Of a DNA stretch of 64,000 bases, positions 1 to 64,000 are shown piece by piece. The DNA lies in the NCBI RefSeq assembly GCF_039545135.1, contig NZ_BAABRU010000004.1, positions 130,427 through 194,426 of the forward strand. The letters run 5' to 3'. The notes under the pieces are model-generated. The model was not told the DNA's origin. It worked only from the letters and a program-made list of their open reading frames with translations, and ran no database searches. Position 1 is the first letter of the stretch. The number at the start of each line of letters is the position of its first letter. A program made the position numbers and the translations under genes. The stretch is from Herpetosiphon gulosus (GTDB taxonomy: Bacteria; Chloroflexota; Chloroflexia; Chloroflexales; Herpetosiphonaceae).

Positions 1-761
1 TTAAAAAATTCTTTTGATACATACGTTTTAGTCTTATTCGTGTATGTGCCATAGTGTGTATAGATTTGTCCGTAGTGAATGCAACCAACACCCGTTTCCG
101 TAAAATCTTTTTTCTGTAATCCGCCGCCGCGAATAAATTCGCCAATCTCTCCCAATGTGCTCCTCTGCACTTCGCCATCTTCAAAACTCAACAATTGCTC
201 ACGATAGTACGTATATTGTTTTTTACGGGCGGTCAGCTCGGCGGTCAGCTCGGCGGTCAGCTCGGCAAAGCCGTCCAAAATCGTAACGATTTTGGACTGG
301 ATTTGCCGCGATTTTTTTGGATTTTCAGGACATGGGATGGGAATTTCCTTATTTGCATAATTACTAATCCATTGACGTTTGTGATCACCGTCAACTAATT
401 CACTTGGCAATGTATTCAGCCAATAATAAATATATTTAGATAAGGTTCTAGACTCATCTGCTGATGAAATCATTTTCATCGCCGATGATTTGGCTTTGAA
501 ATCGAAATCAACCCATTTATGGGCTGTTGTAAAATCATCAAAAATTATAACAGGGGTAGCTGATGCGTTATAAATTCCGTCTGTTTCATCTGTATAACCA
601 AGGATGAATGTTTTACCAGCAGTCAATACCGGAATTTTAAAATCATCGTTATAGTTGGTTGATTGAACAAGGTATTTAGTTGGTTGCTCATATTTTGTTA
701 CCTCCCCCAACGGCAACCACTCCACCGCAACCCCATCCAGCAACTTTTCTAAATAGCTCAT
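1..761 (-). CDS. hsdS: Type I restriction-modification specificity subunit HsdS, N-terminal part (gene continues beyond window start)
   Basis: I translated the minus strand from an ATG at 761..759 that overlaps the hsdM stop as ATGA. The product begins [21 protein letters not shown]..., a typical HsdS target-recognition-domain N-terminus. It is followed by a central [12 protein letters not shown] spacer motif. No stop codon occurs before position 1. The ORF track does not list it because it is truncated. Confidence 0.8.
228..266. repeat. 12-bp tandem repeat (ggcggtcagctc)x3 inside hsdS; encodes TAEL x3 on the coding strand
   Basis: Direct reading of ggcggtcagctcggcggtcagctcggcggtcagctcggc. 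The translated region is [13 protein letters not shown]. Confidence 0.9.
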
Positions 762-2317
762 GCCTCAAGCTCCTCAGATTCAAGCTCAGCCACAATCGCA
801 TCAATCTCCTTGCGCAATTGGTCAATTCTGGCAACCGTGATTTTCAAATTGGCATTGAGCTGGGCAATATCCACTACTTCGCGATTATCTTTGGCTTCGA
901 CATAGCTGCTAACCGACAGATTGTAGTCGTTGGCGGCGATGGCTTCATAGGCTACCGATTGCGCGAAGTGCGCGAGATTGGCCTTGCTCTCGAACACCGC
1001 CATAATCTGGTCGATATGGGCTTCGGTGAGCGTGTTGGTATTAGTTTCTTTTTTAAATAAACCGCTGGCATCGATAAACTGGGTGGTGGTGTCGGTTTTA
1101 TGTTTCGACAACACTAGAATCGTCACCGCAATGCTCGTGCCATAAAACAGGTTGGGTGCGAGCGCAATCACCGTTTCCACAAAGTTATTATCAATCAAAT
1201 ATTGACGGATTTTCTGCTCAGCGCCGCCACGGTAAAAAATCCCCGGGAAGCAAACAATCGCGGCGCGGCCTTTACTGGAAAGATAACTGAGCGCATGCAA
1301 CACAAAAGCAAAATCGGCTTTGGACTTGGGAGCTAAGACCCCGGCTGGCGCAAAACGGTCGTCGTTGATCAGCGTCGGATCATCGGAGCCGATCCACTTG
1401 ACTGAGTAGGGCGGGTTGGAAACGATCGCATCAAAGGGTTTATCACCAAGAAATTGTGGGTTGGTCAGGGTATTGCCCAACTGAATATTGAACTTATCGT
1501 AGTTGATGTTATGCAAAAACATGTTCATCCGCGCCAAGTTGTAGGTGGTGTGGTTAATCTCCTGGCCCCAAAAACCATCTTCAATAATATGCTCGTCGAA
1601 GTGCTTTTTGGCTTGCAGCAGCAGCGAGCCGGAACCTGCGGCGGGATCATAAATTTTATTAACGCTGGTTTGCTTGTGCATGGCCAGCTTGGCAATCAGC
1701 TTTGATACATGCTGCGGGGTGAAAAACTCACCGCCGGATTTACCAGCATTAGCGGCATAGTTGGAGATCAGATACTCATAGGCATCGCCAAACAAGTCGA
1801 TCTGACTATCTTCAAAATCGCCAAAGTCCAGCCCAGCGACCCCTTTGATCACGGCGGCCAAGCGCTGGTTTTTCTCCTTGACAGTATTGCCAAGGCGATT
1901 GCTGGTGGTATCGAAATCGGCAAACAGGCCTTTGATATCGGTCTCGGAAGCGTAGCCGATGGCCGAATTTTCAATCGCGCCAAAGATCGTCGCAAGATCG
2001 GTATTTAACTGTTGGTTGGTATTGGCAGTTTTGGCGATAGTTTCAAACAACTGGCTAGGGTAGATAAAATAGCCCTTGGTTTTGATTGCATCATCTTTGA
2101 TATCGGGAGTAATGACCGCATCAGCAAGCGCGGCGTAATTGATACTCTCATCGCCACCAGCAATATAGCTAGCAAAGTTTTCGCTGATAAAGCGATAAAA
2201 CAGCGTGCCCAGCACATATTGCTTAAAATCCCAGCCATCGACAGAGCCACGGACATCATTGGCAATCTGCCAGATTTGGCGATAGAGAGCGGCACGTTGT
2301 TGTTGGATGCTTGTCAT
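758..2317 (-). CDS. hsdM: Type I restriction-modification DNA methyltransferase subunit HsdM (N6-adenine methyltransferase)
   Basis: 519-aa product with NPPY catalytic motif ([10 protein letters not shown]) and an SAM-binding DPAAGSGS motif. The N-terminal HsdM_N-like region ([13 protein letters not shown]) is present. The gene is translationally coupled to the downstream hsdS. Confidence 0.9.
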
Positions 2318-2359
2318 GGTGCTTTCCTATCTAATCTATCGTGATCTGCTGAATGTACG

Positions 2360-2612
2360 GGTACCGTTCCCTCACCCCCTGCCCCCGCTCCTACTGCGGC
2401 GGGCGAGGGGCACAGTACCGTTCCCTCACCCCCGACCCCTCTCCCACGGCGGCGAGCGAGGGGCGTTCTACCCTTCATGATGGAGCGGTTCCCCCTCGCT
2501 CGCTTGCGGGAGAGGGGGCTAGGGGGTGAGGGCATTCCAATCGACTCCAAATCCCACCCACCAAATTATTAACAACCAACTCTTGAACGGAGGGGGCTAG
2601 GGGTGAGGGCAG
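2360..2612. repeat. Dispersed structured GC-rich palindromic repeat, family A (about 2.5 tandem units)
   Basis: Units such as ccctcaccccNacccctc(g/t)cccacNgcggcgggcgaggggc, each with an internal 10-bp stem (cccctcgccc...gggcgagggg). An outer inverted repeat ccctcacccc...ggggtgaggg encloses the unit. The same element recurs at 3922, 6771, 13912 and 42457. Confidence 0.85.
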
Positions 2613-2614
2613 CG

Positions 2615-3334
2615 TTAATTTGCGTTCTTGGGCTGAGCCAAACGCCCCAGTAACAAGCCAAATTCAAACAAAAGATACATTGGAACCGCCAAAAAGGCCA
2701 AGTTGGCAGGGTCGCCCGTTGGGGTCAAAATTGCCGCAGCAATCACCGTGATCAGCACAACATAGCGGCGATAACCACCAAGTTTGCGTGGATTCAAAAT
2801 GCCAAGCTTGGTGAGGGTAAACATGATCATCGGCAGTTCAAACACAATCCCATTGATTAGCAGTAGGCGGGTCAGAATTGAGAGAAAATCATCGAGGCGC
2901 GGCTTGTTTTCGATCAAATTACCAGTATTTTCGATGCCAAAGTTGATCAAAAATTTAATTGCGGCTGGGGCAGTTACAAACCAACCAAAGGCCAAGCCAC
3001 CCAAAAAGCACAAAATCACCATGGGCAAACCGATAAAAATCCATTTGCGTTCGGTGCGGGTCAGGCCAGGCGCTAAAAAAGCCAAAAGTTGATAAATAAT
3101 TACCGGCATGGCTGCTGCAATGCCCAGCGTCAGCGCTGTACTGAGGTAGGTGGTAAAGGTTTCGGCAACTTGGGTTGTTTGCACGCCCTGCTCGCCAGCA
3201 AAGCTCAAAATCACATATTTAATAAAGCTAGTGCTATTGACAATATAAAAACCACCAAACATGCCAATTAATACCGCAATCGAGACCTTGGTGAGTCGTG
3301 AACGCAACTCACGCAAGTGATCGAGCAAAGTCAT
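2615..3334 (-). CDS. tatC: Twin-arginine translocase subunit TatC
   Basis: Multi-TM protein with a TatC-type N-terminus, MTLLDHLRELRSRL, at the internal Met I take as the start (3334). The ORF is open upstream to 3394. Confidence 0.85.
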   Translation of the reverse strand: MTLLDHLRELRSRLTKVSIAVLIGMFGGFYIVNSTSFIKYVILSFAGEQGVQTTQVAETFTTYLSTALTLGIAAAMPVIIYQLLAFLAPGLTRTERKWIFIGLPMVILCFLGGLAFGWFVTAPAAIKFLINFGIENTGNLIENKPRLDDFLSILTRLLLINGIVFELPMIMFTLTKLGILNPRKLGGYRRYVVLITVIAAAILTPTGDPANLAFLAVPMYLLFEFGLLLGRLAQPKNAN

Positions 3335-3359
3335 GGTGCCATCAAGCGCAGTCGTTGAT

Positions 3360-3830
3360 CTAGCCATTGGTTTGCTCCTCGGCGGCAGGCGCACGCAACG
3401 CTTGATCTAACGGCTGATCAAGCAAATCGTCATCGAGCATCACACGAGCTTGGCGGGCAATCTCAGGCCGTGCTGCTGGGGCTTTGGGGGTTGGGTCAAT
3501 CACATTAGCCGCAGCCGTTGTTTTGGGATCTAAACCAAGATCGACGATCATCGCCCGATCATCATCGGAGAGAATCGAGCGCCCAAGCTCTTGAATTTGG
3601 CGGCGCGGGTCGAGTTCGCGAATTTGGCGGGCCATTTTTTCGACCGATTCATAATCGTCGCCCAGCTCGTTACGCGCCTGATTGCGCAGATCGGTAACCA
3701 TTTTGCGGCCTTTGCTGATCCACTGGCCAATTTGAAACAACATTTCAGGCAAGCGCTCAGGTCCGACCACCACCAGGGCAATCACCAAGATGATCACAAA
3801 TTCAAACGGGCCAATCCCAAAAATTGTCAT
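3360..3830 (-). CDS. tatA: Twin-arginine translocase TatA/TatB family protein
   Basis: N-terminal MTIFGIGPFEFVIILVIALVVVGPERLPE is the TatA/B signature TM helix plus hinge. The 156-aa length is TatB-like. Confidence 0.8.
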   Translation of the reverse strand: MTIFGIGPFEFVIILVIALVVVGPERLPEMLFQIGQWISKGRKMVTDLRNQARNELGDDYESVEKMARQIRELDPRRQIQELGRSILSDDDRAMIVDLGLDPKTTAAANVIDPTPKAPAARPEIARQARVMLDDDLLDQPLDQALRAPAAEEQTNG

Positions 3831-3921
3831 AAGCGTCTGACCACTGGCTACAGGCTTGGGGCAACGCTTTAAGCAGAGTTAACCGAAAGCCCAACAAATA
3901 ACTGCAATGGTTTATCGTTGC

Positions 3922-4152
3922 GTCCCCTCACCCTCGACATATCCTTACAAGGGTAGGTTTTAACGTTCCCTCACCCCAACCCCTCGCCCACTGCGGCGGG
4001 CGAGGGGCGTTCTACCCTTCATGATGGAGCGCTTCCCCCTCTCCTCGCAGGGCGGGAGAGGGGGCTAGGGGGTGAGGGCATGTCAATCGATGGTGAATCC
4101 CACCCAATCATTGCTAACAACCCACCCTTGTAAGGCGAGGGGGTGAGGGATG
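3922..4152. repeat. Family A palindromic repeat copy with extra outer inverted repeat
   Basis: Same core as 2360..2612. It is flanked by tcccctcaccctcg...ccttacaaggg on one side and cccttgtaaggcgagggggtgaggga on the other. Confidence 0.85.
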
Positions 4153-4231
4153 CCAACCATTACAAATAACAAATGGACAATGCCATGCAAGGCCGAACAC
4201 CTTGCAGCATTGTCCACTGTTCGCATACAAA

Positions 4232-4471
4232 TTACTCTTGGATGTTTGCTTTGATAAATGCTTCAGCGTCGCCGACGGTGCGCAATTTTTCAGCTTCTTC
4301 GTCGGTAATTTCTACGCCGAATTCTTCTTCGAGCGACATGACCAACTCGACCAAATCGAGTGAGTCGGCGTTAAGATCGTCCAAGAAGGTGGCGCTTGGC
4401 ACAATTTTGTCTTCTTCTACGCCCAATTGTTCAGCAACCAATTTCTTCAAGCGTTCGTTTAAGTCTGACAT
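4232..4471 (-). CDS. acpP: Acyl carrier protein
   Basis: 79 aa, with the phosphopantetheine attachment motif [16 protein letters not shown]. Confidence 0.92.
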
Positions 4472-4528
4472 TGTTAGATTCTCCGTATAGATAAGGATAA
4501 GTCCGAGGCAATCAAAGGGATTACCGAG

Positions 4529-4993
4529 TTATTCCTCGGATTCAGGTTTATTGACCACGGTACTGAGCACGCCATTGACAAAACGGCCAGAATTATCGCT
4601 GCCGAAATGTTTTGCAAGCTCGACCGCTTCATTAATCACGGCTTTAACCGGAGCTTTATCCGCCGCCGCATCGTAGAGAATTTCAAACAAAGCGATGCGC
4701 AGCACCGCAATATCCACCCCAGGCATTTGGTGGACAGGCCAAGATGGGGCAATTTTAGCAATTAAATCATCAATCTCTTGACGATTACCCCATGCACCAT
4801 TAACAATTCGGGCAAAAAAATCACGACCTTCTGCGCTGAACATTTCATCATCACTGATGCGTGCAACAACCGAATCAAGGTCGTGGGTGGTTTGATCAAG
4901 TTCAAAGAGTGCCTGAAGTGCCGCAGCACGCACTCGGTGGCGAAGGCTACCCACGGTTCTGCTCGACATCCTGAATATAGACATTAACCGCAC
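4529..4993 (-). CDS. nusB: Transcription antitermination factor NusB
   Basis: 154 aa. The ALQALFELD... pattern is typical of NusB. Confidence 0.8.
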
Positions 4994-5309
4994 TGACCGG
5001 CATGCCGACCATTTCGTTTAATGCTTCGGTTACCGCCGATTGAACACGAGCGCCGAGATCAAGCAAGTTGACATCGGGTTGGGCGATCAGGTAGCAATCG
5101 GCACTGACGCTATCATCGACAACACGGATTGCCACACCATCAGCATTAGCAGTTCCGCTCCCCAACATGCTACCGACACGTTGTTGGCCAGGCACACTGC
5201 CCAACCGCGCAACGCCAGCAACATCCTGCGCCGTCAACGAGACAATCGCTGAAAGCACATCGGGGGCAATTGTCACAGTTCCAAATGGTTGATTCACGGT
5301 TTTCTCCAA
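4947..5309 (-). CDS. Asp23/Gls24 family envelope stress protein
   Basis: 120 aa. [17 protein letters not shown] and the following glycine-rich segment are typical of the Asp23 family. Confidence 0.75.
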
Positions 5310-5316
5310 GACTGCC

Positions 5317-6684
5317 CTATGCTGTCGCTTCTTTGGCAGCCTGTTGATTTAAAATATCAGCCAAGGTGTGCGTTGCAACATCGCCGCTCACAAAAGCTGG
5401 CTCGTTCATCATGCGCAGTTGAAATGGCAAGGTGGTCGTAATGCCATTGATCACACATTCGCTTAATGCTCGCCGCATGCGTTCAATTGCCTCAAGCCGC
5501 GTTTCCCCCCAGACGATCACTTTGGCTAACATCGAATCGTAGTTGGTAGGAGTGCGATAACCTGAATAGAGATGCGAATCGACCCGTACCCCTGGGCCAC
5601 CTGGCGGCAAGTAGAGATCGACAGTCCCGCCAGCAGGCATAAAATCACGGTCGGCATCTTCGGCATTAATCCGACATTCAATCGCATGCCCGCGTATTTT
5701 AATGTCATCCTGAGTGAGCGTCAAGCGTTCGCCGGAAGCAATCCGAATTTGCCACTTAACCAGATCAAGCCCAGTCAGCCATTCGGTCACAGGGTGCTCA
5801 ACCTGCAAACGGGTGTTCATTTCCATAAAATAGAAATTTCCCTGATGATCGAGCAAAAATTCCATCGTACCAGCGTTGTAGTAGCCAATTTCACGCACGC
5901 CATGCAAGGCCGCTTCGCCCATTTTCTGGCGTAATTCTGGGGTCAAGGCAGGCGATGGGCCTTCTTCAACCACTTTTTGATGGCGACGTTGCAACGAGCA
6001 ATCACGCTCGCCCAGGTGAATTGCATGGCCATGTTGATCAGCCAAAATCTGAATTTCAACATGGCGCACCACCGGCAAGTATTTTTCCATATACAGATCG
6101 CCACGGCCAAAGGCAGCTTCGGCCTCAGCGCGGGCGGTATTAAAGGCGCGGGCCAATTCATCGGGCTGATTGACCACACGCATGCCCCGCCCGCCACCAC
6201 CAGCCACAGCTTTGAGCAAAACCGGGTAGCCAATACCATCAGCCAAGCTTTGGGCTTCTTCAACGCTGGTCAAGGGGTTTTCGGTGCCAGGTACAAGCGG
6301 CAGGCCAGCCAACTTCATGGCTTGCTTTGCCAAGGCTTTATCGCCCATACGCTGAATCGAATCGGCTGAAGGGCCAATAAAGGTCAGGCCACATTCACGG
6401 CAACTCTCAGCAAAATAAGGGTTTTCCGACAAAAAGCCATAACCTGGGTGAATCCCATCGCAATCGCTAATCAACGCGGCGCTAATCAAGGCTGGCGCAT
6501 TCAAATAGGATTTGGCTGGTGGTGGCGGGCCAATACAAATCGCTTCATCGGCCATGCGCACCGCCAGCGAATCGCGATCGGCCTCGGAATAGGCGGCAAC
6601 CGCTTTGATGCCTAGCTCGTGGCAAGCGCGAATGATCCGCACCGCAATTTCACCACGATTGGCAATTAAAATTTTGCGTAACAT
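5317..6684 (-). CDS. accC: Acetyl-CoA carboxylase biotin carboxylase subunit
   Basis: 455 aa. MLRKILIANRGEIAVRIIRACHELGI plus ATP-grasp motifs. No accB is adjacent. Confidence 0.92.
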   Translation of the reverse strand: MLRKILIANRGEIAVRIIRACHELGIKAVAAYSEADRDSLAVRMADEAICIGPPPPAKSYLNAPALISAALISDCDGIHPGYGFLSENPYFAESCRECGLTFIGPSADSIQRMGDKALAKQAMKLAGLPLVPGTENPLTSVEEAQSLADGIGYPVLLKAVAGGGGRGMRVVNQPDELARAFNTARAEAEAAFGRGDLYMEKYLPVVRHVEIQILADQHGHAIHLGERDCSLQRRHQKVVEEGPSPALTPELRQKMGEAALHGVREIGYYNAGTMEFLLDHQGNFYFMEMNTRLQVEHPVTEWLTGLDLVKWQIRIASGERLTLTQDDIKIRGHAIECRINAEDADRDFMPAGGTVDLYLPPGGPGVRVDSHLYSGYRTPTNYDSMLAKVIVWGETRLEAIERMRRALSECVINGITTTLPFQLRMMNEPAFVSGDVATHTLADILNQQAAKEATA

Positions 6685-6770
6685 GTTGGTTCCTCAGCTA
6701 AAGCGTTCGAGCAAGCGTTCCAACGCTGCTGCCTCATTGTAATGGTTTATATGGTCGCAATGGTCGCTAT

Positions 6771-6960
6771 GCCCTCACCCCAACCCCTCTCGCACTACGG
6801 CGAGCGAGGGGCTTTATCAGGGTCGGTTTTGCGTTCCCTCACCCCAACCCCGCTCCCACGGCGGCGGGCGAGGGGCATTCCACCGCTCCACCGATTCATT
6901 GGTGAGCTAGTTCCCCTCGCTCGCTGGGCGGGAGAGGGGGCTAGGGGGTGAGGGAACCTC
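6771..6960. repeat. Family A palindromic repeat (two units)
   Basis: Contains ccctcaccccaacccctctcgcactacggcgagcgaggggc ... gggagagggggctagggggtgaggg. Confidence 0.85.
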
Positions 6961-6974
6961 ATAAACCATTACAT

Positions 6975-7730
6975 TTAATACATGGTCATGCCGCCATCGA
7001 CCGCCAAGGTTTGGCCAGTGATGTAGCCCGCAGCATCGGAAGCCAAGAAGACCACCGCGTTGGCAATTTCGGCAGGTTGACCCATACGTGCCAAAGGAAT
7101 TCGATCCAAGGCTTTGTTGATTAATTCTTCGGACATGGCATTGCGGGTCATATCGGTTTCAATAAAGCCTGGGCAAATCGCGTTGGCGGTAATCCCCCGC
7201 GAGGCCATTTCTTGGGCCACCGACTTGCTAAAGCCGATCAGGCCAGCTTTGGCAGCGGCGTAGTTGGCTTGGCCGGCATTGCCTGTTAGACCGATAACTG
7301 AGCTAATCGTGATCACGCGACCCCATTTATTTTTCATCATTGGGCGCAGCACAGCCTTGGTCAGCAACATCACCCCACGCAGGTTGGTTTGCAACACATC
7401 ATCAACTTCGCTCTCTTTCATGCGCAACAACAAGTTATCACGGGTAATGCCAGCATTGTTGACCAGAATATCGACGCGGCCAAAGGCTTCGGTCGTGGCT
7501 TTGAGCAAGGCTTCGTGGCTGGCAGCATCAGCTACATCGGCCTGTACCGCCAGAGCCTTGCCACCCTTGGCAGTAATCGTCTCGACCACTTCAGCAGCGG
7601 CGGCTTCGCTACCACGATAATTGACCACCACCGCAGCGCCGCTGGCGGCCAACGCCTCAGCGATTGCCCGACCGATCCCGCGTGAAGCTCCCGTCACAAT
7701 TGCGACCCGACCCGTTAAATCTAGTTGCAT
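6975..7730 (-). CDS. fabG: 3-oxoacyl-ACP reductase FabG (SDR)
   Basis: The ORF is open to 7853, but an SDR-type start, MQLDLTGRVAIVTGASRGIGRAIA, lies at 7730. It has the TGxxxGIG Rossmann motif and a YAAAKAG catalytic region. Confidence 0.8.
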   Translation of the reverse strand: MQLDLTGRVAIVTGASRGIGRAIAEALAASGAAVVVNYRGSEAAAAEVVETITAKGGKALAVQADVADAASHEALLKATTEAFGRVDILVNNAGITRDNLLLRMKESEVDDVLQTNLRGVMLLTKAVLRPMMKNKWGRVITISSVIGLTGNAGQANYAAAKAGLIGFSKSVAQEMASRGITANAICPGFIETDMTRNAMSEELINKALDRIPLARMGQPAEIANAVVFLASDAAGYITGQTLAVDGGMTMY

Positions 7731-7746
7731 GCTTGCTCCTTCAACA

Positions 7747-8490
7747 CTAAACCATGCGCCAACCGCCATCGACTGGCAGCACTTGGCCCGTAATATAGCC
7801 CGCCTCAGGATTGGCCAGCATAAAAATTGCTGGGGTAATTTCGGCAGGTGCACCTAAGCGTTTCAACGGCACAATATTGGTGGCCCATGGGATATAACTT
7901 GGATCAAAACTCGACATATGGGGCCGTGAGATCAGGCCTGGAGCAACGCTATTCACCGTAATACCCCATGGTGCAACCTCACGCGCCAACGATTTAGAAA
8001 AGCCGATAATCCCACCCAGAGCGGCGGCATAATTGGCTTGGGTTAGGCCGCCAGCTAAGGGCTGATAGCCAGTAATCGTGATAATTCGCCCGTAACGGGC
8101 TTTTTGCATTGGCCGCAAAACGGCGCGGGTAATCCGCGTCACGCCACGCAGCATCACATCCATCACTTCGTTCCATTGCTCAAGGGTCATGTCGGCCACC
8201 GGAGCATTGTTAACCGCAGAATGGGCAGTGATCAGCATATCGAGCCGTTCCCAGCGTCGCACAGCCACTTCAACCAAGCTATTCATGGCTTCAGCATCGC
8301 GCACATCGGCCTTGATCGCGATTAAACGCTGCTCATCAGCAATCGTATCGCACATCTCTTCAGCCAAATCATCGCGCTGGCGATAGCAAAAAACCACCCG
8401 TGCACCGCGTTGAATCAGCCCTGAAACCACTTCGCGCCCAACCGCGCCAGTGCCACCTGTGACAATCGCCACTTGATCGTTAATACTCAT
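7747..8490 (-). CDS. SDR family oxidoreductase (FabG paralog)
   Basis: MSINDQVAIVTGGTGAVG Rossmann motif and YAAALGG catalytic region. 247 aa. Confidence 0.75.
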   Translation of the reverse strand: MSINDQVAIVTGGTGAVGREVVSGLIQRGARVVFCYRQRDDLAEEMCDTIADEQRLIAIKADVRDAEAMNSLVEVAVRRWERLDMLITAHSAVNNAPVADMTLEQWNEVMDVMLRGVTRITRAVLRPMQKARYGRIITITGYQPLAGGLTQANYAAALGGIIGFSKSLAREVAPWGITVNSVAPGLISRPHMSSFDPSYIPWATNIVPLKRLGAPAEITPAIFMLANPEAGYITGQVLPVDGGWRMV

Positions 8491-8499
8491 TCTGCACCC

Positions 8500-9267
8500 C
8501 TATGGCATGACCCAGCCGCCGTCAATCGTCAGCACATGGCCAATAATATACGATGCAGCAGGCGATGCCAGAAAGGCTACCGCTGGCGCAACTTCTTCAA
8601 CTTTGCCAAAGCGTTTGAGTGGAATCACATCAAGCGCCCAGGTTCGCAGCCATTGCGGAATGTGGTCGATAAAATCGGTATCGATATAGCCAGGTGCAAC
8701 CACATTCACCACAATGCCATCGGAAGTGACTTCGCGTGCCACGGCCTTGGAAAAACCAACCAAGCCCATTTTGGCCGCTGCATAGTTGGTTTGGCCAACA
8801 TTGCCCGCCAAGCCTGCCAACGAAGCAATGCTCACGATACGGCCATAGCGATTGGCTCGCATCGCTGGCAACACCGCTTGCGTGCATAAAAATGCCGAGG
8901 TCAGATCAGCCTTGATCACCTCGTCCCACTCATCGTCTTTCAAACGCTGAAAGAGATTATCGCGGGTGATGCCTGCGTTATTGATCAGAATCTGAATCGT
9001 ACCCCATTCAGCCAAGGTTTGAGTAACCATCGTCTCAACCGATTGCTGATCAGTTACGTCGGCCTGAATTGCCATCGCCACCCCGCCAGCGGCTTGAATT
9101 TCGGCAACCACTGCCTCAGCTTTGGCGGCACTTGATTGATAATTAACAACGACTTTAACGCCCCAACTGGCTAGCTCCAAAGCAATCGCTCGGCCAATCC
9201 CGCGCGATGCTCCGGTGACAATCGCCACATGGTCTTGCATTCCCCGCATAGCAGCTGCCTCACCCAC
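8500..9267 (-). CDS. SDR family oxidoreductase, FabG-like (third tandem paralog)
   Basis: The MQDHVAIVTGASRGIGRAIALELA Rossmann motif puts the real start at about 9240-9249. It also has a YAAAKMG catalytic region. Confidence 0.75.
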   Translation of the reverse strand: MGEAAAMRGMQDHVAIVTGASRGIGRAIALELASWGVKVVVNYQSSAAKAEAVVAEIQAAGGVAMAIQADVTDQQSVETMVTQTLAEWGTIQILINNAGITRDNLFQRLKDDEWDEVIKADLTSAFLCTQAVLPAMRANRYGRIVSIASLAGLAGNVGQTNYAAAKMGLVGFSKAVAREVTSDGIVVNVVAPGYIDTDFIDHIPQWLRTWALDVIPLKRFGKVEEVAPAVAFLASPAASYIIGHVLTIDGGWVMP

Positions 9268-9272
9268 TTACA

Positions 9273-10205
9273 TTACTGGGCGTTATTGTACTCGCCAATC
9301 TTGGCTATGTCATCAAAGTTGGCAATATTCAGGCGTTGCAAATTGGGATCGATCCGCTTGACCAAGCCTGTAAGCACACTCCCTGCGCCAATTTCAATCA
9401 CGGTTTGCACACCCATGGCCGCAGCTTGCTCAATTGTAGCAATCCAGCGCACTGGCGCAGTAATTTGGGCGATGAGTTCAGCCCGAAGATCCTCGGCGCT
9501 CTGAATTGGCTGAGCCGTGCTGTTAGCAATCAATGGCACGTGGGCTGCGCTCATCGCTGCTGCCGCAAGCGCTGGCGCTAAACCAGCAGCGGTTGCCGCC
9601 ATCAAGGGCGAGTGAAATGCTGCACTCACATTCAACGGCATAATTTTCTTGGCTCCAGCAGCTTTGGCTTGCTCACTAGCCGCCGCAACCGCCGCACTGG
9701 CCCCGCTAATCACCAACTGGCCATGGGCATTTTGATTGGCCACGACACACGCGCCAAATTCGCTCACATTGGTGCAAACTGCTTCGAGCGGCGCAAGATC
9801 AAGCCCAATTACTGCGGCCATCGCGCCTTCGCTCGCTTGAGCCATCAACTCACCGCGTTGGCGCACCAAGCGCAGGGCCGTGGCAAAATCGAGGGCCTTG
9901 GCGGCTACCAAGGCACTATATTCGCCCAACGAATGACCAGCAACAATGCTTGGATGAAGCTCCACGCCAGCCTCAGCAATTGCCGCCAACAAGGCCACGC
10001 TGACTGTCAGCAAGGCTGGTTGGGTATTTTCAGTCGCAGTTAAATCAGCTTCAGGCCCATCAAAGCACAAGCCCGCTAGATCAAAACCAAGCACGGCTTC
10101 GGCTTCGGCAAAAATCGCGCGTGCTGCTGGCGATTGTTCATAGACCTCGCGGCCCATGCCAATTTTTTGCGAGCCTTGTCCTGGAAAAAGCAATCCGATT
10201 GTCAT
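9273..10205 (-). CDS. fabD: Malonyl CoA-ACP transacylase
   Basis: MTIGLLFPGQGSQKIGMG and the GHSLGEYSAL active-site serine motif. Confidence 0.9.
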   Translation of the reverse strand: MTIGLLFPGQGSQKIGMGREVYEQSPAARAIFAEAEAVLGFDLAGLCFDGPEADLTATENTQPALLTVSVALLAAIAEAGVELHPSIVAGHSLGEYSALVAAKALDFATALRLVRQRGELMAQASEGAMAAVIGLDLAPLEAVCTNVSEFGACVVANQNAHGQLVISGASAAVAAASEQAKAAGAKKIMPLNVSAAFHSPLMAATAAGLAPALAAAAMSAAHVPLIANSTAQPIQSAEDLRAELIAQITAPVRWIATIEQAAAMGVQTVIEIGAGSVLTGLVKRIDPNLQRLNIANFDDIAKIGEYNNAQ

Positions 10206-10206
10206 T

Positions 10207-10330
10207 GGTTATCTTTCTATTATTACGAGGGGTCAGGGGCTAGGGACTAGGAGCCAGGTTTAGATTTAGAAATGCAACGAAATAATTCGTGCCTAAAAAC
10301 TGATCCCTGACCCCTAGCACCTGACCCCTC
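10207..10330. repeat. Intergenic inverted-repeat element, family B
   Basis: cgaggggtcaggggctagggactagg ... ctgatccctgacccctagcacctgacccctcg. Related modules occur at 18590-18840, 24960-25210, 30690-30780, 48870-49070 and 59930-60230. Confidence 0.7.
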
Positions 10331-10334
10331 GTCG

Positions 10335-11321
10335 CTACTTTCCGCCCCACACCAACACGCCCGAAGCCCAGGTCAGGCCGCCGCCAAAGGCAGTCAACAA
10401 AATCGTATCGCCAGGCTGCATGCGTCCAGCATCGGCGGCTTCGGCGATCGCTACGGGCAGAGTGGCAGCAGAAGTATTGCCATATTCTTGAATATTGACA
10501 AAGACTTGATCCATCGACACATTCAGGCGTTTAGCGACGGCTTCGATAATGCGTAAATTGGCTTGATGCGGCACGACCAATTGCACATCGGCAGTTGTTT
10601 TGCCAACTTGGGCCAACACATGCAACGAACTATCGACCATTGAGCGCACCGCATACTTAAACACTTCCGAGCCATTCATCTGAATATATTGTTCAGACTG
10701 ATCAAGCCGCTCGTGAGTTGCAGGGTACAGCGTCGCGCCAGCTTTGATCCACAATAATTCGGCAGTATCGGGAATTGCCCCAAGCTTGTAAGATTGCAAA
10801 CCGCGCTCTTGTTCGGTTGCTTCGAGGATGACAGCCCCTGCAGCATCGCCGAAAATCACGCAGGTATTACGATCTTGCCAATTTAAAAATGGCGAGATCG
10901 TTTCTGCACCGCAGAGTAATACTTTACCCACACCGCCGCCGCGAATCATGGCTGTGACAGCGCTGAGGGCATATAAAAAGCCACAGCATGCGGCATTCAT
11001 ATCCATCACACCAGCATTGATCGCGCCGAGTTTGGTTTGAACTAAGGCGGCAGTTGAGGGCAAAAGTAAATCGGGCGAAGTTGTGGCCACGACAATCAAA
11101 TCAAGTTCTTCGGGTTTTACGCCAGCTTTATCAAGGGCAATCCGGGCGGCGCGTGCCGACATATCCGAGGTAGCTTGGCCTTCGGCAACGATATGGCGGC
11201 GCTGAATGCCGGTACGCGATTGAATCCATTCATCATTGGTATCGACAATTTGTTCAAGTTCTTGGTTTGTAAGCACACGATCGGGAGCGTAGCGCCCCCA
11301 ACCAGTAATAGCTGCATTCAT
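10335..11321 (-). CDS. fabH: 3-oxoacyl-ACP synthase III
   Basis: Internal start MNAAITGWGRYAP at 11321 (the ORF is open to 11360). It has the active-site Cys region NAACCGFLYAL and a C-terminal GFGGGLTWAS. Confidence 0.88.
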   Translation of the reverse strand: MNAAITGWGRYAPDRVLTNQELEQIVDTNDEWIQSRTGIQRRHIVAEGQATSDMSARAARIALDKAGVKPEELDLIVVATTSPDLLLPSTAALVQTKLGAINAGVMDMNAACCGFLYALSAVTAMIRGGGVGKVLLCGAETISPFLNWQDRNTCVIFGDAAGAVILEATEQERGLQSYKLGAIPDTAELLWIKAGATLYPATHERLDQSEQYIQMNGSEVFKYAVRSMVDSSLHVLAQVGKTTADVQLVVPHQANLRIIEAVAKRLNVSMDQVFVNIQEYGNTSAATLPVAIAEAADAGRMQPGDTILLTAFGGGLTWASGVLVWGGK

Positions 11322-11384
11322 TACAAAACACTCCCGTGGTGAAGCCGTTTCATGCTGCACTGCACAATAACGCGCCTAAAATGC

Positions 11385-11420
11385 GAAAGGGACGAGAACC
11401 ATTGGTCTCGACCCTTTCGC
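11385..11420 (-). terminator. Stem-loop between rpmF and fabH (possible attenuator or terminator)
   Basis: gcgaaagggacgaga-accattgg-tctcgaccctttcgc forms a stem of about 14 bp with one mismatch. A T-tract is not obvious. Confidence 0.3.
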
Positions 11421-11441
11421 TGCTTCGCTGCCAACCATGGC

Positions 11442-11633
11442 TTATGCTTCAGCATTGTCCTTCTTGAGGTATTGGCGACCTTTGTAGGTACCGCAGTTCA
11501 AGCAAACGCGATGTGGGCGGCGATAGCCACCACAGTTTGGACAAGCCGACAATGAAGGTGCGGTCAAAGCAAGATGTTGGCGGCGGTGCCCGCGTTGTTC
11601 GCGGGTAATTTTACGACGTGGCAATGCGCCCAT
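11442..11633 (-). CDS. rpmF: 50S ribosomal protein L32
   Basis: 63 aa. MGALPRRKITREQRGHRRQHLALTAP...CPNCG..HRVC.NCGTYKGR matches the L32 zinc-ribbon pattern. Confidence 0.88.
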   Translation of the reverse strand: MGALPRRKITREQRGHRRQHLALTAPSLSACPNCGGYRRPHRVCLNCGTYKGRQYLKKDNAEA

Positions 11634-11639
11634 GAGAAA

Positions 11640-12176
11640 CTAGGCTCCTTTCAGCAATTGTTTGAGCGCGGCAAGGCGCTCATCGATCACTTGATCGTCC
11701 AAATTATCGGCTTCAGGGTTATCGTTGAGGTTTTGGCCATCGAACGACAAACCACGACAATCGGGGCGACAAATCGGCGCGATAGGTAAGTTGATGAGCG
11801 TGTATTCACGGGCAGCATCGCCAAGATCAAGCAAATGGTTGCCGTTAATTTTGAACACATCAGGCTCTTCTGGTTCTGGCAACGGTGCGCCCGTCGTTGC
11901 ATGAACCGTCGCGAAATATTCCTCGGCGAAATCGAACTCAACAGGTTGGCTGAAATCGCTTAAGCATCGCACGCATTCTAAAGTGACGTTGCCGCTCATC
12001 GCAGCATCTACTAAGACCCCATTTTTGGTGCGGGTCAGTTTGACATCGCCTTCGGTAATCCGCAGGCGGCTACCATCACCTAAATCAAGCTGTTCGTTTT
12101 CATAAGTATACTGGCGGGTCGCCCCAACATATTCTTGCAATAGTTGGGAAACATTGAATTGGAGTTCGGATGACAT
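11640..12176 (-). CDS. yceD: YceD/DUF177 family protein (upstream partner of rpmF in fatty-acid-synthesis operons)
   Basis: 178 aa with a CVRC...CRPDC Cys pair. It sits in the conserved position before rpmF. Confidence 0.65.
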   Translation of the reverse strand: MSSELQFNVSQLLQEYVGATRQYTYENEQLDLGDGSRLRITEGDVKLTRTKNGVLVDAAMSGNVTLECVRCLSDFSQPVEFDFAEEYFATVHATTGAPLPEPEEPDVFKINGNHLLDLGDAAREYTLINLPIAPICRPDCRGLSFDGQNLNDNPEADNLDDQVIDERLAALKQLLKGA

Positions 12177-12243
12177 ACAGTGACCTCCTGCTGGAATTCA
12201 ACCCGCAAGCGACGTGACATTATAGGCGCGAGAACGCGCTCTG

Positions 12244-12756
12244 TCAAACTACGCCCAGTTCATCGAGGCCATTTTGAATAATCGTCAGCGATTTGCCAAT
12301 ATGTTCTTCAAGGTTTAACAACACTTGTCGGGCATATTCATCGGCCTCAGAGCGCACTTTGGCGGCTTCTGATTCGGCTTCGGCGATAATTCGGCTACGT
12401 TCACGCTGGGCAATTTCAAGCATGCCCTGTTCCGAGAGCGTGATCGCAATTTTCTTTTTGGTCGCCTCGATCAGTTGGTCGCGTTCGCGCACAATCTGGC
12501 GTGCTTGGCGTAATTCATTGGGAACCGCAACCCGCATCCGGTCGATAATGTCGAAGACTTGCTTCTCGTCGATCATTAATCGGCTGGTCAAGGGCACACG
12601 GCCACCACTCGCTAAAACCTCTTCCAACTCGTTAATCAGGCGCTCAAACTCGGCCTCAGCATATTCTGGGGGGCGCTGGTGTTGCCCGACTGGCTCCACG
12701 CTGGTTGCTTCCTGATGTTCACTGGGCTGTTCTCCCCATTGGGATTGTTCGCTCAT
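12244..12756 (-). CDS. Hypothetical coiled-coil protein
   Basis: 170 aa, highly charged, and the sequence pattern suggests a coiled coil. It is translationally coupled to coaD (ATGA-like overlap at 12753-12756). I could not assign a family. Confidence 0.4.
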   Translation of the reverse strand: MSEQSQWGEQPSEHQEATSVEPVGQHQRPPEYAEAEFERLINELEEVLASGGRVPLTSRLMIDEKQVFDIIDRMRVAVPNELRQARQIVRERDQLIEATKKKIAITLSEQGMLEIAQRERSRIIAEAESEAAKVRSEADEYARQVLLNLEEHIGKSLTIIQNGLDELGVV

Positions 12757-13250
12757 GCGCGTGACTCCTCATGCGTTTGATAGGCTTGCTTGAGCGCAAG
12801 GGCAATATGAGCTGGCACAAATGAGCTAACATCGCCGCCATAAGCCGCAATTTCGCGTACCGCGCTTGAGCTAAGCAACGTAAAGCGTTGATCAGCCATC
12901 AAACAGACCGTATCAAGCGTGGGAGCCAAGTGATGATTGATATGCGCCATTTGAAACTCGTGCTCGAAATCGGTCGAAGCGCGTAAGCCTCGTACCAACA
13001 CGGTTGCACCAATATCGAGCGCATACTCCACAACCAAACTCGAAAAAGCATCCACCCGCACATTGGGCAGGTGCGCTACCGATTCGCGAATCATGGCAAT
13101 CCGTTGCTCAGTAGTAAATAGCAACTTTTTGTACGGACGATGAGCTACCGCTAAGACCAACTCATCAAACAAGCGTGATGCGCGAGCCGCAACATCAAGA
13201 TGTCCATTGGTAATTGGGTCGAAGCTTGCAGGGTAGACAGCAATAGTCAC
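12753..13250 (-). CDS. coaD: Phosphopantetheine adenylyltransferase
   Basis: MTIAVYPASFDPITNGHLDV contains the HxGH nucleotidyltransferase motif. Confidence 0.9.
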   Translation of the reverse strand: MTIAVYPASFDPITNGHLDVAARASRLFDELVLAVAHRPYKKLLFTTEQRIAMIRESVAHLPNVRVDAFSSLVVEYALDIGATVLVRGLRASTDFEHEFQMAHINHHLAPTLDTVCLMADQRFTLLSSSAVREIAAYGGDVSSFVPAHIALALKQAYQTHEESRA

Positions 13251-13256
13251 AGGTGA

Positions 13257-13859
13257 TTACTCCGATTGCGGCGGTAACGCTGGGCTCAATTCATAAATTG
13301 AGAAGCAGGAATCGCCGATACGCCGATGCTTTAGCAAACTCAGTGGCCCAAGTTGGGGCGGCATCACCAGCTTTGGCCAATGGCCTAAAACTAAAACGCC
13401 ATTTGGATCTAAAATGCCGCGTTCAGCAACCCGCACTACAAGGTCGGGTATGCCTTCCATAGCATATGGCGGATCGAGCAGGATTATAGCATATTTTGTT
13501 TTTTCGTCGATGATTTGCAGAAATTTATCGACCGAAACGTTCCAAACTTTGGCTCGCTCAGCCAATTTGGTCGTTTTTAGGTTGTCTTTGGTCACGGCAG
13601 CAACATGGCTGCGAGCTTCAACAAAATCGGCCCATTCTGCCCCGCGCGATAAACATTCGATGCCCAGCGAGCCAGTGCCGGCAAATAAATCAAGGGCACG
13701 GCCTTCAAAGGCATTAAAGCCCTCTAAAATGCCAAATAACGATTCTTTGACCCGATCCAGCATCGGGCGCGTGCCAATATCCGGTGGGCCTTTTAATTGT
13801 CGCCCCTTGGCACTGCCAGTAATCACCCGCATTGGTAGTAACCCCGTAAATAAAGTCAA
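13257..13859 (-). CDS. rsmD: 16S rRNA (guanine966-N2)-methyltransferase RsmD
   Basis: DPPY motif and DLFAGTGSLGIE SAM-binding region. Conserved rsmD-coaD arrangement. Confidence 0.85.
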   Translation of the reverse strand: MTLFTGLLPMRVITGSAKGRQLKGPPDIGTRPMLDRVKESLFGILEGFNAFEGRALDLFAGTGSLGIECLSRGAEWADFVEARSHVAAVTKDNLKTTKLAERAKVWNVSVDKFLQIIDEKTKYAIILLDPPYAMEGIPDLVVRVAERGILDPNGVLVLGHWPKLVMPPQLGPLSLLKHRRIGDSCFSIYELSPALPPQSE

Positions 13860-13911
13860 AAGTCAAAGGGCAAAAGTCAAAAGAGTCTAAACCAGAGATC
13901 AAATGGTTCAT

Positions 13912-14015
13912 ACTCCCTCACCCCAACCCCTCTCCCACGGCGGCGGGAGAGGGGCTTTTGGTTTGGTGGTTCCCCCTCGCTCGCGTGCAGGCTAGGGGGC
14001 TAGGGGGTGAGGGCA
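13912..14015. repeat. Family A palindromic repeat (single unit)
   Basis: ccctcaccccaacccctctcccacggcggcgggagaggggc ... gctagggggctagggggtgaggg. Confidence 0.85.
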
Positions 14016-14054
14016 TGAGAATTCTTATTAACCCAATCAACCATTATCTATAGA

Positions 14055-14112
14055 CCAGAAACTTCTGACTTCTGACTTCTGACTTCTGACTTCTGACTTC
14101 TGACTTCTGACT
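14055..14112. repeat. Heptamer microsatellite (ctgactt)x8
   Basis: Direct reading: tctgacttctgacttctgacttctgacttctgacttctgacttctgactttcc. A reverse-orientation aagtcaaaagtcaaag tract lies at 13855-13885. Confidence 0.9.
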
Positions 14113-14115
14113 TTC

Positions 14116-14463
14116 CTAAAAGACTTCTGCGCCAAATTCGGCTAGCTCGTCGGCGATCGATTCAATATCGTGGATGGTGCGCATTTTTTTGATCAGCCCA
14201 ACATATTTTTGGCGATTGGCATCGTGGGCCATCACGGCTCGCTCAACATATTGGGTCAAATAGAGTTTTAATGCAGTTAATTGGGCTTCATCAAGCCGTT
14301 CACCATTCATATAGGCATCGACTGCGGCTTCTAAAACGCCAGTTTGCTCTTCCATCCAAAAGCGCGGTGGTACTGCTACTTTAAAAGGATAGGGGTACTC
14401 GCGGTTGGGCACAAATACTAAATTGCCAATTTGTTCGGCATCATCAGGCCATTGTTCAGTCAT
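14116..14463 (-). CDS. Hypothetical acidic protein
   Basis: 115-aa ORF with good codon usage and no recognisable family. Candidate SD-like motif (aaggat) about 6 nt upstream of the ATG. Confidence 0.4.
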   Translation of the reverse strand: MTEQWPDDAEQIGNLVFVPNREYPYPFKVAVPPRFWMEEQTGVLEAAVDAYMNGERLDEAQLTALKLYLTQYVERAVMAHDANRQKYVGLIKKMRTIHDIESIADELAEFGAEVF

Positions 14464-14481
14464 TGTATCGAAATCCTTGTT

Positions 14482-15522
14482 TTAGTTCGGAAGATCGTTC
14501 AAGCTTGCCAAGGGCACAATTGGGTCGATTTGCTGCACGCTATTACCTTCAGCAGCATCGATTGCCCGCATGATCAACCGCCAATCGGCCAGCGCGGTAG
14601 CCAAACTAGCCACAATTGGCTCATCATCAACAATCGCCGCATAAAAATTGCGAAACTCGCTGATATAGCCGCGCAAATCTTGAGCTTGATAGTGCTCTAT
14701 TGTACCATCAGCCCGATATAATGTCGTCTGATCGCCACGAATCGTAATACTACCGTGGGTTCCATGCACCACCGTCCAATCAAAACAGGGATTTTCGGTT
14801 TTCACTGCGCCCGAAAAACACAACGAACCAAGCACGCCTGAGGCAAAACGCAAATTCAGCACCATCGTGTCTGGGCCACGTAGCACTGGATGCACATCCT
14901 TAATAAAGGCATGGGCGCTTTCGATTGGCCCGCCCAGTTCGCGCAATAACGCAGCTTGATGCACTCCAGCATCGGCCAAGACAGCCCCACGATATTGATG
15001 ATCATGTCGCCAAGGGGTTGCCCCAAAACCTTGATTTGGATCGCTCCAGAAGGTGGCACGAAGTTCAATCAACACTAAATCGCCAATCGTGCCAGCATCC
15101 ATCCAAGCGCGGGCTTGCTTGAGGTCATCGCGATAGTGAAAATTTTCGGCAATCAATATTTTGACTGGGGCATGCTGACAGGCTGCAACTAAAGCTTCGG
15201 CCTGCGGCAAATTGGCAGCCAAAGGTTTTTCACAAATTACATGTTTGCCTGCCGCGACCGCCGCTTGAATCGCCTCGGCATTACGCTGAATTGGCAACGA
15301 AATTAATACTGCCTCGATCTGCGAATCGGCAAAGAAATCCACCCACGAATCAGTGATCGTTGGGTGGAGATCGAGCAAGCCTGCCAGCGCCTCAGCATTG
15401 GCTCGATTATGATCGCAAATGCTAACAATTTCAAAGCAATTTGGTAATGCTTTGAGCGCTGGTAGATGCAAATGTTTGACCGCCAAACCCGCTCCAAGCA
15501 CTCCTAACCTGATCGTTTTCAT
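14482..15522 (-). CDS. Gfo/Idh/MocA family NAD(P)-dependent oxidoreductase
   Basis: MKTIRLGVLGAGLAVKHLHLPAL Rossmann N-terminus and an EKPLA motif. Confidence 0.8.
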   Translation of the reverse strand: MKTIRLGVLGAGLAVKHLHLPALKALPNCFEIVSICDHNRANAEALAGLLDLHPTITDSWVDFFADSQIEAVLISLPIQRNAEAIQAAVAAGKHVICEKPLAANLPQAEALVAACQHAPVKILIAENFHYRDDLKQARAWMDAGTIGDLVLIELRATFWSDPNQGFGATPWRHDHQYRGAVLADAGVHQAALLRELGGPIESAHAFIKDVHPVLRGPDTMVLNLRFASGVLGSLCFSGAVKTENPCFDWTVVHGTHGSITIRGDQTTLYRADGTIEHYQAQDLRGYISEFRNFYAAIVDDEPIVASLATALADWRLIMRAIDAAEGNSVQQIDPIVPLASLNDLPN

Positions 15523-15878
15523 TAATGACGAGCCTCACGCTGGAAGCGCCGACGTTGCATCAAGGTTGGGCGACGACGAATTTTAAAGGGCGATGGTGGG
15601 GTTAATGGATCATCAGCTTCAAGCCGAGCACGGCGCTTGGGGCGTTCAAAGCGATAATAATCGAAGCCAACCAAGCCAACCCCAATCACGGCAGCAACCG
15701 CGATCACCACCGAACCAAACAGGCCTTCAGCGTTGCGGGTATAAACCAAGCCGCTCACAAAGGCACTTGCCAGCGTTAGCCAGCCCAAAGCACCTTGCCA
15801 GCGCTTGCGAAAAACAAACAACACAAGAACAGCAAACACCGCTAAAAAGCCGAAAACGAACCAATCAACACGAGTCAT
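15522..15878 (-). CDS. Small membrane protein (3 predicted TM helices)
   Basis: Hydrophobic segments plus a basic C-terminal tail. Its stop overlaps the downstream start as ATGA. Confidence 0.4.
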   Translation of the reverse strand: MTRVDWFVFGFLAVFAVLVLFVFRKRWQGALGWLTLASAFVSGLVYTRNAEGLFGSVVIAVAAVIGVGLVGFDYYRFERPKRRARLEADDPLTPPSPFKIRRRPTLMQRRRFQREARH

Positions 15879-16060
15879 AGCGTGCTCCTCTAAGTCAAAG
15901 CATGGCTAGTAATACTGTAGCACACAATGGGCCATGCCTACCGAACCAATCGGATTGATTATGGTTAATCATGGGCCAAATTTGCATGTTTGACAAGCAG
16001 CCTTCAGATCTATTATTCTATACCTTGTATTACAAAGTATCCTTTATCGCAAGGTAGCCT

Positions 16061-16396
16061 ATGTTTGAACGTGAACTTCTTAAAGGTAGCCTCGGTTTGA
16101 TGCTAATGGCGCTGGTCGAGCAAGGCCCAATGTATGGCTACCTAATCGCGAAGGAAATTCGTGCGCTCACCGACGATGTAATTGATCTCAAAGAGGGGTC
16201 GTTATATCCGGCGCTCCATCGGTTGGAAAAAGAGGGGATGATCGAAGGCTTTTGGCAACGGCGCGAAGATGGGGTTGATCGCCGCTACTATCGCATAACA
16301 GCGGCTGGTCAGGCTGTCTTAGACGAACGCCGTGCCCAATGGAGTCGATTTAGTGCCGCAGTTTCAAAGGTGGTCTCCGATGCACCGTCCCAATGA
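16061..16396 (+). CDS. PadR family transcriptional regulator
   Basis: PMYGYLIAKEI...GSLYPALHRLEKEGMIEG is the PadR winged-helix signature. Confidence 0.88.
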   Translation: MFERELLKGSLGLMLMALVEQGPMYGYLIAKEIRALTDDVIDLKEGSLYPALHRLEKEGMIEGFWQRREDGVDRRYYRITAAGQAVLDERRAQWSRFSAAVSKVVSDAPSQ

Positions 16397-16916
16397 TAGC
16401 TATTTTGCTGAACTCGAACAAGAATTAGCAGCGCTCAGCCTTGCCGAACGTGAAGCGATTTTGCGCGAATTACGCTCGCACTACGACGATGCTGCCGCTG
16501 ACCCAACCGCCGACGATCAGATTTTACGCTTAGGTTTGCCATTTCAGGCCGATCAATTTGGGCGCAAGCTCAAGCGCATCCATCGCTCGGCCAAACGCGA
16601 GGCCGCCAAACATCGCACCATGATGATTATTGCCACCGTGATTGCCAGCATCGCGATTGTGCTTTCGTTTGTCTTTCCATGGTTCGATGGCAATCTCTTG
16701 GCCTTCATTCTTGGCGGAACAGCGGCGGTCTGTTCAATTCTCTCAGTTGTAGGGATTTGGCTGCCCAAACAAACCATCGGCCAATGGCTCTTTTGGAGTG
16801 GTAGCACCGGCCTAACGTTAATCGGCCTACCATCCGTGATCAGCTTCAGCAGCTTCTATCTCATTTTCGGCCCTTTGTTGTTGTGGACAGGAACCCGACT
16901 ACAACGGACGTATTAA
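16380..16916 (+). CDS. DUF1700-like membrane protein (PadR-associated)
   Basis: The N-terminus MHRPNDSYFAELEQELAALSLAEREAILRELRSHYDDAAA is followed by TM helices. This is the typical gene after padR. The start overlaps padR by 17 nt. Confidence 0.6.
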   Translation: MHRPNDSYFAELEQELAALSLAEREAILRELRSHYDDAAADPTADDQILRLGLPFQADQFGRKLKRIHRSAKREAAKHRTMMIIATVIASIAIVLSFVFPWFDGNLLAFILGGTAAVCSILSVVGIWLPKQTIGQWLFWSGSTGLTLIGLPSVISFSSFYLIFGPLLLWTGTRLQRTY

Positions 16917-16984
16917 GCCGCTAACATGGCTGCCCCGTCTCGTCGGGGTTTCTTTAGTGTGCCTAAAATTCAAGGAGTGGATCT

Positions 16985-18004
16985 GTGTTACACGAACAAC
17001 AACCCCCTATAACCCCGCTAGTTATCAATGGCCCATGGACCCGCGAAGCCCGCGAGCGTGCGATCGCCGAAGAAGTAAAATTAGCTTATATCGAATATTT
17101 TCGCAAAGCCGTTAAAACCCGCAACTGGTTGCCATGGGATGATTTGCCGTTGCGCGAGATGGAACAATATGGTCACATGCTCAGCGAAGATACTGTGACC
17201 CTAGTTGAAAGTTTCTTGGGCGTTGAAGATTATGTCGGCGATTATGTCGAGGACACAATCAATATTGTGCACGGCAAGCGTGAACGCCGCAATATTCAAT
17301 TGCAATGGGGCGCTGAAGAATCTAAGCATGCCGAGGCTTGGGAATTGGTGCTGTTGCACTCAGGTCGCCGCACCAAAGAGCAATTAGAAACCTATCGCGA
17401 TCAAGTTGCTGAGCATCGCTGGACGATGTATGAAAATCATCCTGGCTTTGACACGCCCTTGGGGGTTGCAGCCTATGCGATGGTTCAAGAACGCGCTACC
17501 TATTTTAATTATGAAGAACTACGCAAACGGATTCGCAGCGAGTATGGCTTGCCCGAACAAACCACTGAAGAAGAACGCAAACGTGGCAAGCAAATTGGCG
17601 CTGCTGCCGCCTTCAAAATCGTTGGGGTTGATGAAATTGCTCACCACGGCATGTTTCTGCGGGTGATCGATATTTACAAGCGCTATTTGCCTTATGAAAC
17701 GCTGGATATGGTGTTTCGGGTGCTGAATGGCTTCAACATGCCAGCGCTACATATTTTGCCCAATGCCGAGGAACTGAAAGCCTCATTGGAACGCACCAAA
17801 CTCTACACGCCACTCAAACATGGTCGTTTTGTGGCCAATCCAGTGCTCGATGCTATGGGCTTCAACAATAAACGTGCCCTCGAACGAGCCGTTCAACAAG
17901 CCAAACTGCTGCCAACTGGCCTTGGCCCTGAACACGTTGCAATTGGCCGCGATGGCGAATTCGTGATTTCGATGCAACCAGACGCTGAAATTGAAGCCGC
18001 TTAA
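16985..18004 (+). CDS. Ferritin-like diiron protein resembling soluble acyl-ACP desaturase
   Basis: 339 aa with two ExxH motifs (GAEESKHAEAW and DEIAHHGMF). These are spaced like the EENRHG/DEKRHE pair of acyl-ACP desaturases. Confidence 0.5.
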   Translation: MLHEQQPPITPLVINGPWTREARERAIAEEVKLAYIEYFRKAVKTRNWLPWDDLPLREMEQYGHMLSEDTVTLVESFLGVEDYVGDYVEDTINIVHGKRERRNIQLQWGAEESKHAEAWELVLLHSGRRTKEQLETYRDQVAEHRWTMYENHPGFDTPLGVAAYAMVQERATYFNYEELRKRIRSEYGLPEQTTEEERKRGKQIGAAAAFKIVGVDEIAHHGMFLRVIDIYKRYLPYETLDMVFRVLNGFNMPALHILPNAEELKASLERTKLYTPLKHGRFVANPVLDAMGFNNKRALERAVQQAKLLPTGLGPEHVAIGRDGEFVISMQPDAEIEAA

Positions 18005-18019
18005 TCATTGCGATTAAAC

Positions 18020-18055
18020 GCCAGAGCGCAGGCAGTAATGATTGCCTGCGCTTGC
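18020..18055. terminator. Bidirectional rho-independent terminator between convergent genes
   Basis: agcgcaggca-gtaatgat-tgcctgcgct forms a 10-bp stem, followed by a tgctattt T-tract. Confidence 0.55.
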
Positions 18056-18099
18056 TATTTAACCCAGCGCTCATCACGCAACAAGAACGAAGAAGAACG

Positions 18100-18465
18100 T
18101 TAAGAATTGGAGATTGATGATTGTTGGGTGTTGGTGTAGGCCGCCAAATCTTGTTCTTCGATCACTGGCATAAAGCGCGTCATCTCGACCATCTTGAAGA
18201 TTTTTTGATGGTGTGGGCTGACGTGTAAACAAAAGACTTTATAGCCATTCTTGCGAGCAGCGACCACAAACTTCAGTAGCACCGAAATGCCCGCCGAGTT
18301 GATAAACGCCACATCAGCAAAATCTAAAACAGTAATTGGTTTCATTTGGGTACAGGCATGCTCGATCGTTGCTGCCGAGACCGCATCGACGCTGTTGGTC
18401 AGAATATGCAACAGCACGACATCATCCCACTCTTCTCGTCGAATTACCGCTTGTACATCGCTCAT
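18100..18465 (-). CDS. STAS-domain anti-sigma-factor antagonist (SpoIIAA/RsbV-like)
   Basis: Start MSDVQAVIRREEWDDVVLL at 18465 with an aggagatct SD upstream. FADVAFINSAGISVLLKF is the STAS signature including the putative phosphorylatable Ser. Confidence 0.75.
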   Translation of the reverse strand: MSDVQAVIRREEWDDVVLLHILTNSVDAVSAATIEHACTQMKPITVLDFADVAFINSAGISVLLKFVVAARKNGYKVFCLHVSPHHQKIFKMVEMTRFMPVIEEQDLAAYTNTQQSSISNS

Positions 18466-18589
18466 AATAGATCTCCTAGGTTGGTCAACGCGGCCAACTC
18501 TGACATGATCATAGTTGAGCAGACGATTTTTGGCAACCAAGCTGCATGAATTTTTGATGACAAATTCCTAAGAACATCAAGCAAAGAAC

Positions 18590-18840
18590 ATAGAACATAG
18601 AATTGGGGATCAGGGGAGAGATTTAACGCAGAGGCGCAGAGCGATGTGAGGGGTCAGGATTCAGGGATCAGAGGTCAGAGGCTAGAGACCGAAGCATCAT
18701 CAGATTAATTTGTGATAATCTGGGGCTAAAAAACTGAGCCTTCGTGTGCTTCGTGTGCTTCGTGGTTTCGTTCTTTGTGATCTTCGGGCTCAAATCTGCT
18801 CCCTGACACCTAGCCCCTGATCCCGCACCCTTCATACTTG
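18590..18840. repeat. Composite intergenic repeats (families B and C modules)
   Basis: Contains ttaacgcagaggcgcagagcg, gaggggtcaggattcagggatcag, gtgtgcttcgtgtgcttcgtgg and ctgacacctagcccctgatccc modules that are shared with other intergenic regions. Confidence 0.65.
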
Positions 18841-18910
18841 CGATAATGGTACAATAGCAGCGGGCATTCGCCCCTTGCTGATTGTATATACCCAATGGTG
18901 CTAACAATCT

Positions 18911-19621
18911 ATGTCCACAATATTGCTTGTAGAAGATGAAGCCCTGCTCGCCGATACGCTCCGTTACAACCTTGAACGCGAAGGCTATACCGTGCTTTCT
19001 GCTTCCGATGGAGTGACAGGGCTGGATTTGGCCCGGGCTGAACAGCCCGATTTGCTGATTTTAGATGTGATGTTGCCGAAACTCGATGGCTTTTCAGTCT
19101 GTCGAATTTTGCGCCGTGAAACCAATATTCCAATTATGATGCTGACCGCCCGCCAAGATGAAGTTGATCGGATTGCGGGCTTGGAATTGGGCGCTGATGA
19201 TTATGTAATCAAGCCATTTAGCCTTGGCGAATTGCTGGCCCGCGTGCGGGCGATTTTGCGCCGCACCGACCGCCAACCAACCGGGGTTGAACGCGAATTG
19301 CTGACCGCCGCCAATCTTAAGGTCGATACTGGGAGCCGCCGGGTGTTTCGCGATAACAACGAAATTACCCTCGCCCAGAAGGAATTTGACCTGTTGGTGT
19401 GTTTGATGCGCAACCGTGGCATGGCGCTCTCCCGCGATTTGCTGCTTGAACGGGTTTGGGGCTACGATTTTCCAGGCGATTCGCGCACGGTCGATGTGCA
19501 TGTGCGTTGGCTGCGTGAGAAAGTTGAAGTAGATCCCAGCAACCCAATTTATATTCAAACGGTGCGTGGGATTGGCTATCGCTTTAATGATCAACTTAGC
19601 CGTAGCGAGCGCAAAAACTAA
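18911..19621 (+). CDS. OmpR/PhoB-family response regulator
   Basis: REC domain ([13 protein letters not shown], acceptor-Asp context LLILDVMLP) plus a winged-helix C-terminus (VRGIGYRF). Confidence 0.88.
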
Positions 19622-20820
19622 TGACTTGGATTGTGCTGTTGGCGTTGACAACGATCATCGCGTTGCTTTGGGGCTGGCATGGTCAACGCAATCTCCGCCG
19701 TGAACTGGCCTATTTACGCAATCGGCCTGTGGTTGCCCCAACCCCACCAGCCGATCCGTTTAATCAGTTGTTTCGCACGCTCAGCGCCGCGCTTGATGCA
19801 GGCGTGATTGTCGTCAATGATGGCCGCACCATTCGTTATTGTAACGATGTTGCGGCTAAATTATTTGGGGTCAGTGCCAATGCGGTGGTCAATCATAGCG
19901 TGATCACCTTGGTGCGCGATTATCAGGCCGATACGATGATCGAGCAATCGATTCGGCGGCGCGACCCACAGCAAGTAACCTTGCAACCAGTGCTTTCGAA
20001 TCGTACAATTCGGATTTGGTGTGAGCCATTGCCCGAAAGTGGCGCGTTGATTCTAGCTCGCGATTTGACCCAACTGAGTTTATTAGAACGAGCGCGGCGC
20101 GATTTGGTAGCGAATGTTTCGCATGAGTTGCGCACGCCGCTGGCCTCGATCAAACTCTTGGTCGAAACCTTAGCAACCCAACCACCACCTGAGTTAGCCC
20201 AACGCATGCTGGGGCAGGTCGATACTGAGCTTGATGCGGTAATGCAGCTGGTCGATGAATTGCACGAACTTTCGCAGATCGAATCGGGTCGCACAGCCTT
20301 GCAATTGCAGCCAACTCCAGTCGAAGATATTGTCGAACGCGCCAATAATCGCATTCAGCCGCAAGCCAAGCGCAAAGATCTACGGGTAGCGGTGACAATT
20401 GCGCCTGACTTGCCCGAAGTCTATGTTGATCGCGATCGAATTAGCCAAGTGCTGCTCAATTTGTTGCATAATGCAGTTAAATGGACTGATGCTGGCGGTA
20501 CGATTACGATTGAAGCTGGTTTGCGTTCGCGCAGCGAGCTTGGTCATCATCTTAGCCGCATGCTTGAGCCAAGTAATCGCTGGGTCATTATGGCGATTCA
20601 CGATACTGGCGCGGGCATTCCGGCTGAGGCGATTCCGCGAATTTTCGAGCGTTTCTATAAAGTTGATCGAGCGCGGACGCGCGGGGTTGGTGGCACAGGT
20701 TTGGGTTTGGCCATTGTCAAACACTTGGTCGAAGGCCATGGCGGCGTGGTGTGGGTCGCTAGCAGCGAAGGTCGCGGTAGTACATTTACCGTGGCGCTGC
20801 CAGTCGTTGACGATGAATAA
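19621..20820 (+). CDS. Sensor histidine kinase (TM, PAS-like, HisKA, HATPase)
   Basis: H-box VSHELRTPLASI. N/G boxes LLHNAVKWT and GTGLGLAIVKHLVEGHGG. The start overlaps the RR stop (ATGA). Confidence 0.85.
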   Translation: MTWIVLLALTTIIALLWGWHGQRNLRRELAYLRNRPVVAPTPPADPFNQLFRTLSAALDAGVIVVNDGRTIRYCNDVAAKLFGVSANAVVNHSVITLVRDYQADTMIEQSIRRRDPQQVTLQPVLSNRTIRIWCEPLPESGALILARDLTQLSLLERARRDLVANVSHELRTPLASIKLLVETLATQPPPELAQRMLGQVDTELDAVMQLVDELHELSQIESGRTALQLQPTPVEDIVERANNRIQPQAKRKDLRVAVTIAPDLPEVYVDRDRISQVLLNLLHNAVKWTDAGGTITIEAGLRSRSELGHHLSRMLEPSNRWVIMAIHDTGAGIPAEAIPRIFERFYKVDRARTRGVGGTGLGLAIVKHLVEGHGGVVWVASSEGRGSTFTVALPVVDDE

Positions 20821-20841
20821 TTGTGTGGTTTGAGGGAAATC

Positions 20842-21795
20842 ATGACGGGATTAAACATTCAAACATGGGCTGAACAGTTACGTCGGCAAGTTGGACAGGT
20901 GGTGGTTGGCAAGCAAACTAGCGTCGATTTATTACTAACAGCCCTGTTGTGCGAAGGCCATGTGCTATTGGAAGATGTGCCAGGTGTGGGCAAAACCACC
21001 CTGATTCGAGCACTCGCCCAAAGCCTTGATTGCCAATTTCGGCGGGTGCAATTTACGCCCGACTTGTTGCCCAGCGATGTAACTGGCCTAAATTTTTATA
21101 ATCAAAAATTGAGTGAGTTTCAGTTTCGAGCGGGGCCGTTGTTTGCCAATATTGTGCTAGCCGATGAAATTAACCGTGCTACGCCACGCACCCAATCGGC
21201 ATTGCTCGAAGCCATGGCCGAAGCCACCATTACGATCGATGGTGAAACCCATCAATTAACGCGGCCATTTTTGGTGCTCGCCACCCAAAATCCAATCGAA
21301 TTAGAAGGCACATTTCCCTTGCCCGAAGCCCAACTCGACCGCTTTTTGCTGCGAATCAATTTGGGTTATCCCAGCGAAGCCGAAGAACATGCAATTATCC
21401 AACGCTTTAATCAAGGCAATCCATGGGTAACGATGCAGGCCGTTAGCGATCAAAGCCAGCTGTTGGCGGCAATTCAAGCGGTGCGCACTGTGCACCTGAG
21501 CGATGCAGTGCGCAATTATGCAATTGCGATTGTGCGAGCAACCCGCGAGCATGGTGAAATTGAGTTGGGTGCTAGCCCACGTGGCTCGTTGGCCTTAACT
21601 CGCGCAGCCCAGGCTTGGGCATTAATTCATGGCCGCGATTTTGTGCTGCCTGATGATGTTAAGCAGCTTGTGCCCAGCGTTTTGGCCCATCGGCTGATTT
21701 TGAATGCCGAAGCCCGTTTGGCGCAACGTAGCCCTGAGAAAATTCTGGCCGACGTTGTTAAAAGCATTGCAACCCCAGTTGAGGAACGGGCATGA
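20842..21795 (+). CDS. MoxR-family AAA+ ATPase
   Basis: Walker A LLEDVPGVGKTTL and Walker B LADEINRA. Likely start MTGLN at 20842. Confidence 0.88.
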   Translation: MTGLNIQTWAEQLRRQVGQVVVGKQTSVDLLLTALLCEGHVLLEDVPGVGKTTLIRALAQSLDCQFRRVQFTPDLLPSDVTGLNFYNQKLSEFQFRAGPLFANIVLADEINRATPRTQSALLEAMAEATITIDGETHQLTRPFLVLATQNPIELEGTFPLPEAQLDRFLLRINLGYPSEAEEHAIIQRFNQGNPWVTMQAVSDQSQLLAAIQAVRTVHLSDAVRNYAIAIVRATREHGEIELGASPRGSLALTRAAQAWALIHGRDFVLPDDVKQLVPSVLAHRLILNAEARLAQRSPEKILADVVKSIATPVEERA

Positions 21796-22979
21796 AAGGG
21801 CGACGAGCAGGCTTATTTGTTTTGGTCTTGCTCTTGATTATTGGCTTGCTGAGCGATGTGACGCTGTTGCCTTTGGTTGCAATGCTGGGGATTATGGCCT
21901 TGCTCGCGGTCGAATTATGGGAATGGCGCATGTTTCGGCATGTTGATTATCGACGTGAGCTAGGCCATACCCATCTTTTTCCCGATAACCGCACCACCCT
22001 CAGCATTACCCTTAGCAATCGCAAATTCTTGCCCTTGCCATTTGTTAATCTGCACGATTTAGTGCCAGTTGGCATTACACTTGAGCAAATTGAAACCCAG
22101 CCCGCTGCTAGCCCCAATTATCGAGTGCTAGCGCGGGCGTTTGGCATCAGCAGCTATCAACAAGTAACTCGTCAATATACAATTCTCTGCCCACAACGGG
22201 GTTTGCACCGTTTTGGCCCAGCCAATTTGAGCGCCAGCGATCCACTTGGCTTGAGTACGAGTCGCGCAACCATTAATGAGATTGATCGCTTGATCGTCTA
22301 CCCTCGCTTGCTGACGGAACCAGAGTTGGGCTTGCCTTTACGCGAATTATTAGGCACGATTCGTGCATCGCAACGCTTGCTGACCGACCCAGTTGTGCCA
22401 ATTGGTATCCGCGATTATACCCAAAGCGACCCGCTCAAAAGCATTCATTGGACGGCGACGGCGCGGCGGGGCCAATTGCAAACTCGCATTTACGAGCCAG
22501 TTACGGCGCTGACCGTGATGTGTATTCTCGATATCGAAACGATTGTGCCCTCGTATCTTGGGGTGAATAAATTTCAGGGCGAACGTTTAATTAGTATGGC
22601 GGCAACGGTTTGTAGCGCTTTGCACAAAGCAGGGCATGCGGTTGGTTTATGGTCGAATGCAGCGCTGGTTGAAGGCAACACCGCCATCCAACTGCCCCCC
22701 AATCGTAGCCCCAAACAAGCCAGCGCCATCTTAGAAGTATTGGCCCAAATGTCGCTCTACTCGCGGCTAGAAATTGCCAAATTTATTGGGCGCGAGCAAT
22801 CGCGTTTGCCGCTAGGTGCGACGGTTTTGCTAATTAGTGCGGTGGATACGCCGGCCCATCGCAGCGCCTTGACTCGTTTGCGCGAATATGGCTATGCCCC
22901 CGTTTGGCTGTATTTGGGCCAGCATGCCCCGAAAGTTGGCGGAGTTAAGCTGATTCATAGTCACCAGAGGGAGCCATGA
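21792..22979 (+). CDS. DUF58 domain protein (vWA-like, MoxR partner)
   Basis: N-terminal TM, then the DUF58 core (GIRDYTQSDPLKSIHWTATARRGQLQTRIYE). Coupled to moxR by ATGA overlap. Confidence 0.8.
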   Translation: MKGRRAGLFVLVLLLIIGLLSDVTLLPLVAMLGIMALLAVELWEWRMFRHVDYRRELGHTHLFPDNRTTLSITLSNRKFLPLPFVNLHDLVPVGITLEQIETQPAASPNYRVLARAFGISSYQQVTRQYTILCPQRGLHRFGPANLSASDPLGLSTSRATINEIDRLIVYPRLLTEPELGLPLRELLGTIRASQRLLTDPVVPIGIRDYTQSDPLKSIHWTATARRGQLQTRIYEPVTALTVMCILDIETIVPSYLGVNKFQGERLISMAATVCSALHKAGHAVGLWSNAALVEGNTAIQLPPNRSPKQASAILEVLAQMSLYSRLEIAKFIGREQSRLPLGATVLLISAVDTPAHRSALTRLREYGYAPVWLYLGQHAPKVGGVKLIHSHQREP

Positions 22980-24277
22980 TCAATCGTCAGAGCGCCAAAT
23001 TAATCGTTTTGCTCAGCGCCTGCATCGCCTATAGCAGCTTGATTAGCGTTGTGCTGAATAGCCTTGATAGTGTTGGCGATCAACCAAGCACGGTCTGGCG
23101 CTGGCCAATTTTCCTGTTTGGCATGATCACAATGGCTAGTTTGCGCCAACGTTTGCGTCAGCGCAGCGCGATCATTACTGCTGCCAGCGCGATTGGGATC
23201 GCCATGGTTGGCTGGCTTTGGATACGGACTGAACGCAGTGGCCAAGAATTGGTCTTGAGTGGTTTTGGGGCAGGCTTTTTGATGTCGCGGGCAATCAACT
23301 CTGATCAATGGAACCATGATTGGTTGCAACAACTCTTTTGGCGCGGACTAGGTGTATTGGTGGCATTTGTGGCGCTTGGCCCAGTGATGACCCGTGGCGC
23401 ATTAGAGCAACCAGGGTTGCTTCAACTTTTTATTATTCAAGCCTTGGCGTTTGTAGCGGCATGTTTATTTGCGATTATGCTCGATCAGAGCAACCAAGCT
23501 GAGTTGCAAACCCCGCCGATGTTGGGCTGGAGCAGCCTATTTACCTTGGCACTGGTAGGAATTCCCTTGCTCGTGTTTGGAGTTGCTGACGGTCAGCGCA
23601 GCATCTTAGGCCTGATTCTGGGCGCATTTATGGATGGTTTGGTACTAATTGCTGGAGGGTTAGCTGTAGCCTTATCGTGGTTGGTTGGCTGGCTGATTCC
23701 ATCATTCAAGCCCAATCAACGCCCACCAATTGAGCCAAGCATGCCTCAAGCAGCCGATCCCTCAAGCCTAATGCCTGAAGAAACCAGTCAAGTAAGTTCG
23801 TTGCTCGGCGACCTGCTGAATATTGGGGTGGCAATTATTCTCTTGCTGATGATTGCTTGGCTAATTTATCGAGTGGTACACTGGTTGCGCAATTTTGAAA
23901 CCAAGCCGATTGCCCAAGGCGAAGTGGTAATCGAGCAATCGATTTGGTCGTTCGATAGCCTACGTGAGCAACTTTTAGAGCGTTTTCGGCGCAAAAAACC
24001 ATGGAAACTTGATACCAACGATCCGCAGGTGCAAAAAGTACGGCGGATTTATACTCAATTTTTGGAGTTGGGCGAAGATCATGGCCAACCACGTAGCAAA
24101 CATCAAACCGCTCACGAATATGGGCGTGGGTATGCACAACAACAACCAACCAACGAGCCAGCGATTGATGAACTAACAGCTATCTATACCCAAGCCCGGT
24201 ATGCCGAGCAACTTGATGCCGAGGCCGTAGCTCGCGCTGAGCAAGCCCTAAAAACCATCCAAAAGCAGCAGCCCTAG
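22976..24277 (+). CDS. Multi-TM protein with C-terminal DUF4129-like domain (third member of MoxR triad)
   Basis: Many TM helices, then a C-terminal AIDELTAIYTQARYAEQLDAEA motif typical of DUF4129. ATGA overlap with the DUF58 gene. Confidence 0.6.
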   Translation: MINRQSAKLIVLLSACIAYSSLISVVLNSLDSVGDQPSTVWRWPIFLFGMITMASLRQRLRQRSAIITAASAIGIAMVGWLWIRTERSGQELVLSGFGAGFLMSRAINSDQWNHDWLQQLFWRGLGVLVAFVALGPVMTRGALEQPGLLQLFIIQALAFVAACLFAIMLDQSNQAELQTPPMLGWSSLFTLALVGIPLLVFGVADGQRSILGLILGAFMDGLVLIAGGLAVALSWLVGWLIPSFKPNQRPPIEPSMPQAADPSSLMPEETSQVSSLLGDLLNIGVAIILLLMIAWLIYRVVHWLRNFETKPIAQGEVVIEQSIWSFDSLREQLLERFRRKKPWKLDTNDPQVQKVRRIYTQFLELGEDHGQPRSKHQTAHEYGRGYAQQQPTNEPAIDELTAIYTQARYAEQLDAEAVARAEQALKTIQKQQP

Positions 24278-24888
24278 AAACGCCATTGCACACTATGCCA
24301 CAAGGCAAATTGCTGCGGAATCGTTTGGGGTTTGCTGGTTGAAAGCATCATCGATAACGCTGGATAGCGTTCGAGCCAACTGCTGATCCAATGTGACCAA
24401 CGCTGTTGATCGCTATTGTTGAGTTGATCCCAGCCTTCGATTAATAACAACCATAAACCTGCGGCCAAACCGCGTTTGACGGCCAATTCGGTCATGGCAA
24501 AGCCCAGCTTCTCAATCTCTTGGTGCAGCAAAGGCAGTGGCTGGGTTAGGCGGCTGAGCGGCTGTTGCACCTGATAGAGTAACGGCAAATAGGCGGTTGG
24601 TAATTGAGCACCGCGTGCCCATTGCAAACATAATTGGCGCATCGCCAGCGAACGCGAACCAGGCTCGATCAAGGCCAAACGCGGAGTTTCGCGTAGGGCA
24701 TCGCGCAAAGTCATCGATGGGCCGCCCTCAACTTGTTGAAATTGCAGCGGCAAACGTTGCAAATGGGGCAACAATGGTTGTGAACCAACCAAACTCTCGC
24801 CCTCAAGCAAGTGGTGACGATAACGCCGAATTTGCCGACCATCACGGAGGCGCGGTAGGAAGTTAAGTCGAAAGGTTGCTAAGGCCAT
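24274..24888 (-). CDS. Hypothetical protein
   Basis: 204-aa ORF, Leu/Gln-rich, no family recognised. Convergent 4-nt overlap with the preceding gene. Confidence 0.35.
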   Translation of the reverse strand: MALATFRLNFLPRLRDGRQIRRYRHHLLEGESLVGSQPLLPHLQRLPLQFQQVEGGPSMTLRDALRETPRLALIEPGSRSLAMRQLCLQWARGAQLPTAYLPLLYQVQQPLSRLTQPLPLLHQEIEKLGFAMTELAVKRGLAAGLWLLLIEGWDQLNNSDQQRWSHWISSWLERYPALSMMLSTSKPQTIPQQFALWHSVQWRF

Positions 24889-25232
24889 ATGCCGTCCCTC
24901 CTAAAACGATAGCTGTGAGGTTTAGCCTAAGGCTTGCCAACCATGGATTCAATCGGTTAAGGTTACAAAGCGATGACAGGACGAAGGGATCAGAGGTCAG
25001 GATTCAGGGGCTAGGTTGGAAGCATAAGGGTTTAGGCATTAACACAGAGGCACAGAGCGTTAAGGCTATCGACTTTTGGCTATCGGAGATTGATTGGAAA
25101 AACCATCACATGTTCCGATAGCCTAGCGCCAATAGCCTCATCTCCCTTCATGTTCTTCATGGTTACAAAAATCTAATGCCTTGTCCCTAGTCCCTGACCC
25201 CTAGCCCATGTATTACAATGAGGTAATGTTGT

Positions 25233-26723
25233 ATGCAGTATATTGCGGCACTCGACCAAGGCACAACTAGCACGCGCTGTATGGTTTTCGATCACAATGG
25301 CAATGTTGTCGGGGTTGATCAACGTGAGCATACCCAGATTTTCCCGCAGCCAGGCTGGGTCGAGCATAATCCCGCCGAGATTTGGCAACGCACGCAGGGC
25401 GTGATCGCTGGAGCATTGGCAGCGGCCAACATTGAAAAAACTGATCTGGCGGCGCTGGGCATTACCAATCAGCGCGAAACAACCGTCATTTGGGATCGTC
25501 ACACAGGCAAGGCAATTTACAATGCGTTGGTCTGGCAAGATACCCGCACTGATTCGCTTGTGCGCCAATTTGCTGCCGACGGCGGCCAAGATCGTTTTCG
25601 AGCGCAAACAGGCTTGCCCTTGGCGACCTACTTTTCGGCTACCAAAATTCGTTGGCTACTTGATCAGGTTGAGGGTGCACAGGCAGCAGCTGAGGCTGGC
25701 GATCTGTTGTTTGGCACGATCGATTGTTTTGTGGCTTGGTGGCTGACGGGCGGTCCACATGGCGGTTTACACATCACCGACACCACCAATGCCTCACGCA
25801 CCTTGCTGCTCAACCTCGCGACTGGTGATTGGGATGCTGAACTATTGGAAATTTTTCGAATTCCGCGCAGCATGTTGCCCAGCGTGCGATCCTCAAGCGA
25901 GGTATATGGCCCATGTCGCGGCCAACTCGATGGCGTGCCGTTGGCGGGAATTTTGGGCGATCAACAGGCTGCGACGGTTGGGCAAGTGTGTTTTGAAGTT
26001 GGCGAAGCCAAAAATACCTATGGCACTGGCAATTTTATGCTGCTCAATACTGGCGAACGCTTGGTGCAATCGCGCCATGGCTTGATCACCACGCCAGCCT
26101 ATCATTTTGGCCAGCAGCCAACGTGGGCCTTAGAAGGCTCAATCGCGGTAACTGGCTCGTTGGTGCAATGGCTACGCGATAATTTGGGAATTATTCACAG
26201 CGCGGCTGAGGTTGAACCATTGGCTGCCAGTGTGGCTGATAACGGTGGCGTGTACCTTGTGCCCGCCTTTTCGGGCTTGTTTGCCCCCCATTGGCGCTCC
26301 GATGCGAGGGGAGTGTTGGTTGGGCTAACCCGCTATGCCAACAAAGCGCATATTGCACGGGCGGCACTTGAAGCGACTGCCTACCAAACCCGCGAAGTCG
26401 TCAGCGCCATGGCCCAAGATTCAGGGGTTGAGTTGACTGCGCTCAAAGTTGATGGCGGAATGGTGGCGAATGAATTGCTTATGCAATTTCAGGCTGATAT
26501 TTTGGGTGTGCCAGTTGTGCGGCCCAAAGTTGCCGAAACCACCGCCTTAGGGGCAGCCTACGCTGCGGGTTTGGCCGTTGGCTACTGGGCGAATCCAGCT
26601 GAATTACGCGCCAATTGGAGCGAAAGCAAACGTTGGGAGCCACAAATGAGCAGCGATCAGCGTGATAGCTTATATGCACAATGGAATAAAGCAGTGCAAC
26701 GCACGCTCAATTGGCAAGATTAA
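25233..26723 (+). CDS. glpK: Glycerol kinase
   Basis: [20 protein letters not shown] actin-fold N-terminus plus FGGY C-terminal motifs. 496 aa. Confidence 0.92.
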
Positions 26724-26809
26724 GCTACCTAATCCGTCTTGATACTAGCCAAATCAGCGGCTGGTTTGGCTACTAAATTGCTACTTCAGAAAACCTACAA
26801 TCGATGGTA

Positions 26810-26852
26810 TTGTGGTTATATCCAAAAATACATCCATGGTTTTGTGATATAA
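26810..26852. promoter_or_regulatory. Perfect 10-bp inverted repeat (TGGTTATATC-N23-GATATAACCA) in AT-rich leader upstream of the GGDEF gene
   Basis: Direct reading of tggttatatccaaaaatacatccatggttttgtgatataacca. Confidence 0.4.
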
Positions 26853-27000
26853 CCAACTCACGATTCACGAATACATTTGGCGAATATTCAAAGACATTTC
26901 ATATTGTGGTCTTGGCTTTGGCAACTCCTGCTAACTCCGCAGCCAACCGCGATGAATTCGTTAGCTTTGGCCATTTACCCATCCTGCGGAGGTAGGCGGC

Positions 27001-28227
27001 ATGGCGCTTGACCAGCCAACGGTTGCCTTAATTGTCGGAATTGGCTTGTTGCTCCAAGCATTGGTAATTGGGGCTTTTTTAGTTTTTGTTCGGCGTTATC
27101 AAGGGATTCGCTGCTTTTTAATTGGCACGATTGGTTTAGGTTTGGGCTTTTTAGCCTTAGCTTTATTGCCCCAAACCTCATTAGCAGCAATCACAAGTAG
27201 TTATATTTTGATACTCAGTGGCTTGTTTGGGCTAAGCAGTGGGATTTTACGCTTCATCGGGGCTACCAGTTCAGCCAAAATTTATGCGATCTGTTGGCTA
27301 ATCGTTGCTGGAATGCTCAGTCTGTGTGCTTGGTGGTTTGCCGATCCAGGCTTAATTATCAATTTGGCGATGCTGCTTGGTAGCGCAGGCATGGCCTATA
27401 CTGCGCTCCAAGTATTTTTTCAGCGCACCATCCCCTATCAAAGTGCCAGTCGTTTGTTGGCTTTGGCCTTGACCCTCAAAATTGCAATTATCTTTTTGGG
27501 CTTGGCCTATTTTTGGTATAGCCAGCGCTGGCCGAGCCTGACGACCTTGAAACTAGGCTATAGCGTGCTGATTTTGCTGCTTTCGCTGCTGTGGACTGGC
27601 GGCTTTGCGGTAATGATTACCCAGCGCATGCAATGTGATTTATCGGCCTTGGCCAGCATTGATGTCTTAACGGGCATTGCCAATCGCCGCGCAATCAACG
27701 AATATTTAGAGCAGGCGATTGCCAAATGGCGACGCAACCAGCAGGGTTTTGCGGTAATCATGCTCGATATTGATTGTTTTAAACAGATTAATGATCGTTA
27801 TGGTCACCACGCTGGCGATTCCGTGTTGCGCCATATTGCCTTGGTGCTGAGCGAACAAGTGCGAATTAACGATCTAATTGGGCGCTGGGGAGGCGAAGAG
27901 TTTCTTTTGATTGTTGATGCCGATACGATCCAGCAAGCAACCTTGATGGCTGAACGCTTACGTCAAGCTATTCAGCAACAACCAACCGTCTGGGATGATC
28001 ACGTGATTCAGCATACAGTCAGCATTGGGATTGCGCTCTGTGGAACGCATGGCTTCAACGAAGCCCAATTACTGACTGCTGCCGATTTAGCGCTTTACGA
28101 GGCCAAGGAAACTGGTAAAAATCGCTGGATTGTCTATGAGCGCCGTTTGTTGAACCAGCTTGATCCAGCGCTAGAACTGGCCAACGAAGGGCTTATTTTC
28201 GATGTTGATTCATCGATTTATGCCTAA
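27001..28227 (+). CDS. Diguanylate cyclase (GGDEF) with N-terminal 6-7 TM sensor region
   Basis: GGEEF active site (RWGGEEFLLIV) and RxxD-like I-site context. Membrane N-terminal half. Confidence 0.85.
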   Translation: MALDQPTVALIVGIGLLLQALVIGAFLVFVRRYQGIRCFLIGTIGLGLGFLALALLPQTSLAAITSSYILILSGLFGLSSGILRFIGATSSAKIYAICWLIVAGMLSLCAWWFADPGLIINLAMLLGSAGMAYTALQVFFQRTIPYQSASRLLALALTLKIAIIFLGLAYFWYSQRWPSLTTLKLGYSVLILLLSLLWTGGFAVMITQRMQCDLSALASIDVLTGIANRRAINEYLEQAIAKWRRNQQGFAVIMLDIDCFKQINDRYGHHAGDSVLRHIALVLSEQVRINDLIGRWGGEEFLLIVDADTIQQATLMAERLRQAIQQQPTVWDDHVIQHTVSIGIALCGTHGFNEAQLLTAADLALYEAKETGKNRWIVYERRLLNQLDPALELANEGLIFDVDSSIYA

Positions 28228-29417
28228 TGCGCTGGTTGAGCTTGCGGTTCAGCGCTAGGCAAACCAACGGCAATCAACGCTCCTGCCACAACTAACACGC
28301 TGCCCATCAGGTAGGGCGAAGCTTCGCCAACGTTGGAAAGCATCCAAGTGGCATACAACGGGGCAAAAATCCGGGCCAAACTGCTCATCGATTGATACAA
28401 GCCCATATTCTCGCCCCGCTCGCTAGCTGGTGAATTGCGGCTGACCAACGACGAAAGCGATGGCGTGAGCAAACCTTCGCCAACTGCCAGCACAATACAA
28501 ATTGCCACCAAATGCCAAACATTTTGAATAAAGCCCAGGCCTGCCAATGAAAGTGCTAGCAGCAACGAGCCTGAGACAATCAGGGTTGCTTCACCAAACC
28601 GCGCCGCCAAGCGCCGAATTAAGCCGCCTTGCACAATCGCCACTACAATCCCAACCCCAGCCAAGGTATAGCCAGTTTGATGCGAGCCAAACTCCAAACG
28701 CCGCGCTGCAAACAAGGCAAAGGTGGTTTCAAAGGCCACAAATGCCAAGTTAATCAACAAGGTAATGCTGAGCAAACGGCCAACATTCGGCTTGCGAACT
28801 GCGGCCAAGAGTTTCATGAGATTAAAAGTACGGCCTTGTTGGGGGGCATGGCGCTCTGGCTCAGGCAACATCACAATCGTTAAAATTAAACTCAGCACTG
28901 CAATCCCCGCTGCCACAAAAATTGGCAACTGATAATTGCCATCTTTGCTGAGCAATGCGCCAATTGCTGGCCCAGCGATAAAGCCTAAGCCAAGTGCCGC
29001 CCCAACCATGCCCATGCCACGAGCACGATCTTTATCGGTGGTAATATCACTAACATAGGCTTGGGCAATCGAGATATTGCCGCCAGTTGCGCCATCGAAC
29101 ATGCGCCCGACAAACAGCCAAATCAGGCTATTAGCAAAACCAAACAGCAACAAGCTACAAACTGTGCCAATCAAACTTAAAATCAACAGCGGGCGACGAC
29201 CATAGCGGTCGGATAATTGGCCAAGAATCGGGGCAAAAATAAATTGCATCAAGGCATAACTACCGACAATCATGCCAACCTGAACCTCGGAAGCCCCAAA
29301 CTCCTGCGCATAAAACGGCGTGATCGGAATCACCACACCATAGCTCATGGTTCCAACAAACGCGATCAAAAAAATGGTCAAAAGTGGAGAGCGTTTCATA
29401 GGCGAGTCTATAGCCAA
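28224..29417 (-). CDS. MFS transporter
   Basis: 12-TM protein with MFS motif A (GQLSDRYGRRPLL). Confidence 0.85.
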   Translation of the reverse strand: MAIDSPMKRSPLLTIFLIAFVGTMSYGVVIPITPFYAQEFGASEVQVGMIVGSYALMQFIFAPILGQLSDRYGRRPLLILSLIGTVCSLLLFGFANSLIWLFVGRMFDGATGGNISIAQAYVSDITTDKDRARGMGMVGAALGLGFIAGPAIGALLSKDGNYQLPIFVAAGIAVLSLILTIVMLPEPERHAPQQGRTFNLMKLLAAVRKPNVGRLLSITLLINLAFVAFETTFALFAARRLEFGSHQTGYTLAGVGIVVAIVQGGLIRRLAARFGEATLIVSGSLLLALSLAGLGFIQNVWHLVAICIVLAVGEGLLTPSLSSLVSRNSPASERGENMGLYQSMSSLARIFAPLYATWMLSNVGEASPYLMGSVLVVAGALIAVGLPSAEPQAQPAH

Positions 29418-29443
29418 GCGGCTACTGGCTCCTTATCACTAGA

Positions 29444-30592
29444 TTAACCGTTGCCATTACGGCGAGCGGCGAGAACATCTTCAACCGCCAGCGAACAACC
29501 GCGCAATTCTGCGCCGCTGGCTCGACCAAGCACCTCAAACCCATCAGCTACAACCACGCCTAAATCTTCGGTTTGCAATGCGAGTACCGAGTAGAGATTA
29601 GCCAAATCAAGGTGGCGTAACAGTCCAGTTTGGCCAGCAGGCAATGGTGCAAAGGTGGTTGGATCGACGATCTGGGTGCGAACCCAGGGCACAATCACCT
29701 TATGGCGTGGTTGCCATTCGCGGAGGTAGGCCGAGTGCAACGAGCAATCGTAAAATTGGCTGCCCAGTTCGGTCATACCATATTCGTTGACACACATAGT
29801 CGATGGAATCCCCAAAACTTCGCTGTAGAGCGCATAGAGATCGTTGCGGGCAATTTCGCGCACTTTGCCTTTGGAGCCGCCGGTATCCATCAAACGGCTA
29901 CCTTTGGGCAATTGCCAACGCTTGCCATGCTCGGCGCACCAATCCAAAAAATAGACGAAGGTATACATCACGCCCATCAAGCAAACCGGAGTATTCTTGG
30001 CCACTGCTGCATCAAGCGATTCGGCGAGGCTGGCTGAATCTAGGCCTGCTGCACTAAACACATAGCGGCTTTCAGCTGTGCCATGCTGCTCCACTGCATC
30101 GCTGATCATATGTGCTAGCGACGACTGTGGTAGCTCATTGGGATGCCAAAAAAGCACATAGATTGGCAGGCGTTTAGCATCGGGAAACAGATGATAGGCT
30201 AAATTTGGCCGTAACGACGCTTCATACAACGAGCGATCGCGAATATAGTGCGTGCCCCGTTGTTCACTGCCTTGGGTCGTACCGCTGGTGCGATAGATCG
30301 CCTGGGCTTCTTCGGGCGGAAAGGTGGTTAAGGGCAGATGTTTGAAGGCCGTGGTTGGCACTGCCGGAATCTCCGACCAATGCTTTACCCGCTCAGGGCT
30401 GAGCATCCGCCGTTCGCAATAGCGCTGATACACCACATTATGCTGCCATTGATAGCGAAACGTGCGCAAGGCTAAATCATTAAACAAACTATCGTCATCG
30501 GGGTCAATCGGGCGAACACCCGCTTGCATCAAAGCCCGAATTTCAAAATCGAGCGTTTCAATTTCGTTCATTTCCAACCTCAGGTGAGCCAA
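29444..30592 (-). CDS. LuxE-family acyl-protein synthetase (AMP-forming)
   Basis: IPAVPTTAFKH...RTSGTTQGSEQRG aligns with LuxE IPVFPTSVFKF...TSSGTNGLKSQ, from my recall of the Vibrio LuxE sequence. 382 aa. Confidence 0.7.
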   Translation of the reverse strand: MAHLRLEMNEIETLDFEIRALMQAGVRPIDPDDDSLFNDLALRTFRYQWQHNVVYQRYCERRMLSPERVKHWSEIPAVPTTAFKHLPLTTFPPEEAQAIYRTSGTTQGSEQRGTHYIRDRSLYEASLRPNLAYHLFPDAKRLPIYVLFWHPNELPQSSLAHMISDAVEQHGTAESRYVFSAAGLDSASLAESLDAAVAKNTPVCLMGVMYTFVYFLDWCAEHGKRWQLPKGSRLMDTGGSKGKVREIARNDLYALYSEVLGIPSTMCVNEYGMTELGSQFYDCSLHSAYLREWQPRHKVIVPWVRTQIVDPTTFAPLPAGQTGLLRHLDLANLYSVLALQTEDLGVVVADGFEVLGRASGAELRGCSLAVEDVLAARRNGNG

Positions 30593-30882
30593 AACACGCC
30601 CTCTGGACGCGCCTTGAATTGTACCACGCTCAATCTTACTAAGGATGAATTATGAAGGATGAGGGATGAAGGACATTGAACAAAGGGGTTAGGAGCCAGC
30701 GATCAGGAGTCAGGATTGCTGATTGGGCTCGTTAATTCAAATCTGACCCCTCGTCCCTGAATCCTGACCCCTTCTAATGCTTTGTGGTTTCAGTTCGAGG
30801 CTCCATTGCTGCTTGTTTGCGTGGTTGAAAACTACGGTATACTATAATCAAAGGATACTACTCCATGTAGGAGAACCTGTGT

Positions 30883-31239
30883 ATGGTCTTAGTTGTCGAT
30901 GATTCGCCGTTTATTCGTGCGTTTGTGGCAGCAGCCCTAGCACGGATCGACGTGGCAACTTGCGAGGCTGAGAGTGTGAGGGCAGCGCGTGCCATCTGTC
31001 ATGAGCGAACATTGGAAGCAGTGGTGGTGGATTTTGAGTTGCCCGATGAGCCTGGTGTGGCCTTATGTCGCGAGATGCAACGGTTGAGCAATGTGCCAGT
31101 TGTCCTGATGAGTGGGCATAGCGAGGATGATGTGCGTGCTCAATTCCCCTTACATCAACAACCCTACTTCCTAGCCAAACCCTTCACCCTCAATCAAATT
31201 CAAGGGCTGATTCAGCAAATCATCGGCGTTGCCTGCTAA
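30883..31239 (+). CDS. Single-domain response regulator (CheY-like REC)
   Basis: MVLVVDDSPFIRAF N-terminus, acceptor Asp at VVDFELPD, and conserved Lys at LAKPF. Confidence 0.75.
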   Translation: MVLVVDDSPFIRAFVAAALARIDVATCEAESVRAARAICHERTLEAVVVDFELPDEPGVALCREMQRLSNVPVVLMSGHSEDDVRAQFPLHQQPYFLAKPFTLNQIQGLIQQIIGVAC

Positions 31240-31268
31240 GCTATTCTTTGGTATAATGCGCGACGCAC

Positions 31269-31359
31269 GGGTGGGTCGCATAGTTGGTCGAGTGCGCGGC
31301 ACTGGAAATGCCGTAGGGTGTCAAAGCTCTCGAGGGTTCGAATCCCTCTCCACCCGCCA
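31269..31359 (+). tRNA. tRNA-Ser (anticodon GGA), class II with long variable arm
   Basis: Manual fold. Acceptor gggtggg/tccaccc, D-stem gcat/gtgc, anticodon stem cggca/tgccg with loop ctGGAaa, an 18-nt variable arm, and T-arm gaggg-ttcgaat-ccctc. The discriminator is g, and CCA is encoded. Confidence 0.85.
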
Positions 31360-31362
31360 AAT

Positions 31363-31398
31363 CACACGCCATGAAGTTTCATGGCGTGTTGTTGTTTA
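31363..31398 (+). terminator. Rho-independent terminator after tRNA-Ser
   Basis: acacgccatgaa-gtt-tcatggcgtgt forms a 12-bp stem, followed by tgttgttt. Confidence 0.7.
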
Positions 31399-31654
31399 AC
31401 TGGGGATCGGTTTGGAGTCAGGGCTGGACGTTTTTGATCCACAAAGCGCACGAAGAGCACGAAGGCTATTTTTAGCCACAGATTACACAGATTTGTTTGA
31501 TGCTTCTACTATAACCAATTCACTTTCTGATCGCTGACCCCTGATCCCTCATCTTTCTCTGCACCTTTGCGTTAAAAATCGATCCCCTGCCCTCTTTACA
31601 TTTGGCTTAAGCTTGGTTATAGTATTAGCACAAATGTTTTATTCGGAGAATAGA

Positions 31655-32056
31655 ATGAGTACAACTGCGAAGGCAACGTTTAGCATTTTAGAATGGGATG
31701 AAAAGCCTTTTCACGAACAAACCGGCGAAGGCAAACTGACCCGCGCCCATGTGCGTTATCGCTATGAAGGTGATTTAGTCGGCGAAAGCACGGTTGAATA
31801 TTTGATGGCCTACCCCGAAGTTGGCGATGCAAGCTATGTTGGCCTACAGCGCTTTGTTGGTACGTTGGCTGGTAAAACTGGTAGTTTTGTGTTGCAACAT
31901 GTGGGCACTGCCAATCAGGTTGATGTGTTCGATCAAATTGAGGTTGTAGCTGGCTCGGCTACCGACGAATTAGCAGGTTTGCGCGGCCATGGCAAACTGG
32001 CGATCAGCGGTCACTCCGAAAATTATCCATTTGCAATTGAATATGAATTTGTTTAA
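31655..32056 (+). CDS. DUF3224-like protein
   Basis: Start MSTTAKATFSILEWDEKP after a ggagaatagaATG SD. The pattern ...GKLTRAHVRYRYEGDLVGES...VGLQRFVGTLAGKTGSFVLQH...GLRGHGK matches DUF3224 as I remember it. Confidence 0.5.
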   Translation: MSTTAKATFSILEWDEKPFHEQTGEGKLTRAHVRYRYEGDLVGESTVEYLMAYPEVGDASYVGLQRFVGTLAGKTGSFVLQHVGTANQVDVFDQIEVVAGSATDELAGLRGHGKLAISGHSENYPFAIEYEFV

Positions 32057-32169
32057 TTGATTGCAACCTTGCACAACCACGCTGCGTACTGTGTTCCAGA
32101 AGGATTGATATTCAATCGAAAGCATTGTCTTGCATAGTTCTTTTGGCAAGGCGAAAGGAACATAAGGTC

Positions 32170-32676
32170 ATGGATTGTTCAGTATGTGGCCGTCATAACG
32201 AAACAGCAGCGGTATTTTGTGTCTATTGTGGTATTCGGCTTGAAACTGCCAATCAGCGCAAGCCAGTTCAGCCAGCCCTCGGCAAAACAATAGATTTACG
32301 CCGTGAGTCTGGGCCTGCTGTGCAATCAATGCCGGTTACGCCCAAGCTTGAGCCAGTTGTCCCACCAATGCCTGTTGCTCAGCCAATCGTCCAGCGTGAA
32401 CGCTCACGCAAATCGTCGAATGATGGTTGGATTTTGTTGGGTGTGGTAGTGTTAGCCCTGATCTTCTTTAATAGTCTCTCGTTCATCCCTTTATGGGCGA
32501 TGATCATGATGGGAATTGGGGTGCTTTCACTGAGTCAATCACGCCAAGCGGCAGTATGGCTGATTGGTATTCCAATTCTGGCAATCACTGGTTGGTGGTG
32601 GGGCATTGTGCTCCTGATTATTTTTAGCAATCATAAATCGAATGGTTGCGGCATGAAACATTCCTACAAACATTAA
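32170..32676 (+). CDS. Zinc-ribbon membrane protein
   Basis: Start MDCSVCGRHNETAAVFCVYCG (CxxC...CxxC) after an aaggaacataaggtc SD. The C-terminal half has 3 TM helices. Confidence 0.55.
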   Translation: MDCSVCGRHNETAAVFCVYCGIRLETANQRKPVQPALGKTIDLRRESGPAVQSMPVTPKLEPVVPPMPVAQPIVQRERSRKSSNDGWILLGVVVLALIFFNSLSFIPLWAMIMMGIGVLSLSQSRQAAVWLIGIPILAITGWWWGIVLLIIFSNHKSNGCGMKHSYKH

Positions 32677-32791
32677 TCGATAATTACCTTGCGGTATCAA
32701 ACAAGCGCTCTGCCTGCGGGTAGGACGATTGTTTTTAACGTGGCGGCGATCTATACTCACTGAGTTTGTTAGCAACTTAGAGGAGTGAACC

Positions 32792-33259
32792 ATGGCCCAA
32801 TATCTGTATGGTGATCGCATCGCTGCCCAAGGCCGCTTGATGCTTGGTTGCTCAGCAACCTTATTCGATGCCACGCGCAGTAAGCTTTTATTAACCCGCC
32901 GCACCGATAACGGGCGCTGGTGTTTGCCTGGTGGAGCAGTCGATGCTGGCGAATCGGTCAGCGAAGCCTGCGTTCGCGAGGTTTTTGAGGAAACTGGGCT
33001 GACGGTGCAGGTTGTGCGCTTGCTGGGCATTTATAGCAATCCACATCGCATGGTGCGCTACGCTGATGGCAATCAATATCATGTGATTAGCATGAATTTT
33101 GAGGTGGCCTTGATTGGTGGTGAGCTAGGATTAAGCAACGAAACCACCGAAGTCGGCTATTTCAGCCAAGCCGAAATTGATACAATGGATCTGATCGATC
33201 CGCACCGTGAGCGGATGGCGGCGATTTGGAGCAATGATTCCATTCCAACAATTGCTTGA
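32792..33259 (+). CDS. NUDIX hydrolase
   Basis: Nudix box GGAVDAGESVSEACVREVFEETGL. aggagtgaacc SD. Confidence 0.88.
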   Translation: MAQYLYGDRIAAQGRLMLGCSATLFDATRSKLLLTRRTDNGRWCLPGGAVDAGESVSEACVREVFEETGLTVQVVRLLGIYSNPHRMVRYADGNQYHVISMNFEVALIGGELGLSNETTEVGYFSQAEIDTMDLIDPHRERMAAIWSNDSIPTIA

Positions 33260-33265
33260 TGAAAG

Positions 33266-33300
33266 TGCCCCGCAGCTTTGCAATAGGCTACGGGGCACTT
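33266..33300. terminator. Bidirectional terminator hairpin between convergent nudix and pfpI
   Basis: agtgccccg-cagctttgcaataggcta-cggggcact. A second small hairpin acaggtt-atcaacc-aacctgt follows. Confidence 0.5.
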
Positions 33301-33317
33301 CTTCCTGATACAGGTTA

Positions 33318-33887
33318 TCAACCAACCTGTTTATGTAAACCTTCGCCTAATTCTTCAATAAATTTGCGATTGAAGGCCGGAATATCTTGGGGATTGCGGC
33401 TGGTCACTAGGCCATTATCGACCACGACCTCGCGATCAACCCACTCGGCTCCCGCATTTTTCAGGTCGTTTTGTAAGGTTGGGTACGATGTGAGCATACG
33501 GCCTTTGGCAATTCCAGCATCGATCAGCGTCCAAGGGCCATGGCAAATGGCAGCAATTGGTTTGCCAGCCTCGGCCATCGCTCGTACAAAATTCAAAACG
33601 CTGGTTTCGCGCCGCAGTTTATCGGGGTTCATTACGCCGCCAGGCAACAACAACCCATCATAATCAGCAGGGTTGACTTGCTCAAGCGTATAATCAACGG
33701 CAATCTCGCTGCCCCAATCTTGCTCTTTCCAGCCGCGAATCGTGCCAGCCTTGAGCGAAATGACATGGGTTTTGGCTCCGGCTTGCTCTAAGGCTGCTTT
33801 TGGTTCTTCAAGCTCGCTTTGCTCAAAGCCATGAGTTGCAATAATCGCCACTCGTTTGCCCTTTAAATGATGACTCATACTTCGCAT
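33318..33887 (-). CDS. DJ-1/PfpI family protein (class I glutamine amidotransferase-like; deglycase or protease)
   Basis: KRVAIIATHGFEQSEL, then the nucleophile elbow IAAICHGPWTL. Confidence 0.85.
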   Translation of the reverse strand: MRSMSHHLKGKRVAIIATHGFEQSELEEPKAALEQAGAKTHVISLKAGTIRGWKEQDWGSEIAVDYTLEQVNPADYDGLLLPGGVMNPDKLRRETSVLNFVRAMAEAGKPIAAICHGPWTLIDAGIAKGRMLTSYPTLQNDLKNAGAEWVDREVVVDNGLVTSRNPQDIPAFNRKFIEELGEGLHKQVG

Positions 33888-33989
33888 ACCTCCTGTTACA
33901 CCACTATTCTATGCCTAGGTTAAGGCAAGATTCAGGCCACAGCCGATATGCCTGCGCCTCAATCACCCATGATCGAGGCGCATAGTTGG

Positions 33990-35348
33990 TTATTTATCAG
34001 GCGCTGCTGGCACGCTGCTTGGTGGTTGCGAACGGAAAAAGCGCGAGGCGGCAAGCAATACTTTGGGTGTAAACAAGCTCGCGGCTGAGCCGATCATATG
34101 AATCGCGCCAACCATGGCGTTGGTAGCAGCATGATTGCCTGCCGCCGCCATATTTACCTTATCGCTATACCATTGCAGCACGCGAATCGGCAAAATTGGG
34201 CGATAGGTCGGCGTATCAGCCAGTCGTGAATCTTCGCTGATGGTGGTAAGCCAGCCCGCTTTGTTGCGGCGAGCCAAGGCTTTTTGGAAGCTCAAGGCCC
34301 ATGGTGCGCTGCCTATGCCCTCACGTTGCAGATGCTTGGCTAAAACCTGAACGCTCATGGCAGTATTAGTAATACCTTGGCCATAAATTGGATTCAAGGC
34401 ACACACGCTATCAGCAATCGCAATGAGGCCAGCGGGCATGACTGGCAATTGTTCGTAATGCACCCAACGATTTTCGGTTTTGGCATAACCATAGACTTGG
34501 CTGGCAGGCGTAAATTTCTGGGTAATTTCAGCAATCAAGGGCGTGCGCATCCGTGCCAACCAAGCCTCAAACTCGGTACTATCGGTTGGCGGGCGTTGGC
34601 TGCCAACTCCGCCAATCGTCAAGAGCCATTGGTCGTTTTCAACCTTAAGAAAAGTTGCGCCATGGCGAATATGCGGCGGCATCGGCATCACAAAGATCGC
34701 TGGCCAGCCTTGCCAATCGGCAGGAGCGGTGTACATTCTGGTGGCATAGCCCACATCTGATTTGTAAATGGTCTCTTTGACTCGCCCAAATTGATGTTGT
34801 TCCAGCCATTCTGGCAGCTTGGATGGACGACCAGCCGCATCGACAACCAAGTTGGCATTAAGTTCATGCTGCTCACCAGTATCACGATTGCGCAACTTGA
34901 CCCCGACAACTTGTCGCCCGTGAAAGAGCAAATCAGTCACTTCTTGGCGCGTTTGGATTTCAATATTGGGAATTTGGCGAATGCGCCCAAGAATCGCTGC
35001 ATCGAACAAGGGGCGGGTGGCGATGATGCTGCGATAATCCGAGGGTCGTGGTTCGGCCCAGCCTGCCGCAAATAAATAACGACAATCGTTCATCAGATCA
35101 AGCTCGTTGCCGCCAAGCGCCTTCATATCTTCGCGAATGTTGGGAAACAGTTTTTCTAATTCGAGTAAACCGCGCATCAGCAACAAGTGCAATTGGCGAC
35201 CTTGCGGCACGCCCGCCCGAAATTGCACCCCATCGGGCAGCGTATCACGCTCCAAAATCGTCACTTTAGCATAAACGTCACTCAACACACGGGCACTCAA
35301 TAAGCCACCGATGCTGGCTCCGATCACAATCGCATGGTCTCGTCTCAT
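33990..35348 (-). CDS. FAD-dependent monooxygenase-like protein, paralog 1
   Basis: DHAIVIGASIGGL dinucleotide-binding motif followed by ...ILERD. A GD-type second FAD motif (IADSVCALNPIYGQGITN) and a 100-aa C-terminal extension. 452 aa. Confidence 0.7.
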   Translation of the reverse strand: MRRDHAIVIGASIGGLLSARVLSDVYAKVTILERDTLPDGVQFRAGVPQGRQLHLLLMRGLLELEKLFPNIREDMKALGGNELDLMNDCRYLFAAGWAEPRPSDYRSIIATRPLFDAAILGRIRQIPNIEIQTRQEVTDLLFHGRQVVGVKLRNRDTGEQHELNANLVVDAAGRPSKLPEWLEQHQFGRVKETIYKSDVGYATRMYTAPADWQGWPAIFVMPMPPHIRHGATFLKVENDQWLLTIGGVGSQRPPTDSTEFEAWLARMRTPLIAEITQKFTPASQVYGYAKTENRWVHYEQLPVMPAGLIAIADSVCALNPIYGQGITNTAMSVQVLAKHLQREGIGSAPWALSFQKALARRNKAGWLTTISEDSRLADTPTYRPILPIRVLQWYSDKVNMAAAGNHAATNAMVGAIHMIGSAASLFTPKVLLAASRFFRSQPPSSVPAAPDK

Positions 35349-35422
35349 AGTACACCTCCCAAATCTGAAATGTACTCCTGCATATTCTAGTAGTATAGCA
35401 GGGCTGGATTCAGTTGCCTATG

Positions 35423-36784
35423 CTATACGTTGACCTGCAAGGGCAAGTTTGGCACTGCATCGGAATATTTAGGCCGAATTTTGCTCAGCAGCACGGGAAT
35501 AAACACCCGTGGATGAAATAGCGCATTTGGATTGCCGATCATATGAATTGTTTTGATAAACTCGCTAAAAACCACGTTACTATTCAAACTGGCCTGATTA
35601 ATTTGATCAAAATAGGGTGCGATTAGTTTACTCAACAACGGGCGTTTGAACGATGAATCGTAACGCGAATCTTCACCACTCGCCATTTCCCAAGGGAATT
35701 GGTTGTTCTTGGCTAAAACTTGTTGAAAACGCTGACCCCAGGCTGCTGAGCCACGATCTTGCTGTTTGAGCTGGTTACCTAGCAAGATTGCGCCTAGGGT
35801 GGCAGTGCTAATCCCCTGCCCATAAACCGGATTAAAGGCACAAACCGCATCGCCCAAGGCAATTATTCCTGCTGGCAGGTGCATGCGCTCGTAGTGGCGT
35901 TGGCGATTTTCGGTACGCCCATAGCCACTGGTTGGGCTAAGCGGCTGCGATTTACTCAACAGATCGGCCAAAATTGGCGAGGGCAATTCGCGCAGCCATT
36001 GCATAAAACCATCTTCATCGGTTGGTGGCTTGGCCTGATTGACCCCGCCGCCAGTCACAATCCAGCGATTGCCCTCAACTTCGAGCAAAATCGCGCCTTT
36101 GGGAACGGTCGGCGGCTGTTGCATCACAAACAGGCCTTTCCATTCATTCCAGCCTTCGGGCTTAGCATAGAGCCGCGACGTATAGCCAAGTTTGGCATCG
36201 AGCACGGTTTCGCTTACCTTGCCACAACCAAGTTCAGCCAGCCATTCTGCCAATTTGGAATTGCGCCCACTGGCATCGACAACCAAATCGGCATGCAAAC
36301 TCTGTTCGCTGCCATCTTGGCGATTGCGCACCTGCACCCCTTGAATATGGCGACTATTGCCGATCAGATTGAGGGCATCGTGTTGGGCCAAAAACTGAAT
36401 CTTAAGGTTTTGCAATAAGCGCCGCCGAATTGCCCAATCAAACAAAGGGCGAGTTGCCGAGAGCGTTTTCAATTCGGTTGGCTGGGGCACTGTCCAGCCA
36501 TTTTTGAGGTAATAGCGACAATCGTTGATCATATCCACTGATTGTGCCCCAAGATCTTGCAGTTCTTGGTTGATGCCTGGAAAAAGCGTTTCCAGCTCGC
36601 GTGCACCACGAATCAGTAGCAAATGCACATGGCGACCTTGCGGCACACCCGCCCGAAAATCACCAGCCTCGGGCAAGCTATCGCGTTCGAGCACACTAAC
36701 TCGGCCATAATGTTGGCTCAACATGTGGGCGGTAATCAGGCCGCTAATACTGGCTCCAATCACAATTGCATGATCTTGCAGCAT
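35423..36784 (-). CDS. FAD-dependent monooxygenase-like protein, paralog 2
   Basis: MLQDHAIVIGASISGL... It is collinear with paralogs 1 and 3 over the full length. Confidence 0.7.
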   Translation of the reverse strand: MLQDHAIVIGASISGLITAHMLSQHYGRVSVLERDSLPEAGDFRAGVPQGRHVHLLLIRGARELETLFPGINQELQDLGAQSVDMINDCRYYLKNGWTVPQPTELKTLSATRPLFDWAIRRRLLQNLKIQFLAQHDALNLIGNSRHIQGVQVRNRQDGSEQSLHADLVVDASGRNSKLAEWLAELGCGKVSETVLDAKLGYTSRLYAKPEGWNEWKGLFVMQQPPTVPKGAILLEVEGNRWIVTGGGVNQAKPPTDEDGFMQWLRELPSPILADLLSKSQPLSPTSGYGRTENRQRHYERMHLPAGIIALGDAVCAFNPVYGQGISTATLGAILLGNQLKQQDRGSAAWGQRFQQVLAKNNQFPWEMASGEDSRYDSSFKRPLLSKLIAPYFDQINQASLNSNVVFSEFIKTIHMIGNPNALFHPRVFIPVLLSKIRPKYSDAVPNLPLQVNV

Positions 36785-36786
36785 AG

Positions 36787-38175
36787 TTAAGCTCCTTGGC
36801 TAGCGCTGAGAATGGTCGGGATCGCGGGCGTTGGGTTGGGAGTTGCTGATTGTAAGCGCCCTTTGAGCACATTCCAGATCATCGCTGGGTGCAGTAAGCC
36901 ACTGGGATTACCAGTCATATGCACAATCGGCGTGAAGCGGTTGAGCACGATTGGATTATTGCTTGATGCCAGATTGATTTGATCAAAATAATTGCGCAGC
37001 AGGGTCGCCCCAAACGAACGCTTGACGCTGGTGTTATAGCGGGCATCTTCGCCCACCGCGATGCCCCAAGGAAATTGATTGCTCTTGGCGAGCGCTTGTT
37101 GGAAGCGCTGACCCCAGGCTGCCGAGGCCCGATCTTGTTCTTTTAAATGCTGGCTCAGCAAAATCGCGCCCAAGGTGGCGTTGCTAATACCTTGCCCATA
37201 AATTGGATTAAAGGCACAAACCGCATCACCAAGCGCGACCACTCCCGCAGGCAGGCTAAGTTGCTCATAATGGCGTTGGCGATTTTCGGTGCGGCCAAAA
37301 CCAACCAAGGGGCTAATTGGCTGGGCCTTGCTCAGTAATTCATACAAAATCGGCGAACACAATAGTTTGAGCCAATTTAGCCATTCGGCCTCATCAAGTG
37401 GTGGCTTGGCCTCGTTGAATCCACCACAGGTCACCATCCAGCGATTGCCCTCGATCTCAGTTAAAATCGCGCCACGTGGATTAACCAATGGTCGTTGGCG
37501 CACAAATAAGCCCTTCCATTCGTTCCAGCCTTCGGGTTTGGCATAGAGCCGTGAGCAATAGCCCACATTCGAGGCAATCACGGTTTCGGGCACTGCTTGG
37601 CAACCGAGCGCTTGCAGCCATTGAGCAAGTTTAGATGAACGCCCACTGCAATCGACCACAAGTTCGGCCAAAAATTGGTGTTCAACTTCGGTATCGCGGC
37701 GTTTGGTATTGATACCCCGCACATGACGCAAATCCCCAACCAAGCCAAGCACATCGGTTTGGGTTTCGAGCCGAATCTTGGGGTTTTGACGTAAACGCTG
37801 CAACAACACCCAATCGTAGAGCGGGCGGCTAGCCGAGATTGTGCGATGGGTTGATTGATGCGGTTTGGCCCAACCACCAGCCATCAAATAGCGATAATCA
37901 TTCATCAAATCGACCGACTGTGCGCCGTGGGCCACGAGTTCCTGTCCAATGCCAGGGAAAAGCATTTCAAGCTCACGCGCCCCACGCATCAACAGCAGAT
38001 GCAGGTGACGAGCTTGCGGCAAACCAGCCCGCACATCGATCGAGTCGGGCAAACTATCACGTTCGATAATCGTTACTTGGGCAAAATAGTGGCTGAGGAT
38101 GTGTGCGGTCACTAAACCGCTAATGCTTGCGCCAATAACCAGCGCATGATCGTGACCCATCATAGCTCCTTCCAA
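36787..38175 (-). CDS. FAD-dependent monooxygenase-like protein, paralog 3
   Basis: MGHDHALVIGASISGL... The start is probably 38160-38163. It is separated from paralog 2 by 2 nt. Confidence 0.7.
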   Translation of the reverse strand: MEGAMMGHDHALVIGASISGLVTAHILSHYFAQVTIIERDSLPDSIDVRAGLPQARHLHLLLMRGARELEMLFPGIGQELVAHGAQSVDLMNDYRYLMAGGWAKPHQSTHRTISASRPLYDWVLLQRLRQNPKIRLETQTDVLGLVGDLRHVRGINTKRRDTEVEHQFLAELVVDCSGRSSKLAQWLQALGCQAVPETVIASNVGYCSRLYAKPEGWNEWKGLFVRQRPLVNPRGAILTEIEGNRWMVTCGGFNEAKPPLDEAEWLNWLKLLCSPILYELLSKAQPISPLVGFGRTENRQRHYEQLSLPAGVVALGDAVCAFNPIYGQGISNATLGAILLSQHLKEQDRASAAWGQRFQQALAKSNQFPWGIAVGEDARYNTSVKRSFGATLLRNYFDQINLASSNNPIVLNRFTPIVHMTGNPSGLLHPAMIWNVLKGRLQSATPNPTPAIPTILSASQGA

Positions 38176-38363
38176 GGCAAGTGGAATTCAACGCACACAA
38201 CAATTCTGGCTACTAACGTTTGATTCTCTAGCAAACGTAGCAGGTTGAAGCATGCTGCTGTGGTTGATGGAGCAATTGATGGGTGGATTGATGTGGGTAT
38301 GTTTGACTCCATGCAGCAGCCAAAAATTTGATTGCTGCATCTTAGCATAATTCAGGGTTTTTG

Positions 38364-39485
38364 CTAGCGTGGTTGCCAAAATGGGCGATCAGGCCAGCGC
38401 TGTTCTTGGGCATAAATCTGCTGGCGAAGCTGGCGATAAGCTTGCCAAGCCTGCTCAATCTGATGTCCATAGCCATGCAGCGCGGCAATTGAGCCTTGGT
38501 TGGCAGCGATTAAACATTGAGCGGCATCGCGGGCGCTGGTTAATCCCACCGTAATTCCATGGGCCGCCAGCGGATCATAGCTCATGGCCGCGTCGCCGAT
38601 CGCCAGCCAACCATTGCCATAGCAGCGATCTAAGCGGCTACTGCTAGCATCGACCCAATACGGTTGGGCACAAAGCTGGTGTTGATCGAGCCATTGTTTG
38701 GCCCAAGTGCTACATTTGAGGGCTTGCCACCAACCCTCGGCATGAACAAGCTTTTGGCGTTGGGTGGCAGTTGGGTGACCAATAAAAATGCTGGCCATTT
38801 GAGCTTGCGGCACTCGCGCCACATACCACCAACCATCAGCTACCGCCTCGACCAAGCTCCGCTGATCGGGCCATGGCTGAGCTTGCGGCTCCAGCATCGC
38901 CACCAAACCAAGCTGTTTGGGGCCATCAATCTGGGTTTGTATTCCCAATCGCCGCGCTAGCCAACGTGCTCGGCCAGTCGCCTCAATCAGCCAGCGCGTT
39001 TGAAATAATTGCTCGCCAACCCCCATAATCCAGCGCTCAGACTGACGTTCGAGGTAGCTAATTGACACTGAACTGAATGTTACGCCCAATCCAAGGCCGC
39101 GCTGGCGGAGCTGCTGCTCAAAGTGCGGTCGATTGAGATGCCAGCCATGGCCATAGGGCGTTGCCAAAAAATCATGATGATAGAGCGCATCTGATCCCCA
39201 AGCTGCTAGATTGCCCGGGCAAATCGAATGCTCCCGATCAAGATCTAGACCCAGCTCGTGCACCAACGGGCGAGCGGCAGGCGCTAAACTTTCGCCAAAG
39301 CACTGTGGCCGCGTAGGCGGGCGTTCGAGTACAACCACCTGCAACCCATGCCGTGCGAGATGCACGGCACAGGCGCAGCCAGCGATGCCGCCGCCAACGA
39401 TCAAACAATCAATCGTTATTGGCTTCGGCGGCATTTTTGCGTCCTCGCTTGAGGCGTTGTTGTGGCCAATTGAGGTCGCTATCAA
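38364..39485 (-). CDS. lodB: LodB-like FAD-dependent flavoprotein (CTQ cofactor biogenesis partner)
   Basis: ITIDCLIVGGGIAGCACAVHLARHGLQVVVLER Rossmann motif, with a likely start MPPKP at 39434. It is about 370 aa, located immediately 3' of and overlapping lodA, as in Marinomonas lodAB and goxAB. Confidence 0.7.
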   Translation of the reverse strand: MIATSIGHNNASSEDAKMPPKPITIDCLIVGGGIAGCACAVHLARHGLQVVVLERPPTRPQCFGESLAPAARPLVHELGLDLDREHSICPGNLAAWGSDALYHHDFLATPYGHGWHLNRPHFEQQLRQRGLGLGVTFSSVSISYLERQSERWIMGVGEQLFQTRWLIEATGRARWLARRLGIQTQIDGPKQLGLVAMLEPQAQPWPDQRSLVEAVADGWWYVARVPQAQMASIFIGHPTATQRQKLVHAEGWWQALKCSTWAKQWLDQHQLCAQPYWVDASSSRLDRCYGNGWLAIGDAAMSYDPLAAHGITVGLTSARDAAQCLIAANQGSIAALHGYGHQIEQAWQAYRQLRQQIYAQEQRWPDRPFWQPR

Positions 39486-41352
39486 CCAGATCGGTATCTG
39501 GCTCGGCGGCTAGACTACGGGTTAATTGGGGAGCCTCGGTTTCAACCTTGCGACCTGTTTCAACCCAGAGCGTTTGTGGAAAACTGGCGCTATGTTCAGG
39601 CCCAGTTTGGGCGATGATAATGCCCACGGTATCCCATTCGTTGGTAAATTTAGTAATTGCCGGCACGGTTGGAATATGGCCTGGTGGAATGCTCTCAGTG
39701 TAGACCATCCCGCGCAGCCACTTGCGGCGGGTAGTCGGCGCGAAGGCTTGGGCACGCTCTTCAGGCGTAGCATCAGGGTTCATAATAATCTGGTAGCTCT
39801 CTTGGCTAAGCACATCGTTGGGCACACGAGCAGGCCAAAAAGTGGGCAAATAGGTTCCGGCATAGCCCATATAGGCTGAGAGACAGCTTGAAGTATCGGT
39901 TTGCCAAGGCACGGCCATCCAACGGGTGATCGCCCCAGCATCGCTGGCATACAACATCCCATTGGGAGCTAAGGCAGTAGCCGCATCAAGCGTATCGCCC
40001 CAATCTGGCTCAGGGCTGGTGCGACGTTTGAGCCGAAATGGCGCTACATACATCGAAGCATGACGTAACGGCCAAGTGAATTCGCAGCCGGGGTGAAACG
40101 GGCCGCCCAAGGTTGCATCAAGCGCTGCCCGCGTGAGATTGTAGGCCTGTTCAGCCGGATCAAGCTGCTCCCACGACCTGACCACGGGCAAACCATCGGC
40201 AATAAAATCGCCATTGGCCCATTGCTCGAGCCAACGATATTGGCTTGGCAGAATTGCTTGCCACTCCTGCGGATCGGTGGTTTTGGTGTTGAGCGTAATC
40301 GCATCGCCATAAAACAATGGCAGGCCTTCGGGATCGATATAGGGATTACTGGGACTGCGCATTTGAGCTAAAACAGCTTGGCGCAATGGTTCGCTAGCAG
40401 CACTAGGATCGCCCAAGTGGGCGATCAACTCGGGATTATTGAAATCACTGGGGCTGCCCCAACCAAAACTACGGGCAAACCCAGCGTTAACCCATTGCAA
40501 CTGACTAAAGCGTGAGAGCAGGGGATAAATTTCGCTGCTAAAACGTGGCTTGGCTGGTGCAAGCGTCGGATCAAGCTGCATCGCCACTTCAAATAGCAAA
40601 TCGTAGCCTGTCATAATCGAATTTGTGCCTGGGGCATAATCAGGTGGCGCAACAATCACCCAAGCATGAGTTGCCTGTAAAACGCGGCCATCACTCAATT
40701 TGACCACGGCCTCAATCGGGCCATCGGCAGTATCGTCGTGCCAATCATCGTTATCGGCAAAGGTGGTTAAGGGCTTACCATGGGCTGAAGCTGAGTGACC
40801 ACGTCCGCCCAGCACAATCAAATTGCCCTGTTCATCGGTGCGCAATTCGCCCAAATAAACTTGCTTGCCAAAGAATGTGCCCTGATCAAAGGCATAGATC
40901 GCCTCTGCTCCCTGAGGGTTGACATTTAGGCCACAAATACTGCGTGTGCCACCGTCGATTGTCAATTGATCGCGCTTGGTTACATCAGCATTGCGGCGCT
41001 TGCTGACAATTTTGCCATCGGCCGAGGCCGGAATATCCAGCGCTTGGATAAATTCGTACCACGCGGCTTTTTGATTGGCGAGCTGCGCCGTCCAGACAAT
41101 TTCTTGCAGATCAGGATTGGTTTGGTTTAACTCGCAAATCACCTCACCTGCGGAATTCAAGCCATAAACCCGAAACCGCGCCGCTTGGCGTTTGATCGCG
41201 CCACTAGGATCGCGAAACAAGTCGGGGTCAACTTGAGGCGCACCCAACACTTCGGGGCCATAAAAAAATTCATTTGGGCTATTTCCGACGCGAGCAAAGC
41301 CAACCGGAGGATAAATCGCAACGCTGACAATCTCAGCACAAGCCATAATCAA
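39409..41352 (-). CDS. lodA: LodA/GoxA-family quinoprotein amino-acid oxidase (cysteine tryptophylquinone, H2O2-generating)
   Basis: Multiple blocks match LodA of Marinomonas mediterranea as I recall it: VAIYPPVGFARVGNS (LodA VHPSIGVARLGNA), VWTAQLANQKAAWYEF (LodA WTVHLANKKAAWYEF), GNLIVLGGRG (LodA GRLIVLGGYG) and AVPWQTDTSSC (LodA ACPWQADFFNC, which has the CTQ Trp). A candidate CTQ Cys lies in HPGCEFTW. 647 aa. Confidence 0.85.
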   Translation of the reverse strand: MIMACAEIVSVAIYPPVGFARVGNSPNEFFYGPEVLGAPQVDPDLFRDPSGAIKRQAARFRVYGLNSAGEVICELNQTNPDLQEIVWTAQLANQKAAWYEFIQALDIPASADGKIVSKRRNADVTKRDQLTIDGGTRSICGLNVNPQGAEAIYAFDQGTFFGKQVYLGELRTDEQGNLIVLGGRGHSASAHGKPLTTFADNDDWHDDTADGPIEAVVKLSDGRVLQATHAWVIVAPPDYAPGTNSIMTGYDLLFEVAMQLDPTLAPAKPRFSSEIYPLLSRFSQLQWVNAGFARSFGWGSPSDFNNPELIAHLGDPSAASEPLRQAVLAQMRSPSNPYIDPEGLPLFYGDAITLNTKTTDPQEWQAILPSQYRWLEQWANGDFIADGLPVVRSWEQLDPAEQAYNLTRAALDATLGGPFHPGCEFTWPLRHASMYVAPFRLKRRTSPEPDWGDTLDAATALAPNGMLYASDAGAITRWMAVPWQTDTSSCLSAYMGYAGTYLPTFWPARVPNDVLSQESYQIIMNPDATPEERAQAFAPTTRRKWLRGMVYTESIPPGHIPTVPAITKFTNEWDTVGIIIAQTGPEHSASFPQTLWVETGRKVETEAPQLTRSLAAEPDTDLVDSDLNWPQQRLKRGRKNAAEANND

Positions 41353-41388
41353 ATCTCCTTAATAAACCATTCAAACATTTTTTAAAGG

Positions 41389-42402
41389 CTAAGTTAAATC
41401 GTGACGAGGTTGGCGTGGCTCCACAAGCGGAATGCCATTACGTTGGCGGCGCAACTCTGCCGAAGCTTGATAGACCACTTTGCGAGCTTCACTAATACTG
41501 CCGACTGGAGCGTGTTCGGGCAGTGCATGCCATGGGTTGAAGGCCAGATTTTCAACGTAAGCGGCTTGACCAGGCGCATCAATATCTTGTTGGGGCAGGG
41601 TTAGGGTTGCCACATGCAGCGGCGGCGCTAGCTCGGTTGACCATTCGACGGTTGCAGCATCCAACGGCATCAGCTTAGGATTGGTGCGCAGTTGAATGCT
41701 AAAGTGCAGATCAATCGGGCCGGCCAACAAGCGACTATGCAGATCATCGTGCAAAAAGTTGGGGTTGAGCTGTGGGTTGCTCGGCGGTTGCGGATTGAGC
41801 GATTCAAGCGCCAAGTGATATTTGACGTAACGGCCTTGACCAAAAGCATAGGGCAGACCGCTCCAATAAACTGCATCGAAGACACTAGCCAAATTTTGCT
41901 GCATCAGATCAAGAATTTTGCGGGTTTTGGGGTGTTTGGCGAGATAGGCATCATAGCCATCACCTACCAAGCCTTCGTAGGTAAATTCGCACATATCCTT
42001 GGCGGTATCGACAAAAAAGACTGGATAATTTTGCAAGACCAAATCGTGAGTTAATGCATCTTCTTCACCAGTTAATAATTTACGACCGTGTACCCCAAAT
42101 AGCTTGATCCCTACACCCAAGGTTGTGCCAAGATCGCTGGCAAACGGCACGGTATCGCTGGAAAAGCGCAGCCAAGCCGCAAGCTGATCGTAAGCCAACA
42201 AGCCAACTCGTAGCTCGGCTGGCAAATCGGGGCGAACCCACCAAGTCGCTTTGGCCCCACCGTGCGGCTTAAGAAACACCGCCCGTCGAACCGGATCTTG
42301 TCCGGCGTTAATCCGCGTGCCCATAGTTTTGTTGACAAATAGCTGGCGTAGTTGGGTGATGGGATCAGCACATGGACAATCGTGAGCATGATCTGAACTC
42401 AT
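41389..42402 (-). CDS. Small catalase-related haem protein (mini-catalase or peroxidase-like)
   Basis: 337 aa. The C-terminal SEARKVVYQASAELRR fits the catalase proximal ligand motif R-x3-Y-x2-S-x3-R. RRAVFLKPHGGAKA resembles the distal RVVHAKGxGA region. Confidence 0.45.
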   Translation of the reverse strand: MSSDHAHDCPCADPITQLRQLFVNKTMGTRINAGQDPVRRAVFLKPHGGAKATWWVRPDLPAELRVGLLAYDQLAAWLRFSSDTVPFASDLGTTLGVGIKLFGVHGRKLLTGEEDALTHDLVLQNYPVFFVDTAKDMCEFTYEGLVGDGYDAYLAKHPKTRKILDLMQQNLASVFDAVYWSGLPYAFGQGRYVKYHLALESLNPQPPSNPQLNPNFLHDDLHSRLLAGPIDLHFSIQLRTNPKLMPLDAATVEWSTELAPPLHVATLTLPQQDIDAPGQAAYVENLAFNPWHALPEHAPVGSISEARKVVYQASAELRRQRNGIPLVEPRQPRHDLT

Positions 42403-42456
42403 ACAAGCTCCTCATTGCAGCGTGATCGATGAGGGCAGCCAATTTTAAGAATATTC

Positions 42457-42560
42457 CCTCACCCCCACCCCTCTCCCACTGCGGCGGGAGAAGGACAACT
42501 GGCGGGATAGTTCCCCCTCGCCTCGCTTGCGGGAGCGGGGCCAGGGAGTGAGGGATGGAG
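42457..42560. repeat. Family A palindromic repeat (degenerate unit)
   Basis: tccctcacccccacccctctcccactgcggcgggagaagg ... gggagcggggccagggagtgaggg. Confidence 0.8.
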
Positions 42561-42612
42561 ATTATTGTCAATCCAATAAACTATTTCGCCTAGCAATTGA
42601 CTGCTTAGTTAA

Positions 42613-43509
42613 TTAACGTAAGAAGGGCTGGTTAATTAGACTATTTGGACACTCAAGTTGGGGAATTTGTTGAAACTTGTTGTCGTAGAGGCTGCGGCGC
42701 AGTTGTTCGCCCAGGTTGGCATAGCTAATTTGGGGATTTTCGCTGAGGATATTTTTCAAAAAGAAGGTCATTGCACCATGGTAGGTTCCGCCAAAATTGG
42801 CATCGGCGGCAACTTGCTCGGCCTTACAAGCAGAAATCAAAACCGTATTTTCGTGCTGTGGGCGTTGACCAAAGCTCTGTTTTTGCAACGAACTGACTAA
42901 ATCGCCTGCAAACTTGGCAATTTCGGTTGGGTCGGCGCTCCGTTGTTGCAGATCAAGAATTTGCTGCGCCACACTATCAACCTGTTGCTGTTGATAGGCC
43001 TGCTTTTTGGCACGAATTTCGTCAAAAACTGCTTTGGCGGGAGTTAAGGTGCGATACCGAATATCGGCAAATGGATCTTTGCTGATCGTGCCCGAATGAC
43101 AACAATCCATCAATAAAATCAGCCGCGTTGTGCCCAAAAAACCTTGGTACAGCTCAGCCAAATGGTCATCGGTAAGCAGGCCAGCGCTAGGATAATCGAT
43201 CGGAGCAAGACATTCATCAGCACCATCGGGTTCATCACCATTTTGATCAGGCTGCTGCACCCCATGGCCAGCATAATGAAAAATCCGAATTTCCGGCTGA
43301 CCATCGTTGAGCGGTTCGGCGAGCCAGCGCAAATTATCGATAATCGCTTGGCGCGTAGCAGCAGCATCGGTGATCAAACGCAGCTGATCATCGGCAGCAG
43401 CATGCTGGGCTTTAAACAACTCACGAACTGCACTTACATCGTTAACACAGCCCTTGAGTGGCCGCTCGCTATAACTATTGATTCCCACAAATAAGCCACG
43501 AATACCCAT
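42613..43509 (-). CDS. Caspase-like peptidase C14 domain protein (standalone)
   Basis: p20-like fold markers GINSYSERPLKGCVNDV, His dyad context HYAGHGVQ, and catalytic Cys context LLMDCCHSG. 298 aa, with no fused effector domain. Confidence 0.8.
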   Translation of the reverse strand: MGIRGLFVGINSYSERPLKGCVNDVSAVRELFKAQHAAADDQLRLITDAAATRQAIIDNLRWLAEPLNDGQPEIRIFHYAGHGVQQPDQNGDEPDGADECLAPIDYPSAGLLTDDHLAELYQGFLGTTRLILLMDCCHSGTISKDPFADIRYRTLTPAKAVFDEIRAKKQAYQQQQVDSVAQQILDLQQRSADPTEIAKFAGDLVSSLQKQSFGQRPQHENTVLISACKAEQVAADANFGGTYHGAMTFFLKNILSENPQISYANLGEQLRRSLYDNKFQQIPQLECPNSLINQPFLR

Positions 43510-43701
43510 AGTGCAAACTCCTCAGCGCTAATTTTTTTGGGATGATTGCAGCGTGGCTATACAGTAGTAGAGCGTTATAGCCCTGTCAAGAGCAAAACCA
43601 GCGCATGCAAAACCAGCATAATCAGGTACAATAGGCGCAGATGGGGGCAAAGAACTAGTTGTTCTTTGCTCCCCTTTTGCGAACAATGGAGGACAAACGG
43701 C

Positions 43702-44355
43702 GTGAGCGCAGAGCAACGACCAATTGTGATTGGGGTCGCTGGCGGAACTGGATCAGGCAAAACTACCGTTTCTCAGGCGATTCTTAGTCGCGTCGGGCCA
43801 TCACGAATTGCATTTTTACAGCACGATTCCTATTATCGTGATTTTGCTGAGCTTTCGTTTGAAGAACGCTTGCGAGTCAATTTCGATCATCCTAATTCAC
43901 TCGATAGCAATTTGCTGGCGCAACATATCGAAGCCTTATGCAATGGTGAGACGATTGAGGTACCAATTTATGATTTTACCCACTATAGCCGTCGGCCTGA
44001 GGTGATGCATGTGCAACCGCGTCCGGTTATTTTGGTCGAAGGCATTTTGATTTTTGCCGAAGCGGTGTTGCGCCAATGCATGGATGTAAAAATTTATGTT
44101 GATGCTGATGCTGATTTGCGCTTTATTCGCCGCCTCAAACGCGATATTGCCGAACGTGGCCGCTCAATCGAATCGGTGATCGAGCAATATACCAACACCG
44201 TGCGCCCGATGCACCTTGAATTTGTCGAGCCAACCAAGCGCTATGCCGACATTATTATTCCACGCGGTGGCTTAAATGCGATTGCGATCGATATGGTGAT
44301 TGCCCGCGTTGAGTATTTGTTGGCCGAGAGCGAGAAAGTTAAGGATGAAGGATGA
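43702..44355 (+). CDS. udk: Uridine kinase
   Basis: GTG start after ggagg (VSAEQRPIVIGVAGGTGSGKTT P-loop). The ORF track shows a longer TTG/ATG-extended version from 43546. Confidence 0.85.
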   Translation: MSAEQRPIVIGVAGGTGSGKTTVSQAILSRVGPSRIAFLQHDSYYRDFAELSFEERLRVNFDHPNSLDSNLLAQHIEALCNGETIEVPIYDFTHYSRRPEVMHVQPRPVILVEGILIFAEAVLRQCMDVKIYVDADADLRFIRRLKRDIAERGRSIESVIEQYTNTVRPMHLEFVEPTKRYADIIIPRGGLNAIAIDMVIARVEYLLAESEKVKDEG

Positions 44356-44450
44356 ATTATGAGGGATGAAGAACAGAGAGCATAGAATATCAATGGAAAT
44401 CGGGATTGGTTTTTAACGCAGCGGTGCAGAGAAATTAATGGCTATTAGTT

Positions 44451-44575
44451 ATTGATCCACGAAGAGCACGAAGGGTAAAACCACGAAGGACGCGAAGAGC
44501 GCGAAGGGTGCTTAACCCACAGCCTACAGCCCTGATCCCTAACACCTGGCCCCTCATCATTCTCTGTGCCGCTGC
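44451..44575. repeat. Left copy of a 125-bp perfect direct repeat (family C) flanking the SUKH gene
   Basis: attgatccacgaagagcacgaagggtaaaaccacgaaggacgcgaagagcgcgaagggtgcttaacccacagcctacagccctgatccctaacacctggcccctcatcattctctg is essentially identical to 45137..45262. The reverse-complement cccttcgtgctcttcgtggatcaa motif also occurs at 60120-60180, 48960-49000 and 31441-31475. Confidence 0.9.
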
Positions 44576-44597
44576 CTCCTGAATCTTGCCCCTAGGC

Positions 44598-45101
44598 TCA
44601 ATCGTCATCATCAAGCGGGCGTTCTGGCGACAAGCTATCAACAAATGCTTGGAATGAAGGGCTACAATACGACACATTGTAATACAGATCGCCCTCATCT
44701 TCGGACTCTAGCTCAAATTCATGATCCCAAAAATAGACCTTGCCTCGCTGCTCACCACGAATTCCCAAGCAAATCACATTACCACCAGGATCGCAAGCAA
44801 TTGGCAGAAGTTCAAGTGGAATTCGTGTTTCATACGCGGTGTATGTTCTAATCGTATCTCGAATTTCATAGTATTCTGAGGCTGGATCAAGGGTAAGAAA
44901 GAAGTGGATCATACTTTCATCATCAGGCAACAATAAGGGGCTTCCGGTTTTGAAAACGGTTAGCTCAGGTTGGCCACCATTATGTTCAAGCAAAAATGAC
45001 CGATAATCTTCTGGCAATCGACAGCCCAACTCTTGCTCAAAAGCCGCCACTTCGGCCTCATTAGTTGGAGTAAAGCCATCAACAATTGTTATGTTCATCA
45101 C
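44598..45101 (-). CDS. SMI1/KNR4 (SUKH-1) family immunity-type protein
   Basis: The N-terminus EAEVAAFEQELGCRLPEDYRSFLLEHNGG is the canonical SUKH-1 motif. 167 aa with an acidic C-terminus. Confidence 0.75.
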   Translation of the reverse strand: MMNITIVDGFTPTNEAEVAAFEQELGCRLPEDYRSFLLEHNGGQPELTVFKTGSPLLLPDDESMIHFFLTLDPASEYYEIRDTIRTYTAYETRIPLELLPIACDPGGNVICLGIRGEQRGKVYFWDHEFELESEDEGDLYYNVSYCSPSFQAFVDSLSPERPLDDDD

Positions 45102-45136
45102 ATCTCCTCAAAATTAAAACATGCCAGCCAATAAAT

Positions 45137-45262
45137 ATTGATCCACGAAGAGCACGAAGGGTAAAACCACGAAGGACGCGAAGAGCGCGAAGGGTGCTTA
45201 ACCCACAGCCTACAGCCCTGATCCCTAACACCTGGCCCCTCATCATTCTCTGCGCCGCTGCA
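45137..45262. repeat. Right copy of the 125-bp direct repeat (family C)
   Basis: See 44451..44575. The copies differ by 1 nt near the 3' end (tgtgcc versus tgcgcc). Confidence 0.9.
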
Positions 45263-45297
45263 TTAAATTCTGAATCCTGAACCCTATAATCTCTGCG

Positions 45298-46224
45298 CTA
45301 TCTAGGCTCAGCTTTTTGACTTTTGACTTTTGACTTTTGACTTGCTCTCCGTTCCCGTTTGCCGCGCTCCAAATGCTGCTTGATCAACCCTTCAACTGCG
45401 CTACGATCAGCGCTGATTTGAGCTTGAATTGCACGGCGAGTTGCGAGGGTTTGCTTGAAATTGCGGCCATGCCAGATCCAAACATTCAGCATTGCCAGAT
45501 TACGCTGGCGCAAACTGACAACCGCTGTTTTGGCTAGCATACGCAAGCTATAGCTCAATACCGCCGACCATGGCCGCAGCTTCAGGTAACAATACAAACC
45601 GTTTTTGCTGCTCTCGACCAGCCAACGTTGGCCGCCGCCGCTACCACCGCGCTCGTGCACCACCAACGCCTCAAAATCTTCGAGCACCTGCCAACCCAAC
45701 AACCATGCCCGCCAGCATAATTCAGTATCTTCCCAATACAAGAAAATAGCTGGATCAAAACCGCCAATCGCTTGCCAAGCGCTGCGCCGAAACAACATCG
45801 CACAGCCTGGCACCGCCGCCGTGATCGCTACACCTTGGCGGGTGGGCGGCGCTTGATTAGGATACAAGGTGGTTGGGCAAATAATCGCCGCTTGGGGATT
45901 GGCTGCTAGATGTTGGCGCAATAGGGTCAACCAATTGGGAGTGATTTGTACATCGGGATTGAAAAATAAAAAATATTCGCCAGTTGCCGCCACCATGCCT
46001 TGATTGCATGCCGCACCAAAGCCATGATTATGTTGATTGTCAATCAGCTGAACCTGCGGATACTGCTGACGCACCAACTCGGCAGATCCATCGCTTGAAG
46101 CATTATCAACTACAATTAATTGATAATTGTCGTCGTTGGTGGTGGCGAGGCTGGCAAAACAAGCGGGCAATAGTTCGGCGCTGTTATAGCTCACGATGAT
46201 GATCGAAATTTGACCTGGAATCAT
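45298..46224 (-). CDS. Glycosyltransferase family 2
   Basis: ISIIIVSYNSAELL and DNASSDGS motifs. The C-terminal tail (SQKSKVKSQKAEPR) is encoded by a (gactttt)x4 heptamer tract at 45307-45345. Confidence 0.85.
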   Translation of the reverse strand: MIPGQISIIIVSYNSAELLPACFASLATTNDDNYQLIVVDNASSDGSAELVRQQYPQVQLIDNQHNHGFGAACNQGMVAATGEYFLFFNPDVQITPNWLTLLRQHLAANPQAAIICPTTLYPNQAPPTRQGVAITAAVPGCAMLFRRSAWQAIGGFDPAIFLYWEDTELCWRAWLLGWQVLEDFEALVVHERGGSGGGQRWLVESSKNGLYCYLKLRPWSAVLSYSLRMLAKTAVVSLRQRNLAMLNVWIWHGRNFKQTLATRRAIQAQISADRSAVEGLIKQHLERGKRERRASQKSKVKSQKAEPR

Positions 46225-47276
46225 GCGGGTTTCTCAAATAAACGGCGATAGACTGCCGCAGTTTGGCTAGCAATCTGGCCCCAATCGAGCGCTTGAACTG
46301 TTTGGAGCGCGTTTTTGCGCAAGGCTTGTGGGTTGGGATGGGCGGAGGCTCGTTGCAAAGCGACAGATAAGCTAGCCGAATTATTGACCTCAAACAAAAA
46401 GCCATTCTCGCCATCGCGAATCAATTCGCGTACTGGCGGCAAATCAGGGGCGATCACTGGCGTGGCATACGAAAGTGCGGCCAGCAACATACCTGAGGTC
46501 AAGGTTTTGCGATAAGGTAACACCACCACATCCGCTGCTGCAAACCAAGCAGGCAAGAGGGCATCGGCAATGAACTGGGGCCGTAGCGTGATGCTAGGGT
46601 CGGTTGCATGTTGCTGCAAGTGTTCAGCATAGCGTGGATCTTTGGCTGCACCCACAATCAGCAAGCGGCCAAGCTCGGCAGACCAAGCCTCAAGCAACAA
46701 TTCCACACCTTTGTAGGGACGCAATGTGCCAAGATTGAGTGCAACAAAGCCTTTGGGTACTAATTGCAAATGCTCACGCGCTGCTGCTTGTTCCAAGGGT
46801 TCGCCATAAATCCCAATATACGAGCCATGGGCAATCACGTTGGTTTTAGCGGCAACTCGATAGCGTTGATCAAGCAGTTGAGCGGCGGCCTGCGAATGCA
46901 CAATAATTTGATCAGCCGCCTGCGCCATAGCTTGATAACAACGCTGTGCCCATTGCGGGTAGCATAATTCATGTGGTTCTAAGTTGTGAGCCGTCCAAAC
47001 CAATCTTGCCCCACGCCAACCTAGCAAGCGCAATAGCGCAATAAAGCTCATGCTGCGCAATGCGGTTGCCGCTTGGCTAGGCTGCTGGGTCAGTTCATCG
47101 AAAAAATGCCAATGCAATACTCGTTGATCGCCATGCAATAAGCCATGATGTAAGGTTTGAGCAAATGGCAGCCGCACAATCGGCACATCAGGCCATGCGC
47201 CAAATGGCGCATACAACAAATCAAGATATGGGTTAGTCGCCAATAAACGCGGAATCGGATAGATCGTGATACTCAT
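46221..47276 (-). CDS. Glycosyltransferase family 4-like (GT-B)
   Basis: Start MSITIYPIP at 47276. It has a C-terminal EGFGLP-like region (ENGFLFEV). 4-nt overlap with the GT2 gene. Confidence 0.7.
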   Translation of the reverse strand: MSITIYPIPRLLATNPYLDLLYAPFGAWPDVPIVRLPFAQTLHHGLLHGDQRVLHWHFFDELTQQPSQAATALRSMSFIALLRLLGWRGARLVWTAHNLEPHELCYPQWAQRCYQAMAQAADQIIVHSQAAAQLLDQRYRVAAKTNVIAHGSYIGIYGEPLEQAAAREHLQLVPKGFVALNLGTLRPYKGVELLLEAWSAELGRLLIVGAAKDPRYAEHLQQHATDPSITLRPQFIADALLPAWFAAADVVVLPYRKTLTSGMLLAALSYATPVIAPDLPPVRELIRDGENGFLFEVNNSASLSVALQRASAHPNPQALRKNALQTVQALDWGQIASQTAAVYRRLFEKPA

Positions 47277-47323
47277 AGTTTTGCGTTGGCCGCCAAGCGC
47301 GACCAACGCCCTACAAAATAATT

Positions 47324-48847
47324 CTATGGTGTGGGAATTCCACGATAGCTGTTGGTTCCGCCGCCAGTCGTGAAATACAACGTGCCATTAATCTCGCCAA
47401 TAATGCCCGAATAACGGGTTGCTGGCAAGTTATTGGGCATTTGTGCCCAAGTATTCGTAGCCGGATCATACACATAAATCGTGTTATGTCTGGTTCCGTT
47501 GGTGGTTTGGCCCGCAAAGACGAAAATTTTACCGCCAAGCGCCAAGGTCGAATGGCTAATATGGTTCAAGGCCAACGGAATATCGGCCATTTGTTCCCAT
47601 ATATTTGTGGCAGGATCGTAGCGATGCACATCGTTATCGACAGTTAAGCTACCATCGTGGCCATGCTGGCCGCCAATATAGTAGAGTTTGCCATCAAGCA
47701 CGACCCCACCAGCATGTTGACGTGGATTGGGCAACTCGGCATAGGTTAGTTGGTTAGTTTGGGTCACCCAGCCTGTCGCCAAATCATTCAAATCGAGCAC
47801 AAAATGCGTGCCAACATCAACCTGTTTGTAATAGGTTCCGCCAACATAATGCAATTTACGATCAAGATAATAAAGCTGGCCCGCCGCCCGTTGGATTGGA
47901 ATCACCGGCAAGTTGGTATAAGTATTGGTGGCGGTGTCGTAATAGCGCGAAACCCGTGAACCAAAAATCTGGCCAACTCCATCAAAATCTTCAATATAGC
48001 CACCAACCAAGAAAATCTTCTGGCCATCGGTAGCCGTGCCAACGTGGGTCAAACCGCGCTCCAAGGGGGCAATCGCTGTCCAGGTATTGGCCACTGGATC
48101 ATAGACATTCGACAAACGTGAGGGTGTATCGCCCGATAAACCAGGCTGCCCGAAGCCACCAAAGACATACAATTTACCGCCAACTACTGCGCCTTGTGCT
48201 TCAACCGCCGCAAAGGGATAACTAAATGGGGTTGGCACAGCAGTTGACCAAACAATCCGCGTAAAGTTGGGCGGTGTGGTTGGGGTCGCCGTACCCACAA
48301 TCGTGGTTGGGGTGGTGGTTGGTGGGCGTGGTGTTGCCGTAGCCGTGCTGGTCGGCGTTAATGTATTGGTTGGTGTACTCGTTGGTGTTGATGTATTGGT
48401 TGGGGTATTGGTCACGGTTGGCACAGCGGTTGGGGTGTTGGTCGCAGTTGGCACATCAGTTGGTGTGCTGGTCGCAGTTGGTACATCAGTCGATGTGCTT
48501 GTTGCCGTTGGCACGTCAGTTGGTGTGTTGGTTACTGTGGGAATATTCGTCGGCGTATTGGTTGCGGTTGGTACATCGGTTGGTGTGCTTGTTGCCGTTG
48601 GCACATCAGTTGGGGTAGTGCTCGATGTCGCAGTTGGCGAGAGCATCACGTTTGTTGCGGTTGCCGCAGTGGTTGGCATTGGCGTAATTTCATTAGAATT
48701 TTTCAAGGCCAACGGTAAAAACGTACAAGCGCTCGTTGTGCAATTAGGGTCATCCAATAGGCCAGTTGTGCGAGCTAAACTCAAGCCAGCACTCGCTAGA
48801 AGCAGCGTCAGGCTGATTGCGATTAATATCCATCGTCGGCGCTGCAT
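47324..48847 (-). CDS. Secreted Kelch-repeat beta-propeller protein with Thr/Pro-rich repetitive linker
   Basis: Signal peptide [25 protein letters not shown]. ([10 protein letters not shown])n linker. C-terminal Kelch blades ([27 protein letters not shown]). Confidence 0.8.
48340..48640. repeat. About 30-bp tandem repeat array (roughly 10 units) within the Kelch gene linker
   Basis: gttggcacatcagttggtgtgctggtcgca-like units repeated. They encode [10 protein letters not shown]-type decapeptides. The plus-strand ORF 48267..48917 is an antisense artefact of this array. Confidence 0.85.
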
Positions 48848-48869
48848 GCAATGTTCTCCATATATGTTG

Positions 48870-49070
48870 GATGAGGGGTCAGGGGCTAGATTTAACGCAG
48901 AGGGTAATAGGGGCTAGGGTTTAGGGGTCAGGGGCCAGAGACAAATACTCTCGTCCATGAAACCTGATCCCTCGGACTTTGTGCGCTTCGTACCCTTCGT
49001 GGATCAACCTTAGCTTAGCCCCTGAACCCTCGCCCCTGAACCCTGACCACTCGCCCCTGCATCCTATTTC
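48870..49070. repeat. Composite intergenic repeats (families B and C)
   Basis: tttaacgcagagggtaatagg, gtgcgcttcgtacccttcgtggatcaacc, and gcccctgaaccctcgcccctgaaccctgacc. Confidence 0.6.
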
Positions 49071-49483
49071 GCTTTGAAAATCCGTAAGCGCAAACTTGTG
49101 CCTGTGCCCGAGCTTTGCACCTCGTATTGATCAACCAACTCGCTGATGAGATAGGAGCCGAAGCCACGTAACATGCCCGCTTCGAGATTATCTTCCTCGA
49201 CCACTCGCCGCTCGGTATTAAAATGCTCAATGCCTTTGCCATGATCAATAATTTCGACTTCTAATTGATCGGCGTGCAACGAGAAAATAACTTCGACTGA
49301 GCCAGCTACACCGCCACCGCCGCCATGCTCGATAGCATTGGTTACTGCTTCGCTCACCGCCAGTTTCAAATCTTCAACGCGCTCACGTGGAAAGCCCATT
49401 GTGCTACCGAGTTCGGCAGCACTGGCTCGCACAACCCGCTCAAAGACCAAATCCGATGGAATGTTGAGGTGAATCCGATTCAT
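49064..49483 (-). CDS. Anti-sigma regulatory factor, RsbW/SpoIIAB-type Ser-protein kinase (HATPase_c)
   Basis: 139 aa. N-box VSEAVTNAIEHGG and G-box IIDHGKGI. Coupled (ATGA-like overlap) to the upstream TPR gene. Confidence 0.8.
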   Translation of the reverse strand: MNRIHLNIPSDLVFERVVRASAAELGSTMGFPRERVEDLKLAVSEAVTNAIEHGGGGGVAGSVEVIFSLHADQLEVEIIDHGKGIEHFNTERRVVEEDNLEAGMLRGFGSYLISELVDQYEVQSSGTGTSLRLRIFKAK

Positions 49484-51036
49484 CGCGAACCTCCACGAGC
49501 CATTGCCCGGCCCTTTTGTGGTAATTGTTCCTGTTGGTTGATCAGATGTTCATAGCGGCGCAGGTAGGCCTTACCCAAAGAACTGTTGCCAACTTGGAGA
49601 TAACATGCCCCTAAATAGTAGAGCGCTTGGGTATGACGTGGGTTGCGGCGCAGCACTTTTTCAAATAACGGTATCGCTTGGGCTGGTTCTAACATTTCTT
49701 TATAACATGTGCCCAGCATAAAGGTAGTTTCAATATCATCGGGCCAATGCATCAGCACATGGCTAAATTCGCGCGAAGCCAAATCGTAGCGGCGGCGGCG
49801 GGTGTACATATAGCCCAAATCGTAGCGCAATGAATGGGCATGCGGCGCTAACTCGACTGCTTTGCGCCACGCCGCCAAGGCCCAACTTTCATGGCCCAAT
49901 ACCGTGTACATAAACCCCAACAAATAGTAGGCATTGGGATCTTTGGGCAAAAGTTGTACCGCGCGTTCAAAAGCACGCATGGCGGCGTGATGTTTCTCTA
50001 AATCATAGAGCAATTTGCCCATTTGCAAGAACACTTGACCATCGTTAGGACGCAACTTGGCCGTGCTATACAAATGGTTATAGGCCTCACGATGCTTGCC
50101 TTGAAAGCGTAAAATTGCACTGATCCGCAGCCGTGCATCAACATAGTAGCGATCTTGCGGTGGAATTCGGCCATATTCTTGCAAGGCTAATTCCCAACGC
50201 CGCGCCCGAGCCAATAAATTGCCCAACAAATAGCGGGCGCGATGCTCGGTTGGCCGCCATTTCAGCAAGGCCTCGTAAATTCGCTTGGCATCTTCATCAT
50301 AACCTTGGGCTTTGAGGTCGTCACTCAAACGATAGTACCAATTGGCAACCTCTTGCTCGGATTTGCTGACCAGCACTTCATCGGGGCCAACGCTGGGCGA
50401 GATAAAGGTTGGTTCAACTCGCAGCGCCTCGGCAAAACAGCGCTGAGCCAATTCGTGAGCACCATGGGCTTGGTGCATCAAACCCATGTAATACAAAGGC
50501 TCGCCAGCGTAAGGCCGCAATTCACGGGCCGAGGTAAAGTGAATATAGGCGCGGCCAGCATCATCGAGCATTTGATAGGCACGACCAAGCGCAAAATGGG
50601 CCTCGTACAAGCCATTATTATGCTCAAGGGCTTCTTTGAATGCACCGATTGCCCGATCAATCTGGCGCATCGCGCCGAAGGCCACACCTAAATTGTAGTG
50701 GGCTTCAGCTAATTGCGGGTCGGTTTGTACCGATTCCAAATATTCGCGCTGAGCAGTTGGCCAATCATCTTGAAAAGCACAAGCATTGCCAATATACAGA
50801 TAAATAATCGCCCGTTCGCGATCGTAGATTTGCGATTTCTCATCGCCTTCAACATAGGCAGCGATTAATGCAGTTTTAAAATGCTCGATTGCATCAGGAT
50901 AATTGGCGGCCAAATAGGCTTTGATCCCGCGCCCAAACGCAGCACCCAAGCGCGTTCCAGCCATAAAACGCTCGCTCCCAGCAAAGGTATCGAGGTCCAG
51001 CGGCATTACATTCAAAGTGTCAACATTGGTAGTCAT
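49480..51036 (-). CDS. TPR repeat protein
   Basis: 518 aa. At least 10 TPR-like units (repeated AxxYxxLGxxYxxxGxxxxAxxxFxxAL pattern). Confidence 0.75.
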   Translation of the reverse strand: MTTNVDTLNVMPLDLDTFAGSERFMAGTRLGAAFGRGIKAYLAANYPDAIEHFKTALIAAYVEGDEKSQIYDRERAIIYLYIGNACAFQDDWPTAQREYLESVQTDPQLAEAHYNLGVAFGAMRQIDRAIGAFKEALEHNNGLYEAHFALGRAYQMLDDAGRAYIHFTSARELRPYAGEPLYYMGLMHQAHGAHELAQRCFAEALRVEPTFISPSVGPDEVLVSKSEQEVANWYYRLSDDLKAQGYDEDAKRIYEALLKWRPTEHRARYLLGNLLARARRWELALQEYGRIPPQDRYYVDARLRISAILRFQGKHREAYNHLYSTAKLRPNDGQVFLQMGKLLYDLEKHHAAMRAFERAVQLLPKDPNAYYLLGFMYTVLGHESWALAAWRKAVELAPHAHSLRYDLGYMYTRRRRYDLASREFSHVLMHWPDDIETTFMLGTCYKEMLEPAQAIPLFEKVLRRNPRHTQALYYLGACYLQVGNSSLGKAYLRRYEHLINQQEQLPQKGRAMARGGSR

Positions 51037-51046
51037 AACAGTTCCC

Positions 51047-52141
51047 TTAGGACGATCCTTTGGTGGATTGAAGCAAGCGATATTCTTCGATCACTGGGCG
51101 CAATTGCGCTTGGAGTTCACGGGCAATCCCACGGCCAAATTGGCTGGATACCATTTCATTCAGCGGGCGCAACAATTCTAAACATTGGTCGGGTGTACGG
51201 GTTGTGCCCACCAAACTCAAGGCTTGCCACCACTCGTCAGCTGTGATTGGCCCAACCACATCGGCCACGATGCTATGCATTTCATCGAGCAAGTTTGCCA
51301 AGCGCCGCCGGACTAGCACCATCGTCACATCATCGTGTTTAAGCTGGCCTTGAGTCCATGCCCGAACTTCGCTGAGCACGCGGGCCATCAAGGCGCGAGG
51401 CTTGAGATGGCCAACTGCTTGTAATAGGCTTTGAAAGCGTGGGTAGCCATACAATACTTGGTGTTCATTGGTCGCTTCAACAATGCCATCAGTGTACAAC
51501 ATGACCGAATCGCCATAGTTCAGTTGTAAGATGGATTCACTATAACAATCAATTTCCATAACCCCAAGCGGCACACCTGACGTTTCGATTTCAATCACTT
51601 GATTATTGATCACAATCAGATAATTGTGACCAGCATTCGCCAAGTGCATCATGCCCGTTTGCGGGTCGATTAAGGCATACAGCATCGTAACCATGCCTTG
51701 GGGCATTTCTTCGATCAAAATATTATTCACGGCTGCTAAGGTTTGGCCTGGTGATTGGCCGCGCCGCACTTCAGCCCGAAATACCGTTCGCGCCACCGCC
51801 ATCCGCAATGCTGCGGGTAAGCCTTTGCCGCTGACATCGCCAATCATAATGCCCTGGGTACCATTGACCGCCAGAAAATCGTAGAGGTCGCCGCCAAGCT
51901 CACGCGCTGGCAATGAGACCGCGCTCATTTCCCAGCCAGGCAGACGTGGCACGGTTTCGAGCATCAAGCCCTGTTGCAAATCGCGTGCCAATTGCAAATC
52001 TTGTTCCAACTCAGCTTGGCGTTGGTCGATCACTGGCGCTGCGGGCGGCGTTGGCACTGGTGGCTCAAGCGCAACCGCCACACGACCTTGGGCGCGGTGA
52101 CTGAGCAGTGAACTATAGATTGCTGATTGTGCTTTTTGCAT
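51047..52141 (-). CDS. PP2C-type (SpoIIE/RsbU-like) Ser/Thr phosphatase
   Basis: GGDLYDF and GDVSGKGLPAALRMA metal-binding motifs, plus a C-terminal HDDVTMVLVRR motif. Confidence 0.85.
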   Translation of the reverse strand: MQKAQSAIYSSLLSHRAQGRVAVALEPPVPTPPAAPVIDQRQAELEQDLQLARDLQQGLMLETVPRLPGWEMSAVSLPARELGGDLYDFLAVNGTQGIMIGDVSGKGLPAALRMAVARTVFRAEVRRGQSPGQTLAAVNNILIEEMPQGMVTMLYALIDPQTGMMHLANAGHNYLIVINNQVIEIETSGVPLGVMEIDCYSESILQLNYGDSVMLYTDGIVEATNEHQVLYGYPRFQSLLQAVGHLKPRALMARVLSEVRAWTQGQLKHDDVTMVLVRRRLANLLDEMHSIVADVVGPITADEWWQALSLVGTTRTPDQCLELLRPLNEMVSSQFGRGIARELQAQLRPVIEEYRLLQSTKGSS

Positions 52142-52145
52142 AGTT

Positions 52146-53606
52146 TTAGAATGTTCCTTGGCTGGCTTCTAATCCGCCAATCCAGCGTTCACAAGCAGAA
52201 CGCAACCACCCCACGGCGATTCCATCGATTACGGTGCTACTTGAATGGTGCGCCAATTTGCGCAAGGCATGTTGATAATAACGTAAGGCGGCGGTTGACC
52301 GCCCTTGATGGCGATAACTTTCAGCTAAATGAAAGGCAATCGTCGGCGAATCAGGCACCAAATAGCTGGCTCGCTCAAGATAATTGATCGCTTTATCCCA
52401 TGCGCCTTGGTTGAGTTCGATCATCCCCAGCACCACATAGGCAGCATCTTGTAGCACATCAAGCTCTAAAGCACGCCGCGCCTCAGCCGCCGCTTGCTCA
52501 TGTTGGCCAAGATCGGCGTGTAGTTGTGCGGCTAAAGCCAAAATTGCTGGCTGGCGTTGGTTGGGTGCAATACTCGCCAACAGGCTTAATCCACGTCGCT
52601 GCTGACCTTGACCGCGCAATTTCCGTGCTTCATCCAATAAGCTCGTCACATCGGGCGGCTTACTTGGGCTAGCTGGCGCTAATGGCCGTGTGCTTGGGCG
52701 GGGCCGCGCTAGTGCTGGTTCGGCTGGCTTATTCAGCGGCTTGGTAATTGGCCGTTCGCTCAAGTTGGGGCGTGGTTTGGGCTGACCATCGCCTTTACGA
52801 TAGATAAATGCCCCAGCTACCTCGACCGTTTCAAAGCGATCAAAAATGCCCCACAGCGATTCGGAAAAGCCCAAGAGCAAATAGCCACCAACCGCCATCG
52901 CCGCATAAATCCGTTCGATCAATTGGCGACATGTTTCCAGCTGAAAATAGATCGTGACATTCTGGCAAAATACCACATCAAGCTGATAGGCCCAATGTGG
53001 TAGGGCATCGAGCAAATTGTGCTGCTCAAATTGTACCAAGGATCGCACGGCTTCGCTGACGCGCAAGGCTCCGTTGGCTTGCTGCTCAAACCATTGTCTG
53101 TAGTCGGCTTGCACATTGGCCAGCGAACGCCCACGATACTCGGCGGTGATCGCTCGCTCCAAGGGCACATTGCTCAAATCGGTGGCCCAAATCGAAATCG
53201 GGCGGCTCGGCGGATTGCCCCATTGCTGCAAGCCAACCATGGCCATACTATAGGGTTCCTCGCCAGTTGAGCAGCCAGCACTCCAACAACGCAATGGCCG
53301 CAAGGGCGAACGCGAACGCTGCAATTCAGGAAAAATATGCTCACGCAACGCCCGAAAATGAGCTGGGTTACGAAAAAACTGGGTCTCGTGATTGGCCAAG
53401 CGTTCGGCCAACCATTGCAACTCGCTGCCATTGGTCGGGTCTTGAATCCGCAATGTATAGGCAGCGGGGCTAATCTGCAACTGCCGATAACGCTCCTGAA
53501 CCAGCATGCGGCCTTGGCGCATACGACTATCATCGAGATATAAGCCAGCCCGTTGAGCTAGATAATCGCGGATGATCATCCACTGTTCAGTGCTCAACTC
53601 GCTCAT
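52146..53606 (-). CDS. cheR: CheR-type chemoreceptor methyltransferase fused to C-terminal TPR repeats
   Basis: FFRNPAHFRALREHIFPEL and WSAGCSTGEEPYSMAM SAM-methyltransferase motifs. The C-terminal 200 aa have TPR units. Confidence 0.85.
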   Translation of the reverse strand: MSELSTEQWMIIRDYLAQRAGLYLDDSRMRQGRMLVQERYRQLQISPAAYTLRIQDPTNGSELQWLAERLANHETQFFRNPAHFRALREHIFPELQRSRSPLRPLRCWSAGCSTGEEPYSMAMVGLQQWGNPPSRPISIWATDLSNVPLERAITAEYRGRSLANVQADYRQWFEQQANGALRVSEAVRSLVQFEQHNLLDALPHWAYQLDVVFCQNVTIYFQLETCRQLIERIYAAMAVGGYLLLGFSESLWGIFDRFETVEVAGAFIYRKGDGQPKPRPNLSERPITKPLNKPAEPALARPRPSTRPLAPASPSKPPDVTSLLDEARKLRGQGQQRRGLSLLASIAPNQRQPAILALAAQLHADLGQHEQAAAEARRALELDVLQDAAYVVLGMIELNQGAWDKAINYLERASYLVPDSPTIAFHLAESYRHQGRSTAALRYYQHALRKLAHHSSSTVIDGIAVGWLRSACERWIGGLEASQGTF

Positions 53607-54685
53607 CGACGTTCAGTTTCGCTGAGCAACGCCACCAACCGTGGCGCAATCAGATCAGCAGCTAAAAATTCCATGGCAGCCCCAGCTTCCTCTGCCGCCC
53701 GTGGCATGCCCCAAATCGCGCTAGTGGCTCGATCTTGGGCGATAGTGCGTGCCCCAGATCGGCGTAAAGCCAACAAGCCTTGGGCTCCATCGCGGCCCAT
53801 ACCTGTCAACAAGACCCCAATCGTCTGTTTGGGCAAGACTTTGGCAGCTGATTGCATCGTCACATCGACCGATGGATAGAGCAAATTATCGGGTTCGGTT
53901 TCCAAATGCACCGTCCAGTTAGCATCAACCCGCAAATGGTGGGTATCGGGCGCAACATAGACATGGCCATTTTTCAAGCTGCCACGATGTTGAGCCAATT
54001 CCACCGTCAAGGGCGAATGATTGTCCAACCAGTCTACCATTGTACCAACAAATCCCTCGGCGATGTGCTGCACAATGATAATGCTTGCGGGGATGCTCGC
54101 AGGCAGGCTATGCAGGAGTTTGTATAACACACGCGGGCCGCCAGTTGAAGCCCCAACCACAATTAGCCAGCGTTGGCTTGGTGGGCTAGCCGAGGCCAAT
54201 AACAAGGGAATATTGGTTTCGGTGGTTGGCGATTTGCGCCGCCGCCCGCGCAGGTGGGTCACAACTTTAACCCGTGAAAGCACCTTGACCCGATCCAACA
54301 GCCGCATGCGATTGGCTTCGCCTTGGGCTAAGGTCAGGTCGGTAGGTTTTTCCCAAACTTCCAAGGCTCCAGCGTTGAGCATTTGAAAGGTTAAATTGCG
54401 ATCATGGCGAGTCAGTGATGAGGTGATCACCAAAATTGGCGTAGGATGATAGGCCATAATTTCTTCGGTGGCCTGCAAACCATCCATCACCGGCATGCGC
54501 ACATCCATTGTGATAATATCCGGCTGCAATGCTGCCACCAATTGCACCGCCTCACGGCCATCACGGGCCTCGCCAACCACCTGAATCGTTGGATCACTGG
54601 CTAAAATAGTGCTGATGACTCGGCGCGAAACCGCCGAGTCATCGACAACTAACACTCGAATTGGTGCAAGCGGCCCTGTCATCAT
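53603..54685 (-). CDS. cheB: Chemotaxis response regulator protein-glutamate methylesterase CheB
   Basis: N-terminal REC (IRVLVVDDSAVSRRVI). C-terminal methylesterase with GASTGGP and a catalytic His context. Confidence 0.88.
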   Translation of the reverse strand: MMTGPLAPIRVLVVDDSAVSRRVISTILASDPTIQVVGEARDGREAVQLVAALQPDIITMDVRMPVMDGLQATEEIMAYHPTPILVITSSLTRHDRNLTFQMLNAGALEVWEKPTDLTLAQGEANRMRLLDRVKVLSRVKVVTHLRGRRRKSPTTETNIPLLLASASPPSQRWLIVVGASTGGPRVLYKLLHSLPASIPASIIIVQHIAEGFVGTMVDWLDNHSPLTVELAQHRGSLKNGHVYVAPDTHHLRVDANWTVHLETEPDNLLYPSVDVTMQSAAKVLPKQTIGVLLTGMGRDGAQGLLALRRSGARTIAQDRATSAIWGMPRAAEEAGAAMEFLAADLIAPRLVALLSETERR

Positions 54686-55044
54686 TACATACCCAACAAC
54701 AGTTTGACTCGATTGGGCAAATCGAGCAAATCAAGATCTTTGTTGAGATAATCGTCAACTCCAGCTTCAAAACCGGCCCGTTTGTCATCCATCGAAGTCA
54801 ACATGATAATCGGCAGTTCTTCGAATAAAGGATTGGCACGTAACTGACGGCAAACCTCATAGCCATCAATCCCAGGCATCTGCACATCCAACACCACCAA
54901 ATCGGGCGTGAGATCGCCGATTTTTTGCAGCGCTTCCTCGCCGCTATAGGCCAAATCGACAGCATAGCCATACATTTCCAGCCGCATTTTGACAATATCG
55001 GTAACCAGTTTGCTATCGTCAACAACTAAGATACGTTCACTCAT
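54685..55044 (-). CDS. cheY: CheY-like single-domain response regulator
   Basis: 119 aa. ILVVDDSKLVTDIV, acceptor Asp in VVLDVQMPGIDG, and conserved T and K residues. Confidence 0.85.
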   Translation of the reverse strand: MSERILVVDDSKLVTDIVKMRLEMYGYAVDLAYSGEEALQKIGDLTPDLVVLDVQMPGIDGYEVCRQLRANPLFEELPIIMLTSMDDKRAGFEAGVDDYLNKDLDLLDLPNRVKLLLGM

Positions 55045-55091
55045 TGAAAAACTCCTCGCAGGGGAATATAGGCCTTCAGGGCTGCGCTACT

Positions 55092-57389
55092 TTAGCGGCC
55101 AAGTAATTGATGAATCGTTTCGAGCAAGTTGCTTTGATCAAACTGGCTTTTGACGATATAGGCTTGTGCCCCAGCCAACAAGCCTTCGCGTCGATCGCTA
55201 TCGCGGGCCAAGCTGGTGATAATGATAATTGGCAGTTGGCGCAAACGTTCATGGGCACGCACACGGCGGGTTAGCTCAAAGCCAGTTAGCAACGGCATTT
55301 CAACATCGCTTACCAGCAGATCGTAGGAATTGTGATTGAGCTTGTCAAGCGCATCTTGGCCGTTAATTGCGGTTTCAACCACATAGCCCGCCGATTGCAG
55401 CATTGAGCGTAGTAGTTCGCGGGTGGTAAATGAATCTTCCGCAACCAATAATTTGGCAGGCTGGAGCTTGGTTGGCGCTGGCAAGGCGACTGGTTTGCCC
55501 CATTCACGCGCCCGCGCCGCAATCGCCAAGGGATTGAGCACCAACACCAAACGCCCATCAGGCAGGGCAATCGCGCCAGTGCATAATCGCTGTTCATGCA
55601 ACAATGCGCCCAATGATTTAACCACGACCTCACGTTCATCGACCAATTTATCGACCAATAAGGCCAATGGGCGATTAGCTGGTCCCAAAATCACCAAGTT
55701 GGAAATATCCGATGGTTGCGGCAAGGGGCCACGCTGCTCAAGCAAGGGCGCAAGCGCTACAATGCTCACGCTGCGCTCATCGACCCGCACGGTTGGCCGC
55801 CCTTCGACGGTCTGAATTTGCCCGCCAGCAACCCGCCGTCCACCTAAACAAGCGGTCGAAGGCAAAGCATAGGTTGTGCCAGCCACATCAAACAATAACA
55901 CGCGGGTGGTCAACAAAGTAATTGGCAAAATTAGCGTAAATGTTGTGCCTTGGCCGAGCACCGAATGCACATCAACCCGCCCGCCAACCTCGGTCACTGC
56001 TGCCCGAACCACATCCATGCCCACGCCACGGCCTGAAACATCGGTGATGATTGCGCTGGTGGAAAAACCAGGCTGCCAGATTAACTCCAAAGCTTCTTCA
56101 TCACGCAAGCGAGCCGCCGCATCAGCCTCGATAATTCCGCGTTTAATCGCGGTTGCCCGAATTACCGCTGGATCGATCCCACGGCCATCGTCACTGATGA
56201 TGATTTCAATCGTGCCGCCCAACGAGCGAGCTTCTAGCCGTAAAGTGGCTTCAGCAGGCTTTTTGGCTTTAACCCGATCATCGGGATTTTCGATGCCATG
56301 ATCAAGTGCGTTGCGCACTAAATGTACCAACGGATCAGCCATTAACTCAATCACTTTGCGGTCGGCCTCGGTGGTTTCGCCTTCGGTGATTAAGTTAACT
56401 TCTTTGCCCAACGAACGAGCCAGCTCGCGCACGGCACGCGGAATTGGCGCAAATAAACCAGCAACTGGTTGCAAACGGGTCGCCATCACCTCGGCTTCAA
56501 GTTCATCGACCAAGGCCTCGCTGGCAGCGCTATGGCTGCTCCAACGCTCGGTTAGCAAACGCAACTGATTGCGAGTCGATTGGGCTAAATTTTGCAATTG
56601 GCTGGCCAATTCGCTGGCCTCGCGCCGTTGCTGAAAGGTCACACGTTGGCCAGTCAAGCGTTCGCTCAATTGTTGGCTCAGACGCTCACTTTTGGTCAAT
56701 AATTTATCCAAAGCCTCAAGATCAGCGACATGCTCAAGGTGCAATTGGCGGGTCACTACCAACTCACCCGCCGTATTCAACAAGCGATCTAAGCGCGAAA
56801 TTGGCACACGCACCGTCGAACGGGTACTACTCACGGGCTTGGGGGCTTCGGCTGCGGCTGATTTTTTGGGTTTAGGCTTAGCAACCACTGGTTCAGACTT
56901 AGGTTGCTCAAGCACCACTGGCGCTGGCGCTGGTTCTGGTTCGGCCACAGGCGCGACAATTGGCGCAGCTTTGGGTGTTGCTGGAGCCGCAGGCAACGTT
57001 TCGCCAGCCGCCAAGGCATTCAATTGCTCCACCAACTGATCAACGTTGGGATCGGTTGGCGGTGGCTCATTAACTTGGGAATTCAGCACTAGCAGCACAT
57101 CAGCACTGGACAGCAGCACATCGTTAATGCTCGAATTCATGGCCAACATGCCACTGCGCAAGGCTGAAAGCAAACTTTCCATGGTATGCGCCAGACGACC
57201 CATATCAACTTGGCCCAGCATGCGAGCCGAGCCTTTGATCGTATGCGCCGCCCGAAAAATCGTATCAATCGCTTCGCGATCGCCTGGGTTTGACTCCAAG
57301 GCCAATAAGCCTGTGGTCAAGGCCCGCACATTCTCTTCAGTTTCTTCGCGAAACTGGCCAAAAAATGCTGATAAATCAAAACCGCCCAT
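55092..57389 (-). CDS. cheA: Hybrid CheA histidine kinase (HPt, dimerisation, HATPase, CheW-like, C-terminal REC)
   Basis: HPt motif FRAAHTIKGSARMLG. HATPase N/G boxes (VRNALDHGIE, DDGRGID, GRGVGMDVV). A CheW-like domain and a terminal REC (LLVAEDSFTTRELL). 765 aa. Confidence 0.88.
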   Translation of the reverse strand: MGGFDLSAFFGQFREETEENVRALTTGLLALESNPGDREAIDTIFRAAHTIKGSARMLGQVDMGRLAHTMESLLSALRSGMLAMNSSINDVLLSSADVLLVLNSQVNEPPPTDPNVDQLVEQLNALAAGETLPAAPATPKAAPIVAPVAEPEPAPAPVVLEQPKSEPVVAKPKPKKSAAAEAPKPVSSTRSTVRVPISRLDRLLNTAGELVVTRQLHLEHVADLEALDKLLTKSERLSQQLSERLTGQRVTFQQRREASELASQLQNLAQSTRNQLRLLTERWSSHSAASEALVDELEAEVMATRLQPVAGLFAPIPRAVRELARSLGKEVNLITEGETTEADRKVIELMADPLVHLVRNALDHGIENPDDRVKAKKPAEATLRLEARSLGGTIEIIISDDGRGIDPAVIRATAIKRGIIEADAAARLRDEEALELIWQPGFSTSAIITDVSGRGVGMDVVRAAVTEVGGRVDVHSVLGQGTTFTLILPITLLTTRVLLFDVAGTTYALPSTACLGGRRVAGGQIQTVEGRPTVRVDERSVSIVALAPLLEQRGPLPQPSDISNLVILGPANRPLALLVDKLVDEREVVVKSLGALLHEQRLCTGAIALPDGRLVLVLNPLAIAARAREWGKPVALPAPTKLQPAKLLVAEDSFTTRELLRSMLQSAGYVVETAINGQDALDKLNHNSYDLLVSDVEMPLLTGFELTRRVRAHERLRQLPIIIITSLARDSDRREGLLAGAQAYIVKSQFDQSNLLETIHQLLGR

Positions 57390-57404
57390 GCGATAGCTCC
57401 TCGC

Positions 57405-58988
57405 TTAGCGTGTATGTGCCTCGATGTTGACCAACGAATGCAAGCGATTTGCAATCGCGGTGAGTTTGGATGCGGCATCGGCAGTTTGGCGCGAACCAGC
57501 CGCCGTTTGACGTGAGACTTCGGCAATTTCACGCATGGTTTCAACAACTTGCTCCGATGCAGTTTGTTGTTGAGCGGTTGCTAGGCTAATTTCTTGGGCT
57601 AATTGGGCGGTATGTTCGCCCAAAACCACGATTGAATCCATCTCTTGACCAGCGCGATGGGCCAAACTGACCCCTTGTTCGACTTCTTTAACGCTCTCTT
57701 CGGTGGCTAGCACTGAGGCATTAGTTGCAGCCTGAATTTCGGCAATCACATCTTTGACTTCACGTGAAGCGGCCAATGTACGATTAGCCAAACTCTTGAC
57801 TTCGGCGGCAACCACCGCAAATCGCCGACCATGCTCGCCAGCCCCAGCCGCTTCGATCGCCGCATTCAAGGCCAACAAGTGCGTTTCATCGGAAACATCA
57901 TCGATCAAAGCAATAATTTCGCTGATATGATGCGAACGTTCGCCCAAACTCAAAACCCGCGAAGAAACCTCTTGCACCCGTTGCTTGATTCGCTCCATAC
58001 CTTGAATTGCTTCATCAACCGATTGCTGGCCCATCGCCAACGAGGTCAAGGTTTGTTGAGCAGCAATGCTGACTTGATCTGAGGCACTGGCGATTTGTCG
58101 CGCGGTAAAGCCCAATTCTTCAATGGTTGATGAAACTTCTGCGACTGCTGAGGCCTGTTCCGTCGCCCCTGAAGCTTGTTGCTGCGAGGCTGCCGATAAT
58201 TCAGTGGCGGCAAATGACAGATCAGTGCCAAGCTCAATCTGCTGAATATTTTTCTCGATCAATTGTTCATTGGCCCGCATCAGGTCGGAAGTCCATTGCT
58301 CGCTCTTGAGTGAATATTCACCTAAAGCCCGGCTAAAAATGGTGGTCAGCACAATCGTCGTGGCCAAACCAACAAAAAACAGCACTGCTCCAACGCCATA
58401 CACCCCAGCATTATTAGCGGCAGTCAGGGTTGTTACCTGAAATGATGCAAGGCTATCTTTGAGTAGCAGCAACATCCCATAGGCCAAGGTAATCGAAACC
58501 CCATAGGCCACAATTTCACGCCAAGTTGCCACCAAGCCCACGATAAATAGCATCACCAGCAATAACGAGACGATCAGACTTTGATCAATGCCACCATAGC
58601 GCACGGCACAAGCCAAGGCTGCCAACGAAATCGTGCCAATTAAAACATAGGTCGCAATTTGATCTTGGCCTTGCCGAATCATGCGCAAACTGAGCAAGGC
58701 AATTAACCAAACCGCCCCCATCGAGACGAATAAAACCCCAAGGGCATTCCATAATTGCGGATTATTGCGCTCGTAAATCCACGCCACCAAGACCACTAAA
58801 AAAGGCACGACCAAGGCAGCCAAGGCGACAATCCGCATAATCACGCGGCGGCGATCAGTCAAATTCGTAAAATCGAGCGAGAAAAGCGAACCTAAATTCG
58901 CCATGAGCAGACTCCTTGGCACTGGTCTAGCGCTTGGCATGTACCAGCACAAACAGTTCAAGATCAAGCATGAGGCATGGACGGTCAT
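57405..58988 (-). CDS. Methyl-accepting chemotaxis protein with multi-TM N-terminal sensor
   Basis: Highly conserved MCP signalling hairpin (ALNAAIEAAGAGEHGRRFAVVAAEVKSLA) and methylation-site heptads. 6 or more TM helices at the N-terminus. Confidence 0.85.
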   Translation of the reverse strand: MTVHASCLILNCLCWYMPSARPVPRSLLMANLGSLFSLDFTNLTDRRRVIMRIVALAALVVPFLVVLVAWIYERNNPQLWNALGVLFVSMGAVWLIALLSLRMIRQGQDQIATYVLIGTISLAALACAVRYGGIDQSLIVSLLLVMLFIVGLVATWREIVAYGVSITLAYGMLLLLKDSLASFQVTTLTAANNAGVYGVGAVLFFVGLATTIVLTTIFSRALGEYSLKSEQWTSDLMRANEQLIEKNIQQIELGTDLSFAATELSAASQQQASGATEQASAVAEVSSTIEELGFTARQIASASDQVSIAAQQTLTSLAMGQQSVDEAIQGMERIKQRVQEVSSRVLSLGERSHHISEIIALIDDVSDETHLLALNAAIEAAGAGEHGRRFAVVAAEVKSLANRTLAASREVKDVIAEIQAATNASVLATEESVKEVEQGVSLAHRAGQEMDSIVVLGEHTAQLAQEISLATAQQQTASEQVVETMREIAEVSRQTAAGSRQTADAASKLTAIANRLHSLVNIEAHTR

Positions 58989-59346
58989 CGAGCATAATAA
59001 TGCCCAAAATGCTGGGGTCGAGCAAGCTATCGGAAACTAAACTTGGCAGTGGTTGCAGGCTCAAGGCTGTGCTAATTGGGTCGCCCAATTGATCGACTAC
59101 CACGCCCATGGCTGTTTGCCCAACCACAAATAAGGCTAAGCGATTGGCTTGTTGGCCAATTGGCTGCTGGAGCCACTGATTTAAGTCAATGACATCGATT
59201 GAATTGCTTTGCTGAATCACGCTGCTAATTGGTTGCCCAGTATTCGCAACATAATCCACACCAACCAAAGCAGTTTGGCGAATCAAGACCGTTTGATCGC
59301 CAACATTGACTGGATACAGATCGCTGACAACTGCCGGATTAACCAT
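58927..59346 (-). CDS. CheW-like coupling protein (divergent)
   Basis: The ORF is open to 59433, but the upstream part overlaps the cheW gene. A start near MVNPAVV is likely. The domain is about 140 aa with a weak CheW pattern (VLIRQTALVGVDYV...ALFVVGQTAMGVVVDQL). Confidence 0.5.
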   Translation of the reverse strand: MVNPAVVSDLYPVNVGDQTVLIRQTALVGVDYVANTGQPISSVIQQSNSIDVIDLNQWLQQPIGQQANRLALFVVGQTAMGVVVDQLGDPISTALSLQPLPSLVSDSLLDPSILGIIMLDDRPCLMLDLELFVLVHAKR

Positions 59347-59785
59347 TGATCGACCCAAGCAAGGCATTAAGATCAAGCCAAGTTGCAAAACCAAACGGCG
59401 TTGGCAGCAAGCCTCGGCTAGCAACTGTCCCACGATGGGGAGTTGGCTCGGCCAAACTCACATTCAGCATCAACATATCGATCACCTGATCAACCGCAAT
59501 TGCACAATCGATCTGTTCGTGAACGAGCAAAAAGCGACTGCGCCGGGTTGGGGTAATCGGCTTCATGCCTAAAACCACCCGCATATCAACCACCGTCAGC
59601 AAAACCCCGCGCTGATTGATAATGCCCATAATGGCTGTGGCAGTGCCTGGAATTCGGGTTGGATTGCGCCAACGTTCGATGCCACGCGCCTGCTCAACTG
59701 GCAAGGCAAACCGTTCTTGATCGAGGATAAAAACCACAAATTGCGCCAATTGATCCTCAACTTGGCTCACAACAGGCTCCCGCAT
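59339..59785 (-). CDS. cheW: Chemotaxis coupling protein CheW
   Basis: FVVFILDQERFALPVEQARGI...GIINQRGVLLTVVDMR is the classic CheW signature. Confidence 0.85.
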   Translation of the reverse strand: MREPVVSQVEDQLAQFVVFILDQERFALPVEQARGIERWRNPTRIPGTATAIMGIINQRGVLLTVVDMRVVLGMKPITPTRRSRFLLVHEQIDCAIAVDQVIDMLMLNVSLAEPTPHRGTVASRGLLPTPFGFATWLDLNALLGSING

Positions 59786-59929
59786 GATTCAATAATGGTT
59801 GTATGGCTCAATTGAGCAGCAACCAAGCATTGAATCATCACAAATGGCGCGTTCTAAAGCAGCAAATCGTAGCTTAGCATAGTCGCAAGGTAGCCCAACT
59901 GTCAAGCGTACTAAAGCAAGTAATTTATA

Positions 59930-60225
59930 AGGATGAGGGATGAGGGGTCAGGTTTCAGGGGCGAGGGCTAGAAGTTCATGCAGAGCCACTAAGAAGGAGG
60001 AATTATGAGGGATGAAAGCAACCATCAAAAATTGAGGATCACGCTATTCAACGCAGAGGCGCAGAGAAAAATGAGGGAACAGATGTCAGGGTCAGCAGAA
60101 ATTGGGACTTTGGGATAAGCAACCTTCGTGGCCTTCGTGCTCTTCGTGGATCAAAATAATCTTCGTGCCCTTCGTGGATCAAAACTATGAGCCTGATCCC
60201 CGATCCCTAACCCCTGATCCCTAAC
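59930..60225. repeat. Composite intergenic repeats (families B and C, inverted orientation relative to 44451)
   Basis: aggatgagggatgaggggtcaggtttcagggg, ttcaacgcagaggcgcagag, ccttcgtgctcttcgtggatcaa (reverse-complement of family C core) and ctgatccctaacccctgatccctaacacct. Confidence 0.7.
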
Positions 60226-60227
60226 AC

Positions 60228-60560
60228 CTATGCCCGATAGGCTTGCAATTGGTTGATTAAATTGCGGCCAGTAATGGGCTTGGCAAGGCTTAGGCGACCA
60301 GTGGTGCGGGGTTGGGGCAGGTCGGTCAGCAAAATATAATTCTGATGATCGCGGCAATTGAGCGTATTGCTGTGCTCGGTTGAAATTGCTTCATCAAGGA
60401 TGATAAATTCTGGTTGATATTGCTCGTTCAGTTGAGCAGCGAGGGTGCAGGAATCGGCTTCGTAGACTGTATAGCCTGCCCGGCGAAGATGATATTTCAT
60501 AAGCGTTCGGGTGATCCAATCGGGATCAACCAGCAAAACAGTCTTTAGCATACTTAACAT
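60228..60560 (-). CDS. Single-domain REC-like response regulator
   Basis: VLLVDPDWITRTLM and FIILDEAI (acceptor Asp) with a LAKPI Lys. 110 aa. Confidence 0.6.
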   Translation of the reverse strand: MLSMLKTVLLVDPDWITRTLMKYHLRRAGYTVYEADSCTLAAQLNEQYQPEFIILDEAISTEHSNTLNCRDHQNYILLTDLPQPRTTGRLSLAKPITGRNLINQLQAYRA

Positions 60561-60627
60561 CCTTATAGTGATGGATCATTTGGGCAACCATCACCACCAC
60601 TATAAGAATGTAAGTTTACGAGTAAGA

Positions 60628-61338
60628 TTACAAGCCGCGCCGTGGTTGCACGTCGAACACGTAACCCACGCCTCGCACGGTTTTTAAGTAGATTGGCTTG
60701 GATGGGTTGTCCTCAAGTTTGGTGCGCAACGAGCGAATTCGCACCCACAACGAGGATTGATCGCCCTCTTCGCCCAAACCCCAAGCCTTACGCAACAGGG
60801 TCGTGGTTGCCACCGCCACAGTTGGAGTTTGCAACAGCAAATACAACACCCGTAGCTCAATCGGCTCCAACGGAATCGCCTCGCCTTTGCGCAACAGAAT
60901 ATGTTGACCAAAATTGACTGAAAGATCTTCGTCAATTACGACCAACTCGCCCGGATGCAAGCCACCTTCATACGATTTAGTCAGCAGCTTGTTAACCCGC
61001 GCTCGCAATTCAGGGTAGCGGTAGGGCTTGGTCATATAATCATCGGCATGCTGTTCGAGGCCGCGCACGGTGGTAGCCTCATCGGAAATTGAGGTCAGCA
61101 TAATCACTGGAATTTCCACATAGCGCCGCAAACGGTCTGACAACTCAAAACCGGTCATGCCAGGCATCATCAAATCGAGAATCGCCAGATCAGGCCATGA
61201 ACTTTCAACCATCGTTAGCGCCGATTGGCCTGATTCTGCCGCCATCACCTCAAAACCATCGTTAAGCAAATTGCTCACGAGCGTGCGGCGAATAATCGTG
61301 TCATCATCAACTACAAGAATACGCCATCGTGCTGGCAT
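60628..61338 (-). CDS. OmpR-family response regulator
   Basis: REC (ILVVDDDTIIRRTL, LAILDLMMPGMTG) plus winged helix (VRGVGYVF). Confidence 0.88.
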   Translation of the reverse strand: MPARWRILVVDDDTIIRRTLVSNLLNDGFEVMAAESGQSALTMVESSWPDLAILDLMMPGMTGFELSDRLRRYVEIPVIMLTSISDEATTVRGLEQHADDYMTKPYRYPELRARVNKLLTKSYEGGLHPGELVVIDEDLSVNFGQHILLRKGEAIPLEPIELRVLYLLLQTPTVAVATTTLLRKAWGLGEEGDQSSLWVRIRSLRTKLEDNPSKPIYLKTVRGVGYVFDVQPRRGL

Positions 61339-61344
61339 CGGGTG

Positions 61345-62940
61345 TTACTCCTTCCAAGGTAGCTGCACGGTGACAGTCGTCCCCTTGCCTACTTGGCTAT
61401 CTACGCTAATTGTGCCGCCATGAGCACCAACTGCTAAATTACAAAAGGTCAAGCCCAACCCAGTGCCCCGTGATTGGGCTGTAGTACGGCCTTGATAAAA
61501 TTTATCGAAAATATGCGGAATATCTTCGGCAGCAATTCCCTGCCCCGTATCGCTCACGTTCAGGGTAATCAGTTGCTGCACTTGATCAATCGTGCCAACG
61601 ACGCGAATTGTACCACCTGGTCGCGTCCATTTGATGCCATTGCTCACCAAATTGGCCAATACCCGTACCATTTTATGCTCATCAAGCACCACCAATGGTT
61701 CAGCTGGTAGATCAAGTTCAAAGCTCAGTTGTTGCTCAACCGTGATCCCCAAGACTTGCTCACTCAACAATTCACCCAAACGTTGCAGGCTGGTGGTTTC
61801 TTGGCTAAGCATCAAGCGGCCTGCCTCAGCCTTATACACATCGAGCAAATCATCAATCAGGCGTTGTTGGGCAGCTCCGGCTCGAAAACCAAGCTCGACA
61901 AACAATTTGCCATCATCATCAAGTTGGGTGGTCATCAAGGCATCAAAGCAGCCAACCATGCCCGCCAACGGTGCGCGTAAGTCGTGGGTCAGCATCTGAA
62001 TAAAACCATCGCGGCTATCTTCAGCTTCGCGCAAACGGGTGTAAACCGCAGCGTTGGTTAAGGCGACGCTTAATTGATCAGTCAGGGCTTTGATCAAGGT
62101 TTCTAGCTCGGTGCGGAAGAAATTGCGCTGAGGATGCACCAAGATAAACACCCCAATGATCGTATTTTGGGCATAATTATGCAATGGCAAGGCCAGTGCC
62201 GAGCCAATTTCCTCACGATCATCATAAAAATGCTTCCAGCGGGGATCATTCTGGGCATCTTCGACAATTTGGACTTCGCCAGTACGCAAGGCATATGAAG
62301 CCAAGCCTTCACGCAACACCGCCTGAATCGCTTGCTCAGCCTCGGCAGGCGGCAAATGTGGCCGAAACAAGATCCGCCGCCAAACCCGATTTTGATCATC
62401 GAGCAGCAACACGCTACCACGGCTGGCTCCCAGCAGTTCATTGATCGCATTCAAGGCTTCGGGCAGCACTTGATCAATATCCAATGAGCGATGCAAGGTT
62501 TGCGAAACCCGATAGAGAAAGCGCAAACGTTCTTGTTCACGATGCAATGCCCGCCGTGTATGCTTCAGGCGCAGCAGCACCCGCATTCGAGCCAACAATT
62601 CATCACGATTAACGGGCTTGGTAACGTAATCATCAGCGCCCAAATCCAAACCAGTTACCGTGTCGGCGGTGGTTTGTTTGGCCGAAACAAAGATAATTGG
62701 AATAAATGGCAGATGATTGCGCTCACGAATTGCCTGAAGCGTTTGATAGCCATCCATCTCCGGCATCATCACGTCAAGCAAAATCAAATCGGGGACTTGT
62801 TGTTCGAGCATGGTCAAGGCTTCGAAGCCGCTACGAGCACAGGCAGTGGCATAACCAGCGCGTTCCAACATCCGCTGTAACACCATCACATTGGTGGTTT
62901 GATCATCCACAATCAAAATTAGTTCGGGTGTTGCTTGCAT
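61345..62940 (-). CDS. Hybrid sensor: N-terminal REC, GAF, HisKA, HATPase histidine kinase
   Basis: REC (ILIVDDQTTNVMVL, LILLDVMMPEMDG). A GAF-like middle region. H-box LTHDLRAPLAGM. N/G boxes (LVSNGIKWT, GTGLGLTFCNLAVGAHGG). Confidence 0.85.
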   Translation of the reverse strand: MQATPELILIVDDQTTNVMVLQRMLERAGYATACARSGFEALTMLEQQVPDLILLDVMMPEMDGYQTLQAIRERNHLPFIPIIFVSAKQTTADTVTGLDLGADDYVTKPVNRDELLARMRVLLRLKHTRRALHREQERLRFLYRVSQTLHRSLDIDQVLPEALNAINELLGASRGSVLLLDDQNRVWRRILFRPHLPPAEAEQAIQAVLREGLASYALRTGEVQIVEDAQNDPRWKHFYDDREEIGSALALPLHNYAQNTIIGVFILVHPQRNFFRTELETLIKALTDQLSVALTNAAVYTRLREAEDSRDGFIQMLTHDLRAPLAGMVGCFDALMTTQLDDDGKLFVELGFRAGAAQQRLIDDLLDVYKAEAGRLMLSQETTSLQRLGELLSEQVLGITVEQQLSFELDLPAEPLVVLDEHKMVRVLANLVSNGIKWTRPGGTIRVVGTIDQVQQLITLNVSDTGQGIAAEDIPHIFDKFYQGRTTAQSRGTGLGLTFCNLAVGAHGGTISVDSQVGKGTTVTVQLPWKE

Positions 62941-62963
62941 TCCTGTGCTCCATGCGCTGAAAA

Positions 62964-64000
62964 TTACGAAGCTGACGCTAGCTCAGAAAGTTCCATCCAG
63001 CGTTCGTAGCTTTGTTCTAAGCTTTGGCTGACCTGCTCAAGTTCATTGTGCAAACGGGTATAGGCTTGATAATCGCTGCCTGCATTATTCAATGCTTCAT
63101 TCAATTCGTTTTGGCGGGCTTCCAGTTTGGCGATGGTTTTTTCGAGTTCGCTCAATTCGCGTTGCTCTTTGAAGCCCAGTTTACGCGGTTTTTGCTCGCG
63201 CGGGCGCTCTTGAGTTGACGGTTTGGTTACAGCTTTGAGCGCGGCTTGTTCGCGTTCGTAGACTTCACGATAAGCCGAGTAGTCGCCTGGAAAGTGGCGT
63301 ACCTTGCCATCGCCCTCGAAAATCAGCAAATGATCAACCGTGTTATCGAGAAACGCCCGATCGTGCGAGACGATAATCACTGCACCATTAAATTGCTCAA
63401 TATATTCTTCCAAAATCGCAATCGTCTGCACATCAAGATCGTTGCTGGGTTCGTCGAGCAGCAGCACATTGGGGTTACGCATCAAGGTTCGCAATAAATA
63501 AAGGCGGCGGCGTTCGCCCCCCGACAAGCTGTGGATATAATCCCAATGCTGATTATTGGGGAATAAGAAGCGCTCAAGCATTTGGCTGGCGGTACGCAAA
63601 CCCTCGCCTGTTTGCACTAACTCAGCACCATCGCTGACATAATCAATCAAGCGTTGGTTGGGGTTGAGATCGCTGCTACTTTGATCGTAATAGGCCACAT
63701 GGATGGTTTCACCCACCACCAATTCGCCGCTATCAGGCTGCAAACGGCCTGCGATTAAATTGAGTAAGGTCGATTTGCCAACCCCGTTGGGACCGATAAT
63801 TCCCAAACGATCGTCGCGAGTAAGTTGATATTCAAAATTGTGCAGCAAGGTTTTGCCAGCAATTTGCTTATTTACCCCATGCATTTCGATCAGCTTTTTG
63901 CCAATCCGCCGTCCGCTCGATTCAAGCTCCAATGTGCCACGTTCTTGACGACGCTCTTGGTTGATCAAGGCATTGGCGCGATCAACGCGGGCTTGTTGTT
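62964..64000 (-). CDS. ABC-F family ATPase, C-terminal half (second NBD plus coiled-coil tail); gene continues beyond window end
   Basis: Walker A GPNGVGKST, signature LSGGERRRL, Walker B LLLDEPSNDLD, and a C-terminal charged coiled coil. The reading frame is open upstream through position 64000 (I translated ...QQARVDRANA before the TTG the track listed as the start). Confidence 0.8.
   Translation of the reverse strand, partial: QQARVDRANALINQERRQERGTLELESSGRRIGKKLIEMHGVNKQIAGKTLLHNFEYQLTRDDRLGIIGPNGVGKSTLLNLIAGRLQPDSGELVVGETIHVAYYDQSSSDLNPNQRLIDYVSDGAELVQTGEGLRTASQMLERFLFPNNQHWDYIHSLSGGERRRLYLLRTLMRNPNVLLLDEPSNDLDVQTIAILEEYIEQFNGAVIIVSHDRAFLDNTVDHLLIFEGDGKVRHFPGDYSAYREVYEREQAALKAVTKPSTQERPREQKPRKLGFKEQRELSELEKTIAKLEARQNELNEALNNAGSDYQAYTRLHNELEQVSQSLEQSYERWMELSELASAS

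Follow-up and report, generated by a model that had tools for sequence, protein, structure and literature searches.

The hsd locus in Herpetosiphon

The window analysed here, a stretch of 64,000 nucleotides from Herpetosiphon gulosus (contig NZ_BAABRU010000004.1), carries at its left edge part of a Type I restriction-modification (R-M) locus. The specificity gene, hsdS, lies on the minus strand and is open from position 761 down to position 3, a translated N-terminal part of 253 codons, before leaving the window at the left edge. Directly upstream of it is hsdM (758..2317, minus strand), encoding a Type I m6A methyltransferase subunit of 519 amino acids (Pfam N6_Mtase and HsdM_N; NCBIfam TIGR00497) that matches the HsdM of EcoR124 over its full length (chain 7bst_D, E = 3.1e-286). 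The two genes are translationally coupled, the start codon of hsdS (ATG, 761-759) overlapping the stop codon of hsdM in the tetranucleotide ATGA.

The HsdS fragment aligned with the EcoR124 cryo-EM chain 7bst_A (PDB 7BST) without a gap over residues 1-218 (phmmer, E = 1.2e-116), and its best PADLOC match was the Type I specificity-subunit model Specificity_I PDLC03077 (E = 8e-151). Target-recognition domain 1 comprises residues 1-140 (342..761, minus strand; phmmer against PDB, Pfam Methylase_S and open reading frame coordinates). It is followed by the central conserved region (approximately residues 141-198; 168..341, minus strand), delimited from the columns conserved in an EcoR124I-like HsdS and eight other homologues, and by the start of target-recognition domain 2 (residues 199-253; 1..167, minus strand), placed from the translation and a full-length orthologue of 397 amino acids that supplies the remainder of the Type IC HsdS architecture. 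Within the central conserved region the motif ILDGF comes first and is followed by a tandem repeat. Domain 1 shares approximately 80% identity with its N-terminal counterpart in EcoR124I, whose half-site is GAA, so that the first half-site is probably GAA here as well. Domain 2, judged from the alignment of the full-length orthologue, is unrelated to that of EcoR124I, which means that the second half-site differs. The Type IC family was originally defined by complementation or cross-reactivity between the subunits of its enzymes. Type IC HsdS proteins characteristically have a tetra-amino-acid repeat in their central region (PMC10030836), and one of the kind described as TAEL, LEAT, SEAL or TSEL was found at residues 166-178. 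The original prediction, which likened this HsdS to EcoR124I/II, is hence borne out: the match to 7bst_A and the position of the repeat place the gene in the EcoR124 (Type IC) family.

The orthologue comes from Herpetosiphon llansteffanensis CA052B (locus L001), whose genome is the closest among the species representatives, with 96% protein identity. In this locus hsdS is complete (6001-7194; 397 amino acids), and its product can be aligned along its whole length with an EcoR124I-type HsdS encoded on an E. coli plasmid, both conserved regions being common to the two proteins and domain 2 being the exception. The gene order is hsdM-hsdS-prrC-hsdR, with an HsdR that contains an EcoR124_C domain (PF12008). 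Upstream of hsdM the order of genes is the same in L001 and in the window, and the two loci align over approximately 7 kb. An EcoR124-type HsdM thus accompanies hsdS in both genomes, while the HsdR that completes the arrangement was seen in L001 only, downstream of hsdS. A search of the 64-kb window for hsdR and for further copies of hsdS, which would point to a shufflon-type arrangement, gave none. Past the left window edge the source locus probably continues into genes like those of L001 (prrC and hsdR). As the window includes only the first 253 hsdS codons and lacks hsdR, intactness of the whole R-M system in H. gulosus would follow by extension from the L001 orthologue.

Between hsdS and hsdR, L001 encodes a PrrC (anticodon nuclease) homologue of 374 amino acids (7197-8321; PADLOC PrrC, E = 1.8e-146; Pfam AAA_13). 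In the prr cassette of E. coli, prrC likewise lies between hsdS and hsdR. The region directly upstream of the R-M genes in the window (2615-6684) encodes proteins with Pfam TatC, TatA/B/E, NusB and biotin carboxylase (AccC-type) matches. As this region aligns with H. llansteffanensis (approximately 86-91% identity), the Type IC system occupies a conserved chromosomal site and not an obvious mobile element.

A 12-bp tandem repeat within the HsdS central region

The repeat occupies positions 228..266 (minus strand). Tandem Repeats Finder reported a period of 12, 3.2 copies, 100% matches and no indels, with the unit GGCGGTCAGCTC, and direct reading of the letters agreed. The perfect period-12 tract measures 39 bp (3.25 copies): on one side position 227 (g) fails to match position 239 (c), and on the other the periodicity ends at 267. 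The coordinates and the sequence of a threefold 12-bp repeat given in the original prediction were therefore exact. Allowing up to one mismatch, GGCGGTCAGCTC occurs three times in the 64-kb window, each time inside the array, compared with 0.21 occurrences expected from shuffled sequence; three contiguous copies in register are accordingly not due to chance.

On the coding strand the unit reads GCCGAGCTGACC (A-E-L-T), and the 39 bp encode HsdS residues 166-178, the part of the first inter-domain helix (D1) that varies in length. Translation of the minus strand and alignments with homologues, including the ungapped one with 7bst_A, confirmed the peptide originally proposed and its location between the target-recognition domains.

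Repeat number and the predicted target

How many repeats this array represents depends on the convention used. In the window HsdS a linker of 13 residues separates ILDxF from RKKQY, and the linker of the two-TAEL EcoR124I form (7bst_A and the plasmid gene L081) has the same length and aligns with it without a gap. This E. coli plasmid gene carries the DNA described for EcoR124I, and the primers of PMC10644984 match the E. coli EcoR124I-type DNA read here. The exact peptide TAEL occurs twice in the window linker. The two core units are flanked by AEL and TA in the window HsdS, compared with TAL and NM in EcoR124I, and it is because these flanking residues also fit the repeat that the DNA contains a third copy. 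Hence the perfect period-12 tract is 39 bp (3.25 copies) in the window as against 28 bp (2.33 copies) in EcoR124I, within a helix of equal length. The description of the array as (TAEL)3 in the original prediction therefore holds for the DNA, where the third copy exists, and not for the protein as counted by the EcoR124 convention, by which the ungapped 13-residue alignment gives two units. It is this alignment that places the window HsdS in the two-repeat class with an N6-type gap and not in the three-repeat N7 class.

The literature also upholds the claim that TAEL copy number governs how long the gap in the bipartite target is in the EcoR124 family (PMC3874165; PMC10030836; PMC10644984). 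EcoR124I contains two units and recognises GAA N6 RTCG, while EcoR124II contains three and recognises GAA N7 RTCG (PMC3874165). Engineered hybrids, among them those of EcoDXXI, follow the same rule, two 12-bp units giving N6 and three giving N7 (PMC3874165), and removal of one TAEL from EcoR124II yields EcoR124I (PMC10644984). [quoted passage not shown] This spacer mechanism was established long ago (Price et al. 1987, 1989; Gubler and Bickle; summarised in PMC3874165), and the tract was named as a spacer-length determinant by Atack et al. 2019 (PMC7383803). The mechanism put forward in the original prediction is thus a published, defining property of Type IC HsdS proteins and introduces no new principle. 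What is new is only the host (Herpetosiphon, Chloroflexota) and the fuller DNA repeat inside a helix of N6 length.

By the same mechanism, the window repeat would form part of D1, and the length of D1 would govern the distance and rotation between the half-sites and with them the length of the non-specific gap. From the length class of the linker, the gap of the window system is predicted to be of the N6 type and not N7, and the predicted target takes the form GAA-N6-second half-site, with approximately 7 nt between the methylated positions. For annotation purposes this means that the form of the target (GAA, a 6-nt gap and a second half-site) is predictable for the window system.

The closest known counterparts are EcoR124I and EcoR124II (Type IC, plasmid R124, E. 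coli), which resemble the Herpetosiphon system in their homologous HsdM, HsdS domain 1 and both conserved regions, in the hsdM-hsdS arrangement, in a 12-bp TAEL repeat at the corresponding place in helix D1 and, for EcoR124I, in the linker of 13 residues. They differ in that the window domain 2 is unrelated to theirs and the locus is chromosomal in a member of the Chloroflexota. In addition, the unit is written in other codons (ACCGCCGAGCTG in the window versus ACCGCTGAGCTT in EcoR124I). EcoprrI (the prr locus) and EcoDXXI belong to the same Type IC family, and the PrrC homologue between hsdS and hsdR recalls the former, albeit seen in L001 only. Both enzymes are reported to have three TAEL units and N7 gaps (PMC3874165), unlike the window gene, which has the two-unit length. 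On this combined evidence the repeat is very probably the TAEL-type spacer of a Type IC (EcoR124-family) HsdS on the Herpetosiphon chromosome, setting the target gap.

Turnover of the repeat across the Type IC family

Linker length was extracted by pattern, which left 25 of 162 loci unparsed. Among the best 120 protein matches, 64 of the 78 that could be parsed have a linker of 13 residues, the others having 9 (n = 9) or 17 residues (n = 5). The GTDB genomes gave 13 residues in 35 cases, 17 in 25, 9 in five, 5 in two and 3 in one, and the metagenome contigs gave 13 residues in 40 cases, 17 in 23 and 9 in four. The window linker is thus in the most common length class, and the lengths of 5, 9, 13 and 17 residues step by multiples of four. 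Proteins with the same pair of domains as the Herpetosiphon HsdS (77-82% identity) have linkers of either 9 or 13 residues, with the alignment gap located exactly in the repeat.

The units themselves bear the marks of repeated gain and loss. When units encode the same amino acids, they are identical in DNA sequence in 197 of 204 pairs within a gene but in only 17% of comparisons between genes, and 13 different codon versions of TAEL were counted in the genome subset. The copies of variant units (TSEL, TTEL, TNEL and EAEL) usually change together within a gene. Since synonymous sites are also identical within genes, selection at the protein level alone would not suffice and repeated unit gain and loss is implied.

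Two near-identical pairs differ by a single unit. Over 4213 bp the hsd locus of Oligella urethralis DSM 7531 (L067, 5442-9654) shares 98.6% identity with a metagenome contig (L157); the sole gap in their alignment is 12 bp in the array (linkers of 17 and 13 residues respectively), so that they constitute a natural near-isogenic N7/N6-type pair. In E. coli, P0035 and P0085 (99% protein identity) are exactly one TAEL apart. A matching central region was present in 1269 of 5426 complete E. coli genomes. In an evenly spaced sample of these records two units (n = 29) and three units (n = 23) predominated, with four and five units found once each, these counts being read from the length of record that each match covers, as identity is uninformative here (joined BLAST pieces give a query with the wrong copy number 100%). 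Overall, E. coli alleles range from one to eight units.

The longest E. coli alleles deserve separate mention. The chromosome of strain 33-6 (L163, 223-1530; WP_240743490.1) contains an intact-looking hsdS with eight consecutive TAEL units, and plasmid C of strain S30 (L162, 740-810) contains a shortened hsdS copy with five. Both far exceed the two or three units of the characterised Type IC enzymes. EcoR124 derivatives with four or more units are reported to show relaxed specificity, which makes the function of the eight-unit allele uncertain.

Within-gene identity of the units, pairs one unit apart and the range seen in E. coli together document the instability of this class of repeat in homologues and support the view that the TAEL tract is mutable across the Type IC family. 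The survey shows a tract that is polymorphic in nature, from 5 to 17 residues across phyla, and whose units evolve in concert, and as such it provides population-scale support for the classic EcoR124I/II model. Changes of this kind would be added or removed as whole 12-bp units by slippage or unequal crossing-over. With a unit of 12 bp, changes in the array stay in frame and alter specificity instead of turning the gene off; in the window system, derivatives of the N5, N7 or N8 type would then arise without inactivation of the gene. A one-unit indel at the window array should accordingly be read as a change of specificity and not as an assembly error.

Two groups of known systems help to place such changes. 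NgoAV of Neisseria gonorrhoeae (Type IC, LEAT/EATL) also has a tetra-amino-acid repeat in the HsdS central region, and its LEAT copy number differs among isolates and tracks N6 and N7 motifs in SMRT methylomes (PMC6789123). It differs from the window gene in the register and sequence of the repeat, in a downstream frameshift that adds a further layer and in its documented population variation. Phase-variable Type I systems driven by simple sequence repeats (SSRs; PMC7383803) share with the window array the principle that simple repeats in hsd genes change behaviour by slippage. In those systems, however, the repeat units are mostly short and act through frameshifts that turn expression on or off, whereas the window array is short, and its 12-bp unit is always in frame and would affect specificity and not expression.

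Variation within the Herpetosiphon lineage

The only close relative available for comparison, H. llansteffanensis, has an identical 39-bp array. This array lies in a block that has recently been shared between the two species. Window positions 1-306, covering the repeat along with the first part of domain 2, are 99.3% identical to L001 (2 mismatches in 306 nt), compared with 91.6% for positions 307-761, which cover domain 1 (38 mismatches in 455 nt). In this one pair of genomes (L001 5962-6800) the step in identity at approximately position 306 is significant (Fisher p = 4e-7), and the genes neighbouring hsdS are about 85-92% identical. The pattern suggests that the block of central region and domain 2 was recently exchanged and that the exchange broke off, in coding sense, immediately upstream of the repeat. 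Because the block was shared so recently, the equal copy number says little about long-term stability. The identical array was considered as independent evidence of stability and rejected, given 99.3% identity in the block against a background of about 88-92%.

Copy-number variants of the window allele were sought in H. llansteffanensis and in metagenomes, and none was found. An exact metagenome search with one flank plus one unit gave no matches, a protein-guided metagenome scan yielded no relative above 79% identity, and the window HsdM had no exact counterpart on record in the assembly collection.

The suggestion in the original prediction that the repeat is a potential specificity-switching site thus fares differently at the two levels. 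It is supported in the family at large by homogenised units, one-unit pairs and the range from one to eight units in E. coli; in the lineage itself any switching would be putative, one relative having the same count in a recently shared block and the metagenome searches yielding no variant. Unit change in this particular lineage would most likely be rare and evolutionary and not a fast phase switch. With three 12-bp copies the array is short, and its rate of change may be very low.

Alternative explanations for the repeat

The recently shared segment invites the explanation that in this lineage the array serves as an effectively static structural spacer, its perfection at the DNA level stemming from recent acquisition of the block and not from ongoing turnover. 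The contrast of positions 1-306 with domain 1 and the flanking genes, the presence of the same array in H. llansteffanensis and a linker of the most common length class are all in keeping with such a spacer. Homogenisation of units within genes that differ from one another, together with near-isogenic pairs one unit apart, speaks against it, since turnover across the family marks this sequence class as unstable over evolutionary time and nothing exempts the Herpetosiphon copy. A static spacer is therefore possible but doubtful.

The same step in identity also bears on another proposal, which we can entertain only tentatively, namely that the conserved region, repeat included, is mainly a homology patch for the reassortment of target-recognition domains and that spacer length is secondary. 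The sharpness of the step and its position just upstream of the repeat in the coding sense are as expected of such a patch, and the conserved regions of Type IC systems are documented sites of domain reassortment (PMC3874165). Nevertheless, the breakpoint, seen in one pair of genomes, need not fall in the repeat, and a role in reassortment complements the function in spacer length and does not replace it.

It is improbable, in our judgement, that selection for the evolvability of spacer length explains why, in at least six phyla, units are nearly perfectly homogenised within each gene yet written in divergent codons from gene to gene, with the Herpetosiphon array actively switching. Were this so, the unusually long 39-bp tract in a helix of N6 length would be expected to generate N5, N6 and N7 subpopulations in this predatory member of the Chloroflexota.

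A fast contingency (phase-variable) locus, in which frequent changes of array length would maintain co-existing Herpetosiphon subpopulations with different methylation and restriction specificities, seems quite unlikely. Such a locus would profit from a unit that stays in frame and from 39 bp of perfect periodicity, which offer more substrate for misalignment than the 28 bp of EcoR124I, and there are precedents in the interconversion of EcoR124I and EcoR124II (PMC3874165), in the NgoAV repeat variants among gonococcal isolates and in the E. coli alleles of one to eight units. The array has only 3.25 copies, however, and has the family's most common length; the sole close relative has the same count and no variant was found in metagenomes. 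Finally, chance similarity or an assembly artefact can be put aside as having virtually no probability, as the array is 100% periodic over 39 bp and in frame, its position is conserved in more than 130 homologous genes and it recurs identically in the independent assembly of another species.

Among the homologues of the window HsdS, three proteins of 407 amino acids (P0001-P0003; E. coli and others) were matched by the window domain 1 in both of their halves. They look like HsdS proteins with two GAA-type domains, an arrangement that would imply a symmetric target.

Follow-up and report, generated by a model that had tools for sequence, protein, structure and literature searches.

Tandem MonCI/Lsd18-like flavin monooxygenase genes beside a LodA/GoxA-family oxidase pair in Herpetosiphon gulosus

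Three consecutive genes (A, B, and C) in the window, that is, the whole 64,000-nt stretch of the Herpetosiphon gulosus genome that was analyzed, can be assigned with high confidence to the MonCI/Lsd18 (polyether epoxidase) branch of the class A flavin monooxygenases, and we are equally confident that they are independent of the neighboring lodA gene. They constitute a Herpetosiphon-specific tandem expansion. On balance, we favor the reading that this is a stand-alone array with its own transcription unit and that its lod neighbor is accidental; that the three enzymes carry out epoxidation is a more tentative proposal, made by analogy with characterized relatives. The result is a modest one, in that the genes are new members of a known family.

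Organization of the array

The features of the region are as follows (positions are those of the window).

33318–33887, minus strand: DJ-1/PfpI family gene (Pfam DJ-1_PfpI, 1.1e-54)
33990–35348, minus strand: gene C, MonCI/Lsd18-family paralog, 452 aa (ORF)
35349–35422, minus strand: B–C intergenic spacer, 74 nt, with GGGAGG ahead of the gene C ATG
35423–36784, minus strand: gene B, MonCI/Lsd18-family FAD monooxygenase paralog, 453 aa (ORF)
36787–38163, minus strand: gene A, MonCI/Lsd18-family FAD monooxygenase paralog, 457–458 aa (ORF)
38164–38363, minus strand: upstream region of the array, conserved, approximately 200 nt between lodB and gene A
38312–38339, no strand assigned: palindrome TGCAGCAAYCAAAWWTTTGRTTGCTGCA, approximately 150 nt ahead of the array's first gene
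38364–42402, minus strand: three-gene cassette outside the array (Pfam and NCBIfam), composed of the following three genes
38364–39485, minus strand: LodB/GoxB-like flavoprotein (Pfam/NCBIfam)
39409–41352, minus strand: LodA/GoxA-family oxidase (Pfam/NCBIfam)
41389–42402, minus strand: catalase-related 337-aa protein, p337 (Pfam/NCBIfam)

The preliminary description of this DNA had reported three collinear, full-length paralogs separated by 2 nt (A/B) and 74 nt (B/C), and the minus-strand ORFs of 452–462 aa bear this out. The longest ORF of gene A (36787–38175, 462 aa) begins at TTG 38175; ATG 38163 or 38160 is more likely the true start, because AAGGAG lies just before it (AAGGAG-N-ATG) and the orthologues are annotated as 457 aa. 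Gene B starts 2 nt past the stop codon of gene A, with an AAGGAG within the end of gene A. Because of this short gap with its internal Shine-Dalgarno sequence, and because no terminator-like site was found between the genes when the intergenic gaps, including the B–C spacer, were scanned, A-B-C probably form a single transcription unit, as had been proposed; this judgment is drawn from spacing. A promoter scan of the B–C spacer gave a single weak promoter-like match (35420–35392, 9/12), not above the shuffle expectation. The DJ-1/PfpI gene lies approximately 100 nt downstream of the array on the same strand, and it may be co-transcribed with it. Pairwise alignment upheld the paralogy, with 59% identity between A and B and 42–43% between C and each of the others; gene C is both the most divergent and the most constrained of the three.

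Assignment to the MonCI/Lsd18 branch

The family, which had been described as one that could not be named, is now identified by both sequence and fold. In phmmer searches against the PDB, the three proteins gave full-length matches to MonCI and Lsd18, with E values of 1e-51 to 1e-69 overall (MonCI: B, 5.4e-69; A, 6.6e-64; C, 1.2e-58; Lsd18: B, 1.2e-68; A, about 1e-59), and the Lsd18 alignment reached residue 442 in A and spanned residues 5–451 in C. The next PDB match was a halogenase at 2e-6, so the families are well separated. A structure was predicted for gene B only (AlphaFold AF2 model, pLDDT 89.5), and this model superposed on Lsd18 and MonCI with a TM score of 0.89–0.90 and an rmsd of about 3 Å over 457–477 columns (Foldseek). 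The C-terminal helical part of approximately 100 aa beyond the PHBH-like core was included in the superposition; the C-terminal extension noted previously is real and helical (helices 347–436 in the gene B model). The identity of gene B to MonCI/Lsd18 in the structural alignment is approximately 30%, which leaves room for a changed substrate class or even a changed reaction type.

The N-terminal motif HAL/HAIVIGASI(S/G)GL, a GxSxxG variant of the dinucleotide-binding motif, occurs in all three proteins as had been stated, and the second FAD motif reads GDAVCAFNP(I/V)YGQG in A and B. The earlier claim that every copy has a GD-type second motif does not extend to gene C, in which the motif is ADSVCALNPIYGQG, with AD instead of GD. 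This replacement is fixed in all six C orthologues, and gene C also has a fixed RQLH-for-RHxH substitution. The elements associated with FAD binding, VIGASI(S/G)G, ERD (R34), RH/QxH (H54), and G/AD...NPxYGQG, are present in A, B, C, and all of their orthologues. In Lsd18, R51 contacts the adenine, H71 stacks on the flavin isoalloxazine, and Y218, V252, and V342 form a stereoselectivity sub-pocket that is conserved among polyether epoxidases (PMC12144862). In the phmmer alignment, these five residues correspond to R34, H54, Y201, I232, and V320 of gene B; across a 52-sequence alignment of the family, H54 and Y201 do not vary, and the conservation of R34 is 90% or higher (gene B numbering). Read from the alignments, the same pocket is Y/I/I in A and Y/T/I in C, where the Thr is a partial departure from Lsd18. 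Two substrate-contact residues of Lsd18 are replaced (also read from the alignments), W74 by Leu in A, B, and C, and H239 by Gln in A and B and by Pro in C. A and B have almost all first-shell residues in common.

Conservation of the array in Herpetosiphon

Six Herpetosiphon genomes were compared, five of them without lodA and lodB, and in all six the array is flanked by the same caspase-like (C14) and DJ-1 genes. The gene order is C14-A-B-C-DJ1 in two and C14-B-C-DJ1 in three of the genomes without lod genes, and C14-p337-LodA-LodB-A-B-C-DJ1 in the aurantiacus lineage. Orthologues of B and C occur in all six genomes (91–98% identity for C). Gene A, absent from H. giganteus, NSE202, and H. geysericola, has its orthologues in H. 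aurantiacus DSM 785, MAG MFD03066, and H. llansteffanensis. The dN/dS ratios (A, 0.06–0.13; B, 0.06–0.09; C, 0.04–0.07) indicate strong purifying selection, and these values, together with the orthologues in six genomes, show that all three are genuine and did not arise as ORFs by chance. In a phylogenetic tree with 25 outside sequences, A, B, and C were each monophyletic (100%), A and B grouped together (99%), and the three formed one clade (89%).

The upstream region of the array (38164–38363) can be aligned to the DNA that lies between C14 and gene A, or between C14 and gene B, in the five genomes without lod genes. This identifies it, at the sequence level, as the ancestral spacer separating the caspase-like gene from the first of the monooxygenase genes. 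The 30-nt palindrome within it is nearly invariant in 7/7 aligned loci, in contrast to the diverging intergenic DNA on either side; the window contains one copy, and none is expected by chance. As RNA, it would form a hairpin within a structure of −18 kcal/mol (z = −1.95), and no T-run follows this hairpin. The palindrome is a candidate operator or 5′ hairpin. The array is probably a transcription unit with a conserved upstream region of its own, which adjoins the LodA/GoxA–LodB cassette by accident.

Proposed function and alternative chemistries

MonCI belongs to class A, works with either NADH or NADPH, and accepts surrogate substrates of the farnesyl type (PMC10560226; PDB entry titles). 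By analogy with such relatives, A, B, and C are most likely NAD(P)H/FAD monooxygenases that oxygenate a long hydrophobic, probably alkene, substrate. Each protein would bind FAD, which would be reduced by NAD(P)H and form a C4a-hydroperoxyflavin with O2, and one oxygen atom would then pass to the substrate, held in a large cavity to which the C-terminal helices contribute. Most probably, a C=C bond of an isoprenoid, polyene, or unsaturated-lipid chain would be epoxidized. At the genus level, the expansion probably proceeded in the order C, then B, then A. The substrates of A and B probably overlap, because almost all of their first-shell residues are shared, and A is dispensable, because it was lost in three species; gene C, with its fixed differences, probably has a different substrate or position.

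The wider MonCI-like family comprises about 4,100 clusters at 50% identity, is mostly single-copy, and rarely has tandem copies elsewhere. At the loci examined, it has no conserved neighbors and no PKS nearby; its neighbors elsewhere are heterogeneous and therefore give no pathway context. UbiA prenyltransferase and UbiE-type methyltransferase genes were occasional neighbors in metagenome loci (2 of 129 each), and a GST gene was seen beside a family locus in Nostoc. In the 64-kb window, there are housekeeping-type genes only (fab genes, chemotaxis genes, and glycosyltransferases), with no genes for a PKS, ACP/carrier protein, terpene synthase, MonB/Lsd19-type epoxide hydrolase, or SnoaL-like hydrolase; nor were PKS, ACP, or SnoaL-like hydrolase genes found at the five other Herpetosiphon loci. 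Because PKS and terpene genes are missing from the window, the substrates of the characterized relatives are not supplied locally.

This lack of a polyene source in the window is compatible with another chemistry, which we regard as rather unlikely: aromatic or quinone hydroxylation (UbiH/PHBH-like) or xenobiotic inactivation (tetracycline destructase-like), in which case the tandem copies would widen the substrate range. UbiH, kynurenine monooxygenase, and tetracycline destructases are among the lower-ranked fold matches of the gene B model, UbiA and UbiE-type genes are occasional neighbors, and the DJ-1/PfpI gene here and the GST gene in Nostoc would suit a detoxification theme. Source annotations also call the family “2-polyprenyl-6-methoxyphenol hydroxylase-like”; this label is a generic transfer and not a family assignment. 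However, the epoxidase match is far stronger than that to the rival classes (E = 1e-69 versus about 0.1 or worse; TM 0.9 versus 0.55–0.7), Y218, V252, and V342 of Lsd18 are matched by Y, I/T, and V/I, and the C-terminal helical part, which makes up the long substrate tunnel in Lsd18/MonCI, is kept.

As for the substrate of an epoxidase, one speculative and improbable extension is that the stand-alone branch epoxidizes free lipids of membrane or isoprenoid type (for example carotenoids, the tails of polyprenyl quinones, or squalene-like or unsaturated acyl chains), with the Herpetosiphon copies acting successively or position-specifically under the control of the palindrome. If true, this would represent lipid epoxidation of a kind so far undescribed in bacteria, and the array would offer a view of a large PKS-independent branch. 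Less probable still, the enzymes might act in trans as tailoring epoxidases for a polyketide or terpenoid cluster elsewhere in the genome, with one double bond per copy; the sole characterized relatives are natural-product epoxidases acting on carrier-protein-bound polyenes, and three diverged copies under selection would fit regiospecific steps. Against this, every described polyether cluster holds its MonCI homolog within the cluster (PMC10560226), the genes of the window are of housekeeping type, no recurrent PKS, NRPS, or terpene synthase neighbor was found at 86 loci outside Herpetosiphon, and the copy number is two or three depending on the species.

The adjacent lod genes

Among the six genomes, the cassette is present only in the H. 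aurantiacus lineage, through either gain or loss, and it sits between the stop codon of the caspase gene and the conserved upstream region with its palindrome. The oxidase scored 434 bits against the GoxA model (cut-off, 750) and 202 bits against the LodA model (cut-off, 600) and is closer to GoxA; judged by these scores, the pair is of the LodA/GoxA family, below both NCBIfam equivalog cut-offs. In Brevibacillus dissolubilis, the 337-aa catalase-related protein is fused to LodA. The array had been placed directly 3′ of lodAB, which is right as to strand and adjacency, but approximately 200 nt of conserved DNA intervenes and the pair is a sub-cut-off one.

It is very improbable that A, B, and C work with this oxidase, either as extra CTQ maturases or in substrate or product processing: they do follow lodB directly, on the same strand, resemble LodB in their general class A flavoprotein fold, and give weak partial matches to the LodB and QhpG models (27–33 bits), but the array occupies the same site in five genomes without lodA and lodB, which largely refutes such a partnership, and the conserved upstream region with its own palindrome sets gene A apart from lodB. 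The position of the array in these relatives means that it is not part of the quinoprotein oxidase system. With the maturase models (NCBIfam cut-offs: LodB, 400; GoxB, 400; QhpG, 240 bits), A scored 28 bits on LodB and 18 bits on GoxB, and B scored 29 and 23 bits, over a stretch of approximately 65 residues only in each case, and gene C was absent from the match lists of both; A, B, and C were rejected as LodB/GoxB-type maturases on these scores. The nearest LodA homolog loci in other phyla (Brevibacillus, a MAG, and Sorangium) consist of lodA-lodB only in 3/3 cases, with no A/B/C-type gene, and a survey of lodA-like loci found lodB as the constant partner and did not report A/B/C-type genes (PMC4417212). 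The preliminary statement that the triplet is outside any described lod or gox locus is supported. Of the three roles offered there, alternative cofactor maturation and substrate tailoring for LodA are not supported, and participation in an unrelated pathway is the option that the evidence favors. The refutation named there, placement in a well-characterized housekeeping family whose synteny does not depend on lodA, is borne out by half: the array is syntenic independently of lodA, but its family is not of that housekeeping kind.

Because the three flavoenzymes are no extension of the lod/gox locus here, models of CTQ biogenesis need no revision, and a tempting lodA–flavoenzyme association is removed. 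Meanwhile, a widespread family listed as “UbiH-like” in databases gains a proper name, MonCI/Lsd18-like; most of its members are orphan single genes without polyketide context. The work also flags an enzyme clade whose characterized relatives, as versatile and stereoselective epoxidases, are of interest for biocatalysis, and it provides a clean within-genus presence/absence polymorphism of a catalase-related protein, a LodA-family oxidase, and a LodB-like flavoprotein.

Comparison with known systems

The closest known enzymes, MonCI (monensin) and Lsd18/LasC (lasalocid) (PDB 8t3p, 9udb, 8up4, and 8wvb), share the whole fold with the A/B/C family, including the C-terminal helical part. Also common to both are the GxSxxG/GxGxxG N-terminal FAD motif, the RxGVPQxRHxH segment containing the His that stacks on the flavin, the GD...NPxYGxG motif, and, from the stereo-pocket of Lsd18, the Tyr and the hydrophobic residues. 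The two groups differ in length (488–511 aa for MonCI/Lsd18, versus 450–460 aa for A/B/C) and in distribution: MonCI/Lsd18 belong to actinomycete polyether clusters, whereas the A/B/C branch occurs in Chloroflexi, cyanobacteria, and Acidobacteria. The polyether-ionophore epoxidases (MonCI, Lsd18, NanO, SalC, and TmnC) are accompanied by a type I PKS cluster, a carrier protein, and MonB/Lsd19-type hydrolases, a setting that the window does not provide for A/B/C. The LodB/GoxB/QhpG maturases resemble A/B/C in their general class A flavoprotein fold and in their FAD motifs, but A/B/C are about 90 aa longer and score 18–33 bits on those models. The UbiH/UbiF/Coq6-type polyprenyl-phenol hydroxylases, after which most database sources label the family, likewise belong to the class A FAD monooxygenases and act on prenylated lipids, but the UbiH-type model TIGR01988 gives the A/B/C family 18.5–22 bits against a cut-off of 224.65. 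Squalene epoxidase (SQLE; PDB 6c6n/6c6p) is the next-best fold match to gene B (TM 0.67–0.69), with only 16–17% identity and a marginal sequence match (E = 0.006), and is not of the same family. The eukaryotic enzyme draws its electrons from a separate reductase. Squalene epoxidase is nevertheless of class A and epoxidizes a free linear isoprenoid, which makes it plausible as a functional analogue of an enzyme that works independently of a PKS.

Three tandem genes related to polyether epoxidases

The preliminary description had reported three consecutive FAD-monooxygenase-like genes directly 3′ of lodAB. The minus-strand open reading frames (ORFs) of this array were recovered at exactly the positions reported, and the genes are real:

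36787–38175, minus strand: gene A, an ORF of 462 aa when started at TTG
35423–36784, minus strand: gene B, an ORF of 453 aa
33990–35348, minus strand: gene C, an ORF of 452 aa

For gene A, an ATG at 38163 or 38160, right behind an AAGGAG motif, is the likelier start, and close orthologues are annotated as 457 aa. A and B are separated by 2 nt, with an AAGGAG within the 3′ end of A; B and C are separated by 74 nt, with GGGAGG preceding the ATG of C. Pairwise comparison gave 59% amino acid identity between A and B, and 42–43% between C and either of the others. The Rossmann and second FAD motifs were essentially as first described, except that C departs from the shared pattern, with ADSVCALNP in place of GDAVCAFNP and RQLH in place of RHxH, both fixed in all six C orthologues (6/6).

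The family, at first considered one that could not be named, can now be assigned. Pfam and NCBIfam scans of A–C yielded generic sub-threshold flavoprotein matches only and no family name (FAD_binding_3 at 30–43 bits; every NCBIfam model far under its cut-off). A sequence search of the PDB matched A, B, and C to MonCI and Lsd18/LasC, the epoxidases of the polyethers monensin and lasalocid, with E-values of 7e-64, 5e-69, and 1e-58, respectively, and the next family, a halogenase, followed at E ~1e-6 to 1e-8. Because the Lsd18 alignments extend to residue 442 for A and 451 for C, the “C-terminal extension” is a regular part of proteins of this family and no later addition. B was modelled with AlphaFold2 (52 homologs, mean pLDDT 89.5), and the model matched Lsd18 and MonCI with TM scores of 0.89–0.90 across about 460 columns; human squalene epoxidase came second (TM 0.67–0.69), and UbiH, Bmp2, kynurenine monooxygenase, and the tetracycline destructases ranked lower.

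In Lsd18, R51 touches the FAD adenine and H71 stacks against the isoalloxazine ring, while A70, I72, W74, Y218, H239, V252, and V342 contact the substrate; the stereoselectivity pocket Y218/V252/V342 is conserved across polyether epoxidases (PMC12144862). Read from the PDB-search alignment, the B equivalents of R51/H71/Y218/V252/V342 are R34/H54/Y201/I232/V320. Across the 52 aligned family sequences, H54 and Y201 never vary, and at least 90% of the sequences retain R34. A has the same residue set as B apart from conservative changes; in C, the counterpart of V252 is Thr and that of H239 is Pro. MonCI itself belongs to class A, carries bound FAD, accepts either NADH or NADPH, and contains a substrate cavity of unusually large size (PMC10560226). 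By sequence and by the fold modelled for B, A–C are MonCI/Lsd18-like class A monooxygenases and uncharacterised new members of that group.

Proposed reaction and the wider family

By analogy with MonCI/Lsd18 and class A enzymology, the bound FAD would be reduced by NAD(P)H, and O2 would react with the reduced FAD to give a C4a-hydroperoxyflavin. A single oxygen atom would then be transferred to a hydrophobic, probably alkene-bearing chain lying in a long cavity partly shaped by the C-terminal helices. No PKS, NRPS, or terpene synthase gene was found in the 64-kb window and, since a PKS or carrier protein is lacking, a tethered polyketide is a less likely substrate than a free lipid or isoprenoid. 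The specificities of A and B probably overlap. C, with fixed differences in the active-site region and the strongest constraint of the three, probably has a distinct role.

A serious alternative to epoxidation is oxygenation of another kind, for example hydroxylation of an aromatic or quinone ring or the inactivation of a xenobiotic. The characterised enzymes share only ~30% identity with A–C and have other residues at some contact positions. A profile search retrieved 4,142 clusters (50% identity) at E ≤1e-30 and 9,372 at E ≤1e-10, labelled at source “FAD-dependent monooxygenase” or “2-polyprenyl-6-methoxyphenol hydroxylase-like”, with hosts among the cyanobacteria, Pyrinomonadaceae (Acidobacteria), and Chloroflexi. 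Beyond Herpetosiphon, nearly all are single genes: a second adjacent copy was present in 2 of 80 metagenome loci and in none of six individual contexts (Calothrix, Nostoc, Pyrinomonadaceae, two MAGs, and a Herpetosiphonaceae contig), which also had no common partner genes. When 129 immediate neighbours pooled from the 80 metagenome loci were scanned against Pfam, they proved heterogeneous. The commonest were alpha/beta-hydrolases (Abhydrolase_1; 6/129, at loci L022, L048, L053, L064, L073, and L076); UbiA prenyltransferases, SnoaL-like proteins, and UbiE-type methyltransferases appeared twice each (2/129). At a Pyrinomonadaceae locus (L014), the Abhydrolase_1 neighbour is fused to a Trans_reg_C domain. 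The alpha/beta-hydrolase fold is that of many epoxide hydrolases. Such neighbours would be consistent with epoxide or prenyl-lipid chemistry and point in the same direction as the epoxidase reading, but too weakly to count as evidence for it. That A–C instead act in trans, as tailoring enzymes for a distant gene cluster, is possible but unsupported.

Lineage-specific duplication of the array

A neighbour-joining tree was constructed from 18 Herpetosiphon proteins and 25 outsiders (453 columns, 100 bootstraps). A, B, and C were each monophyletic with 100% support, A+B with 99%, and A+B+C with 89%, indicating that the copies arose by duplications within this lineage, in which C branched off first and A and B split later. 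Species without A also fall in the B clade that is sister to the A clade, so that A has been lost at least once. The triplication is lineage-specific and variable, with two or three copies. All three genes are under strong purifying selection, strongest on C (dN/dS 0.04–0.07), then B (0.06–0.09), and weakest on A (0.06–0.13), and the weakest constraint on A fits its being dispensable. The possibility that the B gene of two-copy species is an A/B recombinant was rejected, as it is 85–87% identical to the B of the window over its full length and has the B N-terminus in common.

Position of the array and its independence from lodA

The locus was compared among six Herpetosiphon species genomes, two of which are also represented by a further sequence each, one being a metagenome contig and the other another H. 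llansteffanensis assembly. The window is closely related to Herpetosiphon aurantiacus DSM 785 (95–97% protein identity over the locus). The oxidase cassette and its first gene lie as follows:

38364–42402, minus strand: cassette of p337, the LodA/GoxA-family oxidase, and the LodB-like flavoprotein, present in the H. aurantiacus lineage only and missing at the same site in five other Herpetosiphon genomes
41389–42402, minus strand: p337 (337 aa), 5′ of LodA

Gene orders between the caspase-like C14 peptidase gene and the DJ-1/PfpI gene (DJ-1)
Window, DSM 785, and GCA_020161265: C14 peptidase – p337 – LodA – LodB – A – B – C – DJ-1
MAG MFD03066 and H. llansteffanensis: C14 – A – B – C – DJ-1
H. 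giganteus, strain NSE202, and H. geysericola: C14 – B – C – DJ-1

These gene orders show that the array, or at least its B–C core, holds the same chromosomal spot with or without the oxidase cassette. The intergenic DNA between lodB and A is ~200 nt long, and alignment of intergenic sequences showed the ~200 nt 5′ of the first monooxygenase gene to be one ancestral region shared by all genomes. The cassette of the aurantiacus lineage occupies exactly the interval between the C14 stop codon and this ancestral upstream region. Outside that lineage, the LodA-family protein has no relative in Herpetosiphon; its next homologs, at most 56–57% identical, come from Brevibacillus and Paenibacillus (Firmicutes), myxobacteria, and assorted metagenomes. 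In the three such contexts examined, a lodB-like gene follows lodA and no A–C-like gene lies next to it, and a survey of lodA-like loci likewise gave lodB as the constant partner (PMC4417212). Against the LodB, GoxB, and QhpG maturase models, A–C score 18–33 bits, compared with cut-offs of 400, 400, and 240. The tie to the quinoprotein oxidase that was originally considered therefore does not hold: the array is kept in lod-less genomes, lodA–lodB stand alone in the three outside contexts, and the array is independent of lodA. Its adjacency to LodA is an accident of cassette insertion or deletion, and a LodA-linked role for A–C is essentially excluded by these comparative data.

Upstream region, transcription, and surrounding genes

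The ancestral upstream region holds a nearly invariant palindrome:

38312–38339, no strand assigned: palindrome TGCAGCAAYCAAAWWTTTGRTTGCTGCA, a single occurrence in the window, with none expected by chance

As RNA, it would fold into a hairpin, with no T-run behind it, and the Rfam scan of the window gave no match there; it is a candidate operator. Promoter and terminator scans returned nothing above shuffle expectation. The close spacing of A and B and the lack of terminator-like sites suggest that A–B–C are on one transcript, possibly running through the DJ-1/PfpI gene.

The intergenic region between C14 and p337 (42403–42612) contains a ~140-nt insertion that is missing from DSM 785 and GCA_020161265 and carries GC-rich motifs of ~35 nt (e.g., ...CCCGCCGCAGTGGGAGAGGGGTGGGGGTGAGGG). 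Copies occur at intergenic sites of the window near 2421–2517, 3966–4000, 6772–6868, and 13914–13950, and in other Herpetosiphon loci, and the recurrent motif resembles a dispersed repeat of the REP/MITE type. In DSM 785, the p337–lodA interval instead carries a different insertion of ~230 nt. Past the response-regulator gene at 30883–31239, synteny with lod-less genomes (L003 and L004) is lost again: at 27001–30592, genes of the aurantiacus lineage encode a LuxE-family acyl-protein synthetase, an MFS transporter, a GGDEF protein, and an FGGY kinase; in the other genomes this place is taken by genes for a metallo-beta-lactamase-fold protein, an M17 peptidase, and urocanase. Further features of the window are:

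758–2317, minus strand: type I restriction-modification methylase subunit
5317–11360, minus strand: fatty-acid synthesis block (FabH-, FabD-, and FabG-like proteins, biotin carboxylase)
31269–31356, plus strand: long-arm tRNA gene, 88 nt, just 3′ of the response-regulator gene and the sole Rfam match in the window (53 bits)
51047–58988, minus strand: chemotaxis block (SpoIIE-type phosphatase, CheR, CheB, CheA-like protein, MCP)

Glycosyltransferases and similar genes are also encoded, and the gene set around the array seems typical of a chromosome.

Comparison with known systems

The oxidase scores under both equivalog cut-offs (GoxA, 434 vs 750; LodA, 202 vs 600), so “lodAB” is here a family label and not a substrate assignment. 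p337 has no Pfam match. It matches PDB 3e4w (E 8.5e-6), a small catalase-related haem protein. In Brevibacillus dissolubilis, the LodA-family protein is 948 aa long, and p337 shares 56% identity with its N-terminal third over 325 residues. Fusions with an N-terminal catalase-related (y4iL-like) domain have been described in uncharacterised group III LodA-like proteins (PMC4417212), and p337/LodA represents a split form of this fusion. Accordingly, p337, LodA, and LodB constitute one functional unit, in which p337 plausibly handles the H2O2 made by the oxidase. The cassette bears no signature of foreign origin in its base composition (GC 0.537 vs 0.512 for the window, with similar GC3).

Literature searches on Herpetosiphon combined with LodA-like proteins or with flavin monooxygenases yielded no relevant report. 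The main value of the array now lies in its marking a very large, uncharacterised stand-alone branch of the epoxidase family. The members of this branch encoded by A–C share ~30% identity with MonCI and Lsd18 and differ from them in some of the residues that contact the substrate.

Follow-up and report, generated by a model that had tools for sequence, protein, structure and literature searches.

A predicted group III LodA/GoxA-family oxidase and a catalase-family partner encoded by a three-gene cassette of Herpetosiphon gulosus

Closest described systems

As of a 2025 review, LodA and GoxA are the only characterized members of the LodA/GoxA family. LodA is the L-lysine epsilon-oxidase, or marinocine, of Marinomonas mediterranea (PDB 2ymw/3weu), and GoxA is the cysteine tryptophylquinone (CTQ)-dependent glycine oxidase of Pseudoalteromonas luteoviolacea (PDB 6byw/6eer). 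In the survey by Campillo-Brocal et al. 2015 (PMC4417212), LodA is placed in the antimicrobial group IA and GoxA in group II, and fusions with a catalase domain (pfam00199 / cd08152 y4iL-like) are all confined to group III. Group III is large, spread over many phyla, and without a characterized member. A related architecture is known from corals, where the N-terminal catalase-related domain of AOS-LOX consumes the peroxide from the fused C-terminal oxygenase (PMC5617202; PDB 3dy5).

In the window analyzed here, a 64-kb stretch of the genome of Herpetosiphon gulosus, three genes on the minus strand constitute a cassette in the order catalase-family haem protein gene, lodA-like gene and lodB-like gene. 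A first-pass annotation had reported the latter two as a lodA/lodB-type CTQ oxidase pair in a Chloroflexi-type genome, possibly of a predatory or filamentous gliding bacterium. The pair was confirmed through Pfam, NCBIfam and RefSeq identity, and Herpetosiphon gulosus is indeed a predatory, filamentous and gliding host.

GoxA is the best solved relative of the oxidase, with the e-value 4e-49 for the single sequence and 9e-87 for the profile. The two proteins have in common the WQxDxxxC motif and a downstream Trp, F316 and H583 of GoxA are Phe and His in the oxidase as well (F198 and H420 in the numbering of the 647-aa maximal ORF), and a flavoprotein maturase gene lies directly downstream in both systems. 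They differ in length (816 aa vs 645 aa), the N-terminal insertions of GoxA are missing from the oxidase, the identity is only ~22% over the fold alignment, and GoxA is not accompanied by a catalase partner. With LodA, the oxidase shares both Pfam domains, the D512...C516 motif when aligned by coordinates, and the lodA-lodB operon layout. Unlike both, the oxidase appears to belong to group III as delimited in the 2015 survey, and to the same subfamily as the catalase fusions. In the available part of the survey only fusions are described. In H. gulosus, the catalase-family domain has a gene to itself, which ends in a stop codon ahead of a ribosome-binding site and the lodA start.

The oxidase and its flavoprotein

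The oxidase gene is at 39409..41346 and the flavoprotein gene at 38364..39434, both on the minus strand. The maximal ORFs, 39409..41352 (647 aa) and 38364..39485 (373 aa), overlap as the first-pass annotation had given them. The starts are likely to be the ATG codons preceded by Shine-Dalgarno sequences rather than the ends of the maximal ORFs: AAGGAG is followed after 8 nt by the ATG at 41346, giving a 645-aa product, and GAGGA is followed after 7 nt by the ATG at 39434, giving a 356-aa product. These are the lengths of the database proteins, and also of Haur_00883 and Haur_00884 in the 2015 catalogue. With the ATG starts, lodB overlaps the 3' end of lodA by 26 nt, versus 77 nt for the maximal ORFs. 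Residues below are numbered on the 645-aa product unless the 647-aa numbering is indicated.

The Pfam domains LodA_N (PF17990; e-value 2.2e-76, 257 bits, cut-off 26.3) and LodA_C (PF18417; e-value 3.3e-36, 124.7 bits, cut-off 25) were both recognized in the oxidase, far beyond chance. The sequence blocks that had been quoted as LodA-like are present, ARVGNS at 20-25, LANQKAAWYEF at 91-101, LIVLGG at 178-183, HPGCEFTW at 420-427, VPWQTD at 481-486 and DTSSC at 486-490 (647-aa numbering), except that the first reads FARVGNS and not VARVGNS. The AlphaFold2 model (pLDDT 73) matches the fold of GoxA with a TM-score of 0.69 and that of LodA with 0.58, at e-values from about 1e-30 to 5e-33. The protein is 100% identical to WP_345721170.1 of Herpetosiphon gulosus, named "LodA/GoxA family CTQ-dependent oxidase" in RefSeq. 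It scores 434 bits against the NCBIfam GoxA equivalog NF038173 (cut-off 750) and 202 bits against the LodA equivalog NF038172 (cut-off 600; residues 11-496 aligned). By these cut-offs, it is neither LodA nor GoxA.

The ortholog in H. aurantiacus, ABX03475 (Haur_00883, 645 aa), is 97.5% identical to the oxidase. In the 2015 survey (PMC4417212), Haur_00883 is catalogued as an uncharacterized group III LodA-like protein and Haur_00884 as its 356-aa LodB, and a protein from Lewinella cohaerens DSM 23179, 48% identical to the oxidase, is likewise in group III. The placement of the oxidase in group III is based on the identity to these catalogued proteins and on the catalase fusions of its relatives. 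Because of this group assignment, as opposed to group IA for LodA, and of the low LodA equivalog score, the automatic UniProt name 'L-lysine 6-oxidase' is probably an over-annotation and is not justified; the substrate is probably neither lysine nor glycine. The phrase 'lysine oxidase' does not occur in any of the papers on Herpetosiphon that a literature search listed.

The oxidase retains the Cys, Trp and Asp residues of CTQ formation and function. The predicted CTQ pair is C488/W504 (C490/W506 in the 647-aa numbering) and the predicted catalytic Asp is D484 (D486), and the three residues are invariant across 25 relatives. The sequence WQTDTSSC aligns with WQSDAASC of GoxA, i.e., D678...C682, where the numbering of D678 follows the titles of mutant entries. 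Downstream, PTFWPARVPN, which includes W506 (647-aa numbering), aligns with PSWWAANLP of GoxA, whose second Trp, W697, is presumably the quinone residue. The oxidase Cys was placed at C516 of the LodA motif D512...C516 by coordinates, residue 518 of the LodA chain corresponding to profile position 494. The HMM alignment covers LodA up to two residues past C516 and leaves W581 outside, which is explained by ~50 extra residues of LodA between the Cys and W581. F316, H583 and D678 of GoxA map cleanly to the oxidase, the first two at F196 and H418, while the substrate-site positions Y766/H767 align unreliably, at a low posterior (3-5). At the positions of this Phe and His, LodA presumably has Tyr and Cys, consistent with the title of a GoxA H583C mutant entry. 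The AlphaFold2 model has pLDDT <50 at 414-426 and 478-506, i.e., around both CTQ residues. In PMC4417212, the aligned Cys and Trp are reported for every LodA-like protein detected, and the catalogue includes the H. aurantiacus ortholog.

Two other residues had been put forward as the CTQ pair, the Cys of HPGCEFTW and the Trp of AVPWQTD, and both were rejected. The former is not invariant; it is Val in the crystallized GoxA (HPGVELTW) and Ala in a relative. The latter is conserved but is not the predicted quinone Trp.

The lodB-like product scores 238 bits for GoxB, 192 for LodB and 153 for QhpG in NCBIfam, all under the equivalog cut-offs, including the curated 400-bit cut-offs of the maturase equivalogs NF038171 / NF038174. 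It has Pfam matches to Trp_halogenase and FAD-binding families, and a GGGIAG dinucleotide-binding motif at 30-35. Of 80 related loci, about 70 have a lodB homolog as the next gene downstream of lodA, and the rest mostly end at a contig edge. The product is a homolog of the maturases at the right genomic position but of a distinct subgroup, in keeping with its pairing to a group III oxidase, and it is presumed to be the usual FAD maturase of the LodA/GoxA family.

The catalase-family partner and the probable fate of the peroxide

The third gene, at 41389..42402 on the minus strand, lies outside the region covered by the first-pass annotation and encodes a 337-aa protein, named 'catalase family protein' in RefSeq. 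No Pfam or NCBIfam match was obtained at e-values ≤0.01, the gathering score of PF00199 was not reached, and only 2 of 120 listed homologs have a precomputed PF00199 match; this subgroup is too diverged for the Pfam model. Similarity was indicated to PDB 3e4w, with e-values of 8.5e-6 (single sequence) and 3.2e-11 (profile), and to the catalase 4qol (2.4e-7, profile). The AlphaFold2 model, built with database homologs, has a pLDDT of 91.8 and a pTM of 0.91. In Foldseek, its best matches were 3e4y/3e4w (e-value 4.2e-17 for 3e4y, TM-scores 0.68-0.75), followed by true catalases, with >40 chains matched, and by coral allene oxide synthase (AOS). The 33-kDa catalase-related protein MAP_2744c of M. 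avium paratuberculosis (3e4w/3e4y) and coral AOS (1u5u, 3dy5) have a compact catalase core of ~320-370 aa, lack the C-terminal extensions of true catalases as the 337-aa protein does, and share with it the residues of a Tyr-ligated haem, although the identity is only about 20%.

His47, Asn125, Arg307 and Tyr311 are all present in the 337-aa protein. In two alignments that share the window sequence, Tyr311 and Arg307 are found in all sequences, His47 in 50 of 53 rows and Asn125 in 49 of 53; Asn125 falls on the second Asn in the motif GNN-PIFF of catalases. The model and these residues indicate a compact catalase fold in which the haem-ligand Tyr/Arg pair and the distal His/Asn pair are both in place. 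Directly before the distal His, the homologs have a variable residue (P/Q/L/I/Y/C/V), where Val is typical of true catalases; in cAOS this position is T66.

A fused LodA-family protein of Brevibacillus, 948 aa long, matches the 337-aa protein with 56% identity over its first 334 residues (e-value 1e-118), and the identity to the fused catalase-family domains of LodA-like relatives is 44-59%. Among the 80 related loci, 21 have a catalase-family domain directly upstream of lodA, fused in-frame in 20 and separate in one. Stand-alone homologs were sampled from Rudanella, Chitinophaga, Moorena and one metagenome contig, and all four are 21-59 nt upstream of lodA-lodB. In H. gulosus, the spacer is 42 nt long (41347..41388, minus strand) and contains the lodA ribosome-binding site AAGGAG; its position corresponds to an in-frame linker of 10-16 aa in the fused relatives. 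This coupling, read from gene order and fusions, shows that a small catalase-fold subgroup is dedicated to group III LodA-like oxidases, and points to a peroxide-handling partner of the oxidase. Among the closest LodA relatives, as seen in the 80 loci, roughly three in four have no catalase partner, which indicates that the partner is dispensable for maturation and catalysis.

The LodB-like flavoprotein would hydroxylate W504, after which the C488-W504 quinone cross-link would form. The mature oxidase would use O2 to turn a primary amine or amino acid into an aldehyde or keto acid, with release of NH3 and H2O2, and the haem partner would consume this H2O2 at its source. Its simplest role would be that of a catalase shielding a cytoplasmic enzyme; alternatively, it may be a peroxidase that spends the H2O2. 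The logic is that of AOS-LOX, with the difference that the AOS-LOX partner is a lipoxygenase producing a fatty-acid hydroperoxide and the partner here is a predicted quinoprotein producing H2O2. On this reading, the cassette is probably a self-contained metabolic module, mobile between genomes by horizontal transfer, which keeps the peroxide that it makes contained and is not a secreted peroxide weapon.

Another reading, tentative and clearly the less probable one, is that the CTQ oxidase mainly feeds H2O2 to the Tyr-ligated haem partner, which would perform peroxidase or peroxygenase chemistry either on what the oxidase makes or on another substrate, as in AOS-LOX fusions or glucose-oxidase/peroxidase pairs. 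That the two are fused in 20 of 21 loci implies that they work in proximity, with channelling, and not in bulk detoxification; the nearest folds, the 33-kDa protein and allene oxide synthase, represent non-catalatic uses; and the residue before the distal His varies where true catalases typically have Val. Pakhomova et al. reportedly found in 2009 that the 3e4w protein is a better peroxidase than catalase, and detoxification is therefore not a secure role for its relative in H. gulosus. However, the residues that catalase chemistry requires, the distal His/Asn and the proximal Arg/Tyr, have all been kept, no conserved third gene offers a candidate co-substrate pathway, and most relatives function without the haem partner. 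The broader version of this reading, in which such relays, fused or split, operate across many phyla with a haem partner that is not a detoxifier, and could serve Herpetosiphon as a local oxidant generator for predation, is somewhat more doubtful still.

A marinocine-like oxidase released as a diffusible H2O2 weapon in predation, as proposed in the first-pass annotation, is unlikely. In its favour are the LodA and AlpP homologs of group IA, antimicrobial via H2O2 (PMC4417212), and Herpetosiphon being a 'wolf-pack' predator secreting antimicrobials (PMC6210107). LodA, amino acid oxidase and hydrogen peroxide all go unmentioned in the latter paper, which deals with the Herpetosiphon predation genome. 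The conserved domain begins at residue 14 of the oxidase and leaves no space for a signal peptide. A signal peptide is also missing from the characterized LodA, and Marinomonas LodA is nevertheless released; its absence is therefore compatible with an extracellular role. Clustering of the neighbours in the 80 loci revealed no secretion or immunity gene conserved near lodA, and the same cassette is present in many lineages that are not predatory, among them Streptomyces, Chitinophaga, Moorena and Kuenenia. The assignment to group III instead of IA, and the built-in peroxide-handling partner, whose gene is 42 nt upstream and which relatives have as a fusion with the oxidase, argue against a weapon.

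The cassette itself is already known, as its three genes all have names in RefSeq and the ortholog from Herpetosiphon was catalogued in 2015, and as a discovery it matters little. A compact three-gene cassette in a culturable organism would be a convenient entry to the substrate of group III, and it would allow asking whether the haem partner of the self-contained module protects from or exploits the peroxide.

Distribution and limits of the cassette

LodA-like enzymes had been described as rare outside Proteobacteria. In the 2015 survey (PMC4417212), LodA-like proteins are reported from 2 of 90 Chloroflexi genomes. Homology search revealed at least 2419 proteins matching the oxidase at e-values ≤1e-10, and at least 569 lodA-like loci in species-representative genomes; the loci are from Chloroflexota, Bacteroidota, Actinomycetota, Myxococcota, Planctomycetota, Cyanobacteria, Acidobacteriota and Firmicutes. 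The rarity is thus contradicted. When all ORFs up to 7 kb away from lodA were clustered across the 80 loci, nothing proved to be conserved beyond lodA and lodB, and the sole other neighbour cluster present in more than 6 of the 80 loci is an antisense-ORF artefact.

Downstream of lodB, three tandem paralogs of MonCI/Lsd18-like FAD epoxidases (33990..38175) and a DJ-1/PfpI gene could extend the cassette into one Herpetosiphon-specific pathway with the oxidase. All of these genes are on the same strand, the 188-nt spacer between lodB and the first FAD gene (38176..38363) has no convincing terminator, and the consecutive accessions ABX03474-ABX03478 imply the same order in H. aurantiacus. Against this, the three FAD paralogs, like a metacaspase gene on the other side, were rejected as cassette members, being absent within 10 kb of lodA in all 80 loci from other genomes, and the neighbour clustering gives them no place. 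The spacer folds into stable hairpins (z = -3.05), and the first FAD gene has its own AAGGAG site. Such an extension is accordingly improbable. Promoter and terminator scans over 33000-43700 gave fewer sites than shuffled sequence did, and no site fell at any of the relevant gene boundaries.

On the upstream side, a 210-nt spacer separates the metacaspase gene from the catalase-family gene. It includes a GC-rich hairpin of ~100 nt at 42420..42570 on the minus strand, which probably marks the upstream limit of the cassette. Its folding energy is -68.6 kcal/mol (z = -3.5), and 0 of 200 shuffles were equally stable. The hairpin is a REP-like repeated element, with five copies of its arm motif in the window versus 0 expected.

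[quoted passage not shown]

The maximal ORFs of the gene pair are 39409..41352 (-), with 647 aa, and 38364..39485 (-), with 373 aa; both reading frames of the first-pass annotation are recovered exactly in the ORF listing. The probable lodA start is the ATG at 41346, after AAGGAG with an 8-nt spacer, giving 645 aa, and the probable lodB start is the ATG at 39434, after GAGGA with a 7-nt spacer, giving 356 aa. From these starts the genes overlap by 26 nt, and 645 aa and 356 aa are the lengths of the database entries and of the Herpetosiphon aurantiacus genes in the published catalogue. A search with HMMs of the LodA N- and C-terminal families, proposed with the first-pass annotation, matched both in the larger protein (Pfam LodA_N, E = 2.2e-76; LodA_C, E = 3.3e-36), and thus a chance match to the LodA family is excluded. 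The sequence blocks quoted there are also present, with the first one reading FARVGNS, not VARVGNS.

Against the NCBIfam equivalog models, the oxidase reaches 434 bits for GoxA, where the cut-off is 750, and 202 bits for LodA, where it is 600; the flavoprotein reaches 238 bits for GoxB and 192 bits for LodB, both with a cut-off of 400. Both proteins are thus members of the family without being equivalogs. The scores are consistent with group III, a LodA-like subgroup of Campillo-Brocal et al. 2015 (PMC4417212). Among solved structures the best relative of the oxidase is GoxA, with E = 4e-49 for the single sequence and 9e-87 once a profile of 25 sequences is used; the corresponding values for LodA are 1e-37 and 1e-67. 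The AF2 model of the oxidase (pLDDT 73, pTM 0.79) superposes with TM 0.69 on GoxA and 0.58 on LodA.

The entry WP_345721170.1, 'LodA/GoxA family CTQ-dependent oxidase [Herpetosiphon gulosus]', matches the 645-aa oxidase at 100% identity; CTQ stands for cysteine tryptophylquinone. The neighbouring proteins exactly match H. gulosus entries named 'catalase family protein', 'FAD-dependent oxidoreductase' (LodB in UniProt) and 'FAD-dependent monooxygenase'. The ortholog from H. aurantiacus DSM 785, ABX03475, shows 97.5% identity to the oxidase, and Table S1 of the 2015 paper (PMC4417212) enters it in group III as Haur_00883 (645 aa) and gives Haur_00884 (356 aa) as its LodB-like partner. The first-pass recognition of a LodA/LodB-like pair is correct. 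It is not new: given the database names and the 2015 catalogue entry, the find is the recognition of a known item, already annotated and catalogued.

According to a 2025 review, the characterised CTQ enzymes are LodA, GoxA and QHNDH only. As reported in the 2015 paper (PMC4417212), a lod/gox double mutant of M. mediterranea lost both activities with its group III gene still there. This makes lysine and glycine improbable as substrates, and in calling the oxidase 'L-lysine 6-oxidase' UniProt probably over-annotates it. The automatic UniProt names, this one (202 vs 600 bits on LodA) and 'Epoxidase LasC' for an FAD paralog downstream, outrun the evidence.

LodA-family enzymes had been described as rare outside Proteobacteria, which is contradicted by their distribution. 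Protein search revealed at least 2419 homologs of the oxidase at E ≤ 1e-10, and a scan of species-representative genomes, using only two peptide patterns, revealed at least 569 confirmed lodA loci. The best 80 of these at least 569 loci include, within Chloroflexota, Caldilineales, Thermomicrobiales, Dehalococcoidia and Chloroflexia, and also Bacteroidota, Myxococcota, Actinomycetota, Planctomycetota, Verrucomicrobiota, Acidobacteriota, Cyanobacteria, Firmicutes and Proteobacteria. The 2015 survey (PMC4417212) had already recorded such genes in Chloroflexi, where 2 of 90 genomes had them, and in several further phyla of bacteria.

The CTQ residues

The Cys of HPGCEFTW (C423 in the 647-aa numbering) had been nominated as the CTQ Cys. 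It is ruled out by the alignment to GoxA, which has Val at this position (HPGVELTW), and by Ala in the relative P0039; the column is not invariant. The His of this motif corresponds to the active-site residue H583 of crystallised GoxA. The VPWQTDTSSC block pairs with IPWQSDAASC of GoxA, where numbering along the alignment makes the Asp D678 and the Cys C682; the D678 numbering fits the D678A/N/E mutants named in PDB titles. In LodA, the profile alignment stops at residue 518, profile position 494, so that the Cys falls on C516 and the Asp on D512. The quinone Trp aligns 16 residues past the Cys (PTFWPARVPN, vs PSWWAANLP in GoxA).

D484, C488 and W504 (645-aa numbering) are unvarying across 25 relatives with 48-97% identity. 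Thus the expected conservation of the CTQ Cys and Trp stands, while the putative CTQ residues are C488 and W504 instead of the nominated ones. The AF2 model is unreliable around the Cys and the Trp. The corrected set of putative CTQ residues, based on alignment, is a modest new point.

The catalase-fold partner and the role of the cassette

The catalase-family gene (41389..42402 (-), 337 aa) ends 42 nt ahead of the lodA start codon. Its protein has no match in Pfam or NCBIfam. Despite this, several lines, from homology search to structure prediction, show a catalase fold. The single sequence matches 3e4w, the 33-kDa M. avium paratuberculosis catalase-related protein (E = 8.5e-6). In a profile search the E-value for 3e4w improves to 3.2e-11, and a true catalase (2.4e-7) and the coral allene oxide synthase (AOS; 0.007) also match. 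The high-confidence AF2 model (pLDDT 91.8) has 3e4y/3e4w as best fold matches (E = 4e-17), with AOS and several dozen catalases behind them. His47 and Asn125 on the distal side, and Arg307 and Tyr311 on the proximal side, are all kept, and are conserved in alignments.

A LodA-family protein of 948 aa from Brevibacillus shows, over its first 334 residues, 56% identity to the 337-aa protein (E = 1e-118). Among the best 80 of at least 569 loci, a catalase domain lies directly upstream of lodA in 21, as an in-frame fusion in 20 and as a separate gene only in a Rubripirellula MAG. In the reverse direction, the matches listed for the 337-aa protein are mostly stand-alone proteins of ~335 aa, with 17 fused fragments. 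The genomic context of four stand-alone homologs (Rudanella lutea, Chitinophaga sp., Moorena sp. and one metagenome contig) is the same each time: 21-59 nt downstream comes a gene with LodA_N/LodA_C, and a lodB-like gene is next. Because fusion and upstream linkage are seen from both directions, this catalase-fold subgroup is dedicated to LodA-like oxidases. The passages of the 2015 paper (PMC4417212) on the catalase-domain/LodA arrangement describe it only as a fusion in group III, whereas the window carries the split form, with the domain in its own gene. A modest new point is that a cat-lodA-lodB cassette recurs, in split or fused form, within the uncharacterised group III.

In one Alphaproteobacteria MAG locus (L079:8984-9955), an in-frame stop codon interrupts the catalase-domain region, which was omitted from the alignment; it may be a sequencing error or mark a pseudogenised fusion.

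The family, the cofactor-forming residues, the maturase gene, the catalase-fold partner and its genetic linkage are established for the cassette. By analogy with LodA/GoxA biochemistry (PMC4417212; PMC11951088), LodB would hydroxylate W504, the C488-W504 quinone would then form, and the mature oxidase would convert an amine and O2 with release of H2O2. The fusion pattern suggests that the haem partner may use up this H2O2 at source, for which coral AOS-LOX is a precedent (PMC5617202). Between a peroxidase relay and simple protection of a cytoplasmic enzyme, the second is somewhat likelier. The secreted H2O2 weapon proposed earlier is unlikely and has no positive support here. The missing signal peptide leaves room for such a role, since Marinomonas LodA is without one too, but the cassette's own peroxide consumer, its placement in group III and the many non-predators carrying it speak against a weapon.

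Boundaries and surroundings of the cassette

Upstream, a 210-nt spacer parts the cassette from a stand-alone metacaspase gene (42613..43509 (-); Peptidase_C14, E = 8e-27; weak match to the 'caspase, EACC1-associated type' model). The spacer holds a REP-like GC-rich palindromic element (42420..42570) with a ~100-nt hairpin (dG -68.6 kcal/mol, z = -3.5). Its arm motif GGGAGAGGGGTKGGGGTGAGGG has five copies in the window (3968-3989, 6772-6793, 6836-6857, 13915-13936 and 42456-42477) against 0 expected, and an inverted pair of the element lies at 2423-2532. Downstream, a 188-nt structured spacer is followed by three tandem FAD monooxygenase paralogs (36787..38175, 35423..36784 and 33990..35348, spanning 33990..38175 (-)) with mutual identity of 43-59%. 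Neither these paralogs nor the metacaspase were found near lodA in any of the best 80 of at least 569 loci, and unbiased clustering of all neighbouring ORFs found only lodA and lodB conserved.

Among solved structures, the FAD paralogs best match two polyether epoxidases, MonCI and Lsd18/LasC (E about 1e-68); the window has no polyketide synthase and no further biosynthetic gene. The array is kept in H. aurantiacus. Directly downstream of it, a DJ-1/PfpI family protein is encoded (33318..33887 (-), E = 1e-54). This family includes glyoxalase/deglycase enzymes clearing reactive aldehydes, and thus the protein might conceivably be connected with an oxidase that produces aldehyde. Near the metacaspase gene lies a gene for a SUKH-1/SMI1-KNR4 protein (44598..45101 (-)), from a family that often serves as toxin immunity proteins; neither of the two has a link to lodA elsewhere. 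A LuxE-type acyl-protein synthetase homolog (28224..30592 (-), E = 3e-22) adjoins an MFS transporter; the scanned ORFs included no further lux genes. The remaining window is ordinary chromosome, with genes for fatty-acid synthesis, TatC, a two-component system, MoxR, glycerol kinase, GGDEF and glycosyltransferases.

Follow-up and report, generated by a model that had tools for sequence, protein, structure and literature searches.

An orphan SUKH-1 immunity-type gene in Herpetosiphon gulosus lies within a repeat-gene-repeat structure that may be open to deletion by homologous recombination

Results

The SUKH-1 (SMI1/KNR4) gene of Herpetosiphon gulosus was investigated in a stretch of 64,000 nucleotides, which is called the window. 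The gene is located between two near-identical direct repeats, and these repeats are part of an older duplicated segment, which comprises the end of the neighbouring gene and spacer DNA. On balance, we consider it probable that this is an old acquired orphan immunity-type gene whose repeat-gene-repeat structure has been kept, and that it is deletable by ordinary homologous recombination. The gene is ordinary and dispensable, and the locus is no dedicated cassette system.

The SUKH-1 gene and its protein

The open reading frame was located on the minus strand at 44598-45098, with the ATG at 45098 and the TGA stop at 44598-44600, and encoded 166 aa. The product matched P0001, the SMI1/KNR4 protein of H. 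gulosus, at 100% identity, and for this protein NCBI also annotates a length of 166 aa. An earlier note, made from the sequence of this DNA, had assigned the gene to SUKH-1, and the assignment was confirmed by profile search. Pfam family PF09346 (SMI1_KNR4) matched over profile positions 1-124 of 125 with an E value of 1.6e-25 and 90.5 bits (curated cut-off 25.4 bits), and matches to SUKH_6 and SUKH_5 were also obtained. The SUKH fold was backed by the AF2 model of the protein (pLDDT 88, pTM 0.85). The first Foldseek matches were 3d5p, 8bd1_B (RhsPI), 2icg, the SUKH domain of FBXO3, 2pag, YobK, Syd and Knr4, so that RhsPI, the immunity protein of the RhsP-WHH pair, was the second-best structural match. 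A profile built from 14 SUKH homologues also led to 3d5p, a Smi1/Knr4 family protein. With the protein alone, the PDB sequence search and the NCBIfam search gave no match, and the PADLOC search gave only PDC-M40A, which was weak and partial.

The earlier note had also stated that no toxin gene was adjacent. This was consistent with the Pfam search of 44 of the larger ORFs in the window, including all those within ~20 kb of the SUKH gene, which gave no toxin, integrase or transposase. The immunity role of the protein is predicted from homology and from the gene context of a relative. This relative, P0012, is a homologue at 37% identity, and a gap of 10 nt separates its gene from a preceding RHS/PT-HINT/WHH toxin gene. 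At 37% identity, no conclusion on toxin specificity can be carried over from P0012 to the H. gulosus protein. The nearest homologue outside Herpetosiphon showed only 46% identity.

The GC content of the gene was 0.44 and its GC3 was 0.37, compared to 0.51 and ~0.50 for the neighbours. Low GC relative to the neighbours was also observed in NSE202 and H. llansteffanensis, which also carry the gene, and in each of the three carriers the composition of the gene is foreign. The 5' leader (45099-45135, minus strand) contained a ribosome-binding site as read from the sequence (GAGGAG, 45104-45109, 5 nt upstream of the ATG), and the leader ...GAGGAGAATTTGATG was kept in NSE202 and H. llansteffanensis. 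A consensus promoter scan of 44250-45400 gave no promoter-like site. A terminator scan of the same region gave a single terminator-like site, which was inside the ORF and not above shuffles.

Direct repeats around the gene

The gene is flanked by a direct repeat of 126 nt, termed R, at 44450-44575 and 45136-45261, with a start-to-start distance of 686 nt. The copies matched at 125 of the 126 positions, and the sole mismatch was T at 44567 versus C at 45253. The near-identical direct repeats with one mismatch that the earlier note had described were thus recovered. A match of this kind cannot arise by chance. R-right (45136-45261, minus strand) is the upstream copy and was a full element of the family described below, in the spacer that separates the GT2 stop from the SUKH start, with its 3' end GGATCAATA located 37 nt before the SUKH ATG. 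R-left (44450-44575, minus strand) is the downstream copy, and its outer end at 44450 was the left junction of an inversion specific to H. gulosus.

There was no third copy of the R allele in the 64 kb. An R-specific 20-mer gave only two matches, both unrelated, in a genome-contig collection that did not include H. gulosus, and no match in a metagenome collection. Neither terminal inverted repeats nor target-site duplications were found at either R copy. DNA and RNA folding of R on both strands was no better than that of shuffled sequences (z +0.7 to +1.5), and the udk-SUKH spacer showed no significant fold. The sole notable feature was a 16-bp stem, which was present owing to the inversion. 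An Rfam search of the SUKH locus gave only chance sub-threshold matches (TeloSII, plant miRNA hairpins).

The repeats within an older duplication

The GT2 3' end and the adjoining spacer are duplicated, and the perfect tract of R is the youngest part of this older duplication. We call its two copies H1, which contains R-right as its core, and H2, which contains R-left. The older, diverged part of H1 (45262-45310, minus strand) ran from the GT2 stop region, with TGAGCCTAG at 45302-45310, to the perfect tract. The corresponding part of H2 (44576-44600, minus strand) ran from the SUKH stop region, with TGAGCCTAG at 44592-44600 including the TGA stop, to the perfect tract. This 9-mer occurred only twice in the 64 kb, at equivalent positions in the two stop regions, and the local alignment of H1 and H2 continued past the perfect tract with indels.

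A similar arrangement was observed in the other carriers. In 20 kb of NSE202, GAGTAAGAA was confined to the stop regions of GT2 and SUKH, and the GT2 end with its spacer aligned to the SUKH end with its spacer over ~345 nt. In H. llansteffanensis, 43 of the 44 nt downstream of the SUKH gene were those of the GT2 3' coding end. The duplication thus bracketed the gene in all three carrier species. Since the duplicated unit begins at the stop-codon regions and holds GT2 3' coding sequence, a segmental duplication was indicated, not two element insertions. The stop-proximal motifs could partly be generic gene-end repeat modules, because TAAGAACAT... was also present at 18569.

The flanking pair was 99% identical in the H. 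gulosus core and 86-93% identical in the NSE202 element, whereas dispersed copies and orthologous copies of the element were 57-77% identical. A derived variant, ...GAGCCTAG, was common to both H. gulosus copies, and the GT2 end of H. aurantiacus did not carry it. These comparisons suggested that H1 and H2 evolve in concert inside each species.

A dispersed intergenic repeat family

R was built from family C modules according to the earlier note. This was correct: R belongs to a modular repeat family of Herpetosiphon, termed E, whose copies are dispersed among intergenic sites. The layout of the element was 5'-TTAACGCAGAGGCGCAGAG ... (CTTCGTG)n GGATCAA-3'. In this analysis, the family was defined by a 5' anchor similar to TTAACGCAGAGGCGCAGAG, followed by a purine-rich heptamer run, a variable middle, a (CTTCGYG NN)n run and a 3' GGATCAA anchor, and by an intergenic location. 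R carried the anchor and the runs at an intergenic site; all parts were present in R-right, and R-left lacked the first 6 nt only.

Besides R, E copies were found at no fewer than five other window sites, including 18621, 31434, 48890 and 60046, in loci L001, L006 and L009 and in other Herpetosiphon genomes. The adjoining genes were housekeeping genes and encoded response-regulator, STAS, CheW, DUF3224 and Kelch proteins. The family is not specific to cassettes. The spacer at 18566-18850 (plus strand) was a third one of the H type, consisting of the TAAGAACAT... stop-proximal module, an E element and the response-regulator (RR) promoter region. It was located upstream of a response regulator and was orthologous to the GT2-RR spacer of MAG L009. 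One repeat module was common to many unrelated metagenomic organisms, and an Rfam search of 17 metagenomic loci gave only chance sub-threshold matches. For the E family, no description was found in the searchable literature and no family in Rfam.

Neighbour genes and inversion

The SUKH gene was joined to the 3' end of the conserved Kelch-GT1-GT2 operon (45298-48847, minus strand). On its other side was the uridine kinase gene udk (43546-44355, plus strand, as the longest ORF; orthologues are annotated with 219-221 aa). The block from 44450 to ~48880 was inverted in H. gulosus compared to H. aurantiacus, NSE202 and MAG L009, and udk is convergent with the SUKH gene solely because of this inversion. 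In H. gulosus the locus order was C...A-B(inverted), compared to A-B-C in NSE202 and L009. A rearrangement history of two or more events is required, and the right-hand junction did not fit a simple inversion.

The rearrangement junctions fell at element ends. A partial E copy at 44409-44449 (plus strand) consisted of the 5' part, TTTTTAACGCAGCGGTGCAGAG...AATGGCTATTAGT, and was cut off at the inversion junction. Its orthologue in H. aurantiacus is the spacer between udk and Kelch. A 22-nt inverted repeat (44412-44433 and 45246-45267) was formed by the 5' ends of two family copies in opposite orientation, which are now close together because of the inversion.

Distribution, age and selection

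The SUKH gene was present in H. gulosus, NSE202 and H. llansteffanensis, in each case as a single copy without close paralogues. It was missing downstream of GT2 in the other three of the six lineages, namely H. aurantiacus, MAG L009 and L010-L012. In MAG L009, the site was flanked by GT2 and RR as in NSE202, and between them was a single spacer of 266 nt, which retained only the first ~44 nt of the NSE202 repeat and otherwise consisted of unique sequence. H. aurantiacus had a different neighbour downstream of GT2. The empty sites were not clean single-H scars, and for this reason loss of the gene by recombination between H1 and H2 is regarded as plausible only.

GT1-GT2 identity was 0.89 between H. 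gulosus and H. aurantiacus compared to 0.78-0.81 for the others. This grouped H. gulosus with H. aurantiacus, so that two or more losses of the SUKH gene were required. The dS of the gene was 0.77-0.90, compared to 0.39-1.13 for GT2 (0.90 against 1.13 in one comparison), and dN/dS was ~0.14 (0.12-0.15). The gene has thus co-diverged vertically with its neighbours under purifying selection and is not a recent insertion.

Discussion

Proposed history of the locus

The results could be explained as follows. A SUKH-1 gene would have entered the Herpetosiphon lineage long ago, directly downstream of the Kelch-GT1-GT2 operon. It is located within H1 - SUKH - H2, in which the last few tens of GT2 bases and the spacer with its E element are doubled. 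Such a structure might be the product of a single crossover, as in Campbell-type integration of a circle with one H, or of unequal exchange. H1 and H2 may then have recombined repeatedly with each other by gene conversion, and the concerted evolution of the copies in each species would be due to its continuation. In H. gulosus, the most recent exchange would have homogenised 126 nt, ending precisely at the lineage-specific inversion junction. Since the tract stops there, repair-templated copying during the rearrangement may be its source. RecA-type recombination or replication slippage between the direct repeats could remove the gene so that a single H remains, in agreement with the absence of the gene from half of the lineages. 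As predicted from its relatives, the most likely function of the protein is to neutralise incoming WHH/HNH-type nuclease toxin from competitors or kin. A dedicated recombinase or cassette machinery would play no part.

The earlier note had proposed a cassette that was inserted or is exchangeable by recombination between repeat copies. This was upheld in part. The foreign composition and the presence or absence at the same site were in its favour, and a duplicated target is what insertion or excision through such recombination should leave. However, the insertion was not recent, as the gene has diverged together with its neighbours.

Other explanations

The bracketing could be coincidental, with two independent copies of a common repeat around a resident gene that were homogenised by gene conversion and are uninformative on its arrival or loss. 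E copies occurred about once per 8-10 kb next to housekeeping genes, and with ~7 of ~60 spacers occupied, one adjacent pair was expected by chance according to our estimate. In addition, the housekeeping pair tatA-tatC (2615-3830) was likewise bracketed by the most similar pair (87-93%) of another repeat family, and metagenomic contig L026 had the same 19-mer module on both sides of an oxidoreductase gene. However, the unit around the SUKH gene starts at stop regions and includes GT2 coding sequence, as the H. llansteffanensis copy indicated, and the gene is compositionally foreign and varies in presence at this very site. We considered coincidence to be unlikely. It was less likely still that R is a mobile element of the non-autonomous kind (MITE-like or IS200/IS605-derived), active in the recent past and inserted on either side of the gene. 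The contrast between the 99% identity of the R copies and the lower values of other family members would fit such an element, as would the 3' identity boundary (GGATCAATA), which is the conserved 3' end of the family, and the position of element ends at rearrangement junctions. This was opposed by the absence of terminal inverted repeats and target-site duplications at the R copies, of a third R-allele copy in the 64 kb and of a transposase in the window. Moreover, the 5' end of R-left was truncated, the older diverged homology extended further, and the bracketing pair of NSE202 was a different one, for which concerted evolution is a better fit than two double insertions.

If dedicated cassettes (integron, CALIN or rAID-like) were involved, R would be an attC-like site served by a site-specific recombinase encoded elsewhere, and the locus would be the seed of an immunity-cassette array, as the earlier note had suggested. 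The low-GC immunity-type gene and the repetitive spacers resemble features of rAID-1. However, no recombinase was present in the 64 kb of the window or in the orthologous loci of 20 kb, R formed no attC-like hairpin as RNA or DNA, the gene was single in its three carriers, and the same repeat family flanked housekeeping genes. No array or array seed was found, and a cassette system was judged very improbable; the locus is not an integron-like or rAID-like cassette array. An assembly artefact, in which misassembled repeat-rich spacers gave rise to the duplication or the inversion, had hardly any likelihood. In the H. llansteffanensis draft, the SUKH gene was alone on a contig of 899 bp, which indicated that repeats of this kind break assemblies. 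However, the R copies differed by one base and their unique flanks differed, the gene-between-repeats layout was also present on a 1.03-Mb contig of NSE202, and the ends of the inversion had no long identical inverted repeats of the kind by which an assembler might be misled.

Comparison with known systems

Polymorphic toxin systems are known to have orphan immunity genes, among them those of the SUKH superfamily (Zhang, Iyer and Aravind 2011, PMC3113570; Zhang et al. 2012, PMC3482391). The solved example is RhsPI, by which the RhsP WHH nuclease is neutralised (PDB 8bd1). The Herpetosiphon gene resembled such genes in its profile and fold, its low GC relative to the neighbours and its patchy presence among close species, and its 37%-identical homologue directly follows a toxin gene. 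It differed in that no toxin was found in the 64-kb scan, that it was single with no poly-immunity array and that neutralisation is predicted. A toxin gene immediately upstream, by which immunity proteins are recognised, was present only for the homologue and not for the H. gulosus gene in the window.

According to Ross et al. (bioRxiv 10.1101/471110), the rAID-1 loci of Bacteroidales have by definition an XerD-like tyrosine recombinase at the 5' side, with at least two genes in the same direction downstream. An orphan immunity-type gene, GC below that of the host and repetitive spacer sequences were common to both. In contrast, the SUKH locus had no recombinase, the SUKH gene was the sole gene of its kind, a glycosyltransferase operon was located upstream, and the flanking repeats belonged to a genome-wide family and came from a duplicated neighbour gene end. 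The locus was similar to integron cassettes with attC sites in having a short, promoterless-looking ORF between repeats of ~60-140 nt and in its variable presence. However, there was no integrase in the window or the orthologous loci and no array, R was not an imperfect palindrome (z > 0), and the repeats were direct copies of the flanking chromosome.

Campbell-type single-crossover integration or unequal exchange gives a repeat-gene-repeat structure, and nearby direct repeats are kept alike by gene conversion. The SUKH locus was similar in that the duplicated segment corresponded to the chromosomal target (GT2 end and spacer), the copies appeared to evolve in concert and the gene could be lost with one copy left. 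It was dissimilar in that the empty sites were not clean single-copy scars, and integration and excision would have to be assumed. REP/BIME sequences are dispersed short intergenic repeats, and the same is reportedly true of the cyanobacterial STRR heptamer repeats, said to have been described by Mazel et al. in 1990. The E family was similar to these in its modular structure, its units of heptamer or nonamer period, its confinement to spacers, its many copies per genome and its location at rearrangement breakpoints. The sequence and the architecture, TTAACGCAGAGGCGCAGAG ... (CTTCGTG)n GGATCAA, were different.

Implications

The locus may serve as a worked example of an accessory immunity-type gene in a repeat-gene-repeat structure that would be gained and lost among close species by homologous recombination, without an integron or a mobile element. 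The duplication around the gene would account for its presence and absence among related species. This could be useful for interpreting 'orphan immunity' genes of predatory and soil bacteria, and it is a warning that a small gene bracketed by repeats is not automatically a cassette. H. gulosus is itself a predatory bacterium.

A wider and rather doubtful proposal is that the bracketing repeats belong to an undescribed intergenic class that crosses phyla and has a 9-nt period (TTAAC + (GCAGAGNC)n; relatives CACGAAG, CACAGAG and CGCAAAG) that acts as a general recombination substrate for gene-sized indels and inversions. If so, 9-nt-period repeats would set the limits of such changes not only in Herpetosiphon but in many other bacteria as well, and the SUKH locus would be one product of widespread repeat-driven gene gain and loss that requires no recombinase of its own. 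The spacers of Herpetosiphon contain fast-evolving modular repeats that mark synteny breakpoints, and these merit a study of their own if not already described.

The SUKH gene and its protein

The SUKH-1 (SMI1/KNR4) immunity-type gene, here called SUKH, was located at 44598-45098 on the minus strand. It encodes 166 aa from an ATG at 45098, with GAGGAG 5 nt upstream of the ATG, and it lies immediately 3' of the glycosyltransferase gene GT2 in the same direction. An H. gulosus protein at NCBI was 100% identical. The SUKH-1 identity, proposed in an earlier note from a sequence motif, was confirmed. Pfam SMI1_KNR4 matched with an E value of 1.6e-25, far over the curated cut-off, and SUKH_6 and SUKH_5 also matched. 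The profile search, which the earlier note had named as the check on the fold, backed it: a profile built from 14 SUKH homologues found the solved Smi1/Knr4 protein 3d5p. The AlphaFold2 model (pLDDT 88, pTM 0.85) matched, in order, 3d5p, RhsPI (8bd1_B), 2icg, the FBXO3 SUKH domain, 2pag, YobK, Syd and Knr4. RhsPI is an immunity protein, its toxin being the WHH nuclease RhsP. One SUKH homologue, 37% identical, has its gene 10 nt downstream of an RHS/PT-HINT/WHH toxin gene, and another is an orphan with housekeeping genes around it. By analogy with RhsPI, a top structural match, and with the 37%-identical homologue, the protein would most likely neutralise a WHH/HNH-type nuclease toxin.

Pfam scans were performed on 44 larger ORFs of the window, including all larger ORFs within about 20 kb of SUKH. 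These were ordinary chromosomal genes: HsdM, TatA/TatC, NusB, fatty-acid synthesis, two-component systems, MoxR/DUF58, GGDEF and MFS proteins, a LodA-like lysine oxidase, a caspase-like protein, uridine kinase (udk), the Kelch-GT1-GT2 operon (GT1 being a second glycosyltransferase) and a chemotaxis cluster. No polymorphic toxin, integrase or transposase was found among the 44 ORFs, and the description of SUKH as an orphan therefore held. The gene appears akin to the orphan immunity genes of polymorphic toxin systems. However, the toxin adjacency that is defining there is missing here. The GC content of SUKH was 0.44 and its GC3 0.37-0.43, compared with about 0.51-0.54 and 0.50-0.61 for its neighbours. 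SUKH is compositionally foreign in all three carrier species alike, H. gulosus, Herpetosiphon sp. NSE202 and H. llansteffanensis.

The stretch at 38364-43509, 1-6 kb from SUKH, encodes the LodA-like L-lysine epsilon-oxidase, whose enzyme family is antimicrobial, along with a flavoprotein, a 337-aa protein without Pfam match and the caspase-like protease. This gene set is common to H. aurantiacus, and other FAD-binding genes stand in its place in NSE202 and in a Herpetosiphon MAG (L009). In the Kelch gene (47324-48847), at least seven tandem 30-nt repeats at 48339-48624 encode a Pro/Thr-rich linker in the N-terminal part. The length of the Kelch-repeat protein varies between species from 497 to 511 aa.

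The direct repeats and the dispersed element

The near-identical direct repeats reported around the gene were confirmed. The two copies of the repeat, R, are 126 nt each (44450-44575 downstream and 45136-45261 upstream of SUKH) and differ by one mismatch, T at 44567 and C at 45253. Their spacing is 686 nt, with SUKH as the one ORF between them. R is not a unique sequence but a copy of an intergenic element, E, that is modular and dispersed. From 5' to 3', E consists of the anchor TTAACGCAGAGGCGCAGAG, a purine-rich heptamer run (GATGAGG, GTCAGGG), a variable middle, CTTCGYG units at a 9-nt period and the 3' anchor GGATCAA. Further E copies, located by anchor search and by alignment, lie at 18621 (+), 31434 (-), 48890 (+) and 60046 (+), with a truncated one at 44409 (+). 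Others were found in 20-kb loci of NSE202, H. aurantiacus and the Herpetosiphon MAG, at about one per 8-10 kb. The genes adjoining E copies, in the window and in these loci, were STAS, response-regulator (RR), DUF3224, anti-sigma kinase, Kelch and CheW genes. Given such neighbours, the E family is not cassette-associated, and the proposal that the repeat marks cassettes was not sustained. Dispersed E copies were 57-77% identical to one another, and the SUKH-flanking pair was an outlier at 99%. R folded as RNA or DNA no better than shuffles (z +0.7 to +1.5), no Rfam family matched it, and no description of Herpetosiphon repeats of this type was found in the searchable literature.

Around the entire R-SUKH-R unit lies a 22-nt inverted repeat, 91% complementary (44412-44433/45246-45267). 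This is formed by the 5' ends of two opposed E copies that the inversion brought side by side, and its transposon-like look is accidental. The purine-rich spacer halves (48865-48945, 18605-18680, 59930-59965) hold runs such as GGGGTCAGGGGCTAG...GGGGCTAGGGTTTAGGGGTCAGGGGCC that could form G-quadruplexes; on that strand, the other spacer halves are rich in C/T and poor in G. Coding regions run on into repeat modules at the GT2 end (45298-45345), at the udk end (44335-44355) and also at 14061-14113. The C-terminus of GT2, ...SQKSKVKSQKAEPR and stop, is encoded by (AGTCAAA)n and GCTGAGCCTAG, and that of udk, ...KVKDEG and stop, by (AAGGATG)n. Repeat modules supply the stop codons, and the repeats therefore alter protein C-termini from species to species.

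Duplication and concerted evolution of the GT2 end

The 9-mer TGAGCCTAG occurred exactly twice in 64 kb, in the GT2 stop region (45302-45310) and at the SUKH stop codon (44592-44600). In 20 kb of NSE202, the GT2 stop and the SUKH stop were the sole sites of the 9-mer GAGTAAGAA, and an alignment of about 345 nt joined the GT2 end and spacer to the SUKH end and spacer. The H. llansteffanensis sequence just 3' of SUKH agreed at 43 of 44 nt with the GT2 3' coding end as found in MAG L009. The shared stop-region 9-mers and the alignments therefore place SUKH inside a duplicated GT2 3' end and spacer (H1-SUKH-H2). From these comparisons, the duplication is larger and older than the perfect 126-nt tract.

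Stop-proximal variants were species-specific, yet common to both copies within a species. Both copies read ...GAGCCTAG in H. gulosus and GATGAGTAAGAA in NSE202, and in H. aurantiacus the GT2 end has ...GAGACTGAATAG. As wholes, the spacers had short modules alone in common between species. This pattern is concerted evolution of H1 and H2, with the copies continuing to exchange sequence. The H. gulosus tract showed 0.8% divergence, compared with a dS of 0.39 to the sister species, and the 22-49 nt from the stop codons to the tract carried indels. The tract is the latest H1/H2 exchange in H. gulosus, and the stop-to-tract parts are older.

Presence and absence of SUKH in Herpetosiphon

SUKH orthologues (80-82% aa identity) were found only in H. 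llansteffanensis and NSE202; the next-best matches were at most 46% identical and metagenomic. The gene order in NSE202 is udk, Kelch, GT1, GT2, SUKH, RR. There SUKH also lies between direct repeats of another sequence, 86% identical over 204 nt and 93% over a 160-nt E element. In H. llansteffanensis, SUKH stands alone on an 899-bp draft contig (PUBZ01000041.1) that ends in multi-copy repeats. Sites lacking SUKH were found via GT2 orthologues. In H. aurantiacus DSM 785, GT2 is followed by one E element and a different histidine kinase (HK)/RR pair. In MAG L009, a single 266-nt spacer and then RR-HK-MoxR genes as in NSE202 follow. In three further contigs (L010-L012), a convergent SIR2-SIR2-kinase cluster (L010 3106-6406) begins 27 nt after GT2. 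SUKH is thus carried by three of six lineages. The downstream flank of GT2 is a variable hot spot, where four different neighbours occur. The SIR2-SIR2-kinase-like cluster looks like a defence system. NSE202 also has an extra 308-aa gene with a faint GNAT match between the caspase and udk genes (L001 4058-4984), and H. gulosus has none.

The GT1-GT2 nucleotide identity was 0.89 between H. gulosus and H. aurantiacus and 0.78-0.82 for the remaining pairs, and the carrier H. gulosus was therefore placed beside the non-carrier H. aurantiacus. Between H. gulosus and NSE202, dS was 0.90 for SUKH and 1.13 for GT2, with a SUKH dN/dS of 0.12-0.15. A divergence close to that of its neighbour and the low dN/dS therefore indicated vertical inheritance under purifying selection since before the species split. 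On these sequence comparisons, SUKH was lost at least twice.

REARRANGEMENT

Of all the lineages compared, H. gulosus alone carries the Kelch-GT1-GT2-SUKH block (44450 to about 48880) in inverted orientation. Past the udk gene, the sequence stays homologous to H. aurantiacus as far as ...AATGGCTATT (about 44446), and the downstream R copy starts at 44450. The inversion junction is therefore the outer end of this R copy, which is also the natural 3' end of E. In NSE202 an RR block comes after SUKH, and in MAG L009 after GT2; in the window this block lies from 18802 onwards, at a distance of 25 kb (RR-HK-MoxR region 18566-27188). A complete H-type spacer stands just before the block. Of the first 35 nt of this spacer, 32 are identical to the GT2 stop-proximal spacer of MAG L009. 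Spacer unit boundaries thus recur as breakpoints, and the rearrangement history needs at least two events. All breakpoints lay at unit boundaries of repeat-rich spacers.

Origin of the repeat-gene-repeat structure

We observed an old, selected SUKH-1 gene of foreign composition, which in every carrier lies inside a duplicated GT2 end and spacer. We also observed that the H copies evolve in concert and that SUKH is present or absent at the same site. The gene was probably acquired long ago and is held, and can be deleted, by general recombination between the duplicated GT2 ends and spacers. Single-crossover integration of a circle with one H, or unequal exchange, would give H-gene-H. Gene conversion would keep H1 and H2 alike, and the last conversion in H. 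gulosus was possibly repair-templated copying at the inversion break. RecA-type deletion between the same direct repeats might explain the repeated losses. However, the empty sites in H. aurantiacus and MAG L009 were not clean single-H scars.

Two dispersed copies might instead have flanked SUKH by coincidence and then been converted. Another repeat family likewise flanks the tatA-tatC genes with its closest-matching pair (87-93%), but GT2 coding sequence is part of the duplication, and we consider coincidence unlikely. A recently active MITE-like element is less plausible still, since R has no inverted termini, no target duplications and no third copy in the 64 kb, and NSE202 has a parallel but different flanking pair. 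The cassette reading of the earlier note stood in part. Presence or absence at the site and the duplicated flanks agreed with it, but the recombinase, hairpin and array tests for a dedicated system all failed. An integron-like system, or one like the recombinase-associated rAID-1 defence cluster, is thus very improbable; within the window and the 20-kb orthologous loci, R-SUKH-R lacks all three features, and its likeness to a cassette is superficial. We give hardly any credence to an assembly artefact, because the R copies have distinct flanks and the same layout occurs on a 1-Mb NSE202 contig. On balance, R-SUKH-R seems to be a SUKH-1 member set in a repeat-gene-repeat structure that general recombination made and maintains.

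Other repeats

The most unusual observation beside the main finding is the 19-mer module that forms the 5' anchor of E (18625, 60050 and related sites). Metagenome contigs (L015-L134) matched it exactly at least 120 times; their GC was 0.39-0.70 and their sources were rumen, soil, lake and sludge. As a rough control, an R-specific 20-mer gave no matches in the same collection. CGCAGAG-type units at a 9-nt period usually come after the 19-mer, with CACAGAG, CGCAAAG and CACGAAG units nearby. An inverted copy (...CTCTGCG..GTTAA) lay within 200 nt in 22 of the 130 matches listed and would form a long hairpin. Among the matches listed, 58% were in long stop-free frames, compared with 87% for background. 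IMG/VR viral contigs gave only four matches (L135-L138). No Rfam family and no matching paper in the searchable literature were found for the motif, which seems to be an undescribed repeat module crossing phyla.

A second, palindromic family (CCCTCACCCC..CCCTCTCCC ... GGGAGAGGGG..GGGGTGAGGG) has copies at 2361-2560, 3960-4106, 6767-6982, 13910-14041 and 42451-42540 and at 30-160 of the H. llansteffanensis contig (L002). The copies at 2361-2560 and 3960-4106 are the pair that forms direct repeats around the housekeeping genes tatA-tatC. Nearby copies of this family were again more alike than distant ones (62-82%).
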